This document shows positions 1 to 53,280 of a stretch of DNA of 53,280 nt, piece after piece. Position 1 is the stretch's first letter; every line of letters starts with the position of its first letter. Source of the DNA: a virus (Duplodnaviria > Caudoviricetes). The stretch is taken from the IMG/VR virus record IMGVR_UViG_3300021961_000137, positions 1 through 53,280 of that record; one strand, given 5' to 3'. The notes below the pieces were generated by a model that was not told the origin of the DNA, did no database searches, and worked only from the letters and a program-made list of their open reading frames with translations. The position numbers and the translations under genes were made by a program.

Positions 1-29
1 TCCGTTTACCTTTAGTTATAAACTATATT

Positions 30-37
30 TATTTATA
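30..37 (-). promoter_or_regulatory. T4-type late promoter TATAAATA for the gene beyond the window edge (gp22 expected)
   Basis: Exact consensus just after the gp21 stop. Confidence 0.75.
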
Positions 38-47
38 ATTAAATAAA

Positions 48-698
48 TTACAATGAGTTTAAAAACTCATTAAATAAACTCAACTTATACTCTTCAAGTA
101 GTTTTTCATCTACAAGAGTATTGATTCTTTTCTGAGTTTGCTCTGCAAATCTTTCGCGGAGCATACCACCATCCCATACCCACTCTTTACCTTCCATAAT
201 TCCCTGAACAAAAGCATCGGGTGCAGAAGGATCAGCAACGATATCGGCAGCTGTTGCAAGCATAAAGTCTTCACCAACTTCAGTGTAACCTTCATTGTTT
301 GGTTTTACTGAACCAATACCACGAGAAGAAACGCCGAGAGTTACTCCCTCTTTGAGAAGTGACTCTGCAATCTTTCCCATTGGTGTGGATAGAATCTGTG
401 CTTTACCAATGAAATTGTTTCCTTTCTGCTCAAGTGAAACAATCTTATGAGAAACTCTATCAAGGTTTACAGTTGGGCCATCTGGATGTCCAAGTTCTCC
501 AAGAGCACGACCTTTACGGACATAGTTTTCAGTGTAACGCTTTACCTCTCTTTCCATAACAGGTAAGCGATACATTCTACCATTACGGTTTACAACTTCA
601 GTCTGAAGGAAAGGTCCTTGAATATAAAGAGTCTTCTTACCGTTGACCGTTTCGGTAAGAACTTCTACTGATTCGATTTCTTCTGTAATGAGTTTCAT
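48..698 (-). CDS. gp21: Prohead core protease (T4 gp21-like)
   Basis: MKLITEE start; NRNGRMY, ALGELGHP and GVSSRGIGS motifs of T4-type gp21; downstream of the portal gene. Confidence 0.95.
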   Translation of the reverse strand: MKLITEEIESVEVLTETVNGKKTLYIQGPFLQTEVVNRNGRMYRLPVMEREVKRYTENYVRKGRALGELGHPDGPTVNLDRVSHKIVSLEQKGNNFIGKAQILSTPMGKIAESLLKEGVTLGVSSRGIGSVKPNNEGYTEVGEDFMLATAADIVADPSAPDAFVQGIMEGKEWVWDGGMLRERFAEQTQKRINTLVDEKLLEEYKLSLFNEFLNSL

Positions 699-1249
699 TA
701 TGCTTGTCCTGTGATTTGTACTTGTTGGAAATAGAGTGTTCCTGAACCGACTCCGTAAGCAGAGATCTTATTTGAAACAACAACTGATGCGTCTGCTGCA
801 GAGAATGCTGTTACAATTCCACTTGAATTGTAATTTACAGTCATTCTTGTTTGGAAATACCCATCAACACCTGCAGTATTATCAATTGATAAAACTTGTT
901 GATGAGTAAAGTTGTAGTATGATTGACCAGTAGCAGTTAGAGTTACATAATCACCAACTGCAAATGGAACTTGAGTTCCTTCTGGAACAGTAACGATGGT
1001 AGTAGTTCCAGTTGTTACTCCAACAACTCTATTTGATGCTTTAGTTAATCCTAAGGTTACAGTGTCTCCTGAAGCAACGTAATAATCAGTATTAGTTGCT
1101 GTGGGATTACCACCAATTGCAACGTGAGCGGCACCACCAACAGCAACCACTCTCAAAACACTAGATTGTACTGAAAAAGCAGATGATGTTGTCGCAGCAC
1201 CTGCAGTAAATGTAAATGAGGAACCTGCCCCAACTGGTCTATGAGCCAT
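698..1249 (-). CDS. Hypothetical virion-associated beta-rich protein
   Basis: 183-aa T/S/G/V-rich ORF; stop overlaps the gp21 start; AATAAATA late-promoter variant just upstream. Confidence 0.7.
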   Translation of the reverse strand: MAHRPVGAGSSFTFTAGAATTSSAFSVQSSVLRVVAVGGAAHVAIGGNPTATNTDYYVASGDTVTLGLTKASNRVVGVTTGTTTIVTVPEGTQVPFAVGDYVTLTATGQSYYNFTHQQVLSIDNTAGVDGYFQTRMTVNYNSSGIVTAFSAADASVVVSNKISAYGVGSGTLYFQQVQITGQA

Positions 1250-1302
1250 TATTTTTATAGTACACTTTTAGTTATTTATTATTTAATCAAATTAAGATAA
1301 AA

Positions 1303-2577
1303 TTACCTTTGTTCCAACCAGTTCATAATCGCAAGTGCTGCTTTGTTAGCGTTAGGTGAGGCACATACAAGAGTGTAAATATCACTAATTGTTCCAATAC
1401 CACTTCTACCAACTTGTAGTTGTGCTTTATCGTCAATGACTACCTGACTTCCACCACCACCAACAACAAATCCACTTAAAAGAACTCTTCCACCAGTGAA
1501 AGAAGTTGCAGTTGTATCATATTGAGTAATTGCATCTGGGTTTGCGTGATCAGTAAATGCTGCACCGACTAGAGTTGGGTTCTCAACTAGTCTCCAGAAG
1601 ATGTTAGTATTATCATTAGTAGATACTTGAAGTGACCTTGGAATTACAACACCACTCAACATATTTGATTTAAGACGAATACTAAGAACTGGATAATAAG
1701 TATTCGCAACAGTCATTGTAGTTCCACTAAGGGCATTACCCTGACTGACGAGAGTTCCAAGTTTTTCTGGTTCTCCTTCCTGAATGAGAGAATTAGAACC
1801 TTGATATAAGTAATGAGTTCCTGCAACACCAGTTACATTTTCTATTTCTACTCTAATCGGTAAGAATGGAGTGGAACACCAAACGTTATTATTTGTATTT
1901 GCGTTATCAAAAGTATGACTATGAATTGTTTCATTCTTCATCAACCAATTGAACTGAACAATTCCAGCACCATACCATTCATAGTTAATTGAAATCATTT
2001 GTTGTTTTGTTGGGTCTGCAACAACTCCTGTATATCCATCACCACCAAACTTTTCACCATTCCAATTATCTCTGGTTACTCTAGTTTCTGTAGTAATTCC
2101 AGATGTGCTACTGCGAATTACATATGAATATGTTCCCCCATCATCCTCAAAGTATGCACCATTATATTCATCAAACAATCCAAATCTTCTCCGAACACCT
2201 ACTTTTGGTGCTTCTAAACGAATAGCAAATGCAAGAGTTGCACCTCTACCAGGAATGTATCTCATTACAGTCCTAGTTTGACGGATAACTTTACTTCCTG
2301 CAGTAGAACCAACTTGTAATACAACATTACTGAATGATGCGTTATGAGTTGCAGTCCCAACTCCAACTATTCTCTCATCCCATACATCACTCTCTTTTCC
2401 GTACTGAAAAGTATTGAAGAAAACTGTTTGGAATGGAGCAACTTTAAGTCTATTGTTATTAGAAAACTGAGGTCTCCAGTCCGTCTGGTTTCCCCAGTGA
2501 TCTGCAATATTAAAAACCTCAAAGAGACTTCTCTCTTGATTAAGGAAATCTTGTGTAGTTTTATTCCACTGAGCCAT
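1303..2577 (-). CDS. Hypothetical structural protein (beta-sandwich/lectin-like composition)
   Basis: 424-aa ORF in the head cluster, 3 nt from the upstream ORF; no catalytic motif recognised. Confidence 0.65.
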   Translation of the reverse strand: MAQWNKTTQDFLNQERSLFEVFNIADHWGNQTDWRPQFSNNNRLKVAPFQTVFFNTFQYGKESDVWDERIVGVGTATHNASFSNVVLQVGSTAGSKVIRQTRTVMRYIPGRGATLAFAIRLEAPKVGVRRRFGLFDEYNGAYFEDDGGTYSYVIRSSTSGITTETRVTRDNWNGEKFGGDGYTGVVADPTKQQMISINYEWYGAGIVQFNWLMKNETIHSHTFDNANTNNNVWCSTPFLPIRVEIENVTGVAGTHYLYQGSNSLIQEGEPEKLGTLVSQGNALSGTTMTVANTYYPVLSIRLKSNMLSGVVIPRSLQVSTNDNTNIFWRLVENPTLVGAAFTDHANPDAITQYDTTATSFTGGRVLLSGFVVGGGGSQVVIDDKAQLQVGRSGIGTISDIYTLVCASPNANKAALAIMNWLEQR

Positions 2578-2580
2578 TTA

Positions 2581-2901
2581 TCAATCAATCCATTCTAATT
2601 TTGATGGGTGATATCGTCTTGCGTTTTTAATGTTTAAATTTTTTTCTTCTGTCGGATAGATTTGTTGAACTACTGCCCCTGGATAATTACTTTGCAGTTG
2701 CTCTCCCAAATCTCTTTTGGATGGAATTCCAGTTCTAGTGGTTAATTCCATTCTATAGAGACTTCCGTTCCACAGTACATCCGCAACATATTCTTCCCCG
2801 ACCTGCTGTTGCTCTGGTTGAGAAGAATTAATATAAAGATTTCCGTTAAAATCTCCAGAAATATTTACAGACTCTGAGATGAACTGTTTGAAGGATTTCA
2901 T
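2581..2901 (-). CDS. Hypothetical protein with T4-like capsid-targeting leader (candidate internal head protein)
   Basis: Starts MKSFKQFISE, resembling T4 IPIII MKTYQEFIAE; ATGA overlap with the upstream small ORF. Confidence 0.7.
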   Translation of the reverse strand: MKSFKQFISESVNISGDFNGNLYINSSQPEQQQVGEEYVADVLWNGSLYRMELTTRTGIPSKRDLGEQLQSNYPGAVVQQIYPTEEKNLNIKNARRYHPSKLEWID

Positions 2902-3059
2902 TCTTCCTCTTCTGTTTCGCTATTGAACATTGCGTTTGCTACAGCAGGTCTAAAATCATCAACTTTTTCTGCTGCTTTTGCAAATAAAAGGTCTTTGATT
3001 TTATCACTAATCTGTGAAGGTGATTCGTCAGTAGCAATCATATCCAGTAAATCATCCAT
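2898..3059 (-). CDS. Small acidic prohead core protein (gp67-like by position and composition), 53 aa; not in the ORF track
   Basis: Manual translation MDDLLDMIATDESPSQISDKIKDLLFAKAAEKVDDFRPAVANAMFNSETEEEE; directly after the portal gene; TATAAATA at 3088-3095. Confidence 0.75.
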   Translation of the reverse strand: MDDLLDMIATDESPSQISDKIKDLLFAKAAEKVDDFRPAVANAMFNSETEEEE

Positions 3060-3087
3060 TGTTAAAATTCCAATTAATAATCGTTTT

Positions 3088-3095
3088 TATTTATA
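3088..3095 (-). promoter_or_regulatory. T4-type late promoter TATAAATA
   Basis: Exact consensus about 30 nt upstream of the 3059 ATG. Confidence 0.8.
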
Positions 3096-4779
3096 TCTCA
3101 CCACCCTTGGGCATTTCTGCTGCTTTTGCATTGACTTCAGTTGTTTTTTCTTGAGATCTTAAATCTGGTTCCATGACTGGTTGCCCAAGATCCATTTGTG
3201 AAGTTTGATCTAATGGAAGTCCTGTTTGTGGATCAACTGGTTGATTTGGATCTGGAATTAAACCTTCTTCAATTTCTTTTTTGATAAGAGCATCCTGCTC
3301 TAAAATTTCAACATCAGTTTGACGAAGAACCTTTCTTCTTATATAATCTTGTGAGAAATACTTTCCAACATAAGGTTCTGCAACTTGAACCATGTTTAAT
3401 CTTTCATTAAGCAACTCAGCATCCTTAAGTTCTGCAAAGTGATTATCGTATAGGAAGTCATATTGAATGTGCTCATCCATTTTACTCCAATCCTCTGGAG
3501 TAATAATATTTTTAAGAATAAGTTGAGTTCTCAGCATGTCACTGAACATATAAGAGAATCTCTTTCTCAAACGAGCAACAAACTTGCTAAACTTAACTTC
3601 ATCACGAAGAATCTCTGATGAACGACCAAGATTAAATCCACCTTCACCATCCATTCTTGATGGTGGAACATTTAGTGAACGATAAAGTTTCTTCTTGAAA
3701 TATTCAATATCTGTAATTTCTCCAAGATTCTGACCACCGGGAAGTGTAGAGATTTCAGTTCCTCTACCACCTTCTCTTCTAGGAAGCCAGAAGTCTTCAA
3801 GCATCGCCATAAATTTCTTATCATCACGAATTTCCCCAGTGCTTGCATCATAAACTTGCTTATTGCGATATCTCATCATCACATCTCTGAGATATTGTTC
3901 TGCTTTAACCTTAGGAAGATTGCCTACATCAATGTAGAAAATTCTTCTTTCAGGAGCACGAGAAAGACGATAGATAACCAAAGAGTCCTCAATCATACGA
4001 AGTTGATTGAGTGATTTGATTGCTTTGTGGAGATATGAAAGAGTTGATCCCTTATTTCTGTCTACAAGACCGGATGTACAATAAGTAATCGAATCTTTAG
4101 TCATTCTTACACCAGAATTTGACCCACCTAATGTTCCAGGAGCTGGAGTTCCTGTTGGATAAGTCATTTTTGGTTCATATATGAAATATTCATCTATTTT
4201 TGGAAAATCATAATCCATTGGATTATCAATATTCCTATTTGAAATTCTATATTTATTATCTTCCTTTTTAATTGCTTGTCTAACATAACGCATTTTCATT
4301 GCGTCAATGTATCTCAATTCTTGTATACCTGCTTCTGGATTCTTAAGGTCTACAACTTTGTGATAGTAAAGTCTTCCATCAATATACCAATTTCTATAGA
4401 TTTCATGAGATTTTTTATCAAAATCTAAAAGTTCTAAAATATATTTAAATTCTTGTCTAATTTTCTTTTTAATACCATCACTTGCGTTTAGATTATCTAG
4501 ATCAATTTGAACAGGACTATCATTAGTATCTGATACAATTGCTTCATTTACAATGTCTTCAATAGCACTATCACATTCTGGATGAAGCGCCATTTCACGA
4601 TATCTTTTAATAAGATCAAATTCTGTCCTATATACGCCTTCAATATCTACATATGAACCAAAAAAACCACTACTCAGGTAATGATCAACCCCGTCCTCCT
4701 TATTTGGAGGAACGGGGGAAACAACACCGGGAGATAATGGTTCGTTATCTTCAATCGAAAAACCAAAAAGTTTCGCCAT
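3091..4779 (-). CDS. gp20: Portal vertex protein
   Basis: IYRLSRAPERRIFYIDVGNLPK, EDFWLPRREGGRGTEI and LPGGQNLGEI motifs of T4-type portal. Confidence 0.97.
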   Translation of the reverse strand: MAKLFGFSIEDNEPLSPGVVSPVPPNKEDGVDHYLSSGFFGSYVDIEGVYRTEFDLIKRYREMALHPECDSAIEDIVNEAIVSDTNDSPVQIDLDNLNASDGIKKKIRQEFKYILELLDFDKKSHEIYRNWYIDGRLYYHKVVDLKNPEAGIQELRYIDAMKMRYVRQAIKKEDNKYRISNRNIDNPMDYDFPKIDEYFIYEPKMTYPTGTPAPGTLGGSNSGVRMTKDSITYCTSGLVDRNKGSTLSYLHKAIKSLNQLRMIEDSLVIYRLSRAPERRIFYIDVGNLPKVKAEQYLRDVMMRYRNKQVYDASTGEIRDDKKFMAMLEDFWLPRREGGRGTEISTLPGGQNLGEITDIEYFKKKLYRSLNVPPSRMDGEGGFNLGRSSEILRDEVKFSKFVARLRKRFSYMFSDMLRTQLILKNIITPEDWSKMDEHIQYDFLYDNHFAELKDAELLNERLNMVQVAEPYVGKYFSQDYIRRKVLRQTDVEILEQDALIKKEIEEGLIPDPNQPVDPQTGLPLDQTSQMDLGQPVMEPDLRSQEKTTEVNAKAAEMPKGGEI

Positions 4780-4815
4780 AATTTATTTTTTTAACTTCGT
4801 TCTTTTGTCTATTTA

Positions 4816-5382
4816 TTATGCTTCTTCGGTTGAAGGTGTCCAGTATTGAACTTGGAATTCAACGGTAAACTCTTCAATAGCATCTGAACTATCATAAGAT
4901 AGATCGATTGCAGAAATATTAGTTGGGAAGATATCATAAAACTTATAAGTTGCTGCAACTTGCAAACCAGAACCGAATGGGGTATTTTTGCCTACATTAC
5001 TCTTTGATCTCTTAAATTGCTTCACAAAAGCATTGACCATATAGTTTGCTGGGTTTGAAAAACCACTAGCATCACCATACTGTCCAATGGATTGCATCCA
5101 TCTTTCCATTGCTTCACGAATTTCAAACTTTTCATCGTTGATGATAGTTACAGTCCATGTATCAAAGGTGCGGTCGCCCGCAACTTTGAAAATTCTTCCT
5201 CTAAAAGGAACATCGATAGAACCAATGTTTGATGCAGGCAGTGCAGCTGCTTTGCACAGAATTGGAAAATTATTAGTTAAATTTACTCCAGAAGGTGGAG
5301 TTGGGATGGTTACCTCAAATAGATTGGGGCGTGCGCCGCCTCCAATAAGTGCTGATTTGAAGTCCTGAATAGAGTTTGCCAT
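4816..5382 (-). CDS. gp19: Tail tube protein
   Basis: GGARPNLFEV, AGDRTFDTWTVT and IEEFTVEFQVQYW motifs; between sheath and portal genes. Confidence 0.95.
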   Translation of the reverse strand: MANSIQDFKSALIGGGARPNLFEVTIPTPPSGVNLTNNFPILCKAAALPASNIGSIDVPFRGRIFKVAGDRTFDTWTVTIINDEKFEIREAMERWMQSIGQYGDASGFSNPANYMVNAFVKQFKRSKSNVGKNTPFGSGLQVAATYKFYDIFPTNISAIDLSYDSSDAIEEFTVEFQVQYWTPSTEEA

Positions 5383-5417
5383 TTTTTAGTTCCTCCTTGT
5401 TTTTGTTTTAATTAAAA

Positions 5418-7616
5418 TCAAACAGTACCAGCAACTTCTTCAAAACTTACTCCAGTTCTAGTAGCAACGAAAGTAAGGGTTACATAGTTAATTGATTTAG
5501 CAGGTTTCAGATAAATGTCAGCTCTAAATTCATTATTATCAATAACGTCTGGAGTGTTATTTGATGCGTCACAAACAACTAAGAATCCATAAAGACCGCG
5601 TTTTGCTTGAACATCACGGAGGTATGGTTCAACGATGTTTCTGAAGTTTGCTCTTGTGATTTCGTCATTGAGTTCAAAGAGTTGTGCCTGAGCAGATCTT
5701 TGAAGTGCTTGCTCAACCGTTAGGAACAGGCGACGAACATTGATTCTATCAAATGCAGATGCATAACCTAGTGCAGTTTTATCTCCAAAGAGTAGAATTC
5801 CAATTCCAGGTTGACTGATAATTGAATTAACTCTTTGTGGATAAAGTTGATCTCTTTGCGCTTTATTTGGATTGTATGCAAGTTTAATTGCATTATTGAT
5901 AATTCCACGCTGTTGTCCGGCGGGAGAGAACCATGGATATGCAAGAATACTTGTTCTGACCATCAGACCAGCAACATCAGGGTTGCATGGAATGTAGCGG
6001 AACTTATTATTAAATCTGTCATAAGTGTACTTATAACCAGAATCAAATACTGCGTATGATGAAGAAGAAAGTGGTGAGAAGAACTCTAAAACATTATCTG
6101 TTTGAGTGTCTGAATTTGTAATATCAACAACATCTGCGCGATGTGGAGAGATTACAGCAACGCAATCTTTTCTAGTGTTTGCAATAGAAATTAAGTGATT
6201 TGCTTTTGCCTGAGATTCAAACTTGTTAGGCATTCCTGGACCCATAATTAAATAATCTACTTCAACTTCATCTTTGTTTAAGAATAAGTTGTATCCAGTG
6301 AACAGATCACCTAAAGTTGCAGACATTCCATTGGCATCCGAATAGTCTGTACCACCACTTAAATTATAAGTTACGTTACCAAGTGCGCTAAAGGTCTTGT
6401 CTTGCACATCTCTGTTCCATAGACCCTCTGAGTTATTGTACTCAACAAATGCTGTTGAGAACCCTGTCGCAACTATTGGTTCATTTACATTCAATTCGTC
6501 GGAAGGATTATCGCCAACATAAACATAATTTGAATATACTGCTAGATAATTTTTCCACCAAATCTTTTGAGGAGAATTAATTGCAGAAACTGCATCAGTT
6601 GCTTTTGAAAGACCTAAATGCTTTTCAAGAAGATTGCCCTGAATTCCAGTAACAGTTCCAGTATCATCAACGATTACAACATGAATTTCATCACTCTTTC
6701 CATTTCTGTTTATTGCATACTGAGAAGTGCCTGGTTTTGGTGCAATTGAATTCCAGTAAATTGCAGTGTTGGAAAGTGATAGAGTTTGCTGATCATACCA
6801 ATCTAATACTGGATTTGTTCCCGTATTGATTGTTGCTGATGTTGTAGCAATTCCTGCGCTAGTTACTAAATCTACAGTTAGATTACCACCACCAGTTGCT
6901 GCTCTAAATGATCTTAACTGGGATTTTGGTGCATATGTTACTTTTGTTTCTACACCAGCAGAAGAAACAACAGAAGTAACTTTTACTTCGACGGAACTTG
7001 AACCAACACCAGTAATAATACCCTTTAGATAACCGTTGAATAGTGAGGTTGTGCCCACTCCTGCTGAAGGAACATTAGTTAGTGTTGTTGTTACTGCCAT
7101 ACCAACACTTGCTTGGTTGGCAAAAGTAGTTCCTACTCTTAAAATTTGATCTGCTTTATCGTCAATTACACAAACTTTTAAATTGTTTGCCCAAGATCCT
7201 GGGTTCTTTGCTACGAAAATGTAATTAGCAATGTCATCGGCATAGTTTGCTTCATAATCATCAAAGTTTTTGATTTTTAGTGTTGGTTCACCTGCAGTAG
7301 AAACACCTGCAGAGTTACGAATTGCATTGGCGTTTACCAAACCGGCACCATCTACTCTTGCAACCTTTAAAACACCACCATATGATAGGAAAGAGGAACA
7401 ACTCATCCAATACTCATATTGAGCATCTGTTGAAAGTGGTTTTCCAAAAACTTTAATTAGTTCATTTTCTGTGGTAATATCAATTGCTTCTTCAACTGGA
7501 CCAAGTGCAAAAGGACCTGCAATTGCTCCAATGTTATCTAATACATTATCAGCTCTCCCTACAGTTAAATCAACCTCTCTGACTAGTACACCAGGAGATA
7601 ATTGAGGAGTCGCCAT
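5418..7616 (-). CDS. gp18: Tail sheath protein
   Basis: SPGVLVREVDLT N-terminus; PWFSPAG and FDRINVRRLF motifs. Confidence 0.97.
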   Translation of the reverse strand: MATPQLSPGVLVREVDLTVGRADNVLDNIGAIAGPFALGPVEEAIDITTENELIKVFGKPLSTDAQYEYWMSCSSFLSYGGVLKVARVDGAGLVNANAIRNSAGVSTAGEPTLKIKNFDDYEANYADDIANYIFVAKNPGSWANNLKVCVIDDKADQILRVGTTFANQASVGMAVTTTLTNVPSAGVGTTSLFNGYLKGIITGVGSSSVEVKVTSVVSSAGVETKVTYAPKSQLRSFRAATGGGNLTVDLVTSAGIATTSATINTGTNPVLDWYDQQTLSLSNTAIYWNSIAPKPGTSQYAINRNGKSDEIHVVIVDDTGTVTGIQGNLLEKHLGLSKATDAVSAINSPQKIWWKNYLAVYSNYVYVGDNPSDELNVNEPIVATGFSTAFVEYNNSEGLWNRDVQDKTFSALGNVTYNLSGGTDYSDANGMSATLGDLFTGYNLFLNKDEVEVDYLIMGPGMPNKFESQAKANHLISIANTRKDCVAVISPHRADVVDITNSDTQTDNVLEFFSPLSSSSYAVFDSGYKYTYDRFNNKFRYIPCNPDVAGLMVRTSILAYPWFSPAGQQRGIINNAIKLAYNPNKAQRDQLYPQRVNSIISQPGIGILLFGDKTALGYASAFDRINVRRLFLTVEQALQRSAQAQLFELNDEITRANFRNIVEPYLRDVQAKRGLYGFLVVCDASNNTPDVIDNNEFRADIYLKPAKSINYVTLTFVATRTGVSFEEVAGTV

Positions 7617-7693
7617 GTTTTTCTCCGTAATCTCAGTTAACTAAAAATATTTATTAAAAACTTACTTTACGTTGAAGGAAACATGACGTGAAC

Positions 7694-7927
7694 TTACCAA
7701 TCCGGATAATGTGGATCCGAATCAGATTTCTTTGTATTTTTTTTACTTTCAATAATTCTCTTTATAGTACAATCTTTACACTCATATGAATATGAAGATG
7801 CAACTGGACCTCTATCTTTTCGTGTTCTATAAAACTCTCCCACTAAGTTTTTCATTTCTCCACACGTTCTACACTTTCTATCTGCTAATAATAAATGACC
7901 TAGTTTTATCTGTTTGTCTAATTCCAT
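7694..7927 (-). CDS. Small CxxC...CxxC zinc-finger protein
   Basis: CRTC...CKDC; the ATG at 7927 (MELDKQ) overlaps the gp17 stop and is more likely than 7945. Confidence 0.65.
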   Translation of the reverse strand: MELDKQIKLGHLLLADRKCRTCGEMKNLVGEFYRTRKDRGPVASSYSYECKDCTIKRIIESKKNTKKSDSDPHYPDW

Positions 7928-9576
7928 TAGGATAAGTATTCCCACATATATGCACGATCTCCATATTCGTCAGTAAACCAACGATCACCCTCATTATCTA
8001 CAAAACTTGCATCATCTAAACCATCAGCAATAAATCCAAAGGGAGACATATCTTGTTCGATTTGATTTTTTTGTTCTTCATATAAACGTTTTCTAACGTC
8101 TTGATCCGTAAGTTCCTTAAAATAGTCTTGAGCAACTAACCAAGCATAAATTACAAGACACATTGCTAAGTCATCATTACAACCTTCTTCTGCCTCAAAA
8201 GAATTATGCTTTTGAATAAAAGTTGTTAACTCACTCATTATTTCATAATCTTTAAAGAGAAGTTTACTCTCTTCAATCATTGTTTTTAAGTTAAGACATC
8301 CTATCTTTTTAACAGTCTTAGACATCTTAACCCCAAGTTGAGTTTTCTTTCCAGAAAATCCTTGCCCAACTATTTGTCCCGCTCTTCCTCTCATAGAACA
8401 CATAAGAAGATTATTATATTCTAAATCATAATGAATGATTGATGCTACCTGATCACCAACATCATTGACTTCGCATAAAATATATGCATTATTATAATTT
8501 TTTGCTACATCTACAACAATGCTTGGAAACAGCATTGGTTTAATTTCATTGTTTCTATATTTTGCAACTACTTGGTGTGGAAATGTTGTGATATCAATTA
8601 CAGTGAATGCTGAATAATCGTTTCCTACGCCCCTAGCAACGTCTACAGTCATCAAGTAATCGTGATTGTCAATAGAGTCCTCATGAACGTCTAGACCACC
8701 GCTGCTGGTCTTTGGATGGTCATATACGAGAGATCTAAGTTTACTTGGTGCAATCAGAGTGTCTACAGATCCAAGAAATTCGCACTCAAACTCAACTTTG
8801 AACTGTTGCTCTGATGTGTTTGCAATCGTTTGCTTTTTCCATTCCTCATCTCTACCAGGAACTTCACTCCAATGAACATCAGTAAATACATATTCGTTCT
8901 TACCTTTCTCGGCATCATGCCACATTCGGTAGAAATGATTCATACCATGTGGAGTAGAAACTATAATAACCTTGGTCTGTTTACCAGAGGTAATCGTAGG
9001 ATAAACAGACGCAAAGAATGAATCTGCAATGTGATTTGGAACGAATGCAAATTCGTCCAAGAATAGAATATTGAATGACATTCCTCGGACAGCAGATGCG
9101 GAGGTGGATGCTGCTAAAATCTTAGAACCATTCTCAAGTTCTAGAGAACCTTTGTTCCAAGAGATAATACCTTGTTGCATCCACTTCGGAAGATTCTCAT
9201 AAGCAGTCTGAAGGCGGTCTAAGAGTTCTCTTGCCGTTGCTGCTTTGTTTGCAAGAATGCCAATATTTACATTATCGTTAAAAACTGCATAGTGTAGGAG
9301 AAAAGATACAACAGTGGTTGATTTGCCAGTTTGTCGTGGCATCTTGCAGATGTTAAATCTGTTATTATGAAAGTTATTGATTAACTTTTCTTGAAAATGA
9401 TATGGTTTAAATGTTTGAAGACCATGATCCAGAGTTACAATCTTTACATAATTATTTGCAAAGTAAACTGGATCATCTTTACACTTAACAAATTCGAGAA
9501 TTTGTTCTTGTGTAAATTCAATTGGAGTATTTGCTTTTTTGAGCAAAGGGTTGCCCAAATAAACATCATTTGACAT
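7927..9576 (-). CDS. gp17: Terminase large subunit
   Basis: Walker A PRQTGKST, Walker B LFLDEFAF, nuclease motifs DVARGVGNDYS and NDDLAM. Confidence 0.97.
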   Translation of the reverse strand: MSNDVYLGNPLLKKANTPIEFTQEQILEFVKCKDDPVYFANNYVKIVTLDHGLQTFKPYHFQEKLINNFHNNRFNICKMPRQTGKSTTVVSFLLHYAVFNDNVNIGILANKAATARELLDRLQTAYENLPKWMQQGIISWNKGSLELENGSKILAASTSASAVRGMSFNILFLDEFAFVPNHIADSFFASVYPTITSGKQTKVIIVSTPHGMNHFYRMWHDAEKGKNEYVFTDVHWSEVPGRDEEWKKQTIANTSEQQFKVEFECEFLGSVDTLIAPSKLRSLVYDHPKTSSGGLDVHEDSIDNHDYLMTVDVARGVGNDYSAFTVIDITTFPHQVVAKYRNNEIKPMLFPSIVVDVAKNYNNAYILCEVNDVGDQVASIIHYDLEYNNLLMCSMRGRAGQIVGQGFSGKKTQLGVKMSKTVKKIGCLNLKTMIEESKLLFKDYEIMSELTTFIQKHNSFEAEEGCNDDLAMCLVIYAWLVAQDYFKELTDQDVRKRLYEEQKNQIEQDMSPFGFIADGLDDASFVDNEGDRWFTDEYGDRAYMWEYLS

Positions 9577-9607
9577 AATGAATTAACCTCTACTTTTTAA
9601 GTATAAA

Positions 9608-11473
9608 TTAGCACTTCCAACGTCTCCTCGCTGCTAATCCTCTTTCTCCTTTCCAACTTCTACTACGAGAGCAAAATGCTCTACGACGCTTTGCTGCTGC
9701 ACTTCCTGGTTCTACATCTCCAGTTACTGGTGCTTGCAAATTTGATCCCGTAGCACGATTATATTTTTTTCTTCCTTTTTCAGTAAGACCTCCACCTCTA
9801 CTTACAGGAAGTTTTTCTCCTCTACCTACAGACAGAGATGGTCCTTCTTCTTCCAACTCAACATCTTCTCCCATTGTTTTTACATAATTTTTACTAGGAC
9901 CTGGTTTTGCAGAACTTCCTCCCTGAGGTCCACAAGCTTGAATGAGTGGTTCTCCAGATGTAAATTCTGATACTGAATGATAAACTACCTTTGATCCTGG
10001 ATAAACCTTTTGAAGTTCATCATTAATCTCTTGACGAGAAGGAGTTTTAATTTGAGGGAAGAACATTCTTAAAGAATAATATTTTCCTCTCCACATTAAT
10101 GTAACTGCAATTACATTTCCAGTTTGTGCTTGTAGTCTTGTTGCTTCATTTACTTGCGACTTGAATCCTTTGATTGGATCTGGTTGAATTAAATCAACTA
10201 CTTCGGCAAAAGTATTTCCCTCAGCGTCTTCGATAGTTACATCTTCTGCTTTTACACAACGATTATATTTTTTACCAAAAAGTTTTTGAGTTCCTTTCTT
10301 TTTATATCCAGGCCAACACTTCATTTCATCCATAATTTTATCAACAAGTTTCTGTTCTTCCATTTCTCCACTTGTAACATAGTCTGCTGCAGTATCAATA
10401 TAGTCTGCTGCTTTAGTGATTTTTGACTGAACCCATGCCTCTAAATTACCTTCACCTTTTCCAACTTTTGCTCGCAATCTTTTTACGGCATTTTCGATAG
10501 TTTGAAGTTCTCCGCGAACCATTGAATATTCTTCATCTTTTGATTCGGGTATAGTAGGCATAGTTATATTATAGTCTTTTTTTCCCGAAACCACTTCTGA
10601 AGGTAATGAAAACATATCCCAGTATTTTTGTCCATATTTACACTCATCTCTAGACTCAACTTTTTCGCATTTAGGACAATATCTTCCCGGATTTTCTCTA
10701 ATTGGGCCATCCCATTCATAATTTAAAGTGGCATCTATGTTTTCTGATTTAGTTCCCCAGTTGTCAGCACCTACTTTGCGACATTTGACAAGTGCTCCTG
10801 ATGCATATGCACTTGGCCAAACAGAATATCTTGACTTTACCTTGTGATAACAAGCATCTTTTTTACCACTACCTTTACCTGGTTTATCTTTTGCTTCCTG
10901 AACATCCATTTCTTCTTTCATTTTCTTTTTAGGCGAATCTGTGGAAACATAAGTTGGTTTTGCAGATCCCGTTTTCTGTTGCTGTCCAGGATCTGCTTCT
11001 TTTTTTCTTCTTGCTGCTGAACGTCTTTCTGTAGGAGTCATGCTTGCTCTTTTTGCAGAAGAAACACACTTAGGAACTCCTTCTCCTGGTTCGTCACTTG
11101 CACATGTACCACCAGTTACAACATTAACCCAACCAGATTTTCCATCCTTTGATTTTGATTTTCCAAACCAATCACGAAGACCTTCTTCTTTTACAATTTC
11201 TTCGTATGCAATTCTTTTTCTACTATGTTGTATTTCTCCCTTTTGTTTAGACATTAATTTTTTAGACCAAGCACCAACATTAATATCCTTTGGATTTTCG
11301 TCTGGTATTCTCTTTTTCGGATTATCATAAACATCAACATCTCCATCGGCGTCACGATCTACATATTGAACAGTAGCATGATGCACCAACTGTTTAAGAT
11401 CGAGATTGGGATCCAACTGGTGTTGTTTTCCCTTTAAATGTGGTGTTTTGTGGGAGAATTTTGGATTCTTCAT
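9608..11473 (-). CDS. Modular Lys/Cys-rich hypothetical protein between gp16 and gp17 (DUF5872-like and DUF6321-like segments)
   Basis: 621 aa; GLRDWF...PKC, CYHKVKSRYSVWPSAYASGALVKCRK, CWPGY and C-terminal GGLTEKGRKKYN...RRRAFCSR...RRRWKC segments. Confidence 0.7.
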   Translation of the reverse strand: MKNPKFSHKTPHLKGKQHQLDPNLDLKQLVHHATVQYVDRDADGDVDVYDNPKKRIPDENPKDINVGAWSKKLMSKQKGEIQHSRKRIAYEEIVKEEGLRDWFGKSKSKDGKSGWVNVVTGGTCASDEPGEGVPKCVSSAKRASMTPTERRSAARRKKEADPGQQQKTGSAKPTYVSTDSPKKKMKEEMDVQEAKDKPGKGSGKKDACYHKVKSRYSVWPSAYASGALVKCRKVGADNWGTKSENIDATLNYEWDGPIRENPGRYCPKCEKVESRDECKYGQKYWDMFSLPSEVVSGKKDYNITMPTIPESKDEEYSMVRGELQTIENAVKRLRAKVGKGEGNLEAWVQSKITKAADYIDTAADYVTSGEMEEQKLVDKIMDEMKCWPGYKKKGTQKLFGKKYNRCVKAEDVTIEDAEGNTFAEVVDLIQPDPIKGFKSQVNEATRLQAQTGNVIAVTLMWRGKYYSLRMFFPQIKTPSRQEINDELQKVYPGSKVVYHSVSEFTSGEPLIQACGPQGGSSAKPGPSKNYVKTMGEDVELEEEGPSLSVGRGEKLPVSRGGGLTEKGRKKYNRATGSNLQAPVTGDVEPGSAAAKRRRAFCSRSRSWKGERGLAARRRWKC

Positions 11474-11625
11474 TCAACTGGTTTTGATTTAGTTTCTTCA
11501 CCTTTTGCTCTTTTTTTCCTTCCCGCACAATGAGCGCGTTGAGAAAATCCTTTTGGATTTGAGCAGTCAATACTCTTTTTATATTTATTAGTCCAGTCTT
11601 CTTGAAACTGTTTAAACGTTTTCAT
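11470..11625 (-). CDS. Small basic protein with capsid-targeting-like leader, 51 aa; not in the ORF track
   Basis: Manual translation MKTFKQFQEDWTNKYKKSIDCSNPKGFSQRAHCAGRKKRAKGEETKSKPVE; ATGA overlaps on both sides. Confidence 0.8.
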   Translation of the reverse strand: MKTFKQFQEDWTNKYKKSIDCSNPKGFSQRAHCAGRKKRAKGEETKSKPVE

Positions 11626-11780
11626 GCAATTGTACCTTTTTTGAAAAAATTCTTTTTTCTAATTTCTAAAGGAGTTGGCATCGTATCAAGGATGATAGGC
11701 ATCTTATCTTTTGTTCCGGGAACTGGAAAAGATTTAATTTTTCTTACTATTTGCTCTTGAAACTGTTTAAACGTTTTCAT
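11600..11780 (-). repeat. 26-nt exact direct repeat ATGAAAACGTTTAAACAGTTTCAAGA at 11600-11625 and 11755-11780
   Basis: Both copies read directly; each forms the start of a small ORF. Confidence 0.9.
11622..11780 (-). CDS. Small basic protein with capsid-targeting-like leader, 52 aa; not in the ORF track
   Basis: Manual translation MKTFKQFQEQIVRKIKSFPVPGTKDKMPIILDTMPTPLEIRKKNFFKKGTIA; overlaps the gp16 end and is ATGA-coupled to the next ORF. Confidence 0.7.
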   Translation of the reverse strand: MKTFKQFQEQIVRKIKSFPVPGTKDKMPIILDTMPTPLEIRKKNFFKKGTIA

Positions 11781-12201
11781 TTTCAGTTTGTTGTTTTAGA
11801 AGTTTTGCTAATTCTGCAGTAGATCCAACAAAAAGTGCATTATTAACTGTTGTGGGTCCTTTTTGTTTTTCTTCTTCAATATCCTTAAGTTTCTTTTGAA
11901 GATCCATTAATTTATCGGTTGCATCAGCGACATTTTTAATTAATTGACCTGCAACTTCATAAGCACGAGGCATCTCGCTTTCCTGAGCAAGTTCAAGAAT
12001 TCCATTAATTGCTTCTTGACCTTTTTCAATGAGTGAATATAAATTACCTCTAGTATAATCATAATCTTTTTTTATATCATCAACAATTGTTGACATCTTT
12101 TCAATTTTATCAATAGCGGTTTCAGTATTATCTGTGGAAATAATTTCACCACTTACATTAAATGTTTCATTGAGTTTATCAAACTTTTTTGTCATTTTCA
12201 T
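11767..12201 (-). CDS. gp16: Terminase small subunit
   Basis: DYDYTRGNL, PRAYEVAGQLIK and NNALFVGSTAEL motifs; follows gp15. Confidence 0.92.
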   Translation of the reverse strand: MKMTKKFDKLNETFNVSGEIISTDNTETAIDKIEKMSTIVDDIKKDYDYTRGNLYSLIEKGQEAINGILELAQESEMPRAYEVAGQLIKNVADATDKLMDLQKKLKDIEEEKQKGPTTVNNALFVGSTAELAKLLKQQTENENV

Positions 12202-12206
12202 ATCTA

Positions 12207-13208
12207 TCAGAAAGTATTTCCACTAAATCCAAAATCATCACCCTCTTCAATTAATAAATCATCTGCAGCAGTAATTGACTTTACTTGAGATCCTGCTAAG
12301 TGTGGAGTTGTTGCTGTACCATCTTTACCTCTCTCAACGGTAAGAACGTTACCGGATTTTGATTGTACATAAACTTCTTCACCTTCAAAATCTAGATATG
12401 TGTTAATTGAAATAGAACTTGCATCATTTACAGTAATCAATGTATCATCTGCAGTTATGTCTTTTGATAAGTTAGTTAGAATAGTTCCTGTATAATTTTT
12501 AATTGCCCTTGGTTCGACTGAGTAAACAACTTCTCTAACTGGTGTTGAAGAAACATCTCCAGCAATATATCCAATAGAAGCTTTTTTGATAATATCTTTT
12601 GTTGCAGAGGAAACAGGTCCAAATATATAAGTTTTAGCACTAAATCTTAGAGTATATATTAGAACTCTTCTTGTATTGAAATCTCCTTCATAGTCATCTT
12701 GCATAGTAATATTCTCAAGAATTACAGGAATATCTCTCTTTTCATTGATAGTATCTACCAAATCAACTGTCATCGTATAAGCTGGTTGAAAAAATGGTAA
12801 AATTTGTTCTACAATTTGTAAAGCATCGTCATTTAACTTAGCCATTATACTAAGTTCAAATTGCATATTATAAGGAACTGGTAAATATACTTTTTTCGTT
12901 TCAGTACCGTCAGTAGCAGATTTTTTTATAAAAGTTTGCGTTGTTGTTGATTTTCTAGTTGAGTCATATGTCAAACCCGTAAATTCAAATGACATCCTTG
13001 GAAGTGTCATCTGAACGGGTTTATTTAAATTGGGTGATTGATTTATTCTTGCAAGAAACTTTTGAGTTGGACCATATGCAAGAGGTACTTTAATAACACT
13101 GACAGTTTCATTGTCATTATTGGTGTGTTTAATACTAATATTATTAAAAAGAGAACCAAATGAAATTACAGTTCTTCTTAAAATTTCGTGATAAAAATAT
13201 TCAAACAT
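12207..13208 (-). CDS. gp15: Tail sheath stabiliser / tail completion protein
   Basis: YFYHEILRR, VPLAYGP, LPRMSFE and QIVEQILPFFQP motifs. Confidence 0.93.
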   Translation of the reverse strand: MFEYFYHEILRRTVISFGSLFNNISIKHTNNDNETVSVIKVPLAYGPTQKFLARINQSPNLNKPVQMTLPRMSFEFTGLTYDSTRKSTTTQTFIKKSATDGTETKKVYLPVPYNMQFELSIMAKLNDDALQIVEQILPFFQPAYTMTVDLVDTINEKRDIPVILENITMQDDYEGDFNTRRVLIYTLRFSAKTYIFGPVSSATKDIIKKASIGYIAGDVSSTPVREVVYSVEPRAIKNYTGTILTNLSKDITADDTLITVNDASSISINTYLDFEGEEVYVQSKSGNVLTVERGKDGTATTPHLAGSQVKSITAADDLLIEEGDDFGFSGNTF

Positions 13209-13251
13209 GTCGATAACTTATATTATTACTATTTAACAGAATTATAGAAAG

Positions 13252-13259
13252 TATTTATA
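13252..13259 (-). promoter_or_regulatory. T4-type late promoter TATAAATA upstream of gp15
   Basis: Exact consensus; nATAAATA variants also precede genes at 4810, 7648, 26660, 28248, 29392 and 43836. Confidence 0.8.
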
Positions 13260-13266
13260 AAAAAAA

Positions 13267-14676
13267 TTATGGCATCCCAAATGGATTTGTCTCACTAAAA
13301 TCTATTATATTATCTGCCTCTTGTTCTATTTCGTCGTTCGAAGAATATTTGCCTTCAACTGGAGGTATGCTTATGGATTTTAAATAATGCACTGCACTTG
13401 ACGCGGATCCTACAACACTTTCCCCAAGTATAAATTCTCCATCAATTTTTGATACTTGCAATACATTTGTATTAGAATTCCAAGATCTAACTCTAGCAGT
13501 TACTCCACTTTGAGAACCTGTAACTATTTCATTGAAAACAAAATTTCCCGACGAATTTAGATTCGGGTTTCCTATAGTAATAGTTGGTGCTTGAGTATAT
13601 CCTAAACCACTATTAGTTAAATAAATTGCAGTAATTGATCCTCCTGCAGATACCACTGCTGTTGCTGCAGCTGACACTGTGGATATTCCTGTAAATGTTA
13701 TCGTAGGTGGGAGTATGTAACCAGATCCGGAATTAGTTATAGATACAATACCAACAACTCCATTACCTATTGATGAGATTCCTGTGGCACCGCTTCCTCC
13801 ACCACCAATAAATCTTACCTGAGGTGCTGTTGTATAACCGTATCCTGAATTGATAATATCTACACTTTGAACAGATTTTGATTGCCCTGCTAGGTTTTGG
13901 TTGCAAACAACAATTCCTCCTATCAATTCTGCTATTGCAGATGCAGTTTTTCCTCCGGACGGTGCGGAGGAGATGCCTACAGTTGGAGTGCTTGTATAAC
14001 CACCACCACGATTTGTGATCGTAATATATCTAACTCCACCACCAACTACCGTCGCAGTTGCAGTTGCTGTTATAGCAATACCTGCCATAATTAGGTTTGT
14101 AATATTACCAACAGGCGCTTCTTCAGTATTAGATTCTTCTCCTGAAATGAGATTATCTATTTCATTAATACTTGTATCAATAACTTCATCTTCATATCTG
14201 AACAATTCACATTTCAATTGGTAAGTATATAAACCTTGCAATTGATAAAAGGGTTTTTCGTGTTCAACAAATTTAATTTCAAATAATCTATTACCTAAAG
14301 GAAAATAAATTAAATCACCCTCCTTTGGTCTTGATGATAATTTAATATTTATTTGGTTTTTGATAAGAGGTGAAATATAATTTTTAAATCTTTCTCTAGA
14401 TATAATCAAATTAATTTCGTTTAGAGACTGAATTCCAAACTTTGAAAGAATAGTTGTATTATCACCATATCCCTCATAGTTGTCTATGTAAGCTTCTATT
14501 GGATATGCATTATTAAATTCAGATTCTATAACTTCTCTAATGACAGTTTTTTCAGTAATAAAACTTCTTGGAATATAGTGAACGTCAATTCCATACATTC
14601 TAAGTTGTTCATTAATCAAATCTTGTATAAGACCTTGCTCTGACTTAGATCCTTGAAGAAAAAATGGGTTTAACAT
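13267..14676 (-). CDS. gp14: Neck protein, with Gly-rich C-terminal insertion
   Basis: RPKEGDLIYFP, LFEIKFVEHEKPFYQL and C-terminal IIDFSETNPFG. Confidence 0.93.
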   Translation of the reverse strand: MLNPFFLQGSKSEQGLIQDLINEQLRMYGIDVHYIPRSFITEKTVIREVIESEFNNAYPIEAYIDNYEGYGDNTTILSKFGIQSLNEINLIISRERFKNYISPLIKNQINIKLSSRPKEGDLIYFPLGNRLFEIKFVEHEKPFYQLQGLYTYQLKCELFRYEDEVIDTSINEIDNLISGEESNTEEAPVGNITNLIMAGIAITATATATVVGGGVRYITITNRGGGYTSTPTVGISSAPSGGKTASAIAELIGGIVVCNQNLAGQSKSVQSVDIINSGYGYTTAPQVRFIGGGGSGATGISSIGNGVVGIVSITNSGSGYILPPTITFTGISTVSAAATAVVSAGGSITAIYLTNSGLGYTQAPTITIGNPNLNSSGNFVFNEIVTGSQSGVTARVRSWNSNTNVLQVSKIDGEFILGESVVGSASSAVHYLKSISIPPVEGKYSSNDEIEQEADNIIDFSETNPFGMP

Positions 14677-14679
14677 ATT

Positions 14680-15534
14680 TTATCCTATCATATCTAATGG
14701 TGGGAGTTCATATGTATTAGACATTTTTTCCATTAAAATATCAATTTCTCTTTGGGCATCATCATACATTTGTCTTCCATTCAACTCGACTCCACCTGGG
14801 AGTTTGACTCCAGTAAATTTCATCATATTTTGACCCCACTGCCTCTTAATTAATGAGGTTAGGTATGGTTTTAAAAATGAATCATTCCAAACTCTTGAAT
14901 AATCATTGGGATCAAGAGTTGAATAACAATCAATAATAAAAAATTGATCTTCTCTTACGGAACTCCAATCTATATCCAAATATAATCTATCTTGCCTTTT
15001 ATTGAATCTTATTTGTTTTTGTGTATTGAGGAGAAAATCTAGATCTTCTAGATATGTTTTAACCATTGCATAACTTAAAAGTTCAGTTGTGCCCCAATAG
15101 TAAATATCGTTTAAAAATAGTTGATACTTTACGCTAAACATATTGTGCGTAATAGTATTTGCTCCATCAAATGTAAAAATTTTATTTACTCCAATAATAT
15201 TTGGTGGCATTTGCAGATAGTTACTATTTTCATAGAAACTAAAAGTAGTTGCTGTTCCTACTATATTTGCTGTTGCTGAGGTACTTGCGATACCGACTGA
15301 ACTAGATGCATTGCTTGCAGTTCCTGCTCTTCCTCTATCAATGTCTGCCTTCGTTACTTTATACTTATAAAAAGTCGAATATACACCATCAAAGTGTCTT
15401 TCTTGGAAAAACTGAACGGCATCATCTACTAAATCTTCAATTTGTTCATCAGCAACATTAATTTCTAGAACTGGTGCTCCCAGTTTTCTTTTGCAATAAT
15501 CAATTAATTCTTGCCTAGTAGATGGTTGTGCCAT
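14680..15534 (-). CDS. gp13: Neck protein
   Basis: LGAPVLEINV, QWGQNMMKFTGVKLPGGVELNG; adjacent to gp14. Confidence 0.95.
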   Translation of the reverse strand: MAQPSTRQELIDYCKRKLGAPVLEINVADEQIEDLVDDAVQFFQERHFDGVYSTFYKYKVTKADIDRGRAGTASNASSSVGIASTSATANIVGTATTFSFYENSNYLQMPPNIIGVNKIFTFDGANTITHNMFSVKYQLFLNDIYYWGTTELLSYAMVKTYLEDLDFLLNTQKQIRFNKRQDRLYLDIDWSSVREDQFFIIDCYSTLDPNDYSRVWNDSFLKPYLTSLIKRQWGQNMMKFTGVKLPGGVELNGRQMYDDAQREIDILMEKMSNTYELPPLDMIG

Positions 15535-15582
15535 TTATGTACTTAACCCCTTAAGGTATTTAGGAAATAGTATTTAAACACA

Positions 15583-15747
15583 TTAAAGTTTGGATACAAC
15601 TTCCTGTTGCTTCAAATATAATTTAATATAAGATTTTGCATAGTTCTTTAAAATTTGAACATCATCGATACTATCAATATCTCTGGCAATTTTCTCATAT
15701 TCAAACATTTTATTAATATTTTCTAAAATAATTTTATTCGGGTCCAT
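15583..15747 (-). CDS. Small helical hypothetical protein, 54 aa (weak NblA-like pattern); not in the ORF track
   Basis: Manual translation MDPNKIILENINKMFEYEKIARDIDSIDDVQILKNYAKSYIKLYLKQQEVVSKL; overlaps the upstream ORF. Confidence 0.7.
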   Translation of the reverse strand: MDPNKIILENINKMFEYEKIARDIDSIDDVQILKNYAKSYIKLYLKQQEVVSKL

Positions 15748-15970
15748 TAACTAAACTCCGTAGTAAATTTTTAATTTCATCCAAATCATTTTTCATTCCA
15801 CTAACGTCACTTTCTAATTGTTTTACCCTATTGATTTCTTTTTCTTTTATTTTTTTTAGTCTTTGATAATTATTATATTCGTCCATATCTAAATTCAAAA
15901 TAGCTTTGGTTTTATTATCTCTAATTAAATTAGAGTGTCCTTCAACTTTAAGATAATCCATATCATGCAA
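15734..15970 (-). CDS. Small coiled-coil hypothetical protein
   Basis: KVEGHSNLIRD...AILN N-terminus and heptad-like C-terminus; coupled to both neighbours. Confidence 0.75.
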   Translation of the reverse strand: MHDMDYLKVEGHSNLIRDNKTKAILNLDMDEYNNYQRLKKIKEKEINRVKQLESDVSGMKNDLDEIKNLLRSLVNGPE

Positions 15971-18464
15971 GAGAAATAACTCTCAGATCTTTCAATCTTG
16001 GTGGGAATGCCTGATTAGTGCCGGCACCAATTAGTTTTATACTAAAATATCTAAACTCTGGTAAATTTGCTATTGTAAATTCATAATCCCTGAAATCTAA
16101 TTCAGAACTCTCAAATTTCATAATATCACTTTTTGGAGTTTTTTCATCTGGTGTTCCATCACCACCAGCAAAGAATTCGTCGGGATCCGTAGCTTGATTG
16201 GAATATCCGGGGAAAGGATAATAAATTGATTGATCATTTGGATCTTTTTTAATTGAATATAGGCATCTTAAATCACTATATTGGTTGACGTATGCTGCAA
16301 CCATTACTTTTAATGACGTTGCAGGTATTTCTAATTGAATAGTATTTGTTGCGTATACAAATGATGATGGGTCTTTATCAAGTGTTGCAACCCTTTCATC
16401 TTTATCATAATCTACAATAGGATTGTTAATTCTATTTGTAACAAAAATCATAGATGCTCTATCCAAATCTACCACAGGAGATAGGTATGGATCTGTAGTT
16501 TCTAAGAATAAATTCACTGTTAATGATTTTTTTCCGGGAAGATCTGCTAGTCTTTCGTCTTCATTAACCTTTGAGCACACTATTCTTGGAGAATCAAAAT
16601 AATTATTTCTATCCAACTCCATATTATCAAATCCTTGATCTTCAAATGAATATTCAAATCCATCAATACTGGTTCCTGCAATAGTTCTTACTCTTGCAGT
16701 GATATCAGTACCATTTAAAATCATAGTTTGAATATTTGGTTTTGCCATTTCAAATTGTATATTTTGAGTGGCGTTAACAAACATACCTCCGGTTGATTTA
16801 GTTTCATTTATACGTAGAAGTGGGAAAGATGTTCCTACACTTCTATCAACTTGTCCATATGGTAATAATAAAGTTTTTCCTGCTGAACTCATGTTAACTT
16901 TTATAGTATAATAATCAAAATCGCTTGCATCTTTTACCAATGCATCTTGCAAAGTATGAGTAGTATTAATTCTTCTGAGAGATATTCCATTTAATTCATA
17001 CTTATAAACTTGAGTTCCTTGAGAATATGAGAATGCGAGAGTTTGATCAATACCTCTTGTTACACCAGTTAAAGTATTTTCAGTAACTCCTTGATACGCA
17101 AGAATTTCGTTACCAATCAAAACATATCCCGGATTTGTGCTACTAACTCCAACATTCTCAAAAGTTGAGAAGTTTGTAGTCCCTGTTACTAATAAATCTC
17201 CAGTAGAATTTTGATCATAGTCTGATGTTAATTTTATTGGTTTAATATCAGGCAATACATTTGATATTTTTACCACGTTTTCTTCATCATGCATTCCATG
17301 ATTTCTATGATTTACTCTGATATGCAAACCATCAGTTCTTGTTTCTATTGCGCCATCACTTATCAAAACTCCTCCACCAATATTTGAATTGATGTCAGTT
17401 CTTACACCTGCACTAGTAATGTATTGCATAGTTTTTCCAGCGCCAGACACAAATTGTCCCTGAACATTGTCCAAAACTAATTCATTTACTCCAGATAAAT
17501 TAGACACAGATAAGAGTAAATTAGTTCCTGTATTTTCAACTCCAAGTTCAGAAACTGTTAATACTTCTCCTATGGTAAAACCAGTTCCTCCATTAGATAT
17601 TGTCGCAGCAACTGCGACTCCATTTTCAATGGTAATATTTGCTGTTGCATTCTTTCCAGAACCATTAATACTCGTTACGGCAACTCCAGTATATGTTAAT
17701 CCTCCCGCAGATGGAGTATATCCAATTCCGGAATTAATAATTGTCAAATTTCCTGAAGCAGATCCTGCGGAGAAAACGTAATTGCCACTAGCGTTACTAC
17801 CTTGCTGTACAATTGTATTGCCAAGTTTTAAATTTGAATCTTGTATCGTTGTTCCTAAACCAACTCTAATTATATTTGACTCAAAATCAAGAGGATTTGG
17901 AACTAATGTTGCTACTTGTTTATTACCCAAACTTAGTTCTGGGTTGTAAAAATTAAAATCACCTGCCTGTGAAGTAAAATCTGCTCTATACAAAGTAAAC
18001 TTCAAATCTTCATATGGACTTTCATTCCATGTAGAAGCATTTTGTGATTTAAATAATCCACCACTCAATGGTTGTTTTGTAACTAATATTTGTTTTGATT
18101 CTGGTCCAGAAAGAGTTGTTACATCAACCTCTCCTAGTCTTGAGACCCAAACATTATAAGTTGGGATATTCGACATCAATACTAAAGCATGAAATTTTCT
18201 TCCAACCAGGTATACTGGAGATGGGAATGTTATTCTTGTTGGAATTGACGCATCTTCAGAAATGTTAATATCTTTAGGATCTACAACAATCTCACTAAAT
18301 GGATACACTCTTGGTGTAGGAAGTCCCATTTCCATTGGTCTAAGTTGAACCGTTATCGGTAAGACCGCATCCTTTGATAAGAAATATAAATCTACAGACG
18401 TAATAAAAGCACCAGTTTCATTTTCAATATAAAATGATTGTGCTAATGGATCTATAACCTTCAT
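15963..18464 (-). CDS. Virion structural protein, C-terminal third of a split DUF4815/VrlC-like protein
   Basis: Starts at DPLAQSF, which is normally internal; contains LFKSQNASTW...EDLKFTLYRA; ends PPRLKDLRVISLA. Confidence 0.8.
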   Translation of the reverse strand: MKVIDPLAQSFYIENETGAFITSVDLYFLSKDAVLPITVQLRPMEMGLPTPRVYPFSEIVVDPKDINISEDASIPTRITFPSPVYLVGRKFHALVLMSNIPTYNVWVSRLGEVDVTTLSGPESKQILVTKQPLSGGLFKSQNASTWNESPYEDLKFTLYRADFTSQAGDFNFYNPELSLGNKQVATLVPNPLDFESNIIRVGLGTTIQDSNLKLGNTIVQQGSNASGNYVFSAGSASGNLTIINSGIGYTPSAGGLTYTGVAVTSINGSGKNATANITIENGVAVAATISNGGTGFTIGEVLTVSELGVENTGTNLLLSVSNLSGVNELVLDNVQGQFVSGAGKTMQYITSAGVRTDINSNIGGGVLISDGAIETRTDGLHIRVNHRNHGMHDEENVVKISNVLPDIKPIKLTSDYDQNSTGDLLVTGTTNFSTFENVGVSSTNPGYVLIGNEILAYQGVTENTLTGVTRGIDQTLAFSYSQGTQVYKYELNGISLRRINTTHTLQDALVKDASDFDYYTIKVNMSSAGKTLLLPYGQVDRSVGTSFPLLRINETKSTGGMFVNATQNIQFEMAKPNIQTMILNGTDITARVRTIAGTSIDGFEYSFEDQGFDNMELDRNNYFDSPRIVCSKVNEDERLADLPGKKSLTVNLFLETTDPYLSPVVDLDRASMIFVTNRINNPIVDYDKDERVATLDKDPSSFVYATNTIQLEIPATSLKVMVAAYVNQYSDLRCLYSIKKDPNDQSIYYPFPGYSNQATDPDEFFAGGDGTPDEKTPKSDIMKFESSELDFRDYEFTIANLPEFRYFSIKLIGAGTNQAFPPRLKDLRVISLA

Positions 18465-18484
18465 TTGATTGGTCTCTTTTTATT

Positions 18485-18739
18485 TTATTTATTTTGTTTG
18501 AGTGTATCTATTTCTTGCTTAAGTTCTTTCACAGCCTCTATTAAAATTGGTATCAATTGAATATAATCAACTGTCAAATATCCATCATTTCCCATTTTTA
18601 CTATCTCAGGAAATTCTTTTTGAACCTCCTGAGCAATTACTCCATATTCGTATCCACTTTGACCAGTTAATTCTGTCATTTTTTCATTCCATTCATAGTA
18701 TTTTCCATTTATATTAGATAATCTAGACAAATAACTCAT
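18485..18739 (-). CDS. Stand-alone C-terminal portion of a peptidase S74 / intramolecular chaperone domain
   Basis: NGKYYEW...YGVIAQEVQKEFPEIV...GYLTVDYIQLIPILIEAVKELKQEI is the S74 core plus coiled coil; the SDxRLK cleavage motif is absent. Confidence 0.85.
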   Translation of the reverse strand: MSYLSRLSNINGKYYEWNEKMTELTGQSGYEYGVIAQEVQKEFPEIVKMGNDGYLTVDYIQLIPILIEAVKELKQEIDTLKQNK

Positions 18740-18740
18740 A

Positions 18741-20417
<1,677 letters not shown>

Positions 20418-20422
20418 AAACT

Positions 20423-23400
20423 TTAATTATTAAAATTAATATTAATTAATCTATCTAATGCACTATTTATAAGTACAATATTCTGTTTTAGTTGAACATC
20501 ACTTCTCTTACCAATACTTCCTCCCATTGATGCAGGAGTTGGTTTTGGTGTTGTACTCATTGTTCCTTGGTTTCCAGAACTCTTACTTGTTGGTTTTGGT
20601 AGAATGTTTGGCGTATTCTTGGTCGCTGGTTTACCGTTAACAACGTGCCCAACAGGGACAGTTATACCATTTTTGGATATTTTTTGATCAATTTGATACG
20701 AACCGTGTGCAATAAAGTCTGCCGGTAACTGACTTGGTTTGTACCAACCTGCTGCAGGTTTCCAACTATTTGGTATTTTGGATCCGTTTCCACCACCATA
20801 AACCATAGGGACACCTTTATTTCCATCTCCTGCACCACTATGAACTCTAATCAAATAATCTGGAGATGTTGGTTTTTTAGGTACAACTTTATCTTTACCT
20901 TTCTTAGGACCAGTTCCTTTTCCTTTTTCAGGTCTTGGTTTTGATGGTGGCGGAGTTGTTTTAGTTGGTGGAACTTTATCAACTTTTATGGGATTATTTG
21001 ACGGTTGTTGAGACCCCATTGGAGTTTTTACTGGTTTTTCAGGTCTTGGTTTTGTTGTTTGGGTAGTGGGAGGAACCCAAGAATTTTCATGCTGATTCCA
21101 AGTTACTGGTGCAAATCCTGTTTGTGGATCAGACTTAGTTACCTTTGTTTGTTCATCAGTTTCTACATAAGCTTGTTCGATGTCAATTGTATTTGCTCTT
21201 AATCTAACCTGATCTACCCAAATATCAGATGATGGGAATAGTTGGATGGTTCCAGTATAAAAATCTTCCGAATATGGATTTACGTTGACAGCTCTTGTTG
21301 AATATGGTTGGTTAACATAACTAACTTCCTGATAGTTTAGAGTAACTAACTGACCTGTTCTTCTAACATTAGAACCAATTAATGAGGTATCTGTTCTAGC
21401 ATCAGATCTAGTATTTACAGAAGCTCCAATTCCTATTAAAGAATTTGTTCCAAGTAGCAAATCAAGAGATGTTGTATAGTGAGTTGGTCTTAATTCAGAA
21501 TTTTGAATATCGATACAATTTTTTACAGTTGTAGATTTATCTTGAGAAATTGTTGTTGAAAAATTATCTACAAAAATACCAGATTTAAATCTACTTATTC
21601 CATTTTCATCAACAATTGACATGCTTTCCGCATCAGCTTCAAGCATTGAAAGAGATGTGTAATACTCTAATTTTTCTATCCTATCTTCAAGTTCACCAAT
21701 GTCTGCCATTGTATATCTTCTATGCTCTTTGAGTTCTACCTCAGCATCATTAACATTATACAGGTAAGGTGGTAAGTAAACAGTTGCAACTTCTAGAGCA
21801 TCTTCATTTATAATTGGTGGTTGTGGACTTTCTGCAGCAATTCCAAGTTTTAACTGGAATGTTCCATTTTTGTTTAATAAAATTTTATCAATTCTGGGAA
21901 GGTAGAATGAATACGTAAGAACAAGAGATTCATCTGAGGCTAAAATATTTGGAGATGAATTTCCTTGCCTATCAAAAGTTCTTGCCAAAAATTCAAAAGG
22001 AGATCTGATATTCTCTGCAGGAGAAATTGGAGAAACTCTTGGTCTTATATCAATAATATCAGTTAATCTTGTTAAACCATCGACAGTATCAATATCTGCA
22101 TAATCAAATTGATTATATGAACTTGCTGTAGTTAAATCTCCAGTATCTGATGTAGAAAATTCCGCAGATTCGAATACAATTTTTAATTTTTTAGTTGGTT
22201 CTTTTGTTTTAACATCTCTTACTATTTTTGAATAATCGTAAATTGTTGAATTTTGATTTGGATCTAACCTAAATTGCGAACTAATATTTCTATCTCCTAC
22301 ATCTAATATAGAGATTGATGCCGTAATTTTAGAATCTACAAACCGTATCTTTTCTCCTTCTTCAAAAGTACTTGAATTGACATAAGCAAATCCAATCTTT
22401 AAGTCATTCAGTTTTTCTACATAAATTCCAATTGCTTTACTTTTCTCGCCAATAAATTCTTCTCCAATTAGAAGATCTCCAACTTTATTTGTTGGACCAT
22501 TTAAGTCTGTTAAAATGATACTTGGCAAATCTGGATTGTTTGTGTCATTAGATTCTATAATTGCATGAACCTTTGTTACATCTGGTTGAAGTAAACAGAT
22601 TTCTTCATCTTGAACTCTAGTTCCATATGGATAATTTCCATAAATAAGTCCATCATTTAGAGTTGTTCCTCCAATTCCAGAAGAAGCAAATTTTGACTTA
22701 TCGATTATAATTACTTTTGCTTTATTTCTATTTTTAATTTTCGATTTTATATTGAGTTTTCTTAAAGTTGCGATTAACTTGGCATTGCCACTTCCGGATA
22801 ATCCTTTTATTGATATTGATCTAGAACCATTAGTAAATGTAAATTTTTCATCTGATAAGACCTCAGTACCCCCATCTTGCCTTATTAATGCATATCTTTC
22901 TTCATCGTATGGTAAAAATGTTTCGTCTGCATTTGCCACAATTTCTGAAATTTGATTTCCAGAAATTACAACATCAAATTGTTTTCTTATAGACAGATTT
23001 GATTCGGATAAATTTACTTCTTTTACATTTGATTTTGGTAAAGGAGTATATAATGTATTGTCCCTAGATGGACGTAAGAGTGTTTTTAAAATAGTAAAAT
23101 TAGTTGGAGATAATGTAGTTGCTGGAAGAGCACCGTCACAAATACCCGGAACTGTAGTTATGCCACTTATTGTTAGGGTTTTTTCGGATACTGTTTCAAT
23201 TTTTGCAAAGGTGTTAATTGTTAATCCTGGTCTTGAAAAAGAAACTAAATTTCCTACTGTTGCTATTCCTACAAAAAATTCCTCAGTAGAAGTAACAGAG
23301 CATATACCAGATGTAGATACACCACTAATAGTAATTTGCGATAATAGAGTTGCCGGTTTCTGAATAGTATCTCCGGAAAAAATGTACGAAGATCCAACAG

Positions 23401-25084
23401 ATCCATACAGAGATTTTACATCATCTGTTGAATAAATACGAAGTTTTTTTACAGTTCTTGTATTTTCTATGCCGTCAAAAATTAATTTTTCACCTAAAGA
23501 AAATCTTCCTTTTACATTGTAAATAGTCAGTTCTTTACTGTCAGTTACTGCATACCTAAGAAATCCAGTTGCTCCACTAGCTTTTCCTCTTACATGAGTT
23601 GGGATAGTTAGTGTAACATTTTCATTTAAAGTAATTATTGTATATGTTTGTATATCATATAATGAAATATCCCATTGATTTTCATTTTGGTTGGATAATG
23701 CATATGAACCAGATTCTAAAGCAAAATCATAAACTCTTGCCAATCCAATTTCATTGCCGGGTGCTACCGTTGAAGATGCACCAACTCTCGAATCTCTCAA
23801 ACTAACATAATAACTTGTATTAATTCCAATAATTGGAGATCCATAAACTCTGTTAAGAGTGAATGACGGTCCAGTGTAATAATTTACACTTTGATCTTCT
23901 AGAGTTTTTGTTGCTCTTGGTTTTTGAAAATCAAAAAATGTTGGACCTATTGTTTCAATTTCAAATCCTCTAACATATGCTTTAAGTGGAGAAATATTAT
24001 ATGTTCCTAATTCTTCAATTGGTTGATTGTTATCGTATGTTAGTTGATTTTCAGTAAAAATTCCATCATTACCTTTTAAATCATTTAAAGTTTCTTGCGG
24101 GATTACTATCGGAGCATTTACGTAGTAGTCCCCAGATTCATCATATGTTCTTCTAGCAAGTTCTTGTGCAAGAATATTATATTGTGGTTTATTTGTAATA
24201 TTACTAAGTTTTCCTTCTTTAACTTCTAGTAAAGATATAAAATTATCTAAATCAGTTGAATCTAAAGGAAGTTTTTCTAGTTTTGTAAATACACTAAATC
24301 TATCTGCTCCAGGAGCGGCATAGTTTGAAAATCCCTGTGCATTGTCATTTAGAGTTTCATCATCGTAGGAATCAATAATATCTTCAAATATTCTCAAACC
24401 AACTTTATAACTTGGTTTGTTTGAATATGGTTCTAGATATAAGATACTAGTTGGTACTTGTACAAAAAATCCTCTAATAAAATAAATACCTTCTTCAAGA
24501 TAAACTGCAGAACCTATGGATGTGCAATTTTGAGATGCTGTTGTTGCAAAACCCTGTCCTTTTTTAATTTCGATTTCTCTGGGATCATCATCATCGATTG
24601 TTTTCGGATCAGTTACCAGTAAATCTTCATCAAATAATAAATTTTCGCTATTTAAAAATCTAGTTTCTGAATTGTCTCTAGTATCTGGACTTAGATATTT
24701 AACAAATAATGTAGTGTTTTCTACCCCATTACCTGCTACTAAAAACTCTTCAAGAATTGCAGTTACGCCACTTACTTGTCCCTTTATTTTTAGTCCACGC
24801 AAATTTGACAAATAATATGAAGATGGGAGACCTTGATAATTATTCTCTAAAATTACCGAATTTAAATCATTTTTATAAATTAAATTTCCCGGGATAACTA
24901 CAGAACCCTCTTTGAAAGTATGACTTCCAAATTGCTCAATCTGATTTTGCAGAATTGATTGTAAAGTTGTAAGTTCTCTTGCTTGAACTGGATATCCGGG
25001 TTTGAATAATACTTTGAAATAATTTTTATCTATATCAAAGTCATCAAAATACGGAGATACGTTAAGATTAGTTTCCTGTGGCAT
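20423..25084 (-). CDS. Virion structural protein, N-terminal part of the split DUF4815/VrlC-like protein, with Pro/Lys-rich tail and S74 N-fragment
   Basis: MPQETNLNVSPYFDDF, VLFKPGYPVQARELT, APGADR, LARRTYDESGDY and RFKSGIFVDNF motifs; ends SDVQLKQNIVLINSALDRL. Confidence 0.85.
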   Translation of the reverse strand: MPQETNLNVSPYFDDFDIDKNYFKVLFKPGYPVQARELTTLQSILQNQIEQFGSHTFKEGSVVIPGNLIYKNDLNSVILENNYQGLPSSYYLSNLRGLKIKGQVSGVTAILEEFLVAGNGVENTTLFVKYLSPDTRDNSETRFLNSENLLFDEDLLVTDPKTIDDDDPREIEIKKGQGFATTASQNCTSIGSAVYLEEGIYFIRGFFVQVPTSILYLEPYSNKPSYKVGLRIFEDIIDSYDDETLNDNAQGFSNYAAPGADRFSVFTKLEKLPLDSTDLDNFISLLEVKEGKLSNITNKPQYNILAQELARRTYDESGDYYVNAPIVIPQETLNDLKGNDGIFTENQLTYDNNQPIEELGTYNISPLKAYVRGFEIETIGPTFFDFQKPRATKTLEDQSVNYYTGPSFTLNRVYGSPIIGINTSYYVSLRDSRVGASSTVAPGNEIGLARVYDFALESGSYALSNQNENQWDISLYDIQTYTIITLNENVTLTIPTHVRGKASGATGFLRYAVTDSKELTIYNVKGRFSLGEKLIFDGIENTRTVKKLRIYSTDDVKSLYGSVGSSYIFSGDTIQKPATLLSQITISGVSTSGICSVTSTEEFFVGIATVGNLVSFSRPGLTINTFAKIETVSEKTLTISGITTVPGICDGALPATTLSPTNFTILKTLLRPSRDNTLYTPLPKSNVKEVNLSESNLSIRKQFDVVISGNQISEIVANADETFLPYDEERYALIRQDGGTEVLSDEKFTFTNGSRSISIKGLSGSGNAKLIATLRKLNIKSKIKNRNKAKVIIIDKSKFASSGIGGTTLNDGLIYGNYPYGTRVQDEEICLLQPDVTKVHAIIESNDTNNPDLPSIILTDLNGPTNKVGDLLIGEEFIGEKSKAIGIYVEKLNDLKIGFAYVNSSTFEEGEKIRFVDSKITASISILDVGDRNISSQFRLDPNQNSTIYDYSKIVRDVKTKEPTKKLKIVFESAEFSTSDTGDLTTASSYNQFDYADIDTVDGLTRLTDIIDIRPRVSPISPAENIRSPFEFLARTFDRQGNSSPNILASDESLVLTYSFYLPRIDKILLNKNGTFQLKLGIAAESPQPPIINEDALEVATVYLPPYLYNVNDAEVELKEHRRYTMADIGELEDRIEKLEYYTSLSMLEADAESMSIVDENGISRFKSGIFVDNFSTTISQDKSTTVKNCIDIQNSELRPTHYTTSLDLLLGTNSLIGIGASVNTRSDARTDTSLIGSNVRRTGQLVTLNYQEVSYVNQPYSTRAVNVNPYSEDFYTGTIQLFPSSDIWVDQVRLRANTIDIEQAYVETDEQTKVTKSDPQTGFAPVTWNQHENSWVPPTTQTTKPRPEKPVKTPMGSQQPSNNPIKVDKVPPTKTTPPPSKPRPEKGKGTGPKKGKDKVVPKKPTSPDYLIRVHSGAGDGNKGVPMVYGGGNGSKIPNSWKPAAGWYKPSQLPADFIAHGSYQIDQKISKNGITVPVGHVVNGKPATKNTPNILPKPTSKSSGNQGTMSTTPKPTPASMGGSIGKRSDVQLKQNIVLINSALDRLININFNN
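20464..20471 (-). promoter_or_regulatory. T4-type late promoter TATAAATA inside the S74 N-fragment codons, upstream of 20417
   Basis: Exact consensus; AATAAATA variants at 18770-18777 and 18486-18493 precede the next two ORFs. Confidence 0.7.
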
Positions 25085-25090
25085 AATTTT

Positions 25091-26644
25091 TTAAAACTGC
25101 AAAATAACTTTAATATCTTCCCTTTGATTAATAGACCTGGTTATCGGTGGTCTATTATCAACATATATTATGTTTCCTGAATATTTTTTTACCTCTGGAT
25201 TAGATACGCCATTTGTAAAAGTTTGACCAAGATAGTATGTCCTATTATTTATTGAGGTAGAAATCCCATTAAATGTTGTTTCAATACCAAGAGTGGCGCT
25301 TCCTCCAGTTATAATTAGAGAACCACCTGTTTTTGGTGATGAAGTAAATCTATTTAAATTAAATCCATAAATTGGTGATGTATTTTGAGATCCATCTGTA
25401 TTAAATCCAACTAAAGATTTGTCTTGCCAATATTTTAAAACTCCTGTTGTTGCATCATAAGAAACAACTCTACCAACTGCGGTAGATCCAATCCCAATTG
25501 TTTGTGTAATGGTAGAATCTGCTACAAAAGATGTTGTACTGTAACCAATACCTGTCAGTTTAAGTGCATAGACTGCACTTGCTTTTTCCAACTCTAGTAC
25601 TGCTTCCGATTCAAAAGATTGTGGATTTTCTACAATACCAATTCTTGCAATTTGATTTCCTGTGATAAAATCTGCATTTTGAACGTCATTTTCAATTCTA
25701 GAATACATTAGCACATTATATGCACCAAGTTCTCTATAAATATCAGACCCGTGGCCACCTTGCGGTGGGATTATGACATCAAAAATTGGTCTTGTTGTTC
25801 CTGTAGGAACTCCACCTGATAATAAATCAACACTACCATAAGTATAATTAGATCCTCCATTTGATATAGTTATACTTTCAACTTTAGAATCTCCGTCAAT
25901 TACAATAGTGGCTTTAGCACCATATCCATCTCCATGAATGGGAACATTTGAGTATGTTCTATTCGCAGTTCCTAAACCAACGCCTCTGTTTTTGATCGTT
26001 ATGATTTTAAGTTGACCACTAGTTTTAGCATTATCTCTAACCGCAGAGTTTTCAGAACCTGTTTCCCAGTCTTTAGGAACTGGCATAAAATTAGTAGAGT
26101 CGAATTTGACAATATCATTAGGTTTGATTGTATAAAGATATTTCCATATATACCCATCTCCACTATCTCCAGCAATTCTTGGTTCTAAATCAGTGAATGA
26201 TGGTTGATCTAGTGATGGTTTTCCCACTGGATTTTCGGGATCAGTACCATTATATAAACAAATATAAACTCTATAATCTTCATTTATTATATAAAAATTT
26301 GCATTATATAAATGTGTTGCTTCTGAAGGTTTTGATGGGTTTGATCTACTAATATCATGTCGATACATATCATAAGTAGTTCCTGAGGTCCAAAGATTTT
26401 TCTTTACGACCTGTCGAATATCACCTGCATTGAATTTTTTCAATGCAATCATAGTGTCCCAATAATCATTTTCTTGATCAAAACTATCTTTTGGTGCCGG
26501 TGGTGATACATTCCAATTTGCATCATAATCAGATGAGTTAGGTAGTCCGACAAAAGCGTAATATGAATTTATATCTGAAGTTGCTGCAGATACAAAATTC
26601 TTTGCATTTAAAATTCTAAGTTGGTCCGTTATGATTGCAGCCAT
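25091..26644 (-). CDS. gp8: Baseplate wedge subunit
   Basis: MAAIITDQLRILNA start, DGYIWKYLY motif, C-terminal SGNIIYVDNR...EDIKVILQF. Confidence 0.88.
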   Translation of the reverse strand: MAAIITDQLRILNAKNFVSAATSDINSYYAFVGLPNSSDYDANWNVSPPAPKDSFDQENDYWDTMIALKKFNAGDIRQVVKKNLWTSGTTYDMYRHDISRSNPSKPSEATHLYNANFYIINEDYRVYICLYNGTDPENPVGKPSLDQPSFTDLEPRIAGDSGDGYIWKYLYTIKPNDIVKFDSTNFMPVPKDWETGSENSAVRDNAKTSGQLKIITIKNRGVGLGTANRTYSNVPIHGDGYGAKATIVIDGDSKVESITISNGGSNYTYGSVDLLSGGVPTGTTRPIFDVIIPPQGGHGSDIYRELGAYNVLMYSRIENDVQNADFITGNQIARIGIVENPQSFESEAVLELEKASAVYALKLTGIGYSTTSFVADSTITQTIGIGSTAVGRVVSYDATTGVLKYWQDKSLVGFNTDGSQNTSPIYGFNLNRFTSSPKTGGSLIITGGSATLGIETTFNGISTSINNRTYYLGQTFTNGVSNPEVKKYSGNIIYVDNRPPITRSINQREDIKVILQF

Positions 26645-26665
26645 TTTATCTTTTTTGTGTATTTA

Positions 26666-28228
26666 TCAGAGGAATGCGTTAGGAAAGATTACAATTGTGC
26701 TTCCCATAGCAGTATTAACATTTGACTGATAGAATAGTGTATTTGGTGCATTAAACGGAACATTAAAAGTAATAATTGAATTTGTAGATCCATTCCCAAT
26801 TACACCATTATCATATTGAGTGCTGGAAAATCCAGTTCTAATATAAAATCCTTCTCCAGTTCCGCAATTGTTTATAAATTGATAGGATTGACCTCTTAAC
26901 AAATAAAGTATAGGATCGGGAGATGCTTCAGTAAGTCCAATACCAGATAAAATAAAATTATGAGGCGATCCAGTTCCAGTGACAACCCACCTTCCACTTA
27001 TTGCATTTGAAATATCTCCATAATAAGTTACAATACCACTAGAGGAGGTTACTACTCCACTATTTACTACAATGTTAGAAACTCCAGATACTGTAAACCC
27101 ATTTTGTATGGTTACATTTCCAGATAATGTAGAAACACCAGAAACTGAAAGTTGTTTTGCAAATAAAGTTTCTCCAGTTACGGTTGTTATACCTGCAAAA
27201 GTAGAAACTCCTACAACTAAAGTGTCTCCAATAACATGAAGTTTAGACGTTGGTAACGTAGTTCCTAATCCCACACTAGAATTGGAAGTGACTACAAATA
27301 CTTTACTATCATCTTTAACGCCAAAGGCAAATGATGCTCCACTTTGAACGCTAGTATTTAAAGTAGTTCTTCCGAGACCAATTGTTCCGGAAACATAACC
27401 AAAAGTAAATCCTACTCCTGTTTGAATATCAACATTTAAAGTTGTTGTTCCAATACCAACAGTATCAACTCCAATAGAAATAACTGTAGTGCCAACAGAA
27501 ACGATAGTTGACAATCCAATTACCTCATAACCAACAACAATACCTGAAGTGTTAATACCCGTTATGATGTTTGTGGAAACACCAACTGTACCTGCAGTTG
27601 AAACAACGGAAACAAATGCTGTTCCAATAGAAACAACAGTAGTGCCAGTAGCTACAATAGTAGATAAACCAGTTACCTCATGTCCAATGACAATGCCAGT
27701 AGTATTAATACCCGTTATGATGTTTGTGGAAACACCGACTGTACCGCCAGATGAAACGGTGGTTATAAAATCTCTAGGTCCTACTTGCAATCTTTGAATT
27801 GGATTTTCTGTAGAAATACCAACAGAACCTAAAGTTTGAATAATATTATTGTTATAAGTTGATACTCCAGAAACATTAAGTTGCTTTGAAAATAAAGTTT
27901 CTCCAGTTACGGTTGTTATACCTGCAAAAGTGGAAACACCAGATACTGATAAGTTATTTAATGTGGAAATTCCTGAAGCAAGAAAATTTGCAGTAGATGT
28001 TAATTCAGAAACATTAATATTAGTTGAATTAATAGTGGATAATGTTAATGTTGTTCCTATACCAACATTGGACATATCAGCCCTAGCTAATTCAAAACCT
28101 CCTGCGGTAGATCCATCATGAACCCTAATAGTTTTTGATTCACTATTGATAGATATTTCACCATCAGCGCCAGTAAATCCTGCGTTCTGGTCTTTTGTTC
28201 CTCTTCTAAATTGTACTTGTGTAGGCAT
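26666..28228 (-). CDS. Tail fibre-like protein with Mtd-type N-terminal domain and internal duplications
   Basis: MPTQVQFRRGT...FTGADGEI...VHDGSTAGG; GVSTF/VGIGT repeats; C-terminal VPFNAPNTLFYQ. Confidence 0.75.
   Translation of the reverse strand: MPTQVQFRRGTKDQNAGFTGADGEISINSESKTIRVHDGSTAGGFELARADMSNVGIGTTLTLSTINSTNINVSELTSTANFLASGISTLNNLSVSGVSTFAGITTVTGETLFSKQLNVSGVSTYNNNIIQTLGSVGISTENPIQRLQVGPRDFITTVSSGGTVGVSTNIITGINTTGIVIGHEVTGLSTIVATGTTVVSIGTAFVSVVSTAGTVGVSTNIITGINTSGIVVGYEVIGLSTIVSVGTTVISIGVDTVGIGTTTLNVDIQTGVGFTFGYVSGTIGLGRTTLNTSVQSGASFAFGVKDDSKVFVVTSNSSVGLGTTLPTSKLHVIGDTLVVGVSTFAGITTVTGETLFAKQLSVSGVSTLSGNVTIQNGFTVSGVSNIVVNSGVVTSSSGIVTYYGDISNAISGRWVVTGTGSPHNFILSGIGLTEASPDPILYLLRGQSYQFINNCGTGEGFYIRTGFSSTQYDNGVIGNGSTNSIITFNVPFNAPNTLFYQSNVNTAMGSTIVIFPNAFL
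27161..27932. repeat. Nested internal duplications in the fibre gene: 42-nt identity at 27161/27891 and 32-nt identity at 27552/27705
   Basis: AAATAAAGTTTCTCCAGTTACGGTTGTTATACCTGCAAAAGT twice; TTAATACCCGTTATGATGTTTGTGGAAACACC twice. Confidence 0.85.
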
Positions 28229-28250
28229 CTTTCTTAATCTTTTTTACTAT

Positions 28251-29363
28251 TTATGATAAAGTACCGTAGTCTACTGGATAAATTTGTCCAGCAGGTTCGT
28301 ATAAACAATCAAATATCATATCGGTAGGAATTCCAAAAGCATCAATTGTTGGAGAGAGTCCTCCATAATTGCCAGTTGGAATAGTAATAGTATGTATTCC
28401 AATTACTTTGTCTGCTCTTAAGGCTCCTGAGATTTTAGTACTAATTGATTTTGTATATGCAGAACCTACCTGCAAACTATAATGAGCGCGTGAAGTTTTA
28501 ATGCCAACAGATCCACCTGCTCCAACGACAAAAGGTGTTATTCCTGGATTTGTATTATCGTCAACTACAAAGGCATTTCCATTTCCAGCGACAGATATTG
28601 TTGAAATTCCCGAAGAATAAAATCCTTGTAAAATGGAACTTCCAGAAACTGTTAATGATCCTATTGATGCTATATTGGATGTTACTATACCAGAATTTAC
28701 TTGTCCAAAAAATGTAGTAGCAGTTACTATGCCAAGAATATTTAAATTCTTTTGGATTTCTAAATTTTCTGTTAAAGTTACATTATTTAAAAATCTTGAA
28801 ATATTTTCTACTAATAACGATCCATTTACAATCAAAGAAGTCGAACCTTTTCCTACAATAACTCCACCTGTTGGAGCGGAAAATCCTAAAGACGTTATTC
28901 CAGAAACATTTAATGTATCAAAATCGTTAGGATCTGATTTTATTGCATTTTCAATTGTAGATAATGTAATATTATCTAACGATAAAATATTTTTAAGTTC
29001 TCTTCCAGAACTGATTACCTGGTCAGTTCCGATGTAATACGCAGATGAAGTAACAATTCCTGCAGAATAAACATTACCTTCAAGATTTGATAATAGTTTG
29101 AATGCGGTTATTATACCACTAACATAAACATTTCCATCAATATCTAATCTTTCTCTAGGAATTGTAGACCCAATACCAACTTTATATGAACTGGAATCGA
29201 TGGAAATTACTGTCTTTCCAAAACCTACTAATATATTAGAACCATCTCCTAAAGAATTGTAAATTTCATCAAAATTGGAATTAATTTTGATGGCACCAAC
29301 TCTTAAAGTATCGCCAGTGCCATCATTAGCAACAGACCCTGTATTAATACCCAATTTAGACAT
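28251..29363 (-). CDS. Baseplate/fibre protein with gp9/gp10-like N-terminal motif
   Basis: INTGSVANDGTGDTLRVGAIKINSNFDEIY followed by beta-rich repeats. Confidence 0.7.
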   Translation of the reverse strand: MSKLGINTGSVANDGTGDTLRVGAIKINSNFDEIYNSLGDGSNILVGFGKTVISIDSSSYKVGIGSTIPRERLDIDGNVYVSGIITAFKLLSNLEGNVYSAGIVTSSAYYIGTDQVISSGRELKNILSLDNITLSTIENAIKSDPNDFDTLNVSGITSLGFSAPTGGVIVGKGSTSLIVNGSLLVENISRFLNNVTLTENLEIQKNLNILGIVTATTFFGQVNSGIVTSNIASIGSLTVSGSSILQGFYSSGISTISVAGNGNAFVVDDNTNPGITPFVVGAGGSVGIKTSRAHYSLQVGSAYTKSISTKISGALRADKVIGIHTITIPTGNYGGLSPTIDAFGIPTDMIFDCLYEPAGQIYPVDYGTLS

Positions 29364-29394
29364 TTTCTGCTAAGTATTCATTTACAATGAGTAT

Positions 29395-32300
29395 TTATGA
29401 GGCATAATTTTTATATCTGAGTGGATTTTTTCTAATCACTATTGCTGATGTTGATAACCCACTTACTCCACCTAAAGTATATGAATTAAATGAAGTTGAA
29501 TTTTGTATTCTACTACCAATAATTTTGCCCCAACTATATGTTCCATAATTAATTGGAGTTGATACTGGAGAAAATGTAGTTACACTATCAAAAGTAAAAT
29601 CTGTGGTATCAAATGTGGTTGCTTCAGAATCAAAAGTACCTGTTATATTTTCATCCATGAAGTGCTGATTATAATCATAACCATTTAAATTAGATACGTT
29701 TGTTGTAATTCTAGTTACATAGGTGAGACCTATGCCAGTTATAATTCTTCGTATCACACTTGAAGATGAAACTTCAAAAATGTTATCAATACATTCTGTT
29801 CCCACTCCAATGATACTATTATCAGAATATAGTGTAGTTATCCCAAAACCAATGTTTGAATTCTTAACAACAAAATAATCGCCAATTTGGATACTTGGGA
29901 CAGTGATTGCAGATCCCACAATAGATGGTTGTCTTAAATATGAATCTGCTGGGATAAAGAGATCTAGAGTAATTCCCGTAGATCCAACTCCAACATTTGT
30001 TTTACCTGAACCAACAATATAACCAAAATCTCCAGTGTAAGTTGCATTAACAAATGGTTCTTTTTTAAATGTTGGTGGTTCTATTAAAACACTAGGAGAA
30101 ACACTATATCCTATTCCAGAAGAAATGACTGCAATTGAAGAAATAGTACCTCCCGCAGATACTGTAGCACTTGCAGTAACAACTGTTGCAGTACCAAACC
30201 CAACTGGATTTGAAATAGAAACAGTTGGAGAAGTTGTGTACCCAACACCACCATCAGTAACTAAGATTGATGCTATTCCACCACTAGGAGCAAGAATTGC
30301 AGTTGCTGATGCAGATACGACCGAATCTTGTGATAAAATTTCAATATTGGATACATATAAATTTGAAGTATTTTCTGTTTGATTGTCAAAGAAAGTTTTT
30401 ACACTTTCTACATATATGACAGTTGATCCAACACCAACACTTTTGATTATATTTGATGATGGATAAATGAGAGGTTCATTTATTGTTCTATCTTTAGTTA
30501 CTGATTTTCCATCAATAATTACGTCTTCAGTCTGTTTACACCAGTTTATAGGTCTCTTTAGATTTTCATTTAGAGTTATTCCTGGACCAGAGTAATTGTT
30601 AGTATTGAGAGTATCAGTTGATAATATGTTTGTTATTATTCTTTCATCCTCTCTCAGTTCAATTTTGTCATCATGAAGGTCAAAATAATCACCGATTTTT
30701 ACAGATTCTAGAATATCAACATCCAATACATCAACATCACCTGTTCCTTTATAGAATAAAATTTTACAAGTGTCTCCCTCTTTTGGTGCTTCCGTAAAGG
30801 TTAAGTTACTACCTCCTTTAAATACGTAACCTTGTCCAGGAACCTGTAATATGTCATTTAAGAAAACTAATAAAGTAGCTTCCACATCAATTAAAGAACC
30901 CGCTCTTGCTTTTATGGATTTTTGTTGTCCATTTGCAGTGATTGGGAAAGAAACTCTATTTCCATCGAATAAACTTTGAATTTCATCTAAAACTTGTAAA
31001 TCACCAATAACCCAACTAGAAAATCTGTCAGACTGTGTTTTTTCTATTATTATTTTAAATTCTTCAAATTGTAAAGATGAATTTGTTGGAATTCCTACTG
31101 TTCCGCCGATACTGACTGTTAATATTTCTCCTTGACCATAACCATAACCAATATTTTTTATTTCAAAATCAATTACACTAGAACCTTGACCAACAACAAT
31201 ATCAATTGTTGCTTGTGTTCCAACACCTACACCTAAAGGAGAAGAATTACTATAAACTAAAGGTATATTTGAATAAGAAAGTGGTGCATCAAAAAATACA
31301 AGAGGTGGATTTGTAAAAGTATAACCAGTTCCTGGATTTGTAATAGCTACGCTTACAACATTGCCACCACTTACAGATGCAATTCCGATAAATTCTATAT
31401 TTGAAATATTATTATTGGATGTTAAAATTCCAACGTTGACAATTTTTTGAATTCCTGATCTATATCCAGATCCACTATTTCCAATACTAATTGACTGTAT
31501 TGTACCGGATATTGATACTATAGCAGTCCCTGCGGCAGAAACGAGAGGTTGATATCCAAACCCTTTAGAAGATGCTACAGATACTATTGATCCACCAACA
31601 GGAACATTTGAAGTATTGTGATCATTTGGAGTGGTTATTGAGTTTCCGATAAATTGTATAGTGGTTATACCTACATTTTCTTTTAGAAGATAATTTCCAG
31701 TAACTGATACTGGGAAAGTATTTCTACGTGGTCCTTGTAAAACTTGGTTTATCAATACAATAGAATTACCTTCAGAAAAACCAAATACATCATTTTTATT
31801 TGATTTTAATCTAAATTCCGTTTTTATTCCAGAGAAAGATTCGGAAATATCATCAAAAATATAATTTTTTGAATAAGGTTCTGATGAACTGTTTTTTACA
31901 CCAGATCTCACAAAAACTCTTCCACTAAAAGAAGAATTTGTCGTAATTCCTATCCAATCTTTTTCATCGGGCCTACTTGAAGTAGTTCCTATTGGAACAG
32001 GTCCGTATGGTGGAGATACAAAATTAATACTATTATTTACTATATTGTAATCACCAAAAACTTTAGTTATTACTGAGTGTTGGGCATGAGAAGCAATTCC
32101 TGTACCCATCCAACCTCTATCAACTAGAAGAACGCTAGTGCTTCCAAAACCAACAGTTTTAACTCGGACAATTTCATTGTCAATCTTTAAAAGATCTCCG
32201 CCAAAAATAGAGGTAATTCCTGATAGATTAATAGTATCTTGGGTAATTAAGACCTCACTATTAGAACTTGATGTGATAGCAGTGGAGACTATTGGAGATT

Positions 32301-35300
32301 GAATTACATTATCAATAGAAATAAGAACTCTTGAATTTTGATTTTTTGAAGTAAATTTGTGTATAGATCCTATTCCAACTGAAGTAATGTCTAATTCTAT
32401 TGGGAAAGTTTTTAGTGCGTTCTCTGCACTTGATGCTAATTTTAATTCAAGTTCGTTAACTTTAATAGCATATACTGAAGATGGAAGTTTATTAGTTACT
32501 CCAATACCCGAGAAAGAAGTTGATGCTATTCCAATGGGTCCAGAAGTTAAACTATAACTATAAGAAAGTTCTTCTCCTGTCACAAAAAAGTGATTTGGAA
32601 TTCTGATAGTATTTTTGTTAATATCTACGATATTTGGATTATTTCCTTCAAAATTTCTTTCAAAAATTGGTAATTTTTTATTTTTTAAATCAAATGTTCT
32701 CTTAATTTCAGAGAAAGCTGAATAATAACTTGATAATTTTGAACTTATTGATGAACTATTCAAATCAACGGGATTTGTTGGATAAACATCAGTCAAACCA
32801 AGTATGTTCTCAAATACTCTAACTTCAATGTTGGTATTTTCAATTGGAGTAAAGTAAAGTTGAACATTATTACCAGAAATATTGGCACTTATGCTTCCTA
32901 AATCATCTCCAGTAGAAATCTTACCAAATTCTGTGATGTAAACATTACCGGAGTCATTAATAACAATCACTTCAGAAAGTTGTGATCTATTGTTTGTAGT
33001 ATCATTTACAGAAACAATATAATATGCAGAATTAAAGATAAACTTTTCATATTCACATATCACATTTTGAGATGGTGATGAAGTTGATGCAATAGAAGTA
33101 TATGAAGACTTTAATCTATTTGTTGATATGCTACTTATTCCTGTGGTTGTTGTTGAAGTATTTCCAATAGAAATACTTAATGTATTAATGACATAAGAAA
33201 CACCTACACCAACATGTGGAGTGAAGTTTAGATTTAAATTAGAACCAGAAAAACTAGTTTCGTAGTTACCTAATCCTTGTGTTGACGTAGAATCTAAATT
33301 TCCATTTGTCAATTGACCATATTCTAAAATAGAAACATTAGTTCCATCATGTACAATTGATACTTCATCGAACTCGCAGTAGCTTTCGTCTAAAGCAGAT
33401 ATTGTAACTAAAATTTTGGAGGAGGTATAGTTTGAAGATATTCCAACAATTGTAGTTTCTCCACTTGTTCCTGAAGGAATTATGACACTAGATGACTTAA
33501 TATCTACAACATTTCCTAGTGTAAAAGTGCTAACTCCGGCAATAGAATCTTCTAAATCATATGAGATATAACTTATATCATAATCATTTATTTGATAATT
33601 TATAGGATAGAACAACAAATTACCTTCATCTCCAAAGTAAGATACATCAAAGGTTCCTAAGTTTTGAACCGTTTCTAGAGATGCATACTGTGAAATAAAG
33701 GAATAATCTGGAGAATTTAAAATACTTACAATAGAAGATTGCCTTTCGGCAGTGTACCTCATGTCTCTAATATAAATTATATATTTTTTAACCTTATTTG
33801 GAGATAGTCTAAATGTATCAATTGTTCCATAGTTTGATGATCTTGGATTGCTGTTAAATTGTGGACTAATATCATCAATTACTAATACTCTATTCCCAAC
33901 AGATTCTAAGTAATCTTGAACAATTGCAGAATTAAGTACAATTTCTTTCGAGATAGTATTAGAGTCTATATTTAATGTTTTTTCTGATGCAAGATCAAAA
34001 TCTGATACGCAATTAAGTCCATTAACGCTAATGAGATCAGTTATTCCGATAAAATCTCCCAGATTTTGATCTGTGGAAATTCCTGATGAAGTTTCGTCTA
34101 CAGACTCTACTAGTAAATCTGCAAACTTTTTAAATCCTATAGTATGATTTTGATTACTGACTACATCATTCCACTTATCGTATTGAACTTTAGATTTTAT
34201 TGAGTATGAAAAATATTGATAGTAATCACTATCATGTATTCTTTGATTACTATTGTTAAAGAATCCAGTTTCTCGCTTCCAACCTTTTTTAACGATTGAA
34301 TTTGCTCCAGTATCATACGTTGCATTATTTTCTTCTACAAAAGAAATAATTGCCTGAGAACCTGAAGAAGAACCAATTACTCTCTCTCCTTGTTTAAATG
34401 GTCTATCACTAAAAACTTTTAAAATTTGATTTAAATCATCCCACCCATCAACAATTCCATTTGCACTCTTACTTAAAAGAGTTTCATTTTTGAAAAATTT
34501 ATTTTTTTTCAAAGTTACATTAAAAATTGGAGTATACTTTTCTAGTACTACTTTTCCAGAAGAATAAGTTTGATTAAAAATTCCAGGATCTTCATTTGAA
34601 CGAAGGTAATTTGTTAAATTATATGTTATAGTTCCACCAGATCCTCCAATATTTGGATCTATTGAAGTTAAAGTAAAATATTCATAGTTATATGATGATG
34701 AGTTGTATCCTCTCAAAGTGGTTCCTATACCAACACTAGTACCTTCAATAAAAACTTTATCTCCTACTTGGAAAGGATAATCTGACGCATCACTATAAGT
34801 AGTTGCTAAAGAAACCACAACATTCTTAGTTTCTTTGTTGAACGATATTGAATTAATACTAATACCATTCGAATTGTTAACTGGAACAATCCTTGGTACA
34901 CGATCATCAATTGATTTTGTATTTTTTAATATCTTTACTTCTTTGTCTGTTAATTTAAAACTAAGATTTACATCATCTATTATTGTATTAGTTAAAAAGT
35001 CTAAAACAACTAAGTCGGGTGGTGTAGTATAATTCTTACCAATTGATGTTATCCCAATTCTATCAAAAGTTAACAGATTATTTACTTTAATTATTTGCGC
35101 AAGTTTTGCTGTTGGTCTTAATGTTTTGTCTGCAGAATACTCAAATCCAATATCTTCTATTTCTGTGGAAAGAACATTTCCAATACTTTTTGATGATGGA
35201 GTTAGAGCAGCATAATCTCCTGTAGATGTAGCTATAGAAACTACAGTTGGAATACGTTTGTAAAAACTTCCAGGAGAGACTGTTTTAAATTTATCAATTT

Positions 35301-38300
35301 CACCAGAAGCAAATCTAGAAGTTGTAGTATACTCTAATTTACTTTCTGAAGGTAAATATGATGATTTTTCTGGAATTGTTCTAATATTGTAAGAAAAACT
35401 ATTTTCAGTTACTTTGGAAATTTTGTGATTACCAGAATATGCACTGTTGGAAATAATAATCGCATTATTATTAACAATATTTTCAGTATCTTTTATTATT
35501 GATAATTTATTTTGATCATTCTCATCCAAATTTATTGGAGTTAAACTATAGTATAATACTTTAGGTAAATTATCGGTTATATCTATAGTAATTTTTGCAT
35601 TTGTAGTAACTCCAACTATCCCCTCTCTAGAAATTTCAAACGCTTTATTTCTAGTGGAAGTTTCAAAAATATTTTTAAAATTTTCATCAGTATATAAATT
35701 AAATTTAAATGCGGGATATCTTTGGGAATTTTTTACATAAGATAAAGATTGGTCAGTCAGATCAAATATAATAGGTTGATTTCTTAATGCAATAATGTGT
35801 GGATTAATTGGCGAAATTGTACCAAAACTAGAAGATGTTATGTTAACAACCACAGGTCTCTTTATACTTGCATTATAAAAAGTTTCCGAAAGTTTAAATT
35901 TATTTTCATCAACAACGACAATATAATATATTTTTTGATTTTTTAATCCATCACAAGGTGATGTTGAAGTATGAATAATTTTTTGTGCGTTTCTATAACC
36001 ATGAGATAAAATTGTAATTGTATCATTTAGTAAATCAACATCCGATGAAGAAAAATCTTTTGGATTTATTACTAATCTCTTATTTGGATTATTATACTTT
36101 ACGATGTATGTCGTCGATAATCCAGGATTACAAGTTACATTAATTTCATCAAAAACTTGTAGTCCATGGGAAGATGCTGTAGATACTGTTACAAGATTTT
36201 TGGTAGCTTTACCACTAATAACATTTTCATAGTTTGTTTTAAAACTATGAATTACACCATTACCAAAATCAGTAAAATATAACGTATCCGTGAAAATACT
36301 GCTATTAATGCCTACAAAATTCCCAGTAGATCCTACTCCAACTCTATTTGTCGCAATACCTATTAAATTATCAGTAATTCTAGCAACAAACAATGTTTGA
36401 TTATCTGATAATTGATATGAATATGTTCCATTTGTAGATATTGATATTGGAGATCCACCATTACTTGAATAGATTAAACTATCTCCAGTATTTAAATTAT
36501 GATTTGGTAAATATATTGATTTGGTTGGAATAAACAAAGAACTTATTCCTATTCCAGGATTTGAAAATGTTAGAGTGTACCCAATACCTACACCAGATAC
36601 TGTACCTAATCCAATGGATTCTTTTGGATCAAAATAAATTTCTTTATTGTATTTGTATTGATATAATACTGTAGATATTCCTGCCTTAAATGCAAATTTT
36701 CTTGATCTTTCATACAAAGAGGTTGATAATGTATGAGATGTTCCAACAGTGCCGTCATATTCTCTGTATACTCTTATTCTACTTAATTTTGGATCTATAT
36801 TTAAAACTTTTATTTTTTCTGTTCCTATACCAAGAATATCATTTTCTCTTATATTTGGATAATATAATGTACCGTATACATTAAAGTAAGTAACAATACC
36901 TGTAGATGATGCAGGCAATACATCTGAACCTAATACAAAAACTTCAGATCTAACTCCAATTGCACGAGATCCTTCTAATAATGTTCCAAAAGTGGATATT
37001 CCTGATATATTTGCGAAATCAAAATTAGAAAGTGTGTGTGGACTTGTGGAAAATCCAACAAAAACTCCAGGGTCCGCATTGATTAAAGGTACAAATTCTA
37101 CGTTAGTTATTGATGTGGTGCTAACTGATATTTGTCCAATTGGTTTCCCTTTAACACTAGAAACTTCAAATGATGCACCTTGTCCCTCAGTATCTGTGTT
37201 ATTGAAAACAAGTCTATTAGTTACTTTATAATTTGATCCTGCAGAGTTTATTCCAATAAAATCGACAGATCCTTTATTGACTTTAGTAACTACTGAAGTT
37301 TGTTTTTTTATTTTATTTGGGTTAATAATAAAATCATATTTACTAAATTCATTATTTAAATTGTAAGGTTTTGTATTTCTTAAAAACTTTGTTTTATTTA
37401 AATCAATATTGTCTTGATTGGATAAAAGACTAAAATTATAATCTATTGGTTTTGATTTATATTCATTTCCAATAAAATATGGAAAGACGGGTCTTCTATA
37501 ATTTCTAAATGGTCCAGAAGTTTCTACATCAATTGTATTGATAGTAGAAAAATATGCATATGTTCCATTTGGATACTCTGGAGTTACGCAAAATCTTCCG
37601 TTAAACTTATCCAAGTCACCTGATTGATTATACTTGTAATCTTCTACAAAAAATCCTTCAGGATATAACGTAGTTGATGGTCTTCCTGGAACTAAAGAAA
37701 TTTTGTAACCAGATTCTAAAAGTTTTATTGAACCTCCATCTAAATTCGAATACCCATATGGTCCATAAATCGGGTTTCCATCATATGCCCATCCTATTAT
37801 TGGAGAATGTAACTTTGATAAAACTTCTTTTCCATTTTCAAGTTGAAGATCTGGAGAAAATGTTAAATTTCCTCCAATGAGAGATTTCGAAGATACTGTT
37901 CTACGTAAATATCTTGGTGGATATGAATGAGTATATTGAAGACCATAATCAGAATCTAATCCGGCAACAATCGATCCATCATCATTATAAATTTCTTCAC
38001 TTATGATAGATCTTTCTACTAAATTAACTGTCCATACTTTAGGTACTGCTTCAAATTTTGCACCAGATCCAGAAGGAATTACATTAAGAGTTGTTGTTGA
38101 AGTTGTAAATCCTCGACCATTATAAAGAACTTTGACTTCTGAAATAGATCCATTCTTTACGACTGGTGATAATTTTGCACCAACTCCAGTTCCAACTATT
38201 TGCAGTGAAGGAGTTGAATTATACCCAGAACCTGGATTAATTACCAAAATTTCAGTTATTTTTCCTGCAGAAACAATCGGAGATAGTTCAGCACCACTGC

Positions 38301-41300
38301 CAGAATTCAGTGTAAATGATGGTTGTCTATTAAAATTTATTATATCATCTGTACCATAATTAGAACCACCAGATTCTAAGAAAACTGATTTAATTTCTCC
38401 ACGAAATATTGGATCTAATACCGCATCAAAATTTTGGTTTGTGCGAGTAGATACTCCAATTACACCAGACACTTTTACTGATATTGGTTCGTAATTAAAG
38501 TAGTGAATACCAGATCCAGTAGAATTAAATCCTACAAATTGTTTTGTAGAAAAATAAAAATCTTTGTTTGTAGAAATTCCAACAATAGCAGAACCAATAC
38601 CTATCGTTGAAGCAGATCCAACAACAGATAATTTAAAAGAATTATTATCAACCGCAGTTACATAATAAGAATTTCCAGATACTAATCCACCAATTTCATT
38701 TCCAGTCGCAGTGTAAACAATTATTTCTCCGGTTTTATAATTATGTTCTTGCGCAAAAATAGTATTCGTATTTGTATTAATACCAGTCGGAGATACTGAA
38801 ATTTTTCTATTTTTATATCCTGACCCAGGATCAACAACTTTAATTGAAGTAATTTTTTTCTTAACATCTGTCGATACAAATCTTTGAATTCCATTTCCAA
38901 AAGATGTCAAGTCTATCGTATTAATACCAACCAAAGCATCTTGATAAGTATTATGAACTTTAACAGTAAAAGAATCTTGAACAGACACATGATAAACAGC
39001 ATCTGTAGTTATTCCTCCAATTGCAGTCTGTTTCTCAGTTTTATAAATTATTTTTTCAGCGTCTCTAAATTTATGTTGGGTAGAAAAACTTATAGTATTG
39101 TTGGTTAAATTTACTAAACCTGCTCCATCAGAAGAATTAAATGTAACTGAGTGCTCGAATGAAAATAACTCAGGAATTGCTCTTGCTCCAGATCCAGAAC
39201 CTCCTGTTATTGTTATAGTTGGTTGACCAATATAATCAAATCCACCATCAATAACTTCTATATCCTCTAATTTTCCATGAACTTCGCAATAACCTGTCGC
39301 GCCAGTTCCTACAGTATCGTTAATTGAAAGAATTGGTGGATTAATTACATCATAATCTGCTCCAGGAGAAAGAATATTTATTTTTTCTAAAGGACCATAA
39401 AAAATCTTATCTCTGGATTTATAATTTAATATTTCAACACCATTTGCAAGTATTCCAATTGTTCCAAATTTCGTCTCATAATTATCTGTTACATTTTGAG
39501 GAGTTTGAATAGATCTAACTAATTTTTGAGAAGATAAAGTTTTATTTGAAAGACCAACAAATGATATTTTATTGTCAATTACCGTAGCGGAAAATGTAAT
39601 GTAGATATTCTTGTATAAATTTTCTCTACTCCTTGCCAACTTTATTGTGTTTGCATCAACTTTTCTTACAAAATATGTCCCTTGCGTTATTCCTAAAGAA
39701 TTTGTAGAAGAGACTGGTTCGTAAACTACAGAATCTCCTGTATAAAATCCATGTTTACCTATATTTAAATCTTCACCTTCAAAAGTCCCAGAAAAAGTTA
39801 AAGATCTATCCTTAGTGCTTAATTCTTCATTAAAATATGAAGGCAAAGAAGAAGAAGTGACATAATATGATCCCTCTTTGTCATAATAAGTATTTTGAAC
39901 ATTTGTTGAGTAAATACTTGCTTTTGGGAAATTAGAAAATTTAGCTTTTGATAATTGTTTTTGTATTTTTATTTTTTTAGATCTATCAATCTGTCCCTGT
40001 CCACTTATACTAAAAGTTTTTTTGTTAGAAACTGAAGTAACATTAGAATTTACTTTTGTACCATCACTAAAAAATAATACTATAGTGTCTCCTACATATA
40101 ACTCAGTATCATCATATGTTTTTATTTGGTAAGAAAAATTTATATTATCAATTAAATTTACTGTTTCAACATCATAGGATGTTGCTAGGTTAAAAATCCA
40201 AGTATTACCTTCAATACTTTCGTCATTTTTGCCTAAAGATTCTATTTGTATTTTATTTCCTGTACTGTAATATCTTGTATTTTGACCAACTTCAAGATCT
40301 GATAAAACTCCAGTAATTCTAAGTTTTACTACATTACTTGTTCCTAGACCAGAATACGAATATGCATATGTATTGATTCTGATATTTTGACCGGAATTTA
40401 TATCTTGAGTTATTCCAGAACACTCATAAAATTGGGTATAAGATTTAGACTTATACGAAATTACCACAGAACTTCCATTTTCTAGGTCAGCAATAATTTC
40501 TCCGGAGTTGGGAAATCCTACCGTGGAATCTACATCTAAAACGGTTGAACTTATTTTAGCATCTGTAATAACTGTGGTCTGTGGATGTACAGAAAATTCA
40601 TCTAAATCAGATTCTGGTGCGTTTGAATTATAGTCCAAACTAATGACATAATATTCTTTTTCTCCTCTAAAAATTTTCTCGACGTTGTTTATTGCACCAG
40701 AGGACTTTGGTATAGTACCATAATTATCTTGATATAATGTTCTGTTTACAATATCGTTAGGATTTCCTTCAATAACTTCAACTACTAAATCTCTTGTTAA
40801 TCTATATTGAGCATCTGATGGAATAAAAAGATAATCCCTTGGTTTAATAACTTGAACATCTTCTCCATATAAAGCTCTGAAAAGAATTTCAAAAGATTGA
40901 TCTGTACCTTTAGATGAATAAAAATCTTTAGATTGCTTTATGAATAAATTTTCATTTAATTCTGAATAAAGTTCTCTATTTTCAAATCCAGGTACAAACT
41001 GCTTTTTAATTTTTTTGAAAAATTCTTTTAGAAAAAGAATACTTAAATTCGATACTGTAGATCCAGATTGATGTTCATCTATCTCACTAGAAGAAAATAC
41101 TAAATGATCTACTTTACTTGGATCTTGATATGAAGTAACTCCACTAAATCCTCTTACACACCCTAAAAAAGAATTATTTGTTTTTGATGTATATGTTATT
41201 ATTTCTGAATTAATTTTTAGTAAACCGTAAGAATCTGAAAATCCCTCTGTTGATGTTACAAATATAGTATCATCCGAAAATCCAACAAAGGAAGTTGTTG

Positions 41301-41502
41301 TTGTAGAATCTATTAAATTTGTAACTTCATCCAATTTAACATACTTATCGATATTTTGGAGAATATCTAATGTTGCACCTTTATGCTCTAAAGATTCGTA
41401 ATATTGGGACAAAAATTTTGCAACTAAAGGAAAATCTTCCTTTACAAAAGTTGGAAGTTGATTTTCTACAATTGAACTAATTTTGATTCTTGCGTTTACC
41501 AT
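29395..41502 (-). CDS. gp7: Giant baseplate wedge initiator (gp7-like), 4035 aa
   Basis: Follows gp6; QLPTFVKEDFP, FYSSKGT...FRALYG and IHDSDYYQYFSYSIKS...HTIGFKKFADL motifs; many GxGY repeats. Confidence 0.8.
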   Translation of the reverse strand: MVNARIKISSIVENQLPTFVKEDFPLVAKFLSQYYESLEHKGATLDILQNIDKYVKLDEVTNLIDSTTTTSFVGFSDDTIFVTSTEGFSDSYGLLKINSEIITYTSKTNNSFLGCVRGFSGVTSYQDPSKVDHLVFSSSEIDEHQSGSTVSNLSILFLKEFFKKIKKQFVPGFENRELYSELNENLFIKQSKDFYSSKGTDQSFEILFRALYGEDVQVIKPRDYLFIPSDAQYRLTRDLVVEVIEGNPNDIVNRTLYQDNYGTIPKSSGAINNVEKIFRGEKEYYVISLDYNSNAPESDLDEFSVHPQTTVITDAKISSTVLDVDSTVGFPNSGEIIADLENGSSVVISYKSKSYTQFYECSGITQDINSGQNIRINTYAYSYSGLGTSNVVKLRITGVLSDLEVGQNTRYYSTGNKIQIESLGKNDESIEGNTWIFNLATSYDVETVNLIDNINFSYQIKTYDDTELYVGDTIVLFFSDGTKVNSNVTSVSNKKTFSISGQGQIDRSKKIKIQKQLSKAKFSNFPKASIYSTNVQNTYYDKEGSYYVTSSSLPSYFNEELSTKDRSLTFSGTFEGEDLNIGKHGFYTGDSVVYEPVSSTNSLGITQGTYFVRKVDANTIKLARSRENLYKNIYITFSATVIDNKISFVGLSNKTLSSQKLVRSIQTPQNVTDNYETKFGTIGILANGVEILNYKSRDKIFYGPLEKINILSPGADYDVINPPILSINDTVGTGATGYCEVHGKLEDIEVIDGGFDYIGQPTITITGGSGSGARAIPELFSFEHSVTFNSSDGAGLVNLTNNTISFSTQHKFRDAEKIIYKTEKQTAIGGITTDAVYHVSVQDSFTVKVHNTYQDALVGINTIDLTSFGNGIQRFVSTDVKKKITSIKVVDPGSGYKNRKISVSPTGINTNTNTIFAQEHNYKTGEIIVYTATGNEIGGLVSGNSYYVTAVDNNSFKLSVVGSASTIGIGSAIVGISTNKDFYFSTKQFVGFNSTGSGIHYFNYEPISVKVSGVIGVSTRTNQNFDAVLDPIFRGEIKSVFLESGGSNYGTDDIINFNRQPSFTLNSGSGAELSPIVSAGKITEILVINPGSGYNSTPSLQIVGTGVGAKLSPVVKNGSISEVKVLYNGRGFTTSTTTLNVIPSGSGAKFEAVPKVWTVNLVERSIISEEIYNDDGSIVAGLDSDYGLQYTHSYPPRYLRRTVSSKSLIGGNLTFSPDLQLENGKEVLSKLHSPIIGWAYDGNPIYGPYGYSNLDGGSIKLLESGYKISLVPGRPSTTLYPEGFFVEDYKYNQSGDLDKFNGRFCVTPEYPNGTYAYFSTINTIDVETSGPFRNYRRPVFPYFIGNEYKSKPIDYNFSLLSNQDNIDLNKTKFLRNTKPYNLNNEFSKYDFIINPNKIKKQTSVVTKVNKGSVDFIGINSAGSNYKVTNRLVFNNTDTEGQGASFEVSSVKGKPIGQISVSTTSITNVEFVPLINADPGVFVGFSTSPHTLSNFDFANISGISTFGTLLEGSRAIGVRSEVFVLGSDVLPASSTGIVTYFNVYGTLYYPNIRENDILGIGTEKIKVLNIDPKLSRIRVYREYDGTVGTSHTLSTSLYERSRKFAFKAGISTVLYQYKYNKEIYFDPKESIGLGTVSGVGIGYTLTFSNPGIGISSLFIPTKSIYLPNHNLNTGDSLIYSSNGGSPISISTNGTYSYQLSDNQTLFVARITDNLIGIATNRVGVGSTGNFVGINSSIFTDTLYFTDFGNGVIHSFKTNYENVISGKATKNLVTVSTASSHGLQVFDEINVTCNPGLSTTYIVKYNNPNKRLVINPKDFSSSDVDLLNDTITILSHGYRNAQKIIHTSTSPCDGLKNQKIYYIVVVDENKFKLSETFYNASIKRPVVVNITSSSFGTISPINPHIIALRNQPIIFDLTDQSLSYVKNSQRYPAFKFNLYTDENFKNIFETSTRNKAFEISREGIVGVTTNAKITIDITDNLPKVLYYSLTPINLDENDQNKLSIIKDTENIVNNNAIIISNSAYSGNHKISKVTENSFSYNIRTIPEKSSYLPSESKLEYTTTSRFASGEIDKFKTVSPGSFYKRIPTVVSIATSTGDYAALTPSSKSIGNVLSTEIEDIGFEYSADKTLRPTAKLAQIIKVNNLLTFDRIGITSIGKNYTTPPDLVVLDFLTNTIIDDVNLSFKLTDKEVKILKNTKSIDDRVPRIVPVNNSNGISINSISFNKETKNVVVSLATTYSDASDYPFQVGDKVFIEGTSVGIGTTLRGYNSSSYNYEYFTLTSIDPNIGGSGGTITYNLTNYLRSNEDPGIFNQTYSSGKVVLEKYTPIFNVTLKKNKFFKNETLLSKSANGIVDGWDDLNQILKVFSDRPFKQGERVIGSSSGSQAIISFVEENNATYDTGANSIVKKGWKRETGFFNNSNQRIHDSDYYQYFSYSIKSKVQYDKWNDVVSNQNHTIGFKKFADLLVESVDETSSGISTDQNLGDFIGITDLISVNGLNCVSDFDLASEKTLNIDSNTISKEIVLNSAIVQDYLESVGNRVLVIDDISPQFNSNPRSSNYGTIDTFRLSPNKVKKYIIYIRDMRYTAERQSSIVSILNSPDYSFISQYASLETVQNLGTFDVSYFGDEGNLLFYPINYQINDYDISYISYDLEDSIAGVSTFTLGNVVDIKSSSVIIPSGTSGETTIVGISSNYTSSKILVTISALDESYCEFDEVSIVHDGTNVSILEYGQLTNGNLDSTSTQGLGNYETSFSGSNLNLNFTPHVGVGVSYVINTLSISIGNTSTTTTGISSISTNRLKSSYTSIASTSSPSQNVICEYEKFIFNSAYYIVSVNDTTNNRSQLSEVIVINDSGNVYITEFGKISTGDDLGSISANISGNNVQLYFTPIENTNIEVRVFENILGLTDVYPTNPVDLNSSSISSKLSSYYSAFSEIKRTFDLKNKKLPIFERNFEGNNPNIVDINKNTIRIPNHFFVTGEELSYSYSLTSGPIGIASTSFSGIGVTNKLPSSVYAIKVNELELKLASSAENALKTFPIELDITSVGIGSIHKFTSKNQNSRVLISIDNVIQSPIVSTAITSSSNSEVLITQDTINLSGITSIFGGDLLKIDNEIVRVKTVGFGSTSVLLVDRGWMGTGIASHAQHSVITKVFGDYNIVNNSINFVSPPYGPVPIGTTSSRPDEKDWIGITTNSSFSGRVFVRSGVKNSSSEPYSKNYIFDDISESFSGIKTEFRLKSNKNDVFGFSEGNSIVLINQVLQGPRRNTFPVSVTGNYLLKENVGITTIQFIGNSITTPNDHNTSNVPVGGSIVSVASSKGFGYQPLVSAAGTAIVSISGTIQSISIGNSGSGYRSGIQKIVNVGILTSNNNISNIEFIGIASVSGGNVVSVAITNPGTGYTFTNPPLVFFDAPLSYSNIPLVYSNSSPLGVGVGTQATIDIVVGQGSSVIDFEIKNIGYGYGQGEILTVSIGGTVGIPTNSSLQFEEFKIIIEKTQSDRFSSWVIGDLQVLDEIQSLFDGNRVSFPITANGQQKSIKARAGSLIDVEATLLVFLNDILQVPGQGYVFKGGSNLTFTEAPKEGDTCKILFYKGTGDVDVLDVDILESVKIGDYFDLHDDKIELREDERIITNILSTDTLNTNNYSGPGITLNENLKRPINWCKQTEDVIIDGKSVTKDRTINEPLIYPSSNIIKSVGVGSTVIYVESVKTFFDNQTENTSNLYVSNIEILSQDSVVSASATAILAPSGGIASILVTDGGVGYTTSPTVSISNPVGFGTATVVTASATVSAGGTISSIAVISSGIGYSVSPSVLIEPPTFKKEPFVNATYTGDFGYIVGSGKTNVGVGSTGITLDLFIPADSYLRQPSIVGSAITVPSIQIGDYFVVKNSNIGFGITTLYSDNSIIGVGTECIDNIFEVSSSSVIRRIITGIGLTYVTRITTNVSNLNGYDYNQHFMDENITGTFDSEATTFDTTDFTFDSVTTFSPVSTPINYGTYSWGKIIGSRIQNSTSFNSYTLGGVSGLSTSAIVIRKNPLRYKNYAS

Positions 41503-41506
41503 TTTT

Positions 41507-43414
41507 TTATTTTCTTATTAGACTTCCATTTGTGTAACTTGTTGTTGGTTCATATAGTGAACCAGAAATATCTGATCCAGTAGAAATTTCATCCACCTTC
41601 ATATTTAATATACTCTTAGTAATATCTAGTTGCAAATAAAGATCCTGTTTTCCAATTACATCATTTGATAATGGTATAGCGGAAATTTCTATTATAGGAC
41701 TATTGTTTATTTTTTTGGATGTCGATTTTATGTTAATTGGATTTAAAAGTATTTCGCCTTTTATATAATCTATAGTTCCTACAGATTTTCTTCTTACCTG
41801 AGGTTCTGTCGTATTTTGTGTAGTAAACAAGAAGAGTGATCCCGTTCTTCTATCTGTATTTGGCAAATCTCCTAAGTATACTGTTTCATTAATACCATCA
41901 ACAACAAAACCAGAAGACTTTATATTATATCCAGTATTATTTTTCACATGAAAACTGTTTCCATAACAAATTTCATATTCTGCAACTTGATTTAATAATG
42001 CATTTAAATCTCTTCTTATTCTAACGGTTGTTATATTAGAAGTAACAGACTCATGACTATCATCAATTACTTTTTGAAACTTACTATATTTAAATTTAGC
42101 GCCAAATTTATTCACTTCTGCTGAATTTGCATAAGAATTAAGATTATTAAAAATAATAGATCTAACAAATTCTGAATCTGGTGCAAGATTTGAATTATAA
42201 TATGCGGTTATATCAACCTCCACAAAGACATACTTTAGATCAATAAAATCTACTATTATACCAGCAACACTATAGTCTCTTAACTTACTTTTTAAATTAT
42301 CTTTAATTGTCTTCGGAACAAATCTACCGTTGACAGGTTTTATACTAATGAAGACTTTTCCATATTCTGGTGGATTTAGAGATTCGCCACCAAATACGGA
42401 GATTGATTGTGCTTCAGGATAAATTCTAGGAACAATCACTTCATAATCTGCCGCAGTAACGGCTCTGTTCTGGGTAGAGTATAATCTAGGTGCATATTTC
42501 TTTATAGAATCGATAGATTCAATTTCTTTTCCGCCATTAGACGCGACATTTGTTGTTATTAAAGATATTCCTGATGTAACAGAAATACCATTATTGTCTA
42601 GTATTCTACCACTAAAAACAAATGAGGACAGACCGTTTCCAGATTCTCCATTTGTTGTGATGTATGATGCTTCAATATAATTTAAATTTGATAATTTTTC
42701 ACCAAATATTCCGTCACCAAAAATTAATTCATATCTTTGATCTTCTATTTCTTGTATGAAGAAAACTCTTGACCTATTTGTAATTGAAAATAAATTATCT
42801 GATAGAACAAATTTTCTTGAAGTTGTACTTGACTGAGTGTCTCTTACACTAACTTTAATGGTAGAAGTGTCTATGTGTGGATTATTGAGAATAAACTTCT
42901 GAGAAGAATTTAATGATTCTACTGAAAAATTATCAACCAAATATGTTCCCTCATAAATTAGTATGTCTTCAAAAGAGGCGACTCCATTAATAACAGGAAC
43001 AGTAATATCACTTGGAATGGCAAAAGTATAACTTTGATCTGCAAAAGATTGTGTTGTTGCAACAATACCTCTTTTGAGGGTCAATGTAAGTGGATTTGTA
43101 AGAAAACCTGTAGTATCAACGAAAAAAGAAATATTCGCACGAGATGCAGTTCTTGACTTTGGAACATATCCAATGTTTCTTGCTAAAGAAACTACATTTT
43201 CTCTTAACGTCGCACTATCAATGAATACCTCATTGCTAATCATATTAGCATTATATGAGGAAATATACGTATTATATGCGAGAGTATCTATTAATACTGA
43301 TAGATTAGATCCTTCAAAATCATAATCAGTAAAATTTGAGTTCGATCTAAGATAATCTTTGATCGAAGTTTTTATTTGATCGAAATCTAGATTTGTAAAG
43401 TTAACTAATGGCAT
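41507..43414 (-). CDS. gp6: Baseplate wedge subunit
   Basis: LDFDQIK...FTDYDFEGS, QNRAVTAADY and PPEYGKVFISIKP motifs. Confidence 0.95.
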   Translation of the reverse strand: MPLVNFTNLDFDQIKTSIKDYLRSNSNFTDYDFEGSNLSVLIDTLAYNTYISSYNANMISNEVFIDSATLRENVVSLARNIGYVPKSRTASRANISFFVDTTGFLTNPLTLTLKRGIVATTQSFADQSYTFAIPSDITVPVINGVASFEDILIYEGTYLVDNFSVESLNSSQKFILNNPHIDTSTIKVSVRDTQSSTTSRKFVLSDNLFSITNRSRVFFIQEIEDQRYELIFGDGIFGEKLSNLNYIEASYITTNGESGNGLSSFVFSGRILDNNGISVTSGISLITTNVASNGGKEIESIDSIKKYAPRLYSTQNRAVTAADYEVIVPRIYPEAQSISVFGGESLNPPEYGKVFISIKPVNGRFVPKTIKDNLKSKLRDYSVAGIIVDFIDLKYVFVEVDITAYYNSNLAPDSEFVRSIIFNNLNSYANSAEVNKFGAKFKYSKFQKVIDDSHESVTSNITTVRIRRDLNALLNQVAEYEICYGNSFHVKNNTGYNIKSSGFVVDGINETVYLGDLPNTDRRTGSLFLFTTQNTTEPQVRRKSVGTIDYIKGEILLNPINIKSTSKKINNSPIIEISAIPLSNDVIGKQDLYLQLDITKSILNMKVDEISTGSDISGSLYEPTTSYTNGSLIRK

Positions 43415-43815
43415 TATCGTGTTGGTTGTAATGCGAATGATAATTCTTGAGGTAGTGCATCAATTCCAACGATGTAATAATTGATGGTTACATTAAATTC
43501 ATTATTATCGTAATTCGGAAAGACTTTAACATCAATCAATTTCACTCTTGGTTCATAGTTATTAATTACATCTTCAATTTCATCTCTTATAACAGATGAT
43601 GAAATTTCATCGACATTTTCAAACAAAATCCTAGAAATTCTAGATCCAAGATTTTGATTAAAAAATCTTTCTCCGGGGAAAGTAGATACCAAATTTCTAA
43701 CAGAACGAGATATGGCAGTCTCGTTCTTGATAGCAATGATGTCATAACTCAGAGGGTTAATCTGGAGAGACATACTAAGATCTTTAAACTCTTTACTTAC
43801 CCGCTCTAGAGGCAT
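43414..43815 (-). CDS. gp25: Baseplate wedge subunit
   Basis: FKDLS...AISRSVRNLV.T.PGERFF...YEPRV motifs. Confidence 0.93.
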   Translation of the reverse strand: MPLERVSKEFKDLSMSLQINPLSYDIIAIKNETAISRSVRNLVSTFPGERFFNQNLGSRISRILFENVDEISSSVIRDEIEDVINNYEPRVKLIDVKVFPNYDNNEFNVTINYYIVGIDALPQELSFALQPTR

Positions 43816-43841
43816 GAATATTATTAAATCTATCTTATTTA

Positions 43842-44096
43842 TTATGGTTTTTTGACTTCAAAAATTGGTTCAGTACCATATCCCCAGTCATCATAGTCTT
43901 CATCATTCCTTATTTTTTCATGAATTTCGTTTTGATGATAAAAATCATGTTTTTTTGGAGTTTGGTCATCATTCGCAATTTCACGAAGCATTCTTTGCTT
44001 ATGGATTTGTGTTTCCCAACCATATTCACTTGACAAATATTGAGTTCCCCACTCAGATTTCATAAAATTTTCATCTTTATCGACTTGTTTGGTCAT
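43842..44096 (-). CDS. Hypothetical protein
   Basis: 84 aa, preceded by an AGGAG Shine-Dalgarno sequence. Confidence 0.7.
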   Translation of the reverse strand: MTKQVDKDENFMKSEWGTQYLSSEYGWETQIHKQRMLREIANDDQTPKKHDFYHQNEIHEKIRNDEDYDDWGYGTEPIFEVKKP

Positions 44097-44772
44097 TTTG
44101 CGCTCCTGATTCGTTAAAATCAGAACTTTTTACGGGGTTGCTATCCCGAATCTTTGTAATTTCGTACATAAAATCGTCAGATGTCTCAATTTTACGACGA
44201 TTTTCGACTGAATATTCGGTTAAATCAATCTCATATCCTGGATTTTTAGTAATTCTGTTCTTTGTCCATGCATCATCATACCATAATATCTTATTATTAG
44301 GGTATGCATAGAAATTACCACTGTCCATCTTGAAAAAATGGGCACATTTATGCTCCGGAGTTTCACTAAAGTTTGTATTCAGTGTAGATTTTGACTCCCA
44401 TGACCAATCAAGAGTGAACATGTAAGTTCCTTCGTTCTTTTCTCCACGATAATTGATTAATTCGGCACGTAAATTAGCAAGTCTTGACCGAACTTGAACA
44501 TCAATGTAAGGAGAAAAGCAATCCCACCACATACACTCTTCTAATTGTGGAACTGGCGCATCTGGTTTCCAACAAAATGCATGAATTGGTCTACGTGTCC
44601 AGTTTACACCATTCTCTAAAAACGCCTCAAAGAGCGGTACGTGCTTCTCTAAGGACGCCACAGAGTGTACATCGCATAAAGTTACCTCACCATGACCTTT
44701 TTTATGATTATAAAGAAATTCATTACGTATATAACAAGTAATTGTTGGAAGATTATGATTTAGATATGCCAT
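44077..44772 (-). CDS. Hypothetical aromatic-rich protein
   Basis: 231-aa open frame; no family motif recognised with confidence. Confidence 0.7.
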   Translation of the reverse strand: MAYLNHNLPTITCYIRNEFLYNHKKGHGEVTLCDVHSVASLEKHVPLFEAFLENGVNWTRRPIHAFCWKPDAPVPQLEECMWWDCFSPYIDVQVRSRLANLRAELINYRGEKNEGTYMFTLDWSWESKSTLNTNFSETPEHKCAHFFKMDSGNFYAYPNNKILWYDDAWTKNRITKNPGYEIDLTEYSVENRRKIETSDDFMYEITKIRDSNPVKSSDFNESGAQNDQTSR

Positions 44773-44783
44773 AAATTTATAAT

Positions 44784-44808
44784 AAAAAAGCAGGGATTTC
44801 TCCCTGCT
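44784..44808 (-). terminator. Rho-independent terminator
   Basis: Minus strand AGCAGGGA-GAAA-TCCCTGCT followed by a T run, just after the 44818..44958 stop. Confidence 0.85.
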
Positions 44809-44817
44809 CTATCTATA

Positions 44818-44958
44818 TTATTTTCCTTGACCTCTATATTTTTTCTTACGTCCATTACGAGAAGTTGCTGAAAGTAGAGTTCGAGCAGACCGCCCTTGGC
44901 GAGTTTTCTTAGGTGCTCCGGGTTCAAACAATACTTTACTTGATCCGCCTTTAGCCAT
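44818..44958 (-). CDS. Small very basic protein, 46 aa; not in the ORF track
   Basis: Manual translation MAKGGSSKVLFEPGAPKKTRQGRSARTLLSATSRNGRKKKYRGQGK; GGAGG RBS; terminator downstream. Confidence 0.8.
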   Translation of the reverse strand: MAKGGSSKVLFEPGAPKKTRQGRSARTLLSATSRNGRKKKYRGQGK

Positions 44959-45109
44959 AAATTTCCTCCAATTCAATTTCGTTAGGATCTATGTTTTCTC
45001 CCGAATAAAAAAGTTGGGAGAAGTCTTCTAAAATCTCAGCACAATCTTCTGCACTGAGATTTGTATAAATTTTACGACCTTTATATAAAAGATTGTAAGT
45101 TTTTTCCAT
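44951..45109 (-). CDS. Small acidic hypothetical protein, 52 aa; not in the ORF track
   Basis: Manual translation MEKTYNLLYKGRKIYTNLSAEDCAEILEDFSQLFYSGENIDPNEIELEEIYG; TAATG-coupled to the upstream gene. Confidence 0.7.
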   Translation of the reverse strand: MEKTYNLLYKGRKIYTNLSAEDCAEILEDFSQLFYSGENIDPNEIELEEIYG

Positions 45110-45876
45110 TAGATTACGCGAGTTTTTTCATGACCCACTCTAATACGAGGATCGCACCAGATTTTATAACCCTGATCGATTGCATCAAGACAGAATGATA
45201 CATCCTCTCCACACATATCTTGAACTGCACCAGATTCAAAGACTTGCATCTTTGGAGCAAACCAAGGGTATTCGAGATTCTCAAAGACTCCCTTCTTAAT
45301 CAATACCCAACCAAATCCAGTATAATCAACAGTGAACGGTTTACGACGCTTTGAGATGGATTCGACGGTTTCGTGGTTCATCACACCACCGTTCTTGCGG
45401 AAATCATCCTCTTCCAACCAGTGTGCGACAGAAGTTGTGTGTCCATCTTCAGTAGCATACCAACCTGCGACAATTTCACGCTCATCTCCTTCTGCAGGGA
45501 AAGCAACATCACAGAGTTGCCAGAACTTTTCAGAAGTAAAGACAATATCGCTATCAATCCATAACTGATAATCATATTGCAGTTTTCCGTCCCAAGGAAT
45601 TTGCTTCGGACCTCGGAGAACATTTGCTCCAAGAACTTTGCAACGAGCAAAGTTAACCATTGAAGAGTAATCTTGAGAAATCTGAATACTCATATTGTTT
45701 TGTACAAGATCAAAACAAAGTTGTACAAATGCTTTTAGAAAGATAAACGAACATCCTCTACCGGGAAGACAGAAGACAATTGATTTGCCCTTCATGCGTT
45801 CTTTAATAGCATCATAATCCCACTCCGGTTCTTTGGGTTGTGGTGATGCAGCTTTTACAGTAAATCCTTTTGCCAT
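45109..45876 (-). CDS. GT-A fold glycosyltransferase-like protein
   Basis: YDYQLWIDSDIVF (DxD), VDYTGFGWVLIKKGVFE, GEDVSFC and DPRIRVGH motifs. Confidence 0.75.
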   Translation of the reverse strand: MAKGFTVKAASPQPKEPEWDYDAIKERMKGKSIVFCLPGRGCSFIFLKAFVQLCFDLVQNNMSIQISQDYSSMVNFARCKVLGANVLRGPKQIPWDGKLQYDYQLWIDSDIVFTSEKFWQLCDVAFPAEGDEREIVAGWYATEDGHTTSVAHWLEEDDFRKNGGVMNHETVESISKRRKPFTVDYTGFGWVLIKKGVFENLEYPWFAPKMQVFESGAVQDMCGEDVSFCLDAIDQGYKIWCDPRIRVGHEKTRVI

Positions 45877-45945
45877 AAAGTGAAAGTAACCTTCAGATCA
45901 ATTTTATCGTCCTATTTAGCATTTGTCAATGCTAATGAATTTGCG

Positions 45946-46140
45946 TCAATGAGAAGAATTCAATAATAATTCCTTACTCACATAAAGTTCTTCGTAACTT
46001 AAATCATCCCTTGTAATATCTAAATCAAGAAGTTCAACCATTCGGTGAATCATTTCCCAGGTCTCAGAAAATTTACCCTCTGATAAACTGTGATAAATGC
46101 ACCGATCCTTTGCATATATGTGATAAACCTTTTCAGTCAT
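45946..46140 (-). CDS. Hypothetical protein
   Basis: 64-aa ORF co-oriented with its neighbours. Confidence 0.65.
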   Translation of the reverse strand: MTEKVYHIYAKDRCIYHSLSEGKFSETWEMIHRMVELLDLDITRDDLSYEELYVSKELLLNSSH

Positions 46141-46172
46141 AAAAATATTTTCCGGAATTTTTTCAGTTCTTT

Positions 46173-46319
46173 TTAGTTTGTAACCGTATTATATATCAGA
46201 ACAAATAAAAATCCAACAGTAACTCCGAAAATCGTAAAGCATTGTCGTGGATATCTTATTAACCATCCCGCAAAGACAACCTTCCAGAAATTCCAATAGG
46301 GTCTACTTCTTCTTACCAC
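46173..46319 (-). CDS. Small putative membrane protein, 48 aa (GTG start); not in the ORF track
   Basis: Manual translation VVRRSRPYWNFWKVVFAGWLIRYPRQCFTIFGVTVGFLFVLIYNTVTN; hydrophobic C-terminus. Confidence 0.5.
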   Translation of the reverse strand: MVRRSRPYWNFWKVVFAGWLIRYPRQCFTIFGVTVGFLFVLIYNTVTN

Positions 46320-46649
46320 CTTTCTTCACCGTCCTTTTGTCTGGGTGAGAATGTCCACCTTTATGAATCCATTTGACTCCCATCCAATTCTCCTTTGTTT
46401 TAACTGAGTTTATTATAAGTCCTTATTTGGATCTATATGATTTATGTGTGGCACTTTTTGAACTGTCTTTTTACCTCCGGAAAATTTTTATGAGATTGAT
46501 ATATCGTTCGCGTTTTGTCACCTCTGTAGGTTAGGGTAGTTTGGGTTTTTATAAACGGGCAACGCAAAATATAAACAATAACAAACAACATAAAATAACT
46601 GCCTATTCACGACACTGACAAATCACGATTATCACTATAAAGAATTAAA

Positions 46650-46683
46650 GAGGGCACAGTATAAAGAATTAAACAGTGCCCTC
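46650..46683 (-). terminator. Hairpin / probable terminator after 46697..47413
   Basis: GAGGGCAC...GTGCCCTC inverted repeat followed by T-rich sequence on the minus strand. Confidence 0.6.
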
Positions 46684-46696
46684 ACAGTTAGTTACA

Positions 46697-47413
46697 TCAC
46701 CACCCAAACTTATCAGCGCAGATAGGACCAATGCCACGCTCAATCGACTGCGGATCGGTTAGTTCACGACCGCAACATGAGCACTCTCCAGATACCTTAC
46801 CGTAGCGGATTGCAGCGGTGAGAGGATCACTGGAGGCACTCAGAATCACCTCCTTAACATCATCAGAGAGACGCGAATCAAGTGCAGAACGTGTTACTTT
46901 ACCCAGGTATTTGGGTTGCAAACCATAGTTACCTTCCTCCTTTTCAGTCTGAGAGGTAACCCACAGTGCGGTAAGATCACGGTTTGGTTTAACATTAACA
47001 CCCTCGAATCGCAGGGTCAAACGCTTTGCACCCTTACGCTTTGCTGCCTCGAAAGCATTAAACAACGCTTCAAATTGACTGGGTTGAGTATTATCAACCT
47101 TTTGCGGTTGAGTATTATCAACTGCCAACTTGTGCGCCCAAGCGTATTGCTTTTCACTCAAACGATTAAACTTAGCAGCAAGATCTTGAGCGAAACTAGA
47201 ACGCATCCCACGCAGAGTTTGCAACACTTGAGAATCAGAAAGTGTAGAGGTAAAAGTAACAACCTCGCCCTTTACAGTTACAGTAAAGGTTTGGGTGATA
47301 GTTTCCTGCGCTAAATCATACTCAAGCGCAGCAGCAGCGGCAGGGTTCACAGCGTGGAGATCACCCAGCACGCGGGCGAGGAGGGCGTCGGTGCGGTCAG
47401 CAGTGGCAGGCAT
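46697..47413 (-). CDS. Early protein with C-terminal DUF6011-like zinc finger
   Basis: CSCCGRELTDPQSIERGIGPICA C-terminus; minus-strand -10 TAGGAT upstream. Confidence 0.75.
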   Translation of the reverse strand: MPATADRTDALLARVLGDLHAVNPAAAAALEYDLAQETITQTFTVTVKGEVVTFTSTLSDSQVLQTLRGMRSSFAQDLAAKFNRLSEKQYAWAHKLAVDNTQPQKVDNTQPSQFEALFNAFEAAKRKGAKRLTLRFEGVNVKPNRDLTALWVTSQTEKEEGNYGLQPKYLGKVTRSALDSRLSDDVKEVILSASSDPLTAAIRYGKVSGECSCCGRELTDPQSIERGIGPICADKFGW

Positions 47414-47512
47414 GAGTCCGATGGCGGATGCTCCGCCATCCTACAGCAGAATCAGCGGAATCTATGGGATCGACTGATCAGGAATGCTGATCATAAGTTT
47501 TGCGACAAACGC

Positions 47513-47634
47513 TTGACCGGGTACCCGGATGCTGTAGAATACGCACAAGGGCACCCTGCGCGGAAATACTGGTATAAAGAATTGGCAAAAAGATGGGTCC
47601 CTAAGTGTTACTTAAGGACCCTACAGTTCTTTAT
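47513..47634 (+). ncRNA. Candidate small RNA unit 1 (sigma70 promoter, ACCCTGCGCGGAAATA, long stem)
   Basis: TTGACC-16-TAGAAT; motif 47553-47568; stem GGTATAAAGAATTG/CAGTTCTTTATACT encloses hairpin 47595-47621. Confidence 0.55.
47587..47621 (-). terminator. Terminator of 47641..47973
   Basis: Minus strand GGGTCCTTAAG-taaca-CTTAGGGACCC then ATCTTTTT; same hairpin at 48177-48203. Confidence 0.7.
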
Positions 47635-47640
47635 ACTATA

Positions 47641-47973
47641 TCAGACAAGTTTGGCACTACCAGTGAACTTAACATCGCCATCGGTTGTTGATAGAAACCA
47701 CTGGTGATTCTTCTGATAGATTCTTTCATACTTGCCATCCTTATCTTTACCTCTACCATGCTTTTCAAGAATAGCATTCAGTCTGCTTTTTGTGGTGTTT
47801 GTTTGATACCCAGCATCGAACAGTTCCAACCACGTATCAGCAACCATTGCAATCAAATTATCATACAAATAGACGAAAGATACGCCTTCAATGTTGATAA
47901 CTTGTGTGTTATCTTTCTTCCAATCATACTCACCTTGAATCGCAGCATTCATTGCAACTTCGATCTTACGCAT
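47641..47973 (-). CDS. Hypothetical early protein
   Basis: 110 aa with GYQTNTTKSRLNAIL; own TTGACC promoter upstream and terminator downstream. Confidence 0.8.
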   Translation of the reverse strand: MRKIEVAMNAAIQGEYDWKKDNTQVINIEGVSFVYLYDNLIAMVADTWLELFDAGYQTNTTKSRLNAILEKHGRGKDKDGKYERIYQKNHQWFLSTTDGDVKFTGSAKLV

Positions 47974-48095
47974 TGGTGTGATTGAATTCGACTTTTATAG
48001 AATCCCACAGAATCGCGGAAAGGTCAACCCTTTTTTGATTAGTTTCTTTTATGAGACCGATAAGCGATGCAAATGTTTCATTTCACGAAAACCGG

Positions 48096-48219
48096 TTGAC
48101 CGGGTACCCGGATGCTGTAGAATACCCGTAGGGACACCCTGCGCGGAAATACTGGTATAACAAACTGGTGAAAAAAGGGTCCCTAAGTGTTACTTAAGGA
48201 CCCAACAGTTTGTGTTACT
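48096..48219 (+). ncRNA. Candidate small RNA unit 2
   Basis: TTGACC-16-TAGAAT; motif 48136-48151; stem ACAAACTG/CAGTTTGT encloses hairpin 48177-48203. Confidence 0.55.
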
Positions 48220-48506
48220 TAGCGAAAGGCACCAAGTTTCAAAAACTCAGCGGTAATTTGCTTCTCTGCGATACGCTTACCGTTGATCTGGAAAGTATAA
48301 CGCAACTGCCCTTTTACAGTTTTTGAGACTTTACAGGTGAGCGTAATTTCACCATCACGTTCACCAGTAGGATCATACTTTGCGAAATAATGATGACAAA
48401 CTCCAGGAAGACGATAATCAACAACGTCGTTCAGTTTGTTATAGTGTTCCAGAGCAAGTTGCTCAGAAAGTTTAATAGAATCGAAGAGGTCGTTGATGTT
48501 GTTCAT
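48219..48506 (-). CDS. Hypothetical early protein
   Basis: 95 aa; minus-strand TTGACA at about 48555-48560. Confidence 0.75.
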   Translation of the reverse strand: MNNINDLFDSIKLSEQLALEHYNKLNDVVDYRLPGVCHHYFAKYDPTGERDGEITLTCKVSKTVKGQLRYTFQINGKRIAEKQITAEFLKLGAFR

Positions 48507-48606
48507 GGGTGGAATCCCTTTCGACCCTTATAGATTCTCACAGATCCCAGATCCTGTCAAGGGTTTTTTGATCAGAGATGCTTATGTAAAGTCTTGCAAC
48601 AATCCC

Positions 48607-48766
48607 TTTACAGGGTCGCGAGATGCTGTAGAATACCAACAGGCGCACCCTGCGCGGAAATAATACTATAAAGAATTAAACAAGAATCACTAATTGATTC
48701 TTTATACTTAGTTAAATGTAAAGAATTAAATAAGGACTTCGTGAGATTTATAATCACGAAGTCCTT
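48607..48766 (+). ncRNA. Candidate small RNA unit 3
   Basis: TTTACA-16-TAGAAT; motif 48647-48662; stem TATAAAGAATTAA/TTGATTCTTTATA; second 13-bp hairpin at 48732-48766. Confidence 0.5.
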
Positions 48767-48783
48767 TTACGAGTTTGTGTTAC

Positions 48784-48957
48784 TTAGTCGCAGAACCTTT
48801 TTTCATAAGCACGGCGAATCTTATGGAGAACTTTAGAAGATTCTGCAAATTCTTCTTCAGTATAGTTCTCGGGAAACAATGCACTCAATGCTTCATCCAA
48901 CCAATACAATTCGTTCTGGTTGAATGTAATGCTGGTGGTCTTAGTTCGGGTTGCCAT
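48784..48957 (-). CDS. Hypothetical early protein, 57 aa; not in the ORF track
   Basis: Manual translation MATRTKTTSITFNQNELYWLDEALSALFPENYTEEEFAESSKVLHKIRRAYEKRFCD; TTGACT-17-TAACTT promoter upstream. Confidence 0.7.
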   Translation of the reverse strand: MATRTKTTSITFNQNELYWLDEALSALFPENYTEEEFAESSKVLHKIRRAYEKRFCD

Positions 48958-49018
48958 TAGGTTGATTCCCTTTCGACTCCTTAAAGTTACAGCAGATTCC
49001 AGCGCCAGTCAACCACCT

Positions 49019-49042
49019 TGTGCCACTAATCAAACTGTCCAC
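49019..49042. promoter_or_regulatory. Dyad operator-like box TGTGnCA(C/G)T-N-AAnYG(T/G)C(C)AC; also at 46447, 50347 and 53026
   Basis: Four related imperfect palindromes, each upstream of a minus-strand gene or early promoter. Confidence 0.65.
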
Positions 49043-49070
49043 TGAATCAACCACTGCCCTTCAAAACCGC

Positions 49071-49250
49071 TATAATTGTCTTGTACCCACCCTGCTCTGA
49101 AATAACAGTATAACAAACTAAAAAAACGAGTTCTTTATACTTTCTCTTTTTGTTGAAATTTTATTCTCCTGCAGGTATTAGGACTCATTCACGATTCCAT
49201 TCACGAAAAAACAAAAACTATAAAAAAAGAGAGAGGAGTTACCCTCTCTC
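49071..49250 (+). ncRNA. Candidate small RNA unit 4
   Basis: TATAAT 49071-49076; variant motif ACCCTGCTCTGAAATA 49089-49104; AGTATAA/TTATACT stem; hairpin 49229-49250. Confidence 0.45.
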
Positions 49251-49271
49251 AGTATCACTCAGAATCTACAT

Positions 49272-49481
49272 TCACGCAAGTTGCAGTACATTAGCGCGGA
49301 GTGCTTGATTCACGAAACTACCCACAGATTCACCCTCTTCGATGACATTGTTGAGGTCATTTTCCCAGGCATCAGTATCAGAAACCGTGTAGGTGTAGGG
49401 TTTACCATTGAACTCGATTGTCACTTGATTATTCTCAACGTCGCTGATCTTGGTGATAACGGAACTGGTGAAGTTAGGCAT
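49272..49481 (-). CDS. Small protein, KTSC-domain-like pattern
   Basis: SSVITKI...VTIEF..KPYTY...ESVGSFVN pattern. Confidence 0.55.
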   Translation of the reverse strand: MPNFTSSVITKISDVENNQVTIEFNGKPYTYTVSDTDAWENDLNNVIEEGESVGSFVNQALRANVLQLA

Positions 49482-49548
49482 GATGTTGAAAAGAATTAAA
49501 GAGAACAGTTTGAGCAGTTTAGAGTCATACTCAGGACTGTTAATTAAC

Positions 49549-50286
49549 TCAAACTGCTGCTACAGTTTTCTTAGAATAACCGCTAAACTGTTTGTTAGCA
49601 CGACGCTGGCGGATTGCAGCACCCCATGCACTACCCTTAGGTTGAGTTCCATGCACTAACAACGCAAACGGTTTGTTAATGAAACAGTGCGACTCATCGT
49701 GATCTACTTCAAGACCCGCACGGTTTGCATCATCCTCAGTCATAAAGACCTTAGCATAACGAGTAAAGAATCCCTCATCAATTAGGTAGTCAAACTTACC
49801 ACCATAAGATGCAGTAAGGTAGAAGTTATTGGGCAGAATCTTACCCATAAAGAGATCCAAACTCTTCGAATAGCAGTAGAACTTAAGATCAGGATTCAGA
49901 CGTGCTACTTCTAACCAAGCATCCAGATAGTGGTGATTAAAGAAATCACCAGACTCATGAATCCGCACTTTAGAAACTCTTTTAGTACGGTGTGATTGAA
50001 TGCTTTCGTTGATTAAATTCACAAGAGAATCATCACGCATTGCATTCACGACCAACTGAAAATTACGAGCGCGAGAGTAGAATACAGCATCGTATTGCAC
50101 TTCGGAAGATGCTGCGAAACAACGAAACTCTGTATGCTCGCCGTCTTTAATAGTACGCTTGCCGTTTGCATCAACAACTGCAAAAGACTTACAGTATAAT
50201 GCACCAGGGCAAGTCTTACCTGCAGGAAGACTAAAGATCAGCGTATCCTTAGCGATCTTACCGTTGCCGATGGAGAGTTTCAGCAT
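49549..50286 (-). CDS. Phage GP88-family-like protein (Cys cluster, radical-SAM-like pattern)
   Basis: FSLPAGKTCPGALYC...CFA, VRIHESGDFF and W...AR.NPDLKFYCYSKS motifs. Confidence 0.65.
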   Translation of the reverse strand: MLKLSIGNGKIAKDTLIFSLPAGKTCPGALYCKSFAVVDANGKRTIKDGEHTEFRCFAASSEVQYDAVFYSRARNFQLVVNAMRDDSLVNLINESIQSHRTKRVSKVRIHESGDFFNHHYLDAWLEVARLNPDLKFYCYSKSLDLFMGKILPNNFYLTASYGGKFDYLIDEGFFTRYAKVFMTEDDANRAGLEVDHDESHCFINKPFALLVHGTQPKGSAWGAAIRQRRANKQFSGYSKKTVAAV

Positions 50287-50492
50287 GGGAGGAATCCCTG
50301 ACGACTCCCTTAAGTTACAGCAGATTCCACCACCACACCATCACCTTGTGCCACTTCTCAAACCGTCCACCAGACCGCTCCAGATGCCCTCAGATGCCTT
50401 ACAATACTATCAGTTCAAGGGAAGACACCTATGAGTGTTTAATACACAATCTGCAAAGCGTAGAGAACGCAATGACACAAATCTAGACACTT

Positions 50493-50550
50493 ACCCTGCG
50501 CGGAAATAATATACTATAAACAACAAAAAAAGAGTTAGTAATACTAACTC
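50493..50550 (+). repeat. Unit 5 of the ACCCTGCGCGGAAATA family, followed by a hairpin at 50532-50550
   Basis: Exact motif at 50493-50508; nearest plus-strand -10 (TACAAT, 50400-50405) is displaced upstream. Confidence 0.7.
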
Positions 50551-50562
50551 CTTAAGTATAAA

Positions 50563-50889
50563 CTATTGCATCTCCGCCCACTTTTGAATCTTTGCTACAA
50601 CATCTTGTGCAGACTTAATCTTACATTTACGATGCTTTCCTACCAGATAATGCTTAGAAATCTGATCAAGTTTCAGATCATTATGTATTGCAAACTGAGA
50701 ATACCTAGAGTTCTGATAGATTCCATTGCTCCAGGATTCTTTATCATCAAGCGACACATTTACGAACACTGAAGGAATACCTCCCAGAGTCATAATAGAC
50801 ACAGAATACTCTTTAATTGCACTCACATTACTGAGCAATTCTTTAATCTCAGAGAGTGAAGATTCTTGAGCGAGAGTAACAATGTCCAT
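50563..50889 (-). CDS. Hypothetical early protein (start revised to MDIVTLAQ)
   Basis: Promoter TTGACA-17-AATACT overlaps the longer 50922 start, so ATG 50889 is preferred. Confidence 0.7.
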   Translation of the reverse strand: MDIVTLAQESSLSEIKELLSNVSAIKEYSVSIMTLGGIPSVFVNVSLDDKESWSNGIYQNSRYSQFAIHNDLKLDQISKHYLVGKHRKCKIKSAQDVVAKIQKWAEMQ

Positions 50890-50987
50890 GAGATTGTCTC
50901 TTTGACCCTTTAAGTATTGCACCGATCCAGCACCGTGTCAAGGGTTTTATGATCAGCAATCCTTATGTAACGATTCACGAAAAACCC

Positions 50988-51146
50988 TTGACGGATGCTC
51001 TGAGATCTGATAGACTACCTTTGTACCTACCCTGCAATGAAATAATAAAGTATAAACAACTCAAAACGAATTCACTATACTTTCACTTTTTCATGCAAAA
51101 TTAAAGTCCCACAGGTGCTTTGATACCTGCAGGACTTCATTCACGA
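50988..51146 (+). ncRNA. Candidate small RNA unit 6
   Basis: TTGACG-17-TAGACT; variant motif ACCCTGCAATGAAATA 51029-51044; AAAGTATA/TATACTTT and ATGAAA/TTTCAT pairings; hairpin about 51104-51137. Confidence 0.5.
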
Positions 51147-51177
51147 AAAAACAATTCTTATAAACGAACTGACGAAC

Positions 51178-51351
51178 TTACCAACGGTCGGGTGTACTTA
51201 AGTCCTCAACGTAAGCATCACACTTCTCTGCAGGTTCCAATTTGAATAACTTTTCCCAATCAATTTGGTGTGGGTCGAAGTCTGGAAACGCGGAGATGTC
51301 TAGAGTAATCCTATAACGAACCTTCTGTGCTTGTGAATACGCAACTGACAT
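51178..51351 (-). CDS. Hypothetical protein (start revised to MSVAYSQ), 57 aa
   Basis: Near-consensus promoter at 51379-51407 lies inside the longer called ORF. Confidence 0.75.
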   Translation of the reverse strand: MSVAYSQAQKVRYRITLDISAFPDFDPHQIDWEKLFKLEPAEKCDAYVEDLSTPDRW

Positions 51352-51378
51352 AAGTACGCTCCTTTGTGTTATGAGAGT

Positions 51379-51407
51379 ATTGTAAGATGCTTGGGAGAAC
51401 TTGTCAA
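51379..51407 (-). promoter_or_regulatory. sigma70-type early promoter
   Basis: TTGACA-17-TACAAT. Confidence 0.85.
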
Positions 51408-51477
51408 GTCCTGGTGGATATTTATTCGGGTCTGTGTGATTTTTTGCGGGATCTGTGTGGGTTTTGTAACGGCGGCA

Positions 51478-51506
51478 TTGACATTTTTGCGAAGTGCTGA
51501 TACAAT
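51478..51506 (+). promoter_or_regulatory. sigma70-type promoter pointing into a non-coding region
   Basis: TTGACA-17-TACAAT on the plus strand; no ORF downstream. Confidence 0.75.
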
Positions 51507-51695
51507 GCACGCTAAGATAACGACTCCCAGAGACATTTAGAAGGTATAAAAAGGTCTTTATTCTCAACAATAAACACTATTGATTCTCAATAAAATAACA
51601 CTTATTGAGAATAAGTTAAACAACACAAATACATTTAAAATAACATTTATTTAATAAAAAAACGTTTTTTTACACTATTTTAACCAAAAAACAAT

Positions 51696-51722
51696 AAAAA
51701 AGAGAGGAAATAACTCCTCTCT
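51696..51722 (-). terminator. Terminator of the 52964-51747 small-gene operon
   Basis: AGAGAGGA/TCCTCTCT stem followed by a T run on the minus strand. Confidence 0.75.
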
Positions 51723-51746
51723 GTGTATTAGGTTTCTATTCACGAA

Positions 51747-51890
51747 TTAAAACCTTTGTCTTTCATAACTTGACTCATTCCAACCATTACGATAGTATTC
51801 ACGACGTTCATAATCTTCTGCATCCATTACATCATCATGCTCTAGATCTTCTTGATCGTATTCACTATTGTAGAAACTTGTTTGATTCAT
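51747..51890 (-). CDS. Small acidic hypothetical protein, 47 aa
   Basis: Manual translation MNQTSFYNSEYDQEDLEHDDVMDAEDYERREYYRNGWNESSYERQRF; ATGA-coupled. Confidence 0.6.
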   Translation of the reverse strand: MNQTSFYNSEYDQEDLEHDDVMDAEDYERREYYRNGWNESSYERQRF

Positions 51891-52015
51891 TGTGATGATT
51901 GGATTGCGAAGGATTCAATACCATTGACTGCACGATTACCTAGATTAGCAATACCTTGGAACCCTACAGTTGAAAGAACAATACCAGTGATGATTCCAAT
52001 GATAAAGTTATTCAT
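51887..52015 (-). CDS. Small membrane-anchored hypothetical protein, 42 aa
   Basis: Manual translation MNNFIIGIITGIVLSTVGFQGIANLGNRAVNGIESFAIQSSQ; ATGA-coupled on both sides. Confidence 0.65.
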   Translation of the reverse strand: MNNFIIGIITGIVLSTVGFQGIANLGNRAVNGIESFAIQSSQ

Positions 52016-52287
52016 TGCTTACTACGAATCCTACGAACTTCATCATCAATAATTTCATTTACCTGTTCATAGATATAATCACATCCACCAAGTTCAATCA
52101 ACACCTCATCAGTATCATCATCGTTGAGGAACTTCTCTACATTTAGGTCAGGAAATCCATCCTCACCATTATCATAATAAATCACATCATTCTTGGTGAA
52201 TACAAATGCTGCAACTGGTGCATCTTCTCCTTGTGTTTCAATCAAGTTGTTGATGCTGTCACGAAGTTGTGAAAGTGTGCGGTACAT
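52012..52287 (-). CDS. Hypothetical acidic protein
   Basis: From the ORF track (52012..52293); ATG at 52287 (MYRTL) follows the upstream stop. Confidence 0.7.
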   Translation of the reverse strand: MYRTLSQLRDSINNLIETQGEDAPVAAFVFTKNDVIYYDNGEDGFPDLNVEKFLNDDDTDEVLIELGGCDYIYEQVNEIIDDEVRRIRSKQ

Positions 52288-52289
52288 GA

Positions 52290-52466
52290 TCAAAAACGAA
52301 TGATAGGATGATCTAAATTAAGAAAGTCGCAATCCTCATCTGAAAATGTAAGATCTACATTAAGTTGAATAAATTGATCCTCCCAACTGTTGTAGATACA
52401 AACATCTTCATTCAGTTGATCTTCATTGAGTTGTTGTAACTGTTGCAGAAGTTCTTTGTAAGTCAT
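52290..52466 (-). CDS. Small hypothetical protein, 58 aa
   Basis: Manual translation MTYKELLQQLQQLNEDQLNEDVCIY...DHPIIRF; TGATG-coupled. Confidence 0.65.
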   Translation of the reverse strand: MTYKELLQQLQQLNEDQLNEDVCIYNSWEDQFIQLNVDLTFSDEDCDFLNLDHPIIRF

Positions 52467-52624
52467 CAATCATCTCCAAAGTTGTTGACAAGAAAATCCT
52501 CAAGTTCGCAAAGTTCCACCTCATCCAAGGAGTCAATGTAGTTATGCAAAGTATCTGCTAAGACACCATTATTCTTTTGGCAGGTTTCATACAGAAACTC
52601 AAAAAGTTGCGTTTTGGTAGTCAT
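52466..52624 (-). CDS. Small hypothetical protein, 52 aa
   Basis: Manual translation MTTKTQLFEFLYETCQK...FLVNNFGDD. Confidence 0.65.
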   Translation of the reverse strand: MTTKTQLFEFLYETCQKNNGVLADTLHNYIDSLDEVELCELEDFLVNNFGDD

Positions 52625-52626
52625 AA

Positions 52627-52794
52627 TCAAACAGGAAAAACTTCAACAGAACGAATGAGATTAGTACGATCTGATGCTAGATAATCATCAGCAATCTTAC
52701 CACATGATGAACGCGATTGAATGATCTTTTCCTCATAAAGATTCTCATCTTCATCAGGAACCCAATACTCAATCAGCATACGATAAGTGTTCAT
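52627..52794 (-). CDS. Small hypothetical protein, 55 aa
   Basis: Manual translation MNTYRMLIEYWVPDEDENL...RSVEVFPV; ATGA-coupled. Confidence 0.65.
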   Translation of the reverse strand: MNTYRMLIEYWVPDEDENLYEEKIIQSRSSCGKIADDYLASDRTNLIRSVEVFPV

Positions 52795-52964
52795 GCAAAC
52801 ACCTCAGTTAGTTTGATAAAGTTCATACCACGAACTTCATAAATGTTGACACGTTCACCAGAAAGTTCAACACTCCAATCAAATGCAACATCATACGCTT
52901 GTTCTAAATCAGTGTACCATTCTGCATCATCTTGTGGCAGAGAAGTAGGAAGAACAGCAAACAT
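52791..52964 (-). CDS. Small hypothetical protein, 57 aa
   Basis: Manual translation MFAVLPTSLPQDDAEWYTDLEQAYDVAFDWSVE...LTEVFA; -10 TATTCT and dyad box upstream. Confidence 0.65.
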   Translation of the reverse strand: MFAVLPTSLPQDDAEWYTDLEQAYDVAFDWSVELSGERVNIYEVRGMNFIKLTEVFA

Positions 52965-53054
52965 GTCGGTTGAGTTGTTTTCGACTCTTTAAGAATACAT
53001 CATTTTGAGCACTGTGCTCATTTATTGTGACAGTTCTTCAACTGGCACTTAGTT

Positions 53055-53204
53055 TCAATCATTGTCTATTTGTCCTCCTTTAATTTCAACATTATCAAGA
53101 ATAGTTACAACTGAATTGTTTGGTGTAAGATACTCAATTTGTAATACATTTGGCGCAATTTCAGTAGAACCAATGATCGTAGAAGCAATGAGAAGTTCAA
53201 GCAT
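53055..53204 (-). CDS. Small hypothetical protein (probable start MLELLIAS)
   Basis: From the ORF track (53055..53237); start uncertain. Confidence 0.55.
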   Translation of the reverse strand: MLELLIASTIIGSTEIAPNVLQIEYLTPNNSVVTILDNVEIKGGQIDND

Positions 53205-53280
53205 GATGAAAGTGAAAACGAAGAACAATAGATGCAAACAAACAGAAATTAAGCATGGATGATGTCATATTGAAGAGACT

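Follow-up and report, generated by a model that had tools for sequence, protein, structure and literature searches.

An uncultured T4-like phage fairly probably encodes a naturally split ICA/autocleavage (Peptidase S74) domain, made of short C-terminal tags on two proteins, A and B, and a separately encoded 84-aa body. In phage fibres and in the human myelin regulator MyRF, the S74/ICA domain is the textbook case of an intramolecular chaperone that is used only once; here, the split tag/body arrangement probably works in trans. A natural tag of roughly 25 residues together with a small free protein makes trans action of this domain directly testable, as it does the question of what the body adds to a catalytic dyad located on the client. 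A removable trimerisation tag, or a self-cleaving one, could also be modelled on this compact natural pair. Open-access papers and bioRxiv yielded no account of an S74/ICA domain in split form.

A giant baseplate protein in three pieces

The window, which is the whole 53,280-nt stretch of DNA analysed, is a metagenomic fragment with a CheckV completeness of 25. Three minus-strand ORFs were confirmed at 20423..25084 (1553 aa), 18741..20417 (558 aa) and 18485..18739 (84 aa), and a six-frame motif scan found exactly two tags and one body in the 53 kb (Table 1).

Table 1. Features of the split locus and the independent contigs that overlap it (positions in the window)
Feature	Position	Strand	Description
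gp8-like baseplate wedge gene, directly upstream	25091..26644	-	Pfam Phage-Gp8, E 6.6e-16
Module A, predicted piece of split VrlC/DUF4815 baseplate protein	21044..25084	-	Residues 1-1347 of the 1553-aa ORF
Tail of A	20504..21043	-	Residues 1348-1527; largely Pro/Lys/Thr-rich; last residues ...SIGKR, then predicted cut
First S74 tag, on protein A	20426..20503	-	26 aa, Ser1528 to Asn1553
Module B	19641..20366	-	Residues 18-259 of the 558-aa ORF (18741..20417)
Tail of B	18810..19640	-	Residues 260-536; Gly/Pro-rich low-complexity; last residues ...GGGGGSKM, then predicted cut
Second S74 tag, on protein B	18744..18809	-	22 aa, Ser537 to Leu558
Free S74/ICA body	18485..18739	-	84 aa; Pfam match, structure model
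Module C, predicted C-terminal third of VrlC/DUF4815 protein	15963..18464	-	833 aa
X13 contig	19633-20646		1014 nt; independent DNA study
X6 contig	19531-20700		3116-nt contig; independent DNA study
X4 contig	20040-20537		498 nt; independent DNA study

Judged by homology, a giant VrlC/DUF4815 baseplate protein is here divided, in colinear order, into the 1553-aa (A), 558-aa (B) and 833-aa (C) proteins. Residues 1-1347 of A share 44% identity with residues 1-1350 of the single-chain SynMITS9220M01 protein, B shares 43% with residues 1426-1692, and C, over its full length, shares 46% with residues 1724-2542. A also matches Pfam DUF4815 (E 4.5e-59), and the three proteins are colinear over the phrog_358 family profile (A, positions 1-1155; B, 1184-1398; C, 1421-2055). 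The first-pass annotation had described two virion proteins carrying S74 elements. Both are indeed tagged, but its picture of two separate proteins gives way to one of pieces of a single ancestral chain, a relationship newly seen here.

The single-chain homologs, P-TIM68 gp089 and SynMITS9220M01_085, are colinear with A, B and C at 43-46% identity and have the same gp8 neighbour, which is also present in related contigs. They differ in being one chain of ~2,550-2,600 aa without an S74 element, whereas the window encodes the protein in three genes and adds tails, two tags and a body. The A tail has no counterpart in the SynMITS9220M01 protein past residue 1350, and none was found in that protein for the B tail. 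The end of the A tail is homologous to the A tails of two sister lineages, L006 and L008. In distant relatives (L104-L132) the protein is one chain, while in closer ones it is divided into two or three genes, and the usual layout among relatives is one client with A and B fused. The locus is an example of a giant baseplate gene broken into separate genes, the pieces of which are perhaps still brought together.

The 1553-aa and 558-aa ORFs are joined by TAA-AGTTT-ATG, and the 558-aa ORF and the body by TAA-T-ATG, with the body in the +1 frame. The start codon of the body, one base past the stop of gene B, suggests translational coupling. Gap-free contigs from three other DNA studies (X13, X6 and X4) span the A-stop/B-start junction and the first tag, with zero listed differences over positions 20423-20510. 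The B-tag/body junction (18739-18743) lies outside the coverage of the four independent runs and takes its support from relatives.

Two halves of an S74/ICA domain

Both tags follow the pattern S-D-x-x-L-K-x-N-I and are C-terminal, on the 1553-aa and 558-aa ORFs. Each contains the Ser and Lys of the catalytic dyad plus one copy of helix alpha-1, which places the dyad on the client, in both tags of the window, without a counterpart on the body. The first-pass annotation had assigned the remainder of the domain to the 84-aa ORF, and the profile alignment agrees: body residues 4-48 correspond to Peptidase_S74 (PF13884) positions 17-58 at 35.1 bits, above the cut-off of 22. The match of the 558-aa protein, through its residues 537-558, is to positions 1-23 and scores 15.6 bits, which is under that cut-off. 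Profile positions 17-23 therefore occur twice, in the B tag and in the body, bearing out the earlier observation that the helix after NI is present in both; the duplicated segment is about 7-9 residues long. It had also been stated that both client ORFs stop at this helix. This is correct for the 558-aa ORF, which stops at ...ILSQL, but not for the 1553-aa ORF, which continues 7 residues (ININFNN) beyond ...ALDRL.

Read in six frames, the B-tag/body junction gives a Peptidase_S74 match of 22.6 bits with stops inside, and the domain is not contiguous on one chain: it occupies two ORFs in the window and in 48/48 loci with a free body. This comparison supports a true split of the S74/ICA domain with a duplicated helix segment, and not a frameshifted single domain, as had been proposed from the window.

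The structural model of the body (pLDDT 91.6) comprises a short helix, four strands and a C-terminal coiled-coil helix, without the long 'tentacle' hairpin. The ICA fold, a beta core followed by a C-terminal coiled-coil helix, is present in it. In Foldseek, the closest fold is the MyRF ICA domain (7dc3; TM 0.86, rmsd 2.9 A, 29% identity, E 3e-5), followed by 3gw6 and 3gud (probability 0.94-0.98). The MyRF domain resembles the body in being a compact 'donut' without tentacles; it differs in belonging to one eukaryotic chain, placed mid-chain in a membrane-bound transcription factor, whereas here the domain is divided between phage genes.

With the S74/ICA domains of phage tailspikes and fibres (K1F endosialidase, 3GW6; GA-1 gp12, 3GUD; T5 pb1), the split domain has in common the S-D-x-x-L-K motif with its Ser-Lys dyad, the GVIAQE core, the C-terminal trimeric coiled-coil helix, a position at the end of a virion protein and the match to PF13884. 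Unlike them, it is divided between two genes, repeats about 7-9 helix residues, amounts to about 100 residues and has no long hairpin tentacles; the T5 pb1 domain has 133 residues with 50-A hairpins (PMC4690869). It also differs in having one body for two tagged proteins and a low-complexity tail upstream. No triple beta-helix or fibre directly precedes either tag, and tails of about 180 (A) and 277 (B) residues stand there instead. Because classical phage chaperone domains fold and sense a triple beta-helix (T5 pb1, PMC4690869), the 'chaperone' label might not fit the split domain.

A model of three bodies with three B tags scored an ipSAE of 0.84 (0.83, 0.85 and 0.84 in the individual runs) against 0.01 for the best of three controls, with custom alignments and a design unlike the calibration set of the tool. 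The score mark that it passed is one passed by 58/80 solved complexes and 2/110 mismatched pairs. Partner pLDDT was 65-67, and at least 86% of contacts were common to the runs. The interface places tag residues 6-23, including the Ser, Asp and Lys, on body residues 11-18, 32-37 and 54-60; the duplicated tag helix (residues 24-32) is conserved yet has no confident placement. The model supports reassembly of tag and body in silico, although the pass may reflect a memory of one-piece S74 structures, since halves of a solved domain can pass in this way.

In the mechanism that we propose, the N-terminal 22-26 residues of the domain would be the 'cable', with the scissile bond, the Ser-Lys dyad and one copy of alpha-1, placed at the ends of flexible tails. 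The 84-aa body would supply the second copy of alpha-1, the beta 'donut' and the trimerising coiled coil. Three bodies would form a trimer into which three tags are threaded, like the neighbour-subunit cable in solved one-piece domains, and three client chains would thereby be gathered. The dyad would then cut immediately N-terminal of the Ser, leaving a mature A that ends ...GKR and a mature B that ends ...SKM, and the body-tag complex would be released. In the cell, we infer binding, cleavage, chaperone action, client trimerisation and the use of one body by both tags.

Separately encoded tail-fibre chaperones are familiar from T4 gp38/gp57A and the Tfa proteins, and a study of Alteromonas 'chaperone caps' reportedly deals with further ones. 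These resemble the body as small proteins that are encoded beside their client and act in trans in virion-protein assembly. Their folds are unrelated, and none is half of a self-cleaving domain with catalytic residues on the client.

Conservation of the tag/body pair

The arrangement recurs in related phages. From 119 relatives of the body, 80 loci were retained, comprising 48 with a free body (81-110 aa), 30 one-piece domains, one other split (L082) and one fragment. A tag-ending ORF lies immediately upstream of the free body in 48/48 viral contigs. The residues S, D, L, K, N, I and a later L are invariant in the alignment of 35/35 tags, and Gly-rich or basic residues immediately precede the Ser in all 35. 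Both halves show the signature of constraint, with pN 0.238 against pS 0.706 in the tags (dN/dS about 0.2) and pN 0.158 against pS 0.631 in the bodies (dN/dS about 0.13). These values support a conserved tag/body split under purifying selection. For the 8 codons that precede the Ser, dN/dS was discarded, as this low-complexity sequence is not alignable and the numbers are meaningless.

Tag and body are also lost together. Both are missing in L089, L094-96 and L097/98, and in L090 they are decaying jointly: a stop follows ...GGGGKR, the codon for the Ser now reads Arg, the tag has lost 4 bases and the body is deleted. In the loci examined, neither an intact adjacent tag lacking a body nor a body lacking its tag was seen. 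Random decay of the fragments in relatives, which the first-pass annotation had named as evidence against a split system, is contradicted by this joint loss and by the low dN/dS of both parts. The pair stands beside other genes in L010, L029/30 and L036, and tag and body move as a paired module. The module is absent in four groups of relatives and is dispensable.

An assembly or sequencing artefact, or a pseudogene decaying at random, is an explanation of negligible probability. The fragmentary state of the window would favour it, as would the low-complexity tails, which are observed to fragment short-read assemblies; it is opposed by 34 unique tag/body pairs from many samples, the 138 clusters of free-body proteins, the purifying selection and the independent contigs across the first tag.

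It is very unlikely that a programmed frameshift or stop read-through fuses tag and body into a one-piece domain. The ORFs do abut in the window, and those of L006 are in frame with a single stop codon between them. Against this, the 34 unique pairs use all three frame offsets from tag stop to body start (+2 in 22, +1 in 11 and 0 in 1), at spacings of -17 to +8, and no shared slippery site was seen at the junctions. Every body has its own ATG (GTG in L022) at the same position in the domain, the overlaps are of the ATGA and TGATG types, and a fused product would contain helix alpha-1 twice.

A further alternative is that tag and body assemble without cutting, as a permanent non-covalent trimerising connector in the baseplate. 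The complex model supports assembly only, and nothing here corresponds to the upstream beta-helix Arg that aids catalysis in endoNF and T5 pb1, because the tags follow low-complexity tails. We nevertheless regard a non-cutting connector as improbable. Both dyad residues, Ser and Lys, are the same in all 35 tags, and the Ser is kept across two codon families (AGY in 27/34 tags, TCN in 7/34). MyRF cleavage depends on the trimer, with the cable supplied by the neighbouring subunit, and proceeds without any stalk residue. Finally, natural protein ends in relatives without the module resemble the predicted cut and fall where it would be made (L090, ...GGGGKR; the A protein of L006, ...MGKRS).

The free-body family is sizeable, with at least 138 protein clusters of 75-96 aa that are unnamed or 'hypothetical', apart from one called YfbU. 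Closer relatives of the body among proteins reach 83-87% identity; GenBank matches to the 84-aa protein number 618 records, all below 60% identity. The five GenBank cases examined (HTVC008M, Roth68, AG-345-D19, AG-345-L05 and, by Pfam, the neighbours in P-TIM68) were rejected, being one-piece domains or unrelated small proteins.

The first tag and the number of clients

The first-pass annotation proposed that one body serves two clients. Both tags are intact in the window, in keeping with that proposal, but the layout was seen in this phage only, and relatives usually have one client. It is possible, though doubtful, that one body trimer docks the flexible tagged tails of both A and B, draws the two proteins together for baseplate assembly, cuts both tags and is released for reuse in another round. 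If true, this would be a natural split system that docks, assembles and self-cleaves, with several clients served by a single body gene.

Alternatively, the B tag alone may work with the body, and the A tag may be left over from the duplication that separated A and B, either neutral or of use at the DNA level; this too we entertain only tentatively. The first tag is known solely from this phage and near-identical strains. The A|B split, the second tag and the body are also present in L006 and L008, where the first tag survives only as a decayed remnant and is therefore dispensable. No second locus with two intact tags was found among L004-L147, and a three-gene split with a first tag was found in 0/12 loci of a metagenome scan. 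The T4-type late-promoter consensus is matched perfectly at 20464-20471, within the first tag and some 45 bases ahead of where B starts, and this site could be a start signal for gene B. As a candidate promoter it was rejected, since the motif is not enriched in the window (5 found, 7.4 expected).

A leftover is also difficult to reconcile with the state of the first tag itself, which retains all 7 residues invariant in the family, has no stop or frameshift, and over 22 codons differs from other tags with pS 0.42-0.85 against pN 0.16-0.30. The remnants in L006 and L008 indicate that an unselected copy decays fast at similar divergence.

Contigs from an RNA library (X16) reach a depth of 2-4 over parts of B and the first tag; DNA is possibly present in this library, and they were not counted as expression. 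The B tail varies in length between strains while staying in frame, with X13 contigs shorter by 9 and by 3 bases.

Gene order and anatomy of the split domain

The window comes from an uncultured T4-like phage and has a GC content of ~30-40%; the record represents roughly a quarter of a genome. The closest GenBank entries, Kyanoviridae cyanophages, share 67-69% DNA identity with it over roughly one third of the region. The gp8 baseplate wedge gene is followed by four consecutive minus-strand ORFs: A, B, the 84-aa body and C. Five bases separate the A stop from the B ATG, and a single base separates the B stop from the body ATG.

Coordinates of the features discussed in the window and in related viral contigs (L handles)
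Feature	Contig	Position	Strand	Length (aa)
gp8 baseplate wedge gene	window	25091-26644		
A (first tag at its end)	window	20423..25084	-	1553
B (second tag at its end)	window	18741..20417	-	558
B tail	window	18810-19640		
Body	window	18485..18739	-	84
C	window	15963..18464	-	833
Mtd_N protein	window	26666-28228	-	520
Free S74 body	L082	7950-8240		96
Cys/Asn-repeat protein	L082	11935-12402		155
One-piece S74 protein, tag-only-ending protein, free body	L036	75-6661		1871 and 235 (first two)
ORF between body and C	L087	4786-5250		154
Remnant of that ORF	L090	4540-4690		
Tag-bearing protein	L029	6520-8004		

After gp8, Prochlorococcus phage P-TIM68 and Synechococcus phage SynMITS9220M01 have one ORF (2624 and 2542 aa, respectively), so that their VrlC/DUF4815 protein is one chain; in the window phage A, B and C are separate. 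Residues 1-1347 of A align to residues 1-1350 of SynMITS9220M01_085 (44% identity), residues 18-259 of B to 1426-1692 (43%) and full-length C to 1724-2542 (46%). Because this alignment is colinear and the three proteins cover PHROG family phrog_358 in the same order, they are identified as pieces of the VrlC/DUF4815 protein. Two studies describe VrlC as part of double-layered baseplates, taking the place of T4 gp7 in both cyano- and pelagimyophages (PMC7029224, PMC4621102). The breaks between the pieces coincide with the two inter-module linkers, and at each break a tail (~180 residues on A, ~277 on B) and then a tag have been added.

A terminates in ...SIGKR-SDVQLKQNIVLINSALDRLININFNN and B in ...GGSKM-SDIRLKKNITTINSALQILSQL. 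The body matches positions 17-58 of the Pfam Peptidase_S74 profile (35.1 bits, cut-off 22) and the B end positions 1-23 (15.6 bits against the same cut-off); the stretch 17-23, which belongs to the first helix, is thus encoded twice. The first-pass annotation had described two tagged ORFs followed by a separate 84-aa body, with the helix present on both sides. This layout was confirmed, the whole 53-kb window containing exactly two tags and one body, and the duplicated helix was borne out; the tag on A is also present, but the end of A had been placed 7 residues too early.

The B tail contains long Gly runs and PAPAPMGS-type repeats, and in a near-identical strain (sequencing run X13) it lacks 9 and 3 bases, so that the frame to the tag is preserved. 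Upstream of gp8, the Mtd_N protein begins with an Mtd_N (major tropism determinant N-terminal) domain (E 2.3e-9). After this domain comes internally repetitive sequence rich in Gly, Val, Ser and Thr, and the protein probably acts as a fibre or in receptor binding. Several studies include runs, labelled as marine, estuary, freshwater or drinking-water metagenomes, with DNA near-identical to window positions 18400-20700; these labels (runs X4, X6, X13 and X16 were aligned) are a lead only to the habitat range of the phage.

Conservation and joint loss of tag and body

Scanning viral contigs with the body gave 119 relatives, from which 80 loci were retained. A free body in a short stop-to-stop frame, at 60-75% identity, was found at 48, and an ordinary one-piece S74 domain ending a long protein at 30; one locus (L082) holds a different kind of split and one is an uninformative fragment. 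The tag-body split was found in related phages, where it had been proposed to look for it: a tag-ending ORF precedes the free body at 48 of 48 loci. The window and its relatives provide 34 unique tag/body pairs. Measured from the stop of the tag ORF to the start of the body, the frame offset is +2 in 22 of them, +1 in 11 and 0 in one, and the spacing varies between -17 and +8, with many ATGA- or TGATG-type overlaps. Such variety rules out a single recoding event joining the two parts, and a sequencing error would not recur across so varied a set. The earlier view that this is not one frameshifted domain is upheld by the presence of all three frame offsets.

Seven residues (Ser, Asp, Leu, Lys, Asn, Ile and a later Leu) never vary in the 35 tags; the Ser codon is AGY in 27 and TCN in 7 of 34. 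Nonsynonymous and synonymous differences are 0.238 and 0.706 in tags (20 codons, 560 pairs), and 0.158 and 0.631 in bodies (59 codons, 528 pairs). In the protein database, free bodies of 75-96 aa form 138 clusters; those that carry a source name are called hypothetical, except for one YfbU. Of 25 PHROG families listed for the body, none corresponds to a free one: 24 are long protein profiles in which the body lies C-terminally, and the match to the remaining family (51 positions) is confined to the last 42 residues of the body. Searches of open-access papers and bioRxiv found no split S74/ICA domain described.

A separate scan with module B covered 47 loci. Relatives at ≤53% identity are single A-B-C chains, while closer relatives have either A-B with a tag, then the body, then C, or neither tag nor body (L089, L094-96, L097/98). 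In L090 the loss of both is under way: a stop codon follows ...GGGGKR, the codon that once specified the Ser now reads Arg, the tag has a 4-base deletion, and the body is deleted just past its start codon. Neither an intact adjacent tag without a body nor a body without such a tag was found among the loci examined. The pair also adjoins other genes (L010, L029/30, L036). The ends of module-less proteins, ...GGGGKR in L090 and ...MGKRS in the L006 A protein, match the predicted cut just before the tag Ser, indirect support for removal of the tag during maturation.

Modelled tag-body complex

The prediction of the tag with the 84-aa protein as trimers, suggested by the first-pass annotation, was carried out with three bodies and three B tags, alignments serving as the input for each. 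The complex reached an ipSAE of 0.84 (runs 0.83, 0.85 and 0.84) against 0.01 for the best of three controls; 58/80 solved complexes and 2/110 mismatched pairs reach the pass mark of the tool. The score is to be read as likeness, not binding: the 3+3 design departs from the calibration of the tool, and two halves of a domain can pass simply because the model has learned its solved one-piece structures. The partner had a pLDDT of 65-67, and the runs agreed on at least 86% of contacts. In the modelled interface, tag residues 6-23, among them the Ser, Asp and Lys, touch the body at residues 11-18, 32-37 (the GVIAQE core) and 54-60. No confident placement was obtained for the duplicated helix of the tag.

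Modelled alone (pLDDT 91.6), the body best matches the MyRF ICA domain (7dc3, TM 0.86, rmsd 2.9 Å); the chaperones of endosialidase and GA-1 rank below it. In MyRF, a cleavage-site cable from the neighbouring subunit threads a beta 'donut', and cleavage requires the trimer but not the upstream stalk residues (PMC8326128). By this analogy, a domain broken after the cable and helix is structurally plausible, and the MyRF findings also fit the lack here of an upstream beta-helix and of long tentacles like those of T5 pb1 (PMC4690869). The split S74 domain that had been proposed thus stands on comparative evidence and the model, which together support well the reading that it is probably a trans-complementing, self-cleaving domain.

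One body, two tags and variant arrangements

The further proposal was that one body serves two clients. Among the loci examined, two intact tags occur only in the window. Gap-free contigs of three further DNA studies confirm the first tag and the A/B junction, and none of their listed differences falls in 20423-20510. The first tag retains all invariant residues, and its comparison with other tags (pS 0.42-0.85, pN 0.16-0.30; 22 codons) suggests that it is under selection. On the other side, L006 and L008 have the A|B split, second tag and body as in the window but only recognisable, decayed first-tag remnants downstream of their A genes, and in L089 and L094-96 A and B are split but tags are entirely absent, so the first tag is dispensable. 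The odds that it is a working client are roughly even; sharing of one body by two clients is plausible and rests on one phage.

Other loci show variants. In L082 the free body has no adjacent tag; 3.7 kb downstream, the Cys/Asn-repeat protein ends in a 12-residue tag (SDERLKTNIIAL) without a helix copy, and the tag-plus-free-body design may have arisen independently at this locus. In L036 the one-piece and split forms adjoin: the 1871-aa protein, which has an ordinary one-piece S74 domain, is immediately succeeded by the 235-aa protein with only a tag at its end, and a free body comes next. Some relatives carry an additional ORF between body and gene C (L087, with a remnant in L090) that is absent from the window. 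The tail of the L029 tag is divergent and includes an insertion, and the tag-bearing protein contains ...CGFLSHN shortly before the Pro/Gly tail, resembling the end of a Hint/intein-like domain.

Follow-up and report, generated by a model that had tools for sequence, protein, structure and literature searches.

Multi-copy promoter–leader cassettes with a conserved box, antisense to small genes, in a T4-like cyanophage

Phage stem-loop cassettes and antisense RNAs

Promoter-early stem-loop (PeSL) cassettes are repeated intergenic elements located among the small, variable genes of T4-type phages (Arbiol et al., 2010, PMC2839356; Comeau et al., 2014, PMC4122927). Their sigma70-consensus promoter is preceded at its -35 end by an AT-rich tract and points towards the downstream gene, ending in that gene's Shine-Dalgarno sequence and start codon; a stable, GC-rich stem-loop alongside serves as a terminator or attenuator of upstream transcription. 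The cassettes lie in hyperplastic regions and mediate the excision or shuffling of the ORFs that they flank. Antisense RNAs are also known from cyanophages. CfrI of S-PM2 is the only one described for T4-like cyanophages in the review PMC2984593. Antisense coverage of the P-SSP7 transcripts is reported to be almost complete and is said to protect from RNase E (PMC9692554), a protection by antisense RNA that PMC3113571 describes for host mRNAs. Little is known of how T4-like cyanophages are regulated apart from their sigma70-like early promoters and NATAAATA late promoters. Sibling trans-acting small RNAs form a general class with a conserved single-stranded seed.

The window, the whole stretch of 53,280 nt analysed here, is a fragment of a T4-like cyanomyovirus. 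Its intergenic cassettes resemble those of T4-type phages, so the element is not without precedent. They are repeated among small, variable genes and confined to a single region per contig in five of five large contigs of the family, in keeping with a hyperplastic region. At least four of six -35 positions match in 28 of the 37 distinct copies of class 1, which were selected by a TAnnnT -10 ending 12 nt before the conserved box, and an A-run of at least four lies upstream in 22 of 37. A GC hairpin is found in 69 of 85 copies, and minus-strand terminators adjoin five of the six window units. In contrast to a PeSL, the best promoter of each cassette points into the terminator of the upstream gene and not at the downstream gene (in 52 of 54 rows, the ORF sum is larger for the opposite strand than for the same strand), and the genes have separate, weaker sense promoters, such as TTGACA / 17 nt / AATACT at 50913..50941 on the minus strand, back to back with the promoter of unit 6. 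The cassettes further differ in their invariant transcribed box, in a covarying leader hairpin in class 2, and in having cyanobacteria as hosts. The closest known kind is the PeSL cassette, here inverted and with a transcribed box.

Like the cyanophage antisense RNAs, the predicted RNAs lie opposite phage protein genes, and action through an RNA–RNA duplex is plausible. CfrI and the P-SSP7 antisense RNAs are single or long and were found experimentally, whereas the present cassettes are multi-copy, have a common promoter and box, and are defined by sequence only. With sibling small RNAs they share an own promoter, a conserved unpaired 5' box, an A-rich linker, a hairpin and many paralogous copies. 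Unlike these, they have a weak plus-strand terminator tail and a free central triplet in the box, which is unusual for a seed, and the search for a complementary target of box or leader in the window and in one related contig (L024) gave only AT-rich matches of 9–16 nt. What is new is a conserved, multi-copy, antisense-facing promoter–leader cassette with an invariant transcribed box. It offers a testable handle on how T4-like cyanophages insulate or tune small accessory genes, on whether phage antisense RNAs are programmed or spurious, and on how PeSL-type cassettes diversify. With its near-consensus promoter, short leader and terminator, it is also compact enough for cyanobacterial use.

Six units in the window

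The motif ACCCTGC-N3-GAAATA has six exact plus-strand copies, at 47553, 48136, 48647, 49089, 50493 and 51029. All are intergenic, and the ORFs with family support in the window all lie on the minus strand. Allowing up to two mismatches, seven matches are found in the window, and none of 100 shuffles reaches seven (mean 1.11, largest 4). The motif is real and non-random, and the observation of the earlier note is confirmed. Five of the boxes begin 12 nt past a sigma70-type -10 box, the copy at 50493 having none at that spacing, and four of these five have a -35 at 16–17 nt (TTGACC, TTGACC, TTTACA and TTGACG). This arrangement, also claimed before, was confirmed by the sequence and by a promoter scan, which called four plus-strand promoters in the window with 9–10 of 12 consensus matches.

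In unit 1, the promoter TTGACC / 16 nt spacer / TAGAAT (47513..47540, -10 at 47535; 10 of 12 consensus matches) precedes the box ACCCTGCGCGGAAATA at 47553..47568. Behind it, an outer inverted repeat, GTATAAAGAATTG / CAGTTCTTTATAC (47572..47636, assigned to no strand), surrounds a minus-strand terminator hairpin at 47595-47621. Unit 2 has the same -35, spacer and -10 (48096..48123, -10 at 48118) and a box at 48136..48151; within its outer stem lies the terminator (48177..48203, minus strand) of the gene at 48219..48506. The promoter of unit 3, TTTACA / 16 nt spacer / TAGAAT (48607..48634, -10 at 48629), is followed by a box at 48647..48662 and by a stretch at 48666..48766, assigned to no strand, which contains the hairpin CTATAAAGAATTAA / TTGATTCTTTATAC and then a GC hairpin (48732-48766) downstream of the gene at 48784..48957. 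Unit 4 carries the -10 box TATAAT (49071..49076) without a good -35, the box ACCCTGCTCTGAAATA (49089..49104), and the minus-strand terminator (49229..49250) of the gene at 49272..49481. In unit 6, TTGACG / 17 nt / TAGACT (50988..51016, -10 at 51011), with a TG before the -10, is followed by the box ACCCTGCAATGAAATA at 51029..51044 and by the minus-strand terminator (51102..51139) of the gene at 51178..51570. The promoters and boxes of these five units are on the plus strand, and the boxes were located by motif search.

Unit 5 belongs to class 2. Its plus-strand module of leader and box (50429..50512; 62.6 bits, E 1.5e-10) includes the leader hairpin GCGT-AGAGA-ACGC at 50458-50470 and the box at 50493-50508. 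This unit has no clear promoter; TTCAAG-18-TTTAAT, ending at 50443 on the plus strand, is a possible candidate. The terminator of the gene at 50563..50892 lies at 50529..50553 on the minus strand. The GGGTCC hairpins of the window were called as minus-strand terminators, as had been proposed, and T-runs on the plus strand are present in units 3, 4 and 6.

The family in related phages and its promoter classes

About 100 further copies were found in some 30 uncultured phage contigs, where they are grouped in one region of 3–8 kb of small genes and almost always lie opposite those genes. The proposal of a paralogous family, antisense to genes, with a fixed box behind plus-strand promoters is supported, and the family is conserved in related phages. 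The only copy seen in sense orientation is that at 4452 of contig L014, where a DUF6011 gene follows the module on the same strand at a distance of about 90 nt; from this placement, the module there would be a working promoter with leader. Isolated phages gave no meaningful match to any unit. In cellular genomes, 27 single matches are scattered over diverse phyla, as against some 50 by our own chance estimate, and hence do not form a cellular family. Searching 126 kb against Rfam gave no hit, and the best scores recorded for any family were 21–32 bits against gathering thresholds of 36–175, in agreement with the absence of a known family stated earlier. The literature on cyanophage antisense RNAs and promoter motifs, searched outside the supplementary candidate list of PMC10690425, does not describe the element, and a literature search with the literal motif returned unrelated primer hits only.

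Every copy falls into one of two classes: in class 1 a plus-strand -10 box precedes the conserved box by 12 nt, in class 2 by about 55 nt. Among 102 copies, -10-like hexamers before the box peak at 12 nt (41 hexamers) and at 52–58 nt (64). A TG precedes the -10 in 21 of the 37 distinct class 1 copies. The box would lie at +6 in class 1 and at about +50 in class 2, and a role at the extreme 5' end of the RNA would therefore require processing.

Class 2 has a conserved leader with a 4-bp hairpin, in which 92.5% of cells are paired. Double changes occur in 41 cells as compared with 11.0 in shuffles, none of 500 shuffles reaching 41. When the partner is slid by 1–3 columns as a control, paired cells fall to 25–40%. 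Fifteen cells are G-U pairs, which are A-C mismatches on the opposite strand. This helix is also found by RNAalifold, and the box is unpaired there as in all folds. A mini-ORF in this leader (ATG ACG ... TAA) was rejected, its start, frame and stop not being conserved. Plus-strand transcription is well supported by these predictions, because the promoters stand at fixed spacing and the class 2 hairpin has G-U pairs on the plus strand only. One contig from an RNA library (record 7, depth 2) spans an intergenic unit of the unit 4 type in a relative, from about the box to about +147. It starts about 4 nt before the box of that unit, and the end of an assembled contig does not mark where transcription begins. 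The RNA contigs are assembled and unstranded and are silent on strand, start and level; most cover gene bodies, and parts of the stretch without metatranscriptome contig cover are uninformative.

Possible roles of box, leader and hairpins

The cassettes are probably antisense promoter–leader units that make short non-coding RNAs. As a whole, we consider host-read antisense promoter–leader cassettes the best explanation, with a probability of roughly 0.6. A host sigma70-type RNA polymerase would read each unit on the strand opposite the phage's small, probably early genes, with the start some 5 nt ahead of the box in class 1 and some 50 nt ahead in class 2. The class 2 RNA would comprise a purine-rich start, the small covarying hairpin and a conserved 24-nt spacer. 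An unpaired ACCCUGC-N3-(G/A)AAAUA would thus stand near the 5' end of a non-coding RNA that would continue across an A-rich tract and into sequence complementary to the convergent gene's terminator. We speculate that the RNA accumulates and pairs with the 3' end or the read-through of the neighbouring mRNA, altering stability or blocking spill-over in cis, and that the box may be a common site recognised by a partner protein or RNA. Read from the DNA, the predicted promoters, their fixed spacing to the box, the orientation, the plus-strand hairpin and the family-wide conservation are the established parts of this explanation. A DNA-binding protein could account equally well for the conservation of the box.

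The box could act on the duplex as an operator of two unlike half-sites one helical turn apart, the RNA being incidental and a phage or host protein either repressing the antisense promoter or acting as a roadblock just past the sense terminator. Thirteen box bases are invariant, and the variable central triplet between invariant flanks resembles a two-contact protein site. The box is unpaired in the folds. In 41 of 49 distinct copies it keeps a fixed position relative to the sense terminator, 4–6 nt from the A/T tract, while its distance to the start differs by class. We consider an operator unlikely: no candidate binding protein was identified, a position at +50 would be unusual, and the covariation and plus-strand-only G-U pairs in class 2 point to a transcribed, selected RNA. 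In another reading, the cassettes are PeSL-like conserved blocks of 60–90 bp, kept as homology for the shuffling of small genes, whose promoters fire and whose RNAs are functionless. Copies within a contig are 85–95% alike, assemblies frequently break at the clusters, and a stem-loop lies between -35 and -10 in 8 of the 28 copies with a good -35; the place in a small, variable gene region of a T4-like phage, the sigma70 promoter, the A-rich upstream tract and the nearby GC stem-loops fit the description in PMC2839356. On the other hand, PeSL promoters face the downstream gene, these face the 3' end of the upstream gene, and the genes here have sense promoters of their own. The invariance of the box against a variable triplet and flanks also suggests selection on the box beyond recent copying, and we give recombination cassettes a low probability.

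The earlier note had proposed structured RNAs of 90–170 nt with a covarying stem of their own. The stems it listed are present; the outer stems of units 1 and 2 are related by compensatory changes, and the single wobble seen in units 1 and 3 reads G-T on the plus strand. The outer stem does not generalise, being found in 31 of 87 distinct copies and without strand bias (17 wobbles of plus type, 19 of minus type), and its arms consist for the most part of one and the same conserved box. Downstream of the box, 53 of 87 copies fold better on the minus strand and 26 on the plus strand (p = 3e-4). Plus-side A-tracts of the inner hairpins are T-tracts for a minus-strand RNA, with a mean of 6.2 A before the hairpin and 3.8 T in the 10 nt after it on the plus strand. 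The downstream hairpins are mostly the terminators of the convergent genes, and the supposed structure is largely these terminators and an inverted copy of the GTATAAAGAAT box, without plus-strand bias. At least five T follow the hairpin within 10 nt in 21 of 69 copies, a weak plus-strand signal that does not establish the proposed length of 90–170 nt. RNAs with such a stem of their own are very improbable. The one real plus-strand covariation is that of the class 2 leader hairpin, which had been missed, and the earlier interpretation is partly supported overall. The roles proposed in the earlier note, as decoys, antisense regulators or R-loop primers, would be candidates only.

Beyond the antisense promoter–leader explanation, it is a tentative and rather doubtful extension that, in a freshwater T4-like cyanophage clade, the strongest early promoters, a dozen per genome, drive sibling small RNAs with a trans-acting, single-stranded box of 16 nt. 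If true, the box may titrate or recruit a host RNA-binding protein or ribonuclease, or pair with a host RNA, and the family would be a dedicated RNA-based takeover device, not a by-product of cassette architecture.

Several other candidates were rejected. Kink-turn or box C/D, hammerhead, CRISPR-repeat mimic and consensus pause element, compared by eye with the alignments, neither have a conserved partner strand nor fit all classes. Between the box and the conserved sense 5' UTR (GTCG..AGGGA), pairing reaches only 4–5 bp and shows no covariation. An N4-type hairpin promoter, raised by an ORF of 4035 aa, does not suit a T4-like phage and a box without a hairpin. A T4-type late promoter was considered for the TATAAAGAAT box and dismissed, as TATAAAGAA is not upstream of late genes; the sequences that do precede late genes, on the minus strand, are TATAAATA and CTAAATA.

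Box copies and promoters in the window

The 16-nt box ACCCTGC-N3-GAAATA occurs exactly six times in the window, always on the plus strand (units 1 to 6, at 47553, 48136, 48647, 49089, 50493 and 51029). Allowing up to two mismatches gave 7 matches against 1.11 expected, and none of 100 shuffles reached 7, confirming the six-fold repeat claimed in the earlier note. Its claims of a -10 box 12 nt ahead of five copies, and of a -35 element in four of these, are also borne out. The distance from the end of the -10 to the box is exactly 12 nt in units 1, 2, 3, 4 and 6. In a promoter scan, the -35/-10 pairs of units 1, 2, 3 and 6 agree with the consensus at 9-10 of 12 positions, and unit 4 has a TATAAT without a good -35. 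For unit 5, no -10 was found 12 nt before the box. Minus-strand terminators lie immediately to the right of the boxes, and the region contains 19 promoter-like sites (10.9 ± 2.7 expected) and 11 terminator-like sites (3.7 ± 2.0 expected).

The small genes each have a weaker sense promoter of their own, placed back to back with the antisense promoter, as at 50941-50913 (-) and 50988-51016 (+). We notice that the sense promoter and 5' UTR are conserved, reading TTGAC-N17-weak -10-(T)AAGG.GTCG(A/T)(A/C)AGGGA(A/T)TC-N5-8-ATG ahead of the genes that start at 47973, 48506, 48957, 50286 and 50892, and also in L024, a related uncultured-phage stretch. TTCACGAAAA is present four times on the plus strand (48082, 49200, 50974 and 51140): two copies directly precede the -35 elements of units 2 and 6, and the other two come before the sense terminators in units 4 and 6. 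Downstream of gene 46697..47413, a unit-like remnant without a box (46560-46690) contains two direct TATAAAGAATTAAA copies flanking a GAGGGCAC/GTGCCCTC terminator hairpin. A back-to-back promoter pair (51379-51506 and 51557-51614), both reading TTGACA-17-TACAAT and both matching the consensus at 11 of 12 positions, is followed on the plus side by direct and inverted ATTCTCAATAA copies. A similar layout, TTGACA-17-TATAAT with many CATAAGA repeats, is present at 5080-5400 of another related stretch, L011. The promoter-repeat region at 51379-51614 could be origin-like or regulatory.

Relatives and two promoter classes

Searching phage metagenomes, as the earlier note had proposed, revealed relatives: the box with a following TATAA pattern is found in 24 IMG/VR stretches, often in several copies each. 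A regex returned 54 copies, counting the window's six and one chance match within an ORF (in L008), and a profile search with a looser regex extended the set to about 102. The first half of the box is ACCCTGC in 86 of these and the second half GAAATA in 58 or AAAATA in 35, frequencies that are biased by the limited variants detectable with the loose regex. Five larger contigs, of 45-133 kb, each have all their copies inside a single 1-5 kb stretch. Isolated phages gave no match to the units. The same pattern yielded 27 single, scattered matches in 596 Gb of cellular genomes; because about 50 would be expected there by chance, by our own estimate, the box family is phage-only.

Over 102 copies, -10-like hexamers peak at 12 nt (41) and at 52-58 nt (64) before the box. 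Class 1 comprises 37 distinct copies in which, by selection, a TAnnnT hexamer ends 12 nt ahead of the box. Among them, 28 have a -35 at 16-18 nt with at least 4 of 6 matches, 22 an A-run of at least 4 just upstream, and 21 a TG ahead of the -10. The 50 distinct sequences of class 2 have their -10, mostly TAGACT or TAGAAT and often after TGn, 52-58 nt before the box. Between the -10 and the box lie, in order, ACAAG, a stretch rich in purines, a GC hairpin of 4 bp whose loop resembles NCGAA, and a conserved GATGACGAnnAGTAAGCCACGCTA. A class 2 covariance model gave 108 matches in 332 kb, duplicates from overlapping loci included; in the window it matched unit 5 only (50429-50512, 62.6 bits).

Transcribed strand and downstream hairpins

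In the class 2 hairpin, 92.5% of cells are paired, dropping to 25-40% when the partner is slid. Double-change cells number 41 against 11.0 in shuffles, and 0 of 500 shuffles reach 41. Fifteen G-U cells would be A-C mismatches if read on the minus strand. RNAalifold recovered the same helix and no other, leaving the box unpaired. ORFs within 1.5 kb run mainly opposite to the box strand in 52 of 54 rows, the exceptions being L024 9320 and L014 4452. The former is ambiguous by the ORF measure, its context having a minus-strand gene start as its neighbours do; the latter is one flipped module, about 90 nt upstream of a same-strand DUF6011 gene. Seven further loci, a set that includes overlapping stretches of the same contigs, have one flipped copy each. 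From the hairpin's covariation and G-U pairs, the RNAalifold helix and the flipped L014 module, we conclude that the module (promoter, leader and box) is a promoter followed by a leader that is transcribed on the box strand.

DUF6011 proteins of 233 or 238 aa (phrog_4046) are encoded within 4380-5258 of L014 and at 46697-47413 of the window, and the L014 gene is the one gene seen with a sense-oriented module. The class 2 module was not found at the window gene, which has a different, short leader with a perfect hairpin.

Downstream of the box (+16 to +100), 53 of 87 distinct copies fold better on the minus strand and 26 on the plus strand, with 8 ties (Wilcoxon p = 3e-4); G-U pairs number 242 on the minus strand versus 133 on the plus. 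This agrees with the earlier proposal of a hairpin terminating the convergent gene. A main GC hairpin was found in 69 of 85 copies. The 10 nt preceding it contain a mean of 6.2 A and the 10 nt following it a mean of 3.8 T, so it acts mainly as the terminator of the convergent gene. The outer stem, which is GTATAAAGAAT repeated in inverted orientation, had been regarded as the RNA's own covarying structure. That view is not upheld: the stem could be detected in 31 of the 87 copies, and its wobbles divide into 17 of plus type and 19 of minus type. In our reading, it would represent the flanks of the terminator, with their A-tract and T-tract, rather than an sRNA-specific helix.

Nature of the cassette and its source phage

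Judged by its sequence, the element is a promoter-leader cassette, conserved, specific to phages and facing antisense to the genes. No Rfam family matches it, consistent with the earlier note, which recognised no known family. The promoter-early stem-loop cassettes (PeSLs) of the T4-type phages phi1 and RB49 are described as repeated sigma70-consensus promoters between small genes; an AT-rich tract precedes them and GC stem-loops accompany them, in some cases between -35 and -10 (PMC2839356). On that description, both systems share the repeated sigma70-consensus promoter, AT-rich tract, GC stem-loops and small-gene setting, whereas our cassettes face the opposite way and add a transcribed box. 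Antisense RNAs are already on record in cyanophages (PMC9692554, PMC2984593).

We consider it probable, at about 0.6-0.7, that the cassette makes a non-coding RNA. A cis-antisense or insulation role is our best guess for its function, with two live rivals, namely that the box acts in trans or that it is a DNA operator.

Sixteen metatranscriptome runs each contained between 5 and 17% of the sampled words. Four runs were compared with the window, all as assembled contigs that show neither strand nor ends. RNA contigs cover the gene bodies 49272..49481, 49549..50286, 50563..50892 and 51178..51570. One depth-2 contig, unstranded and with uninformative ends, spans an intergenic unit of the unit 4 type, roughly from the box to +147. 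All four riverine RNA libraries contain short contigs of very high word depth (90-605), with 4-5 differences from the window, that cover 51206-51282 within the 3' portion of gene 51178..51570.

The record is a linear 53-kb fragment of 25% completeness (CheckV), and its source phage is a T4-like cyanomyovirus. Strong PHROGs matches include portal, terminase, tail sheath and baseplate wedge proteins, DNA similarity is to Synechococcus phages only, and two small genes of the cassette region match Pfam Kyano_Gp96 and GP88. The T4-type late promoter words TATAAATA and CTAAATA occur at six minus-strand places. Every sizeable ORF is on the minus strand, and a 4035-aa ORF (29395-41502, -) lies among the baseplate genes.
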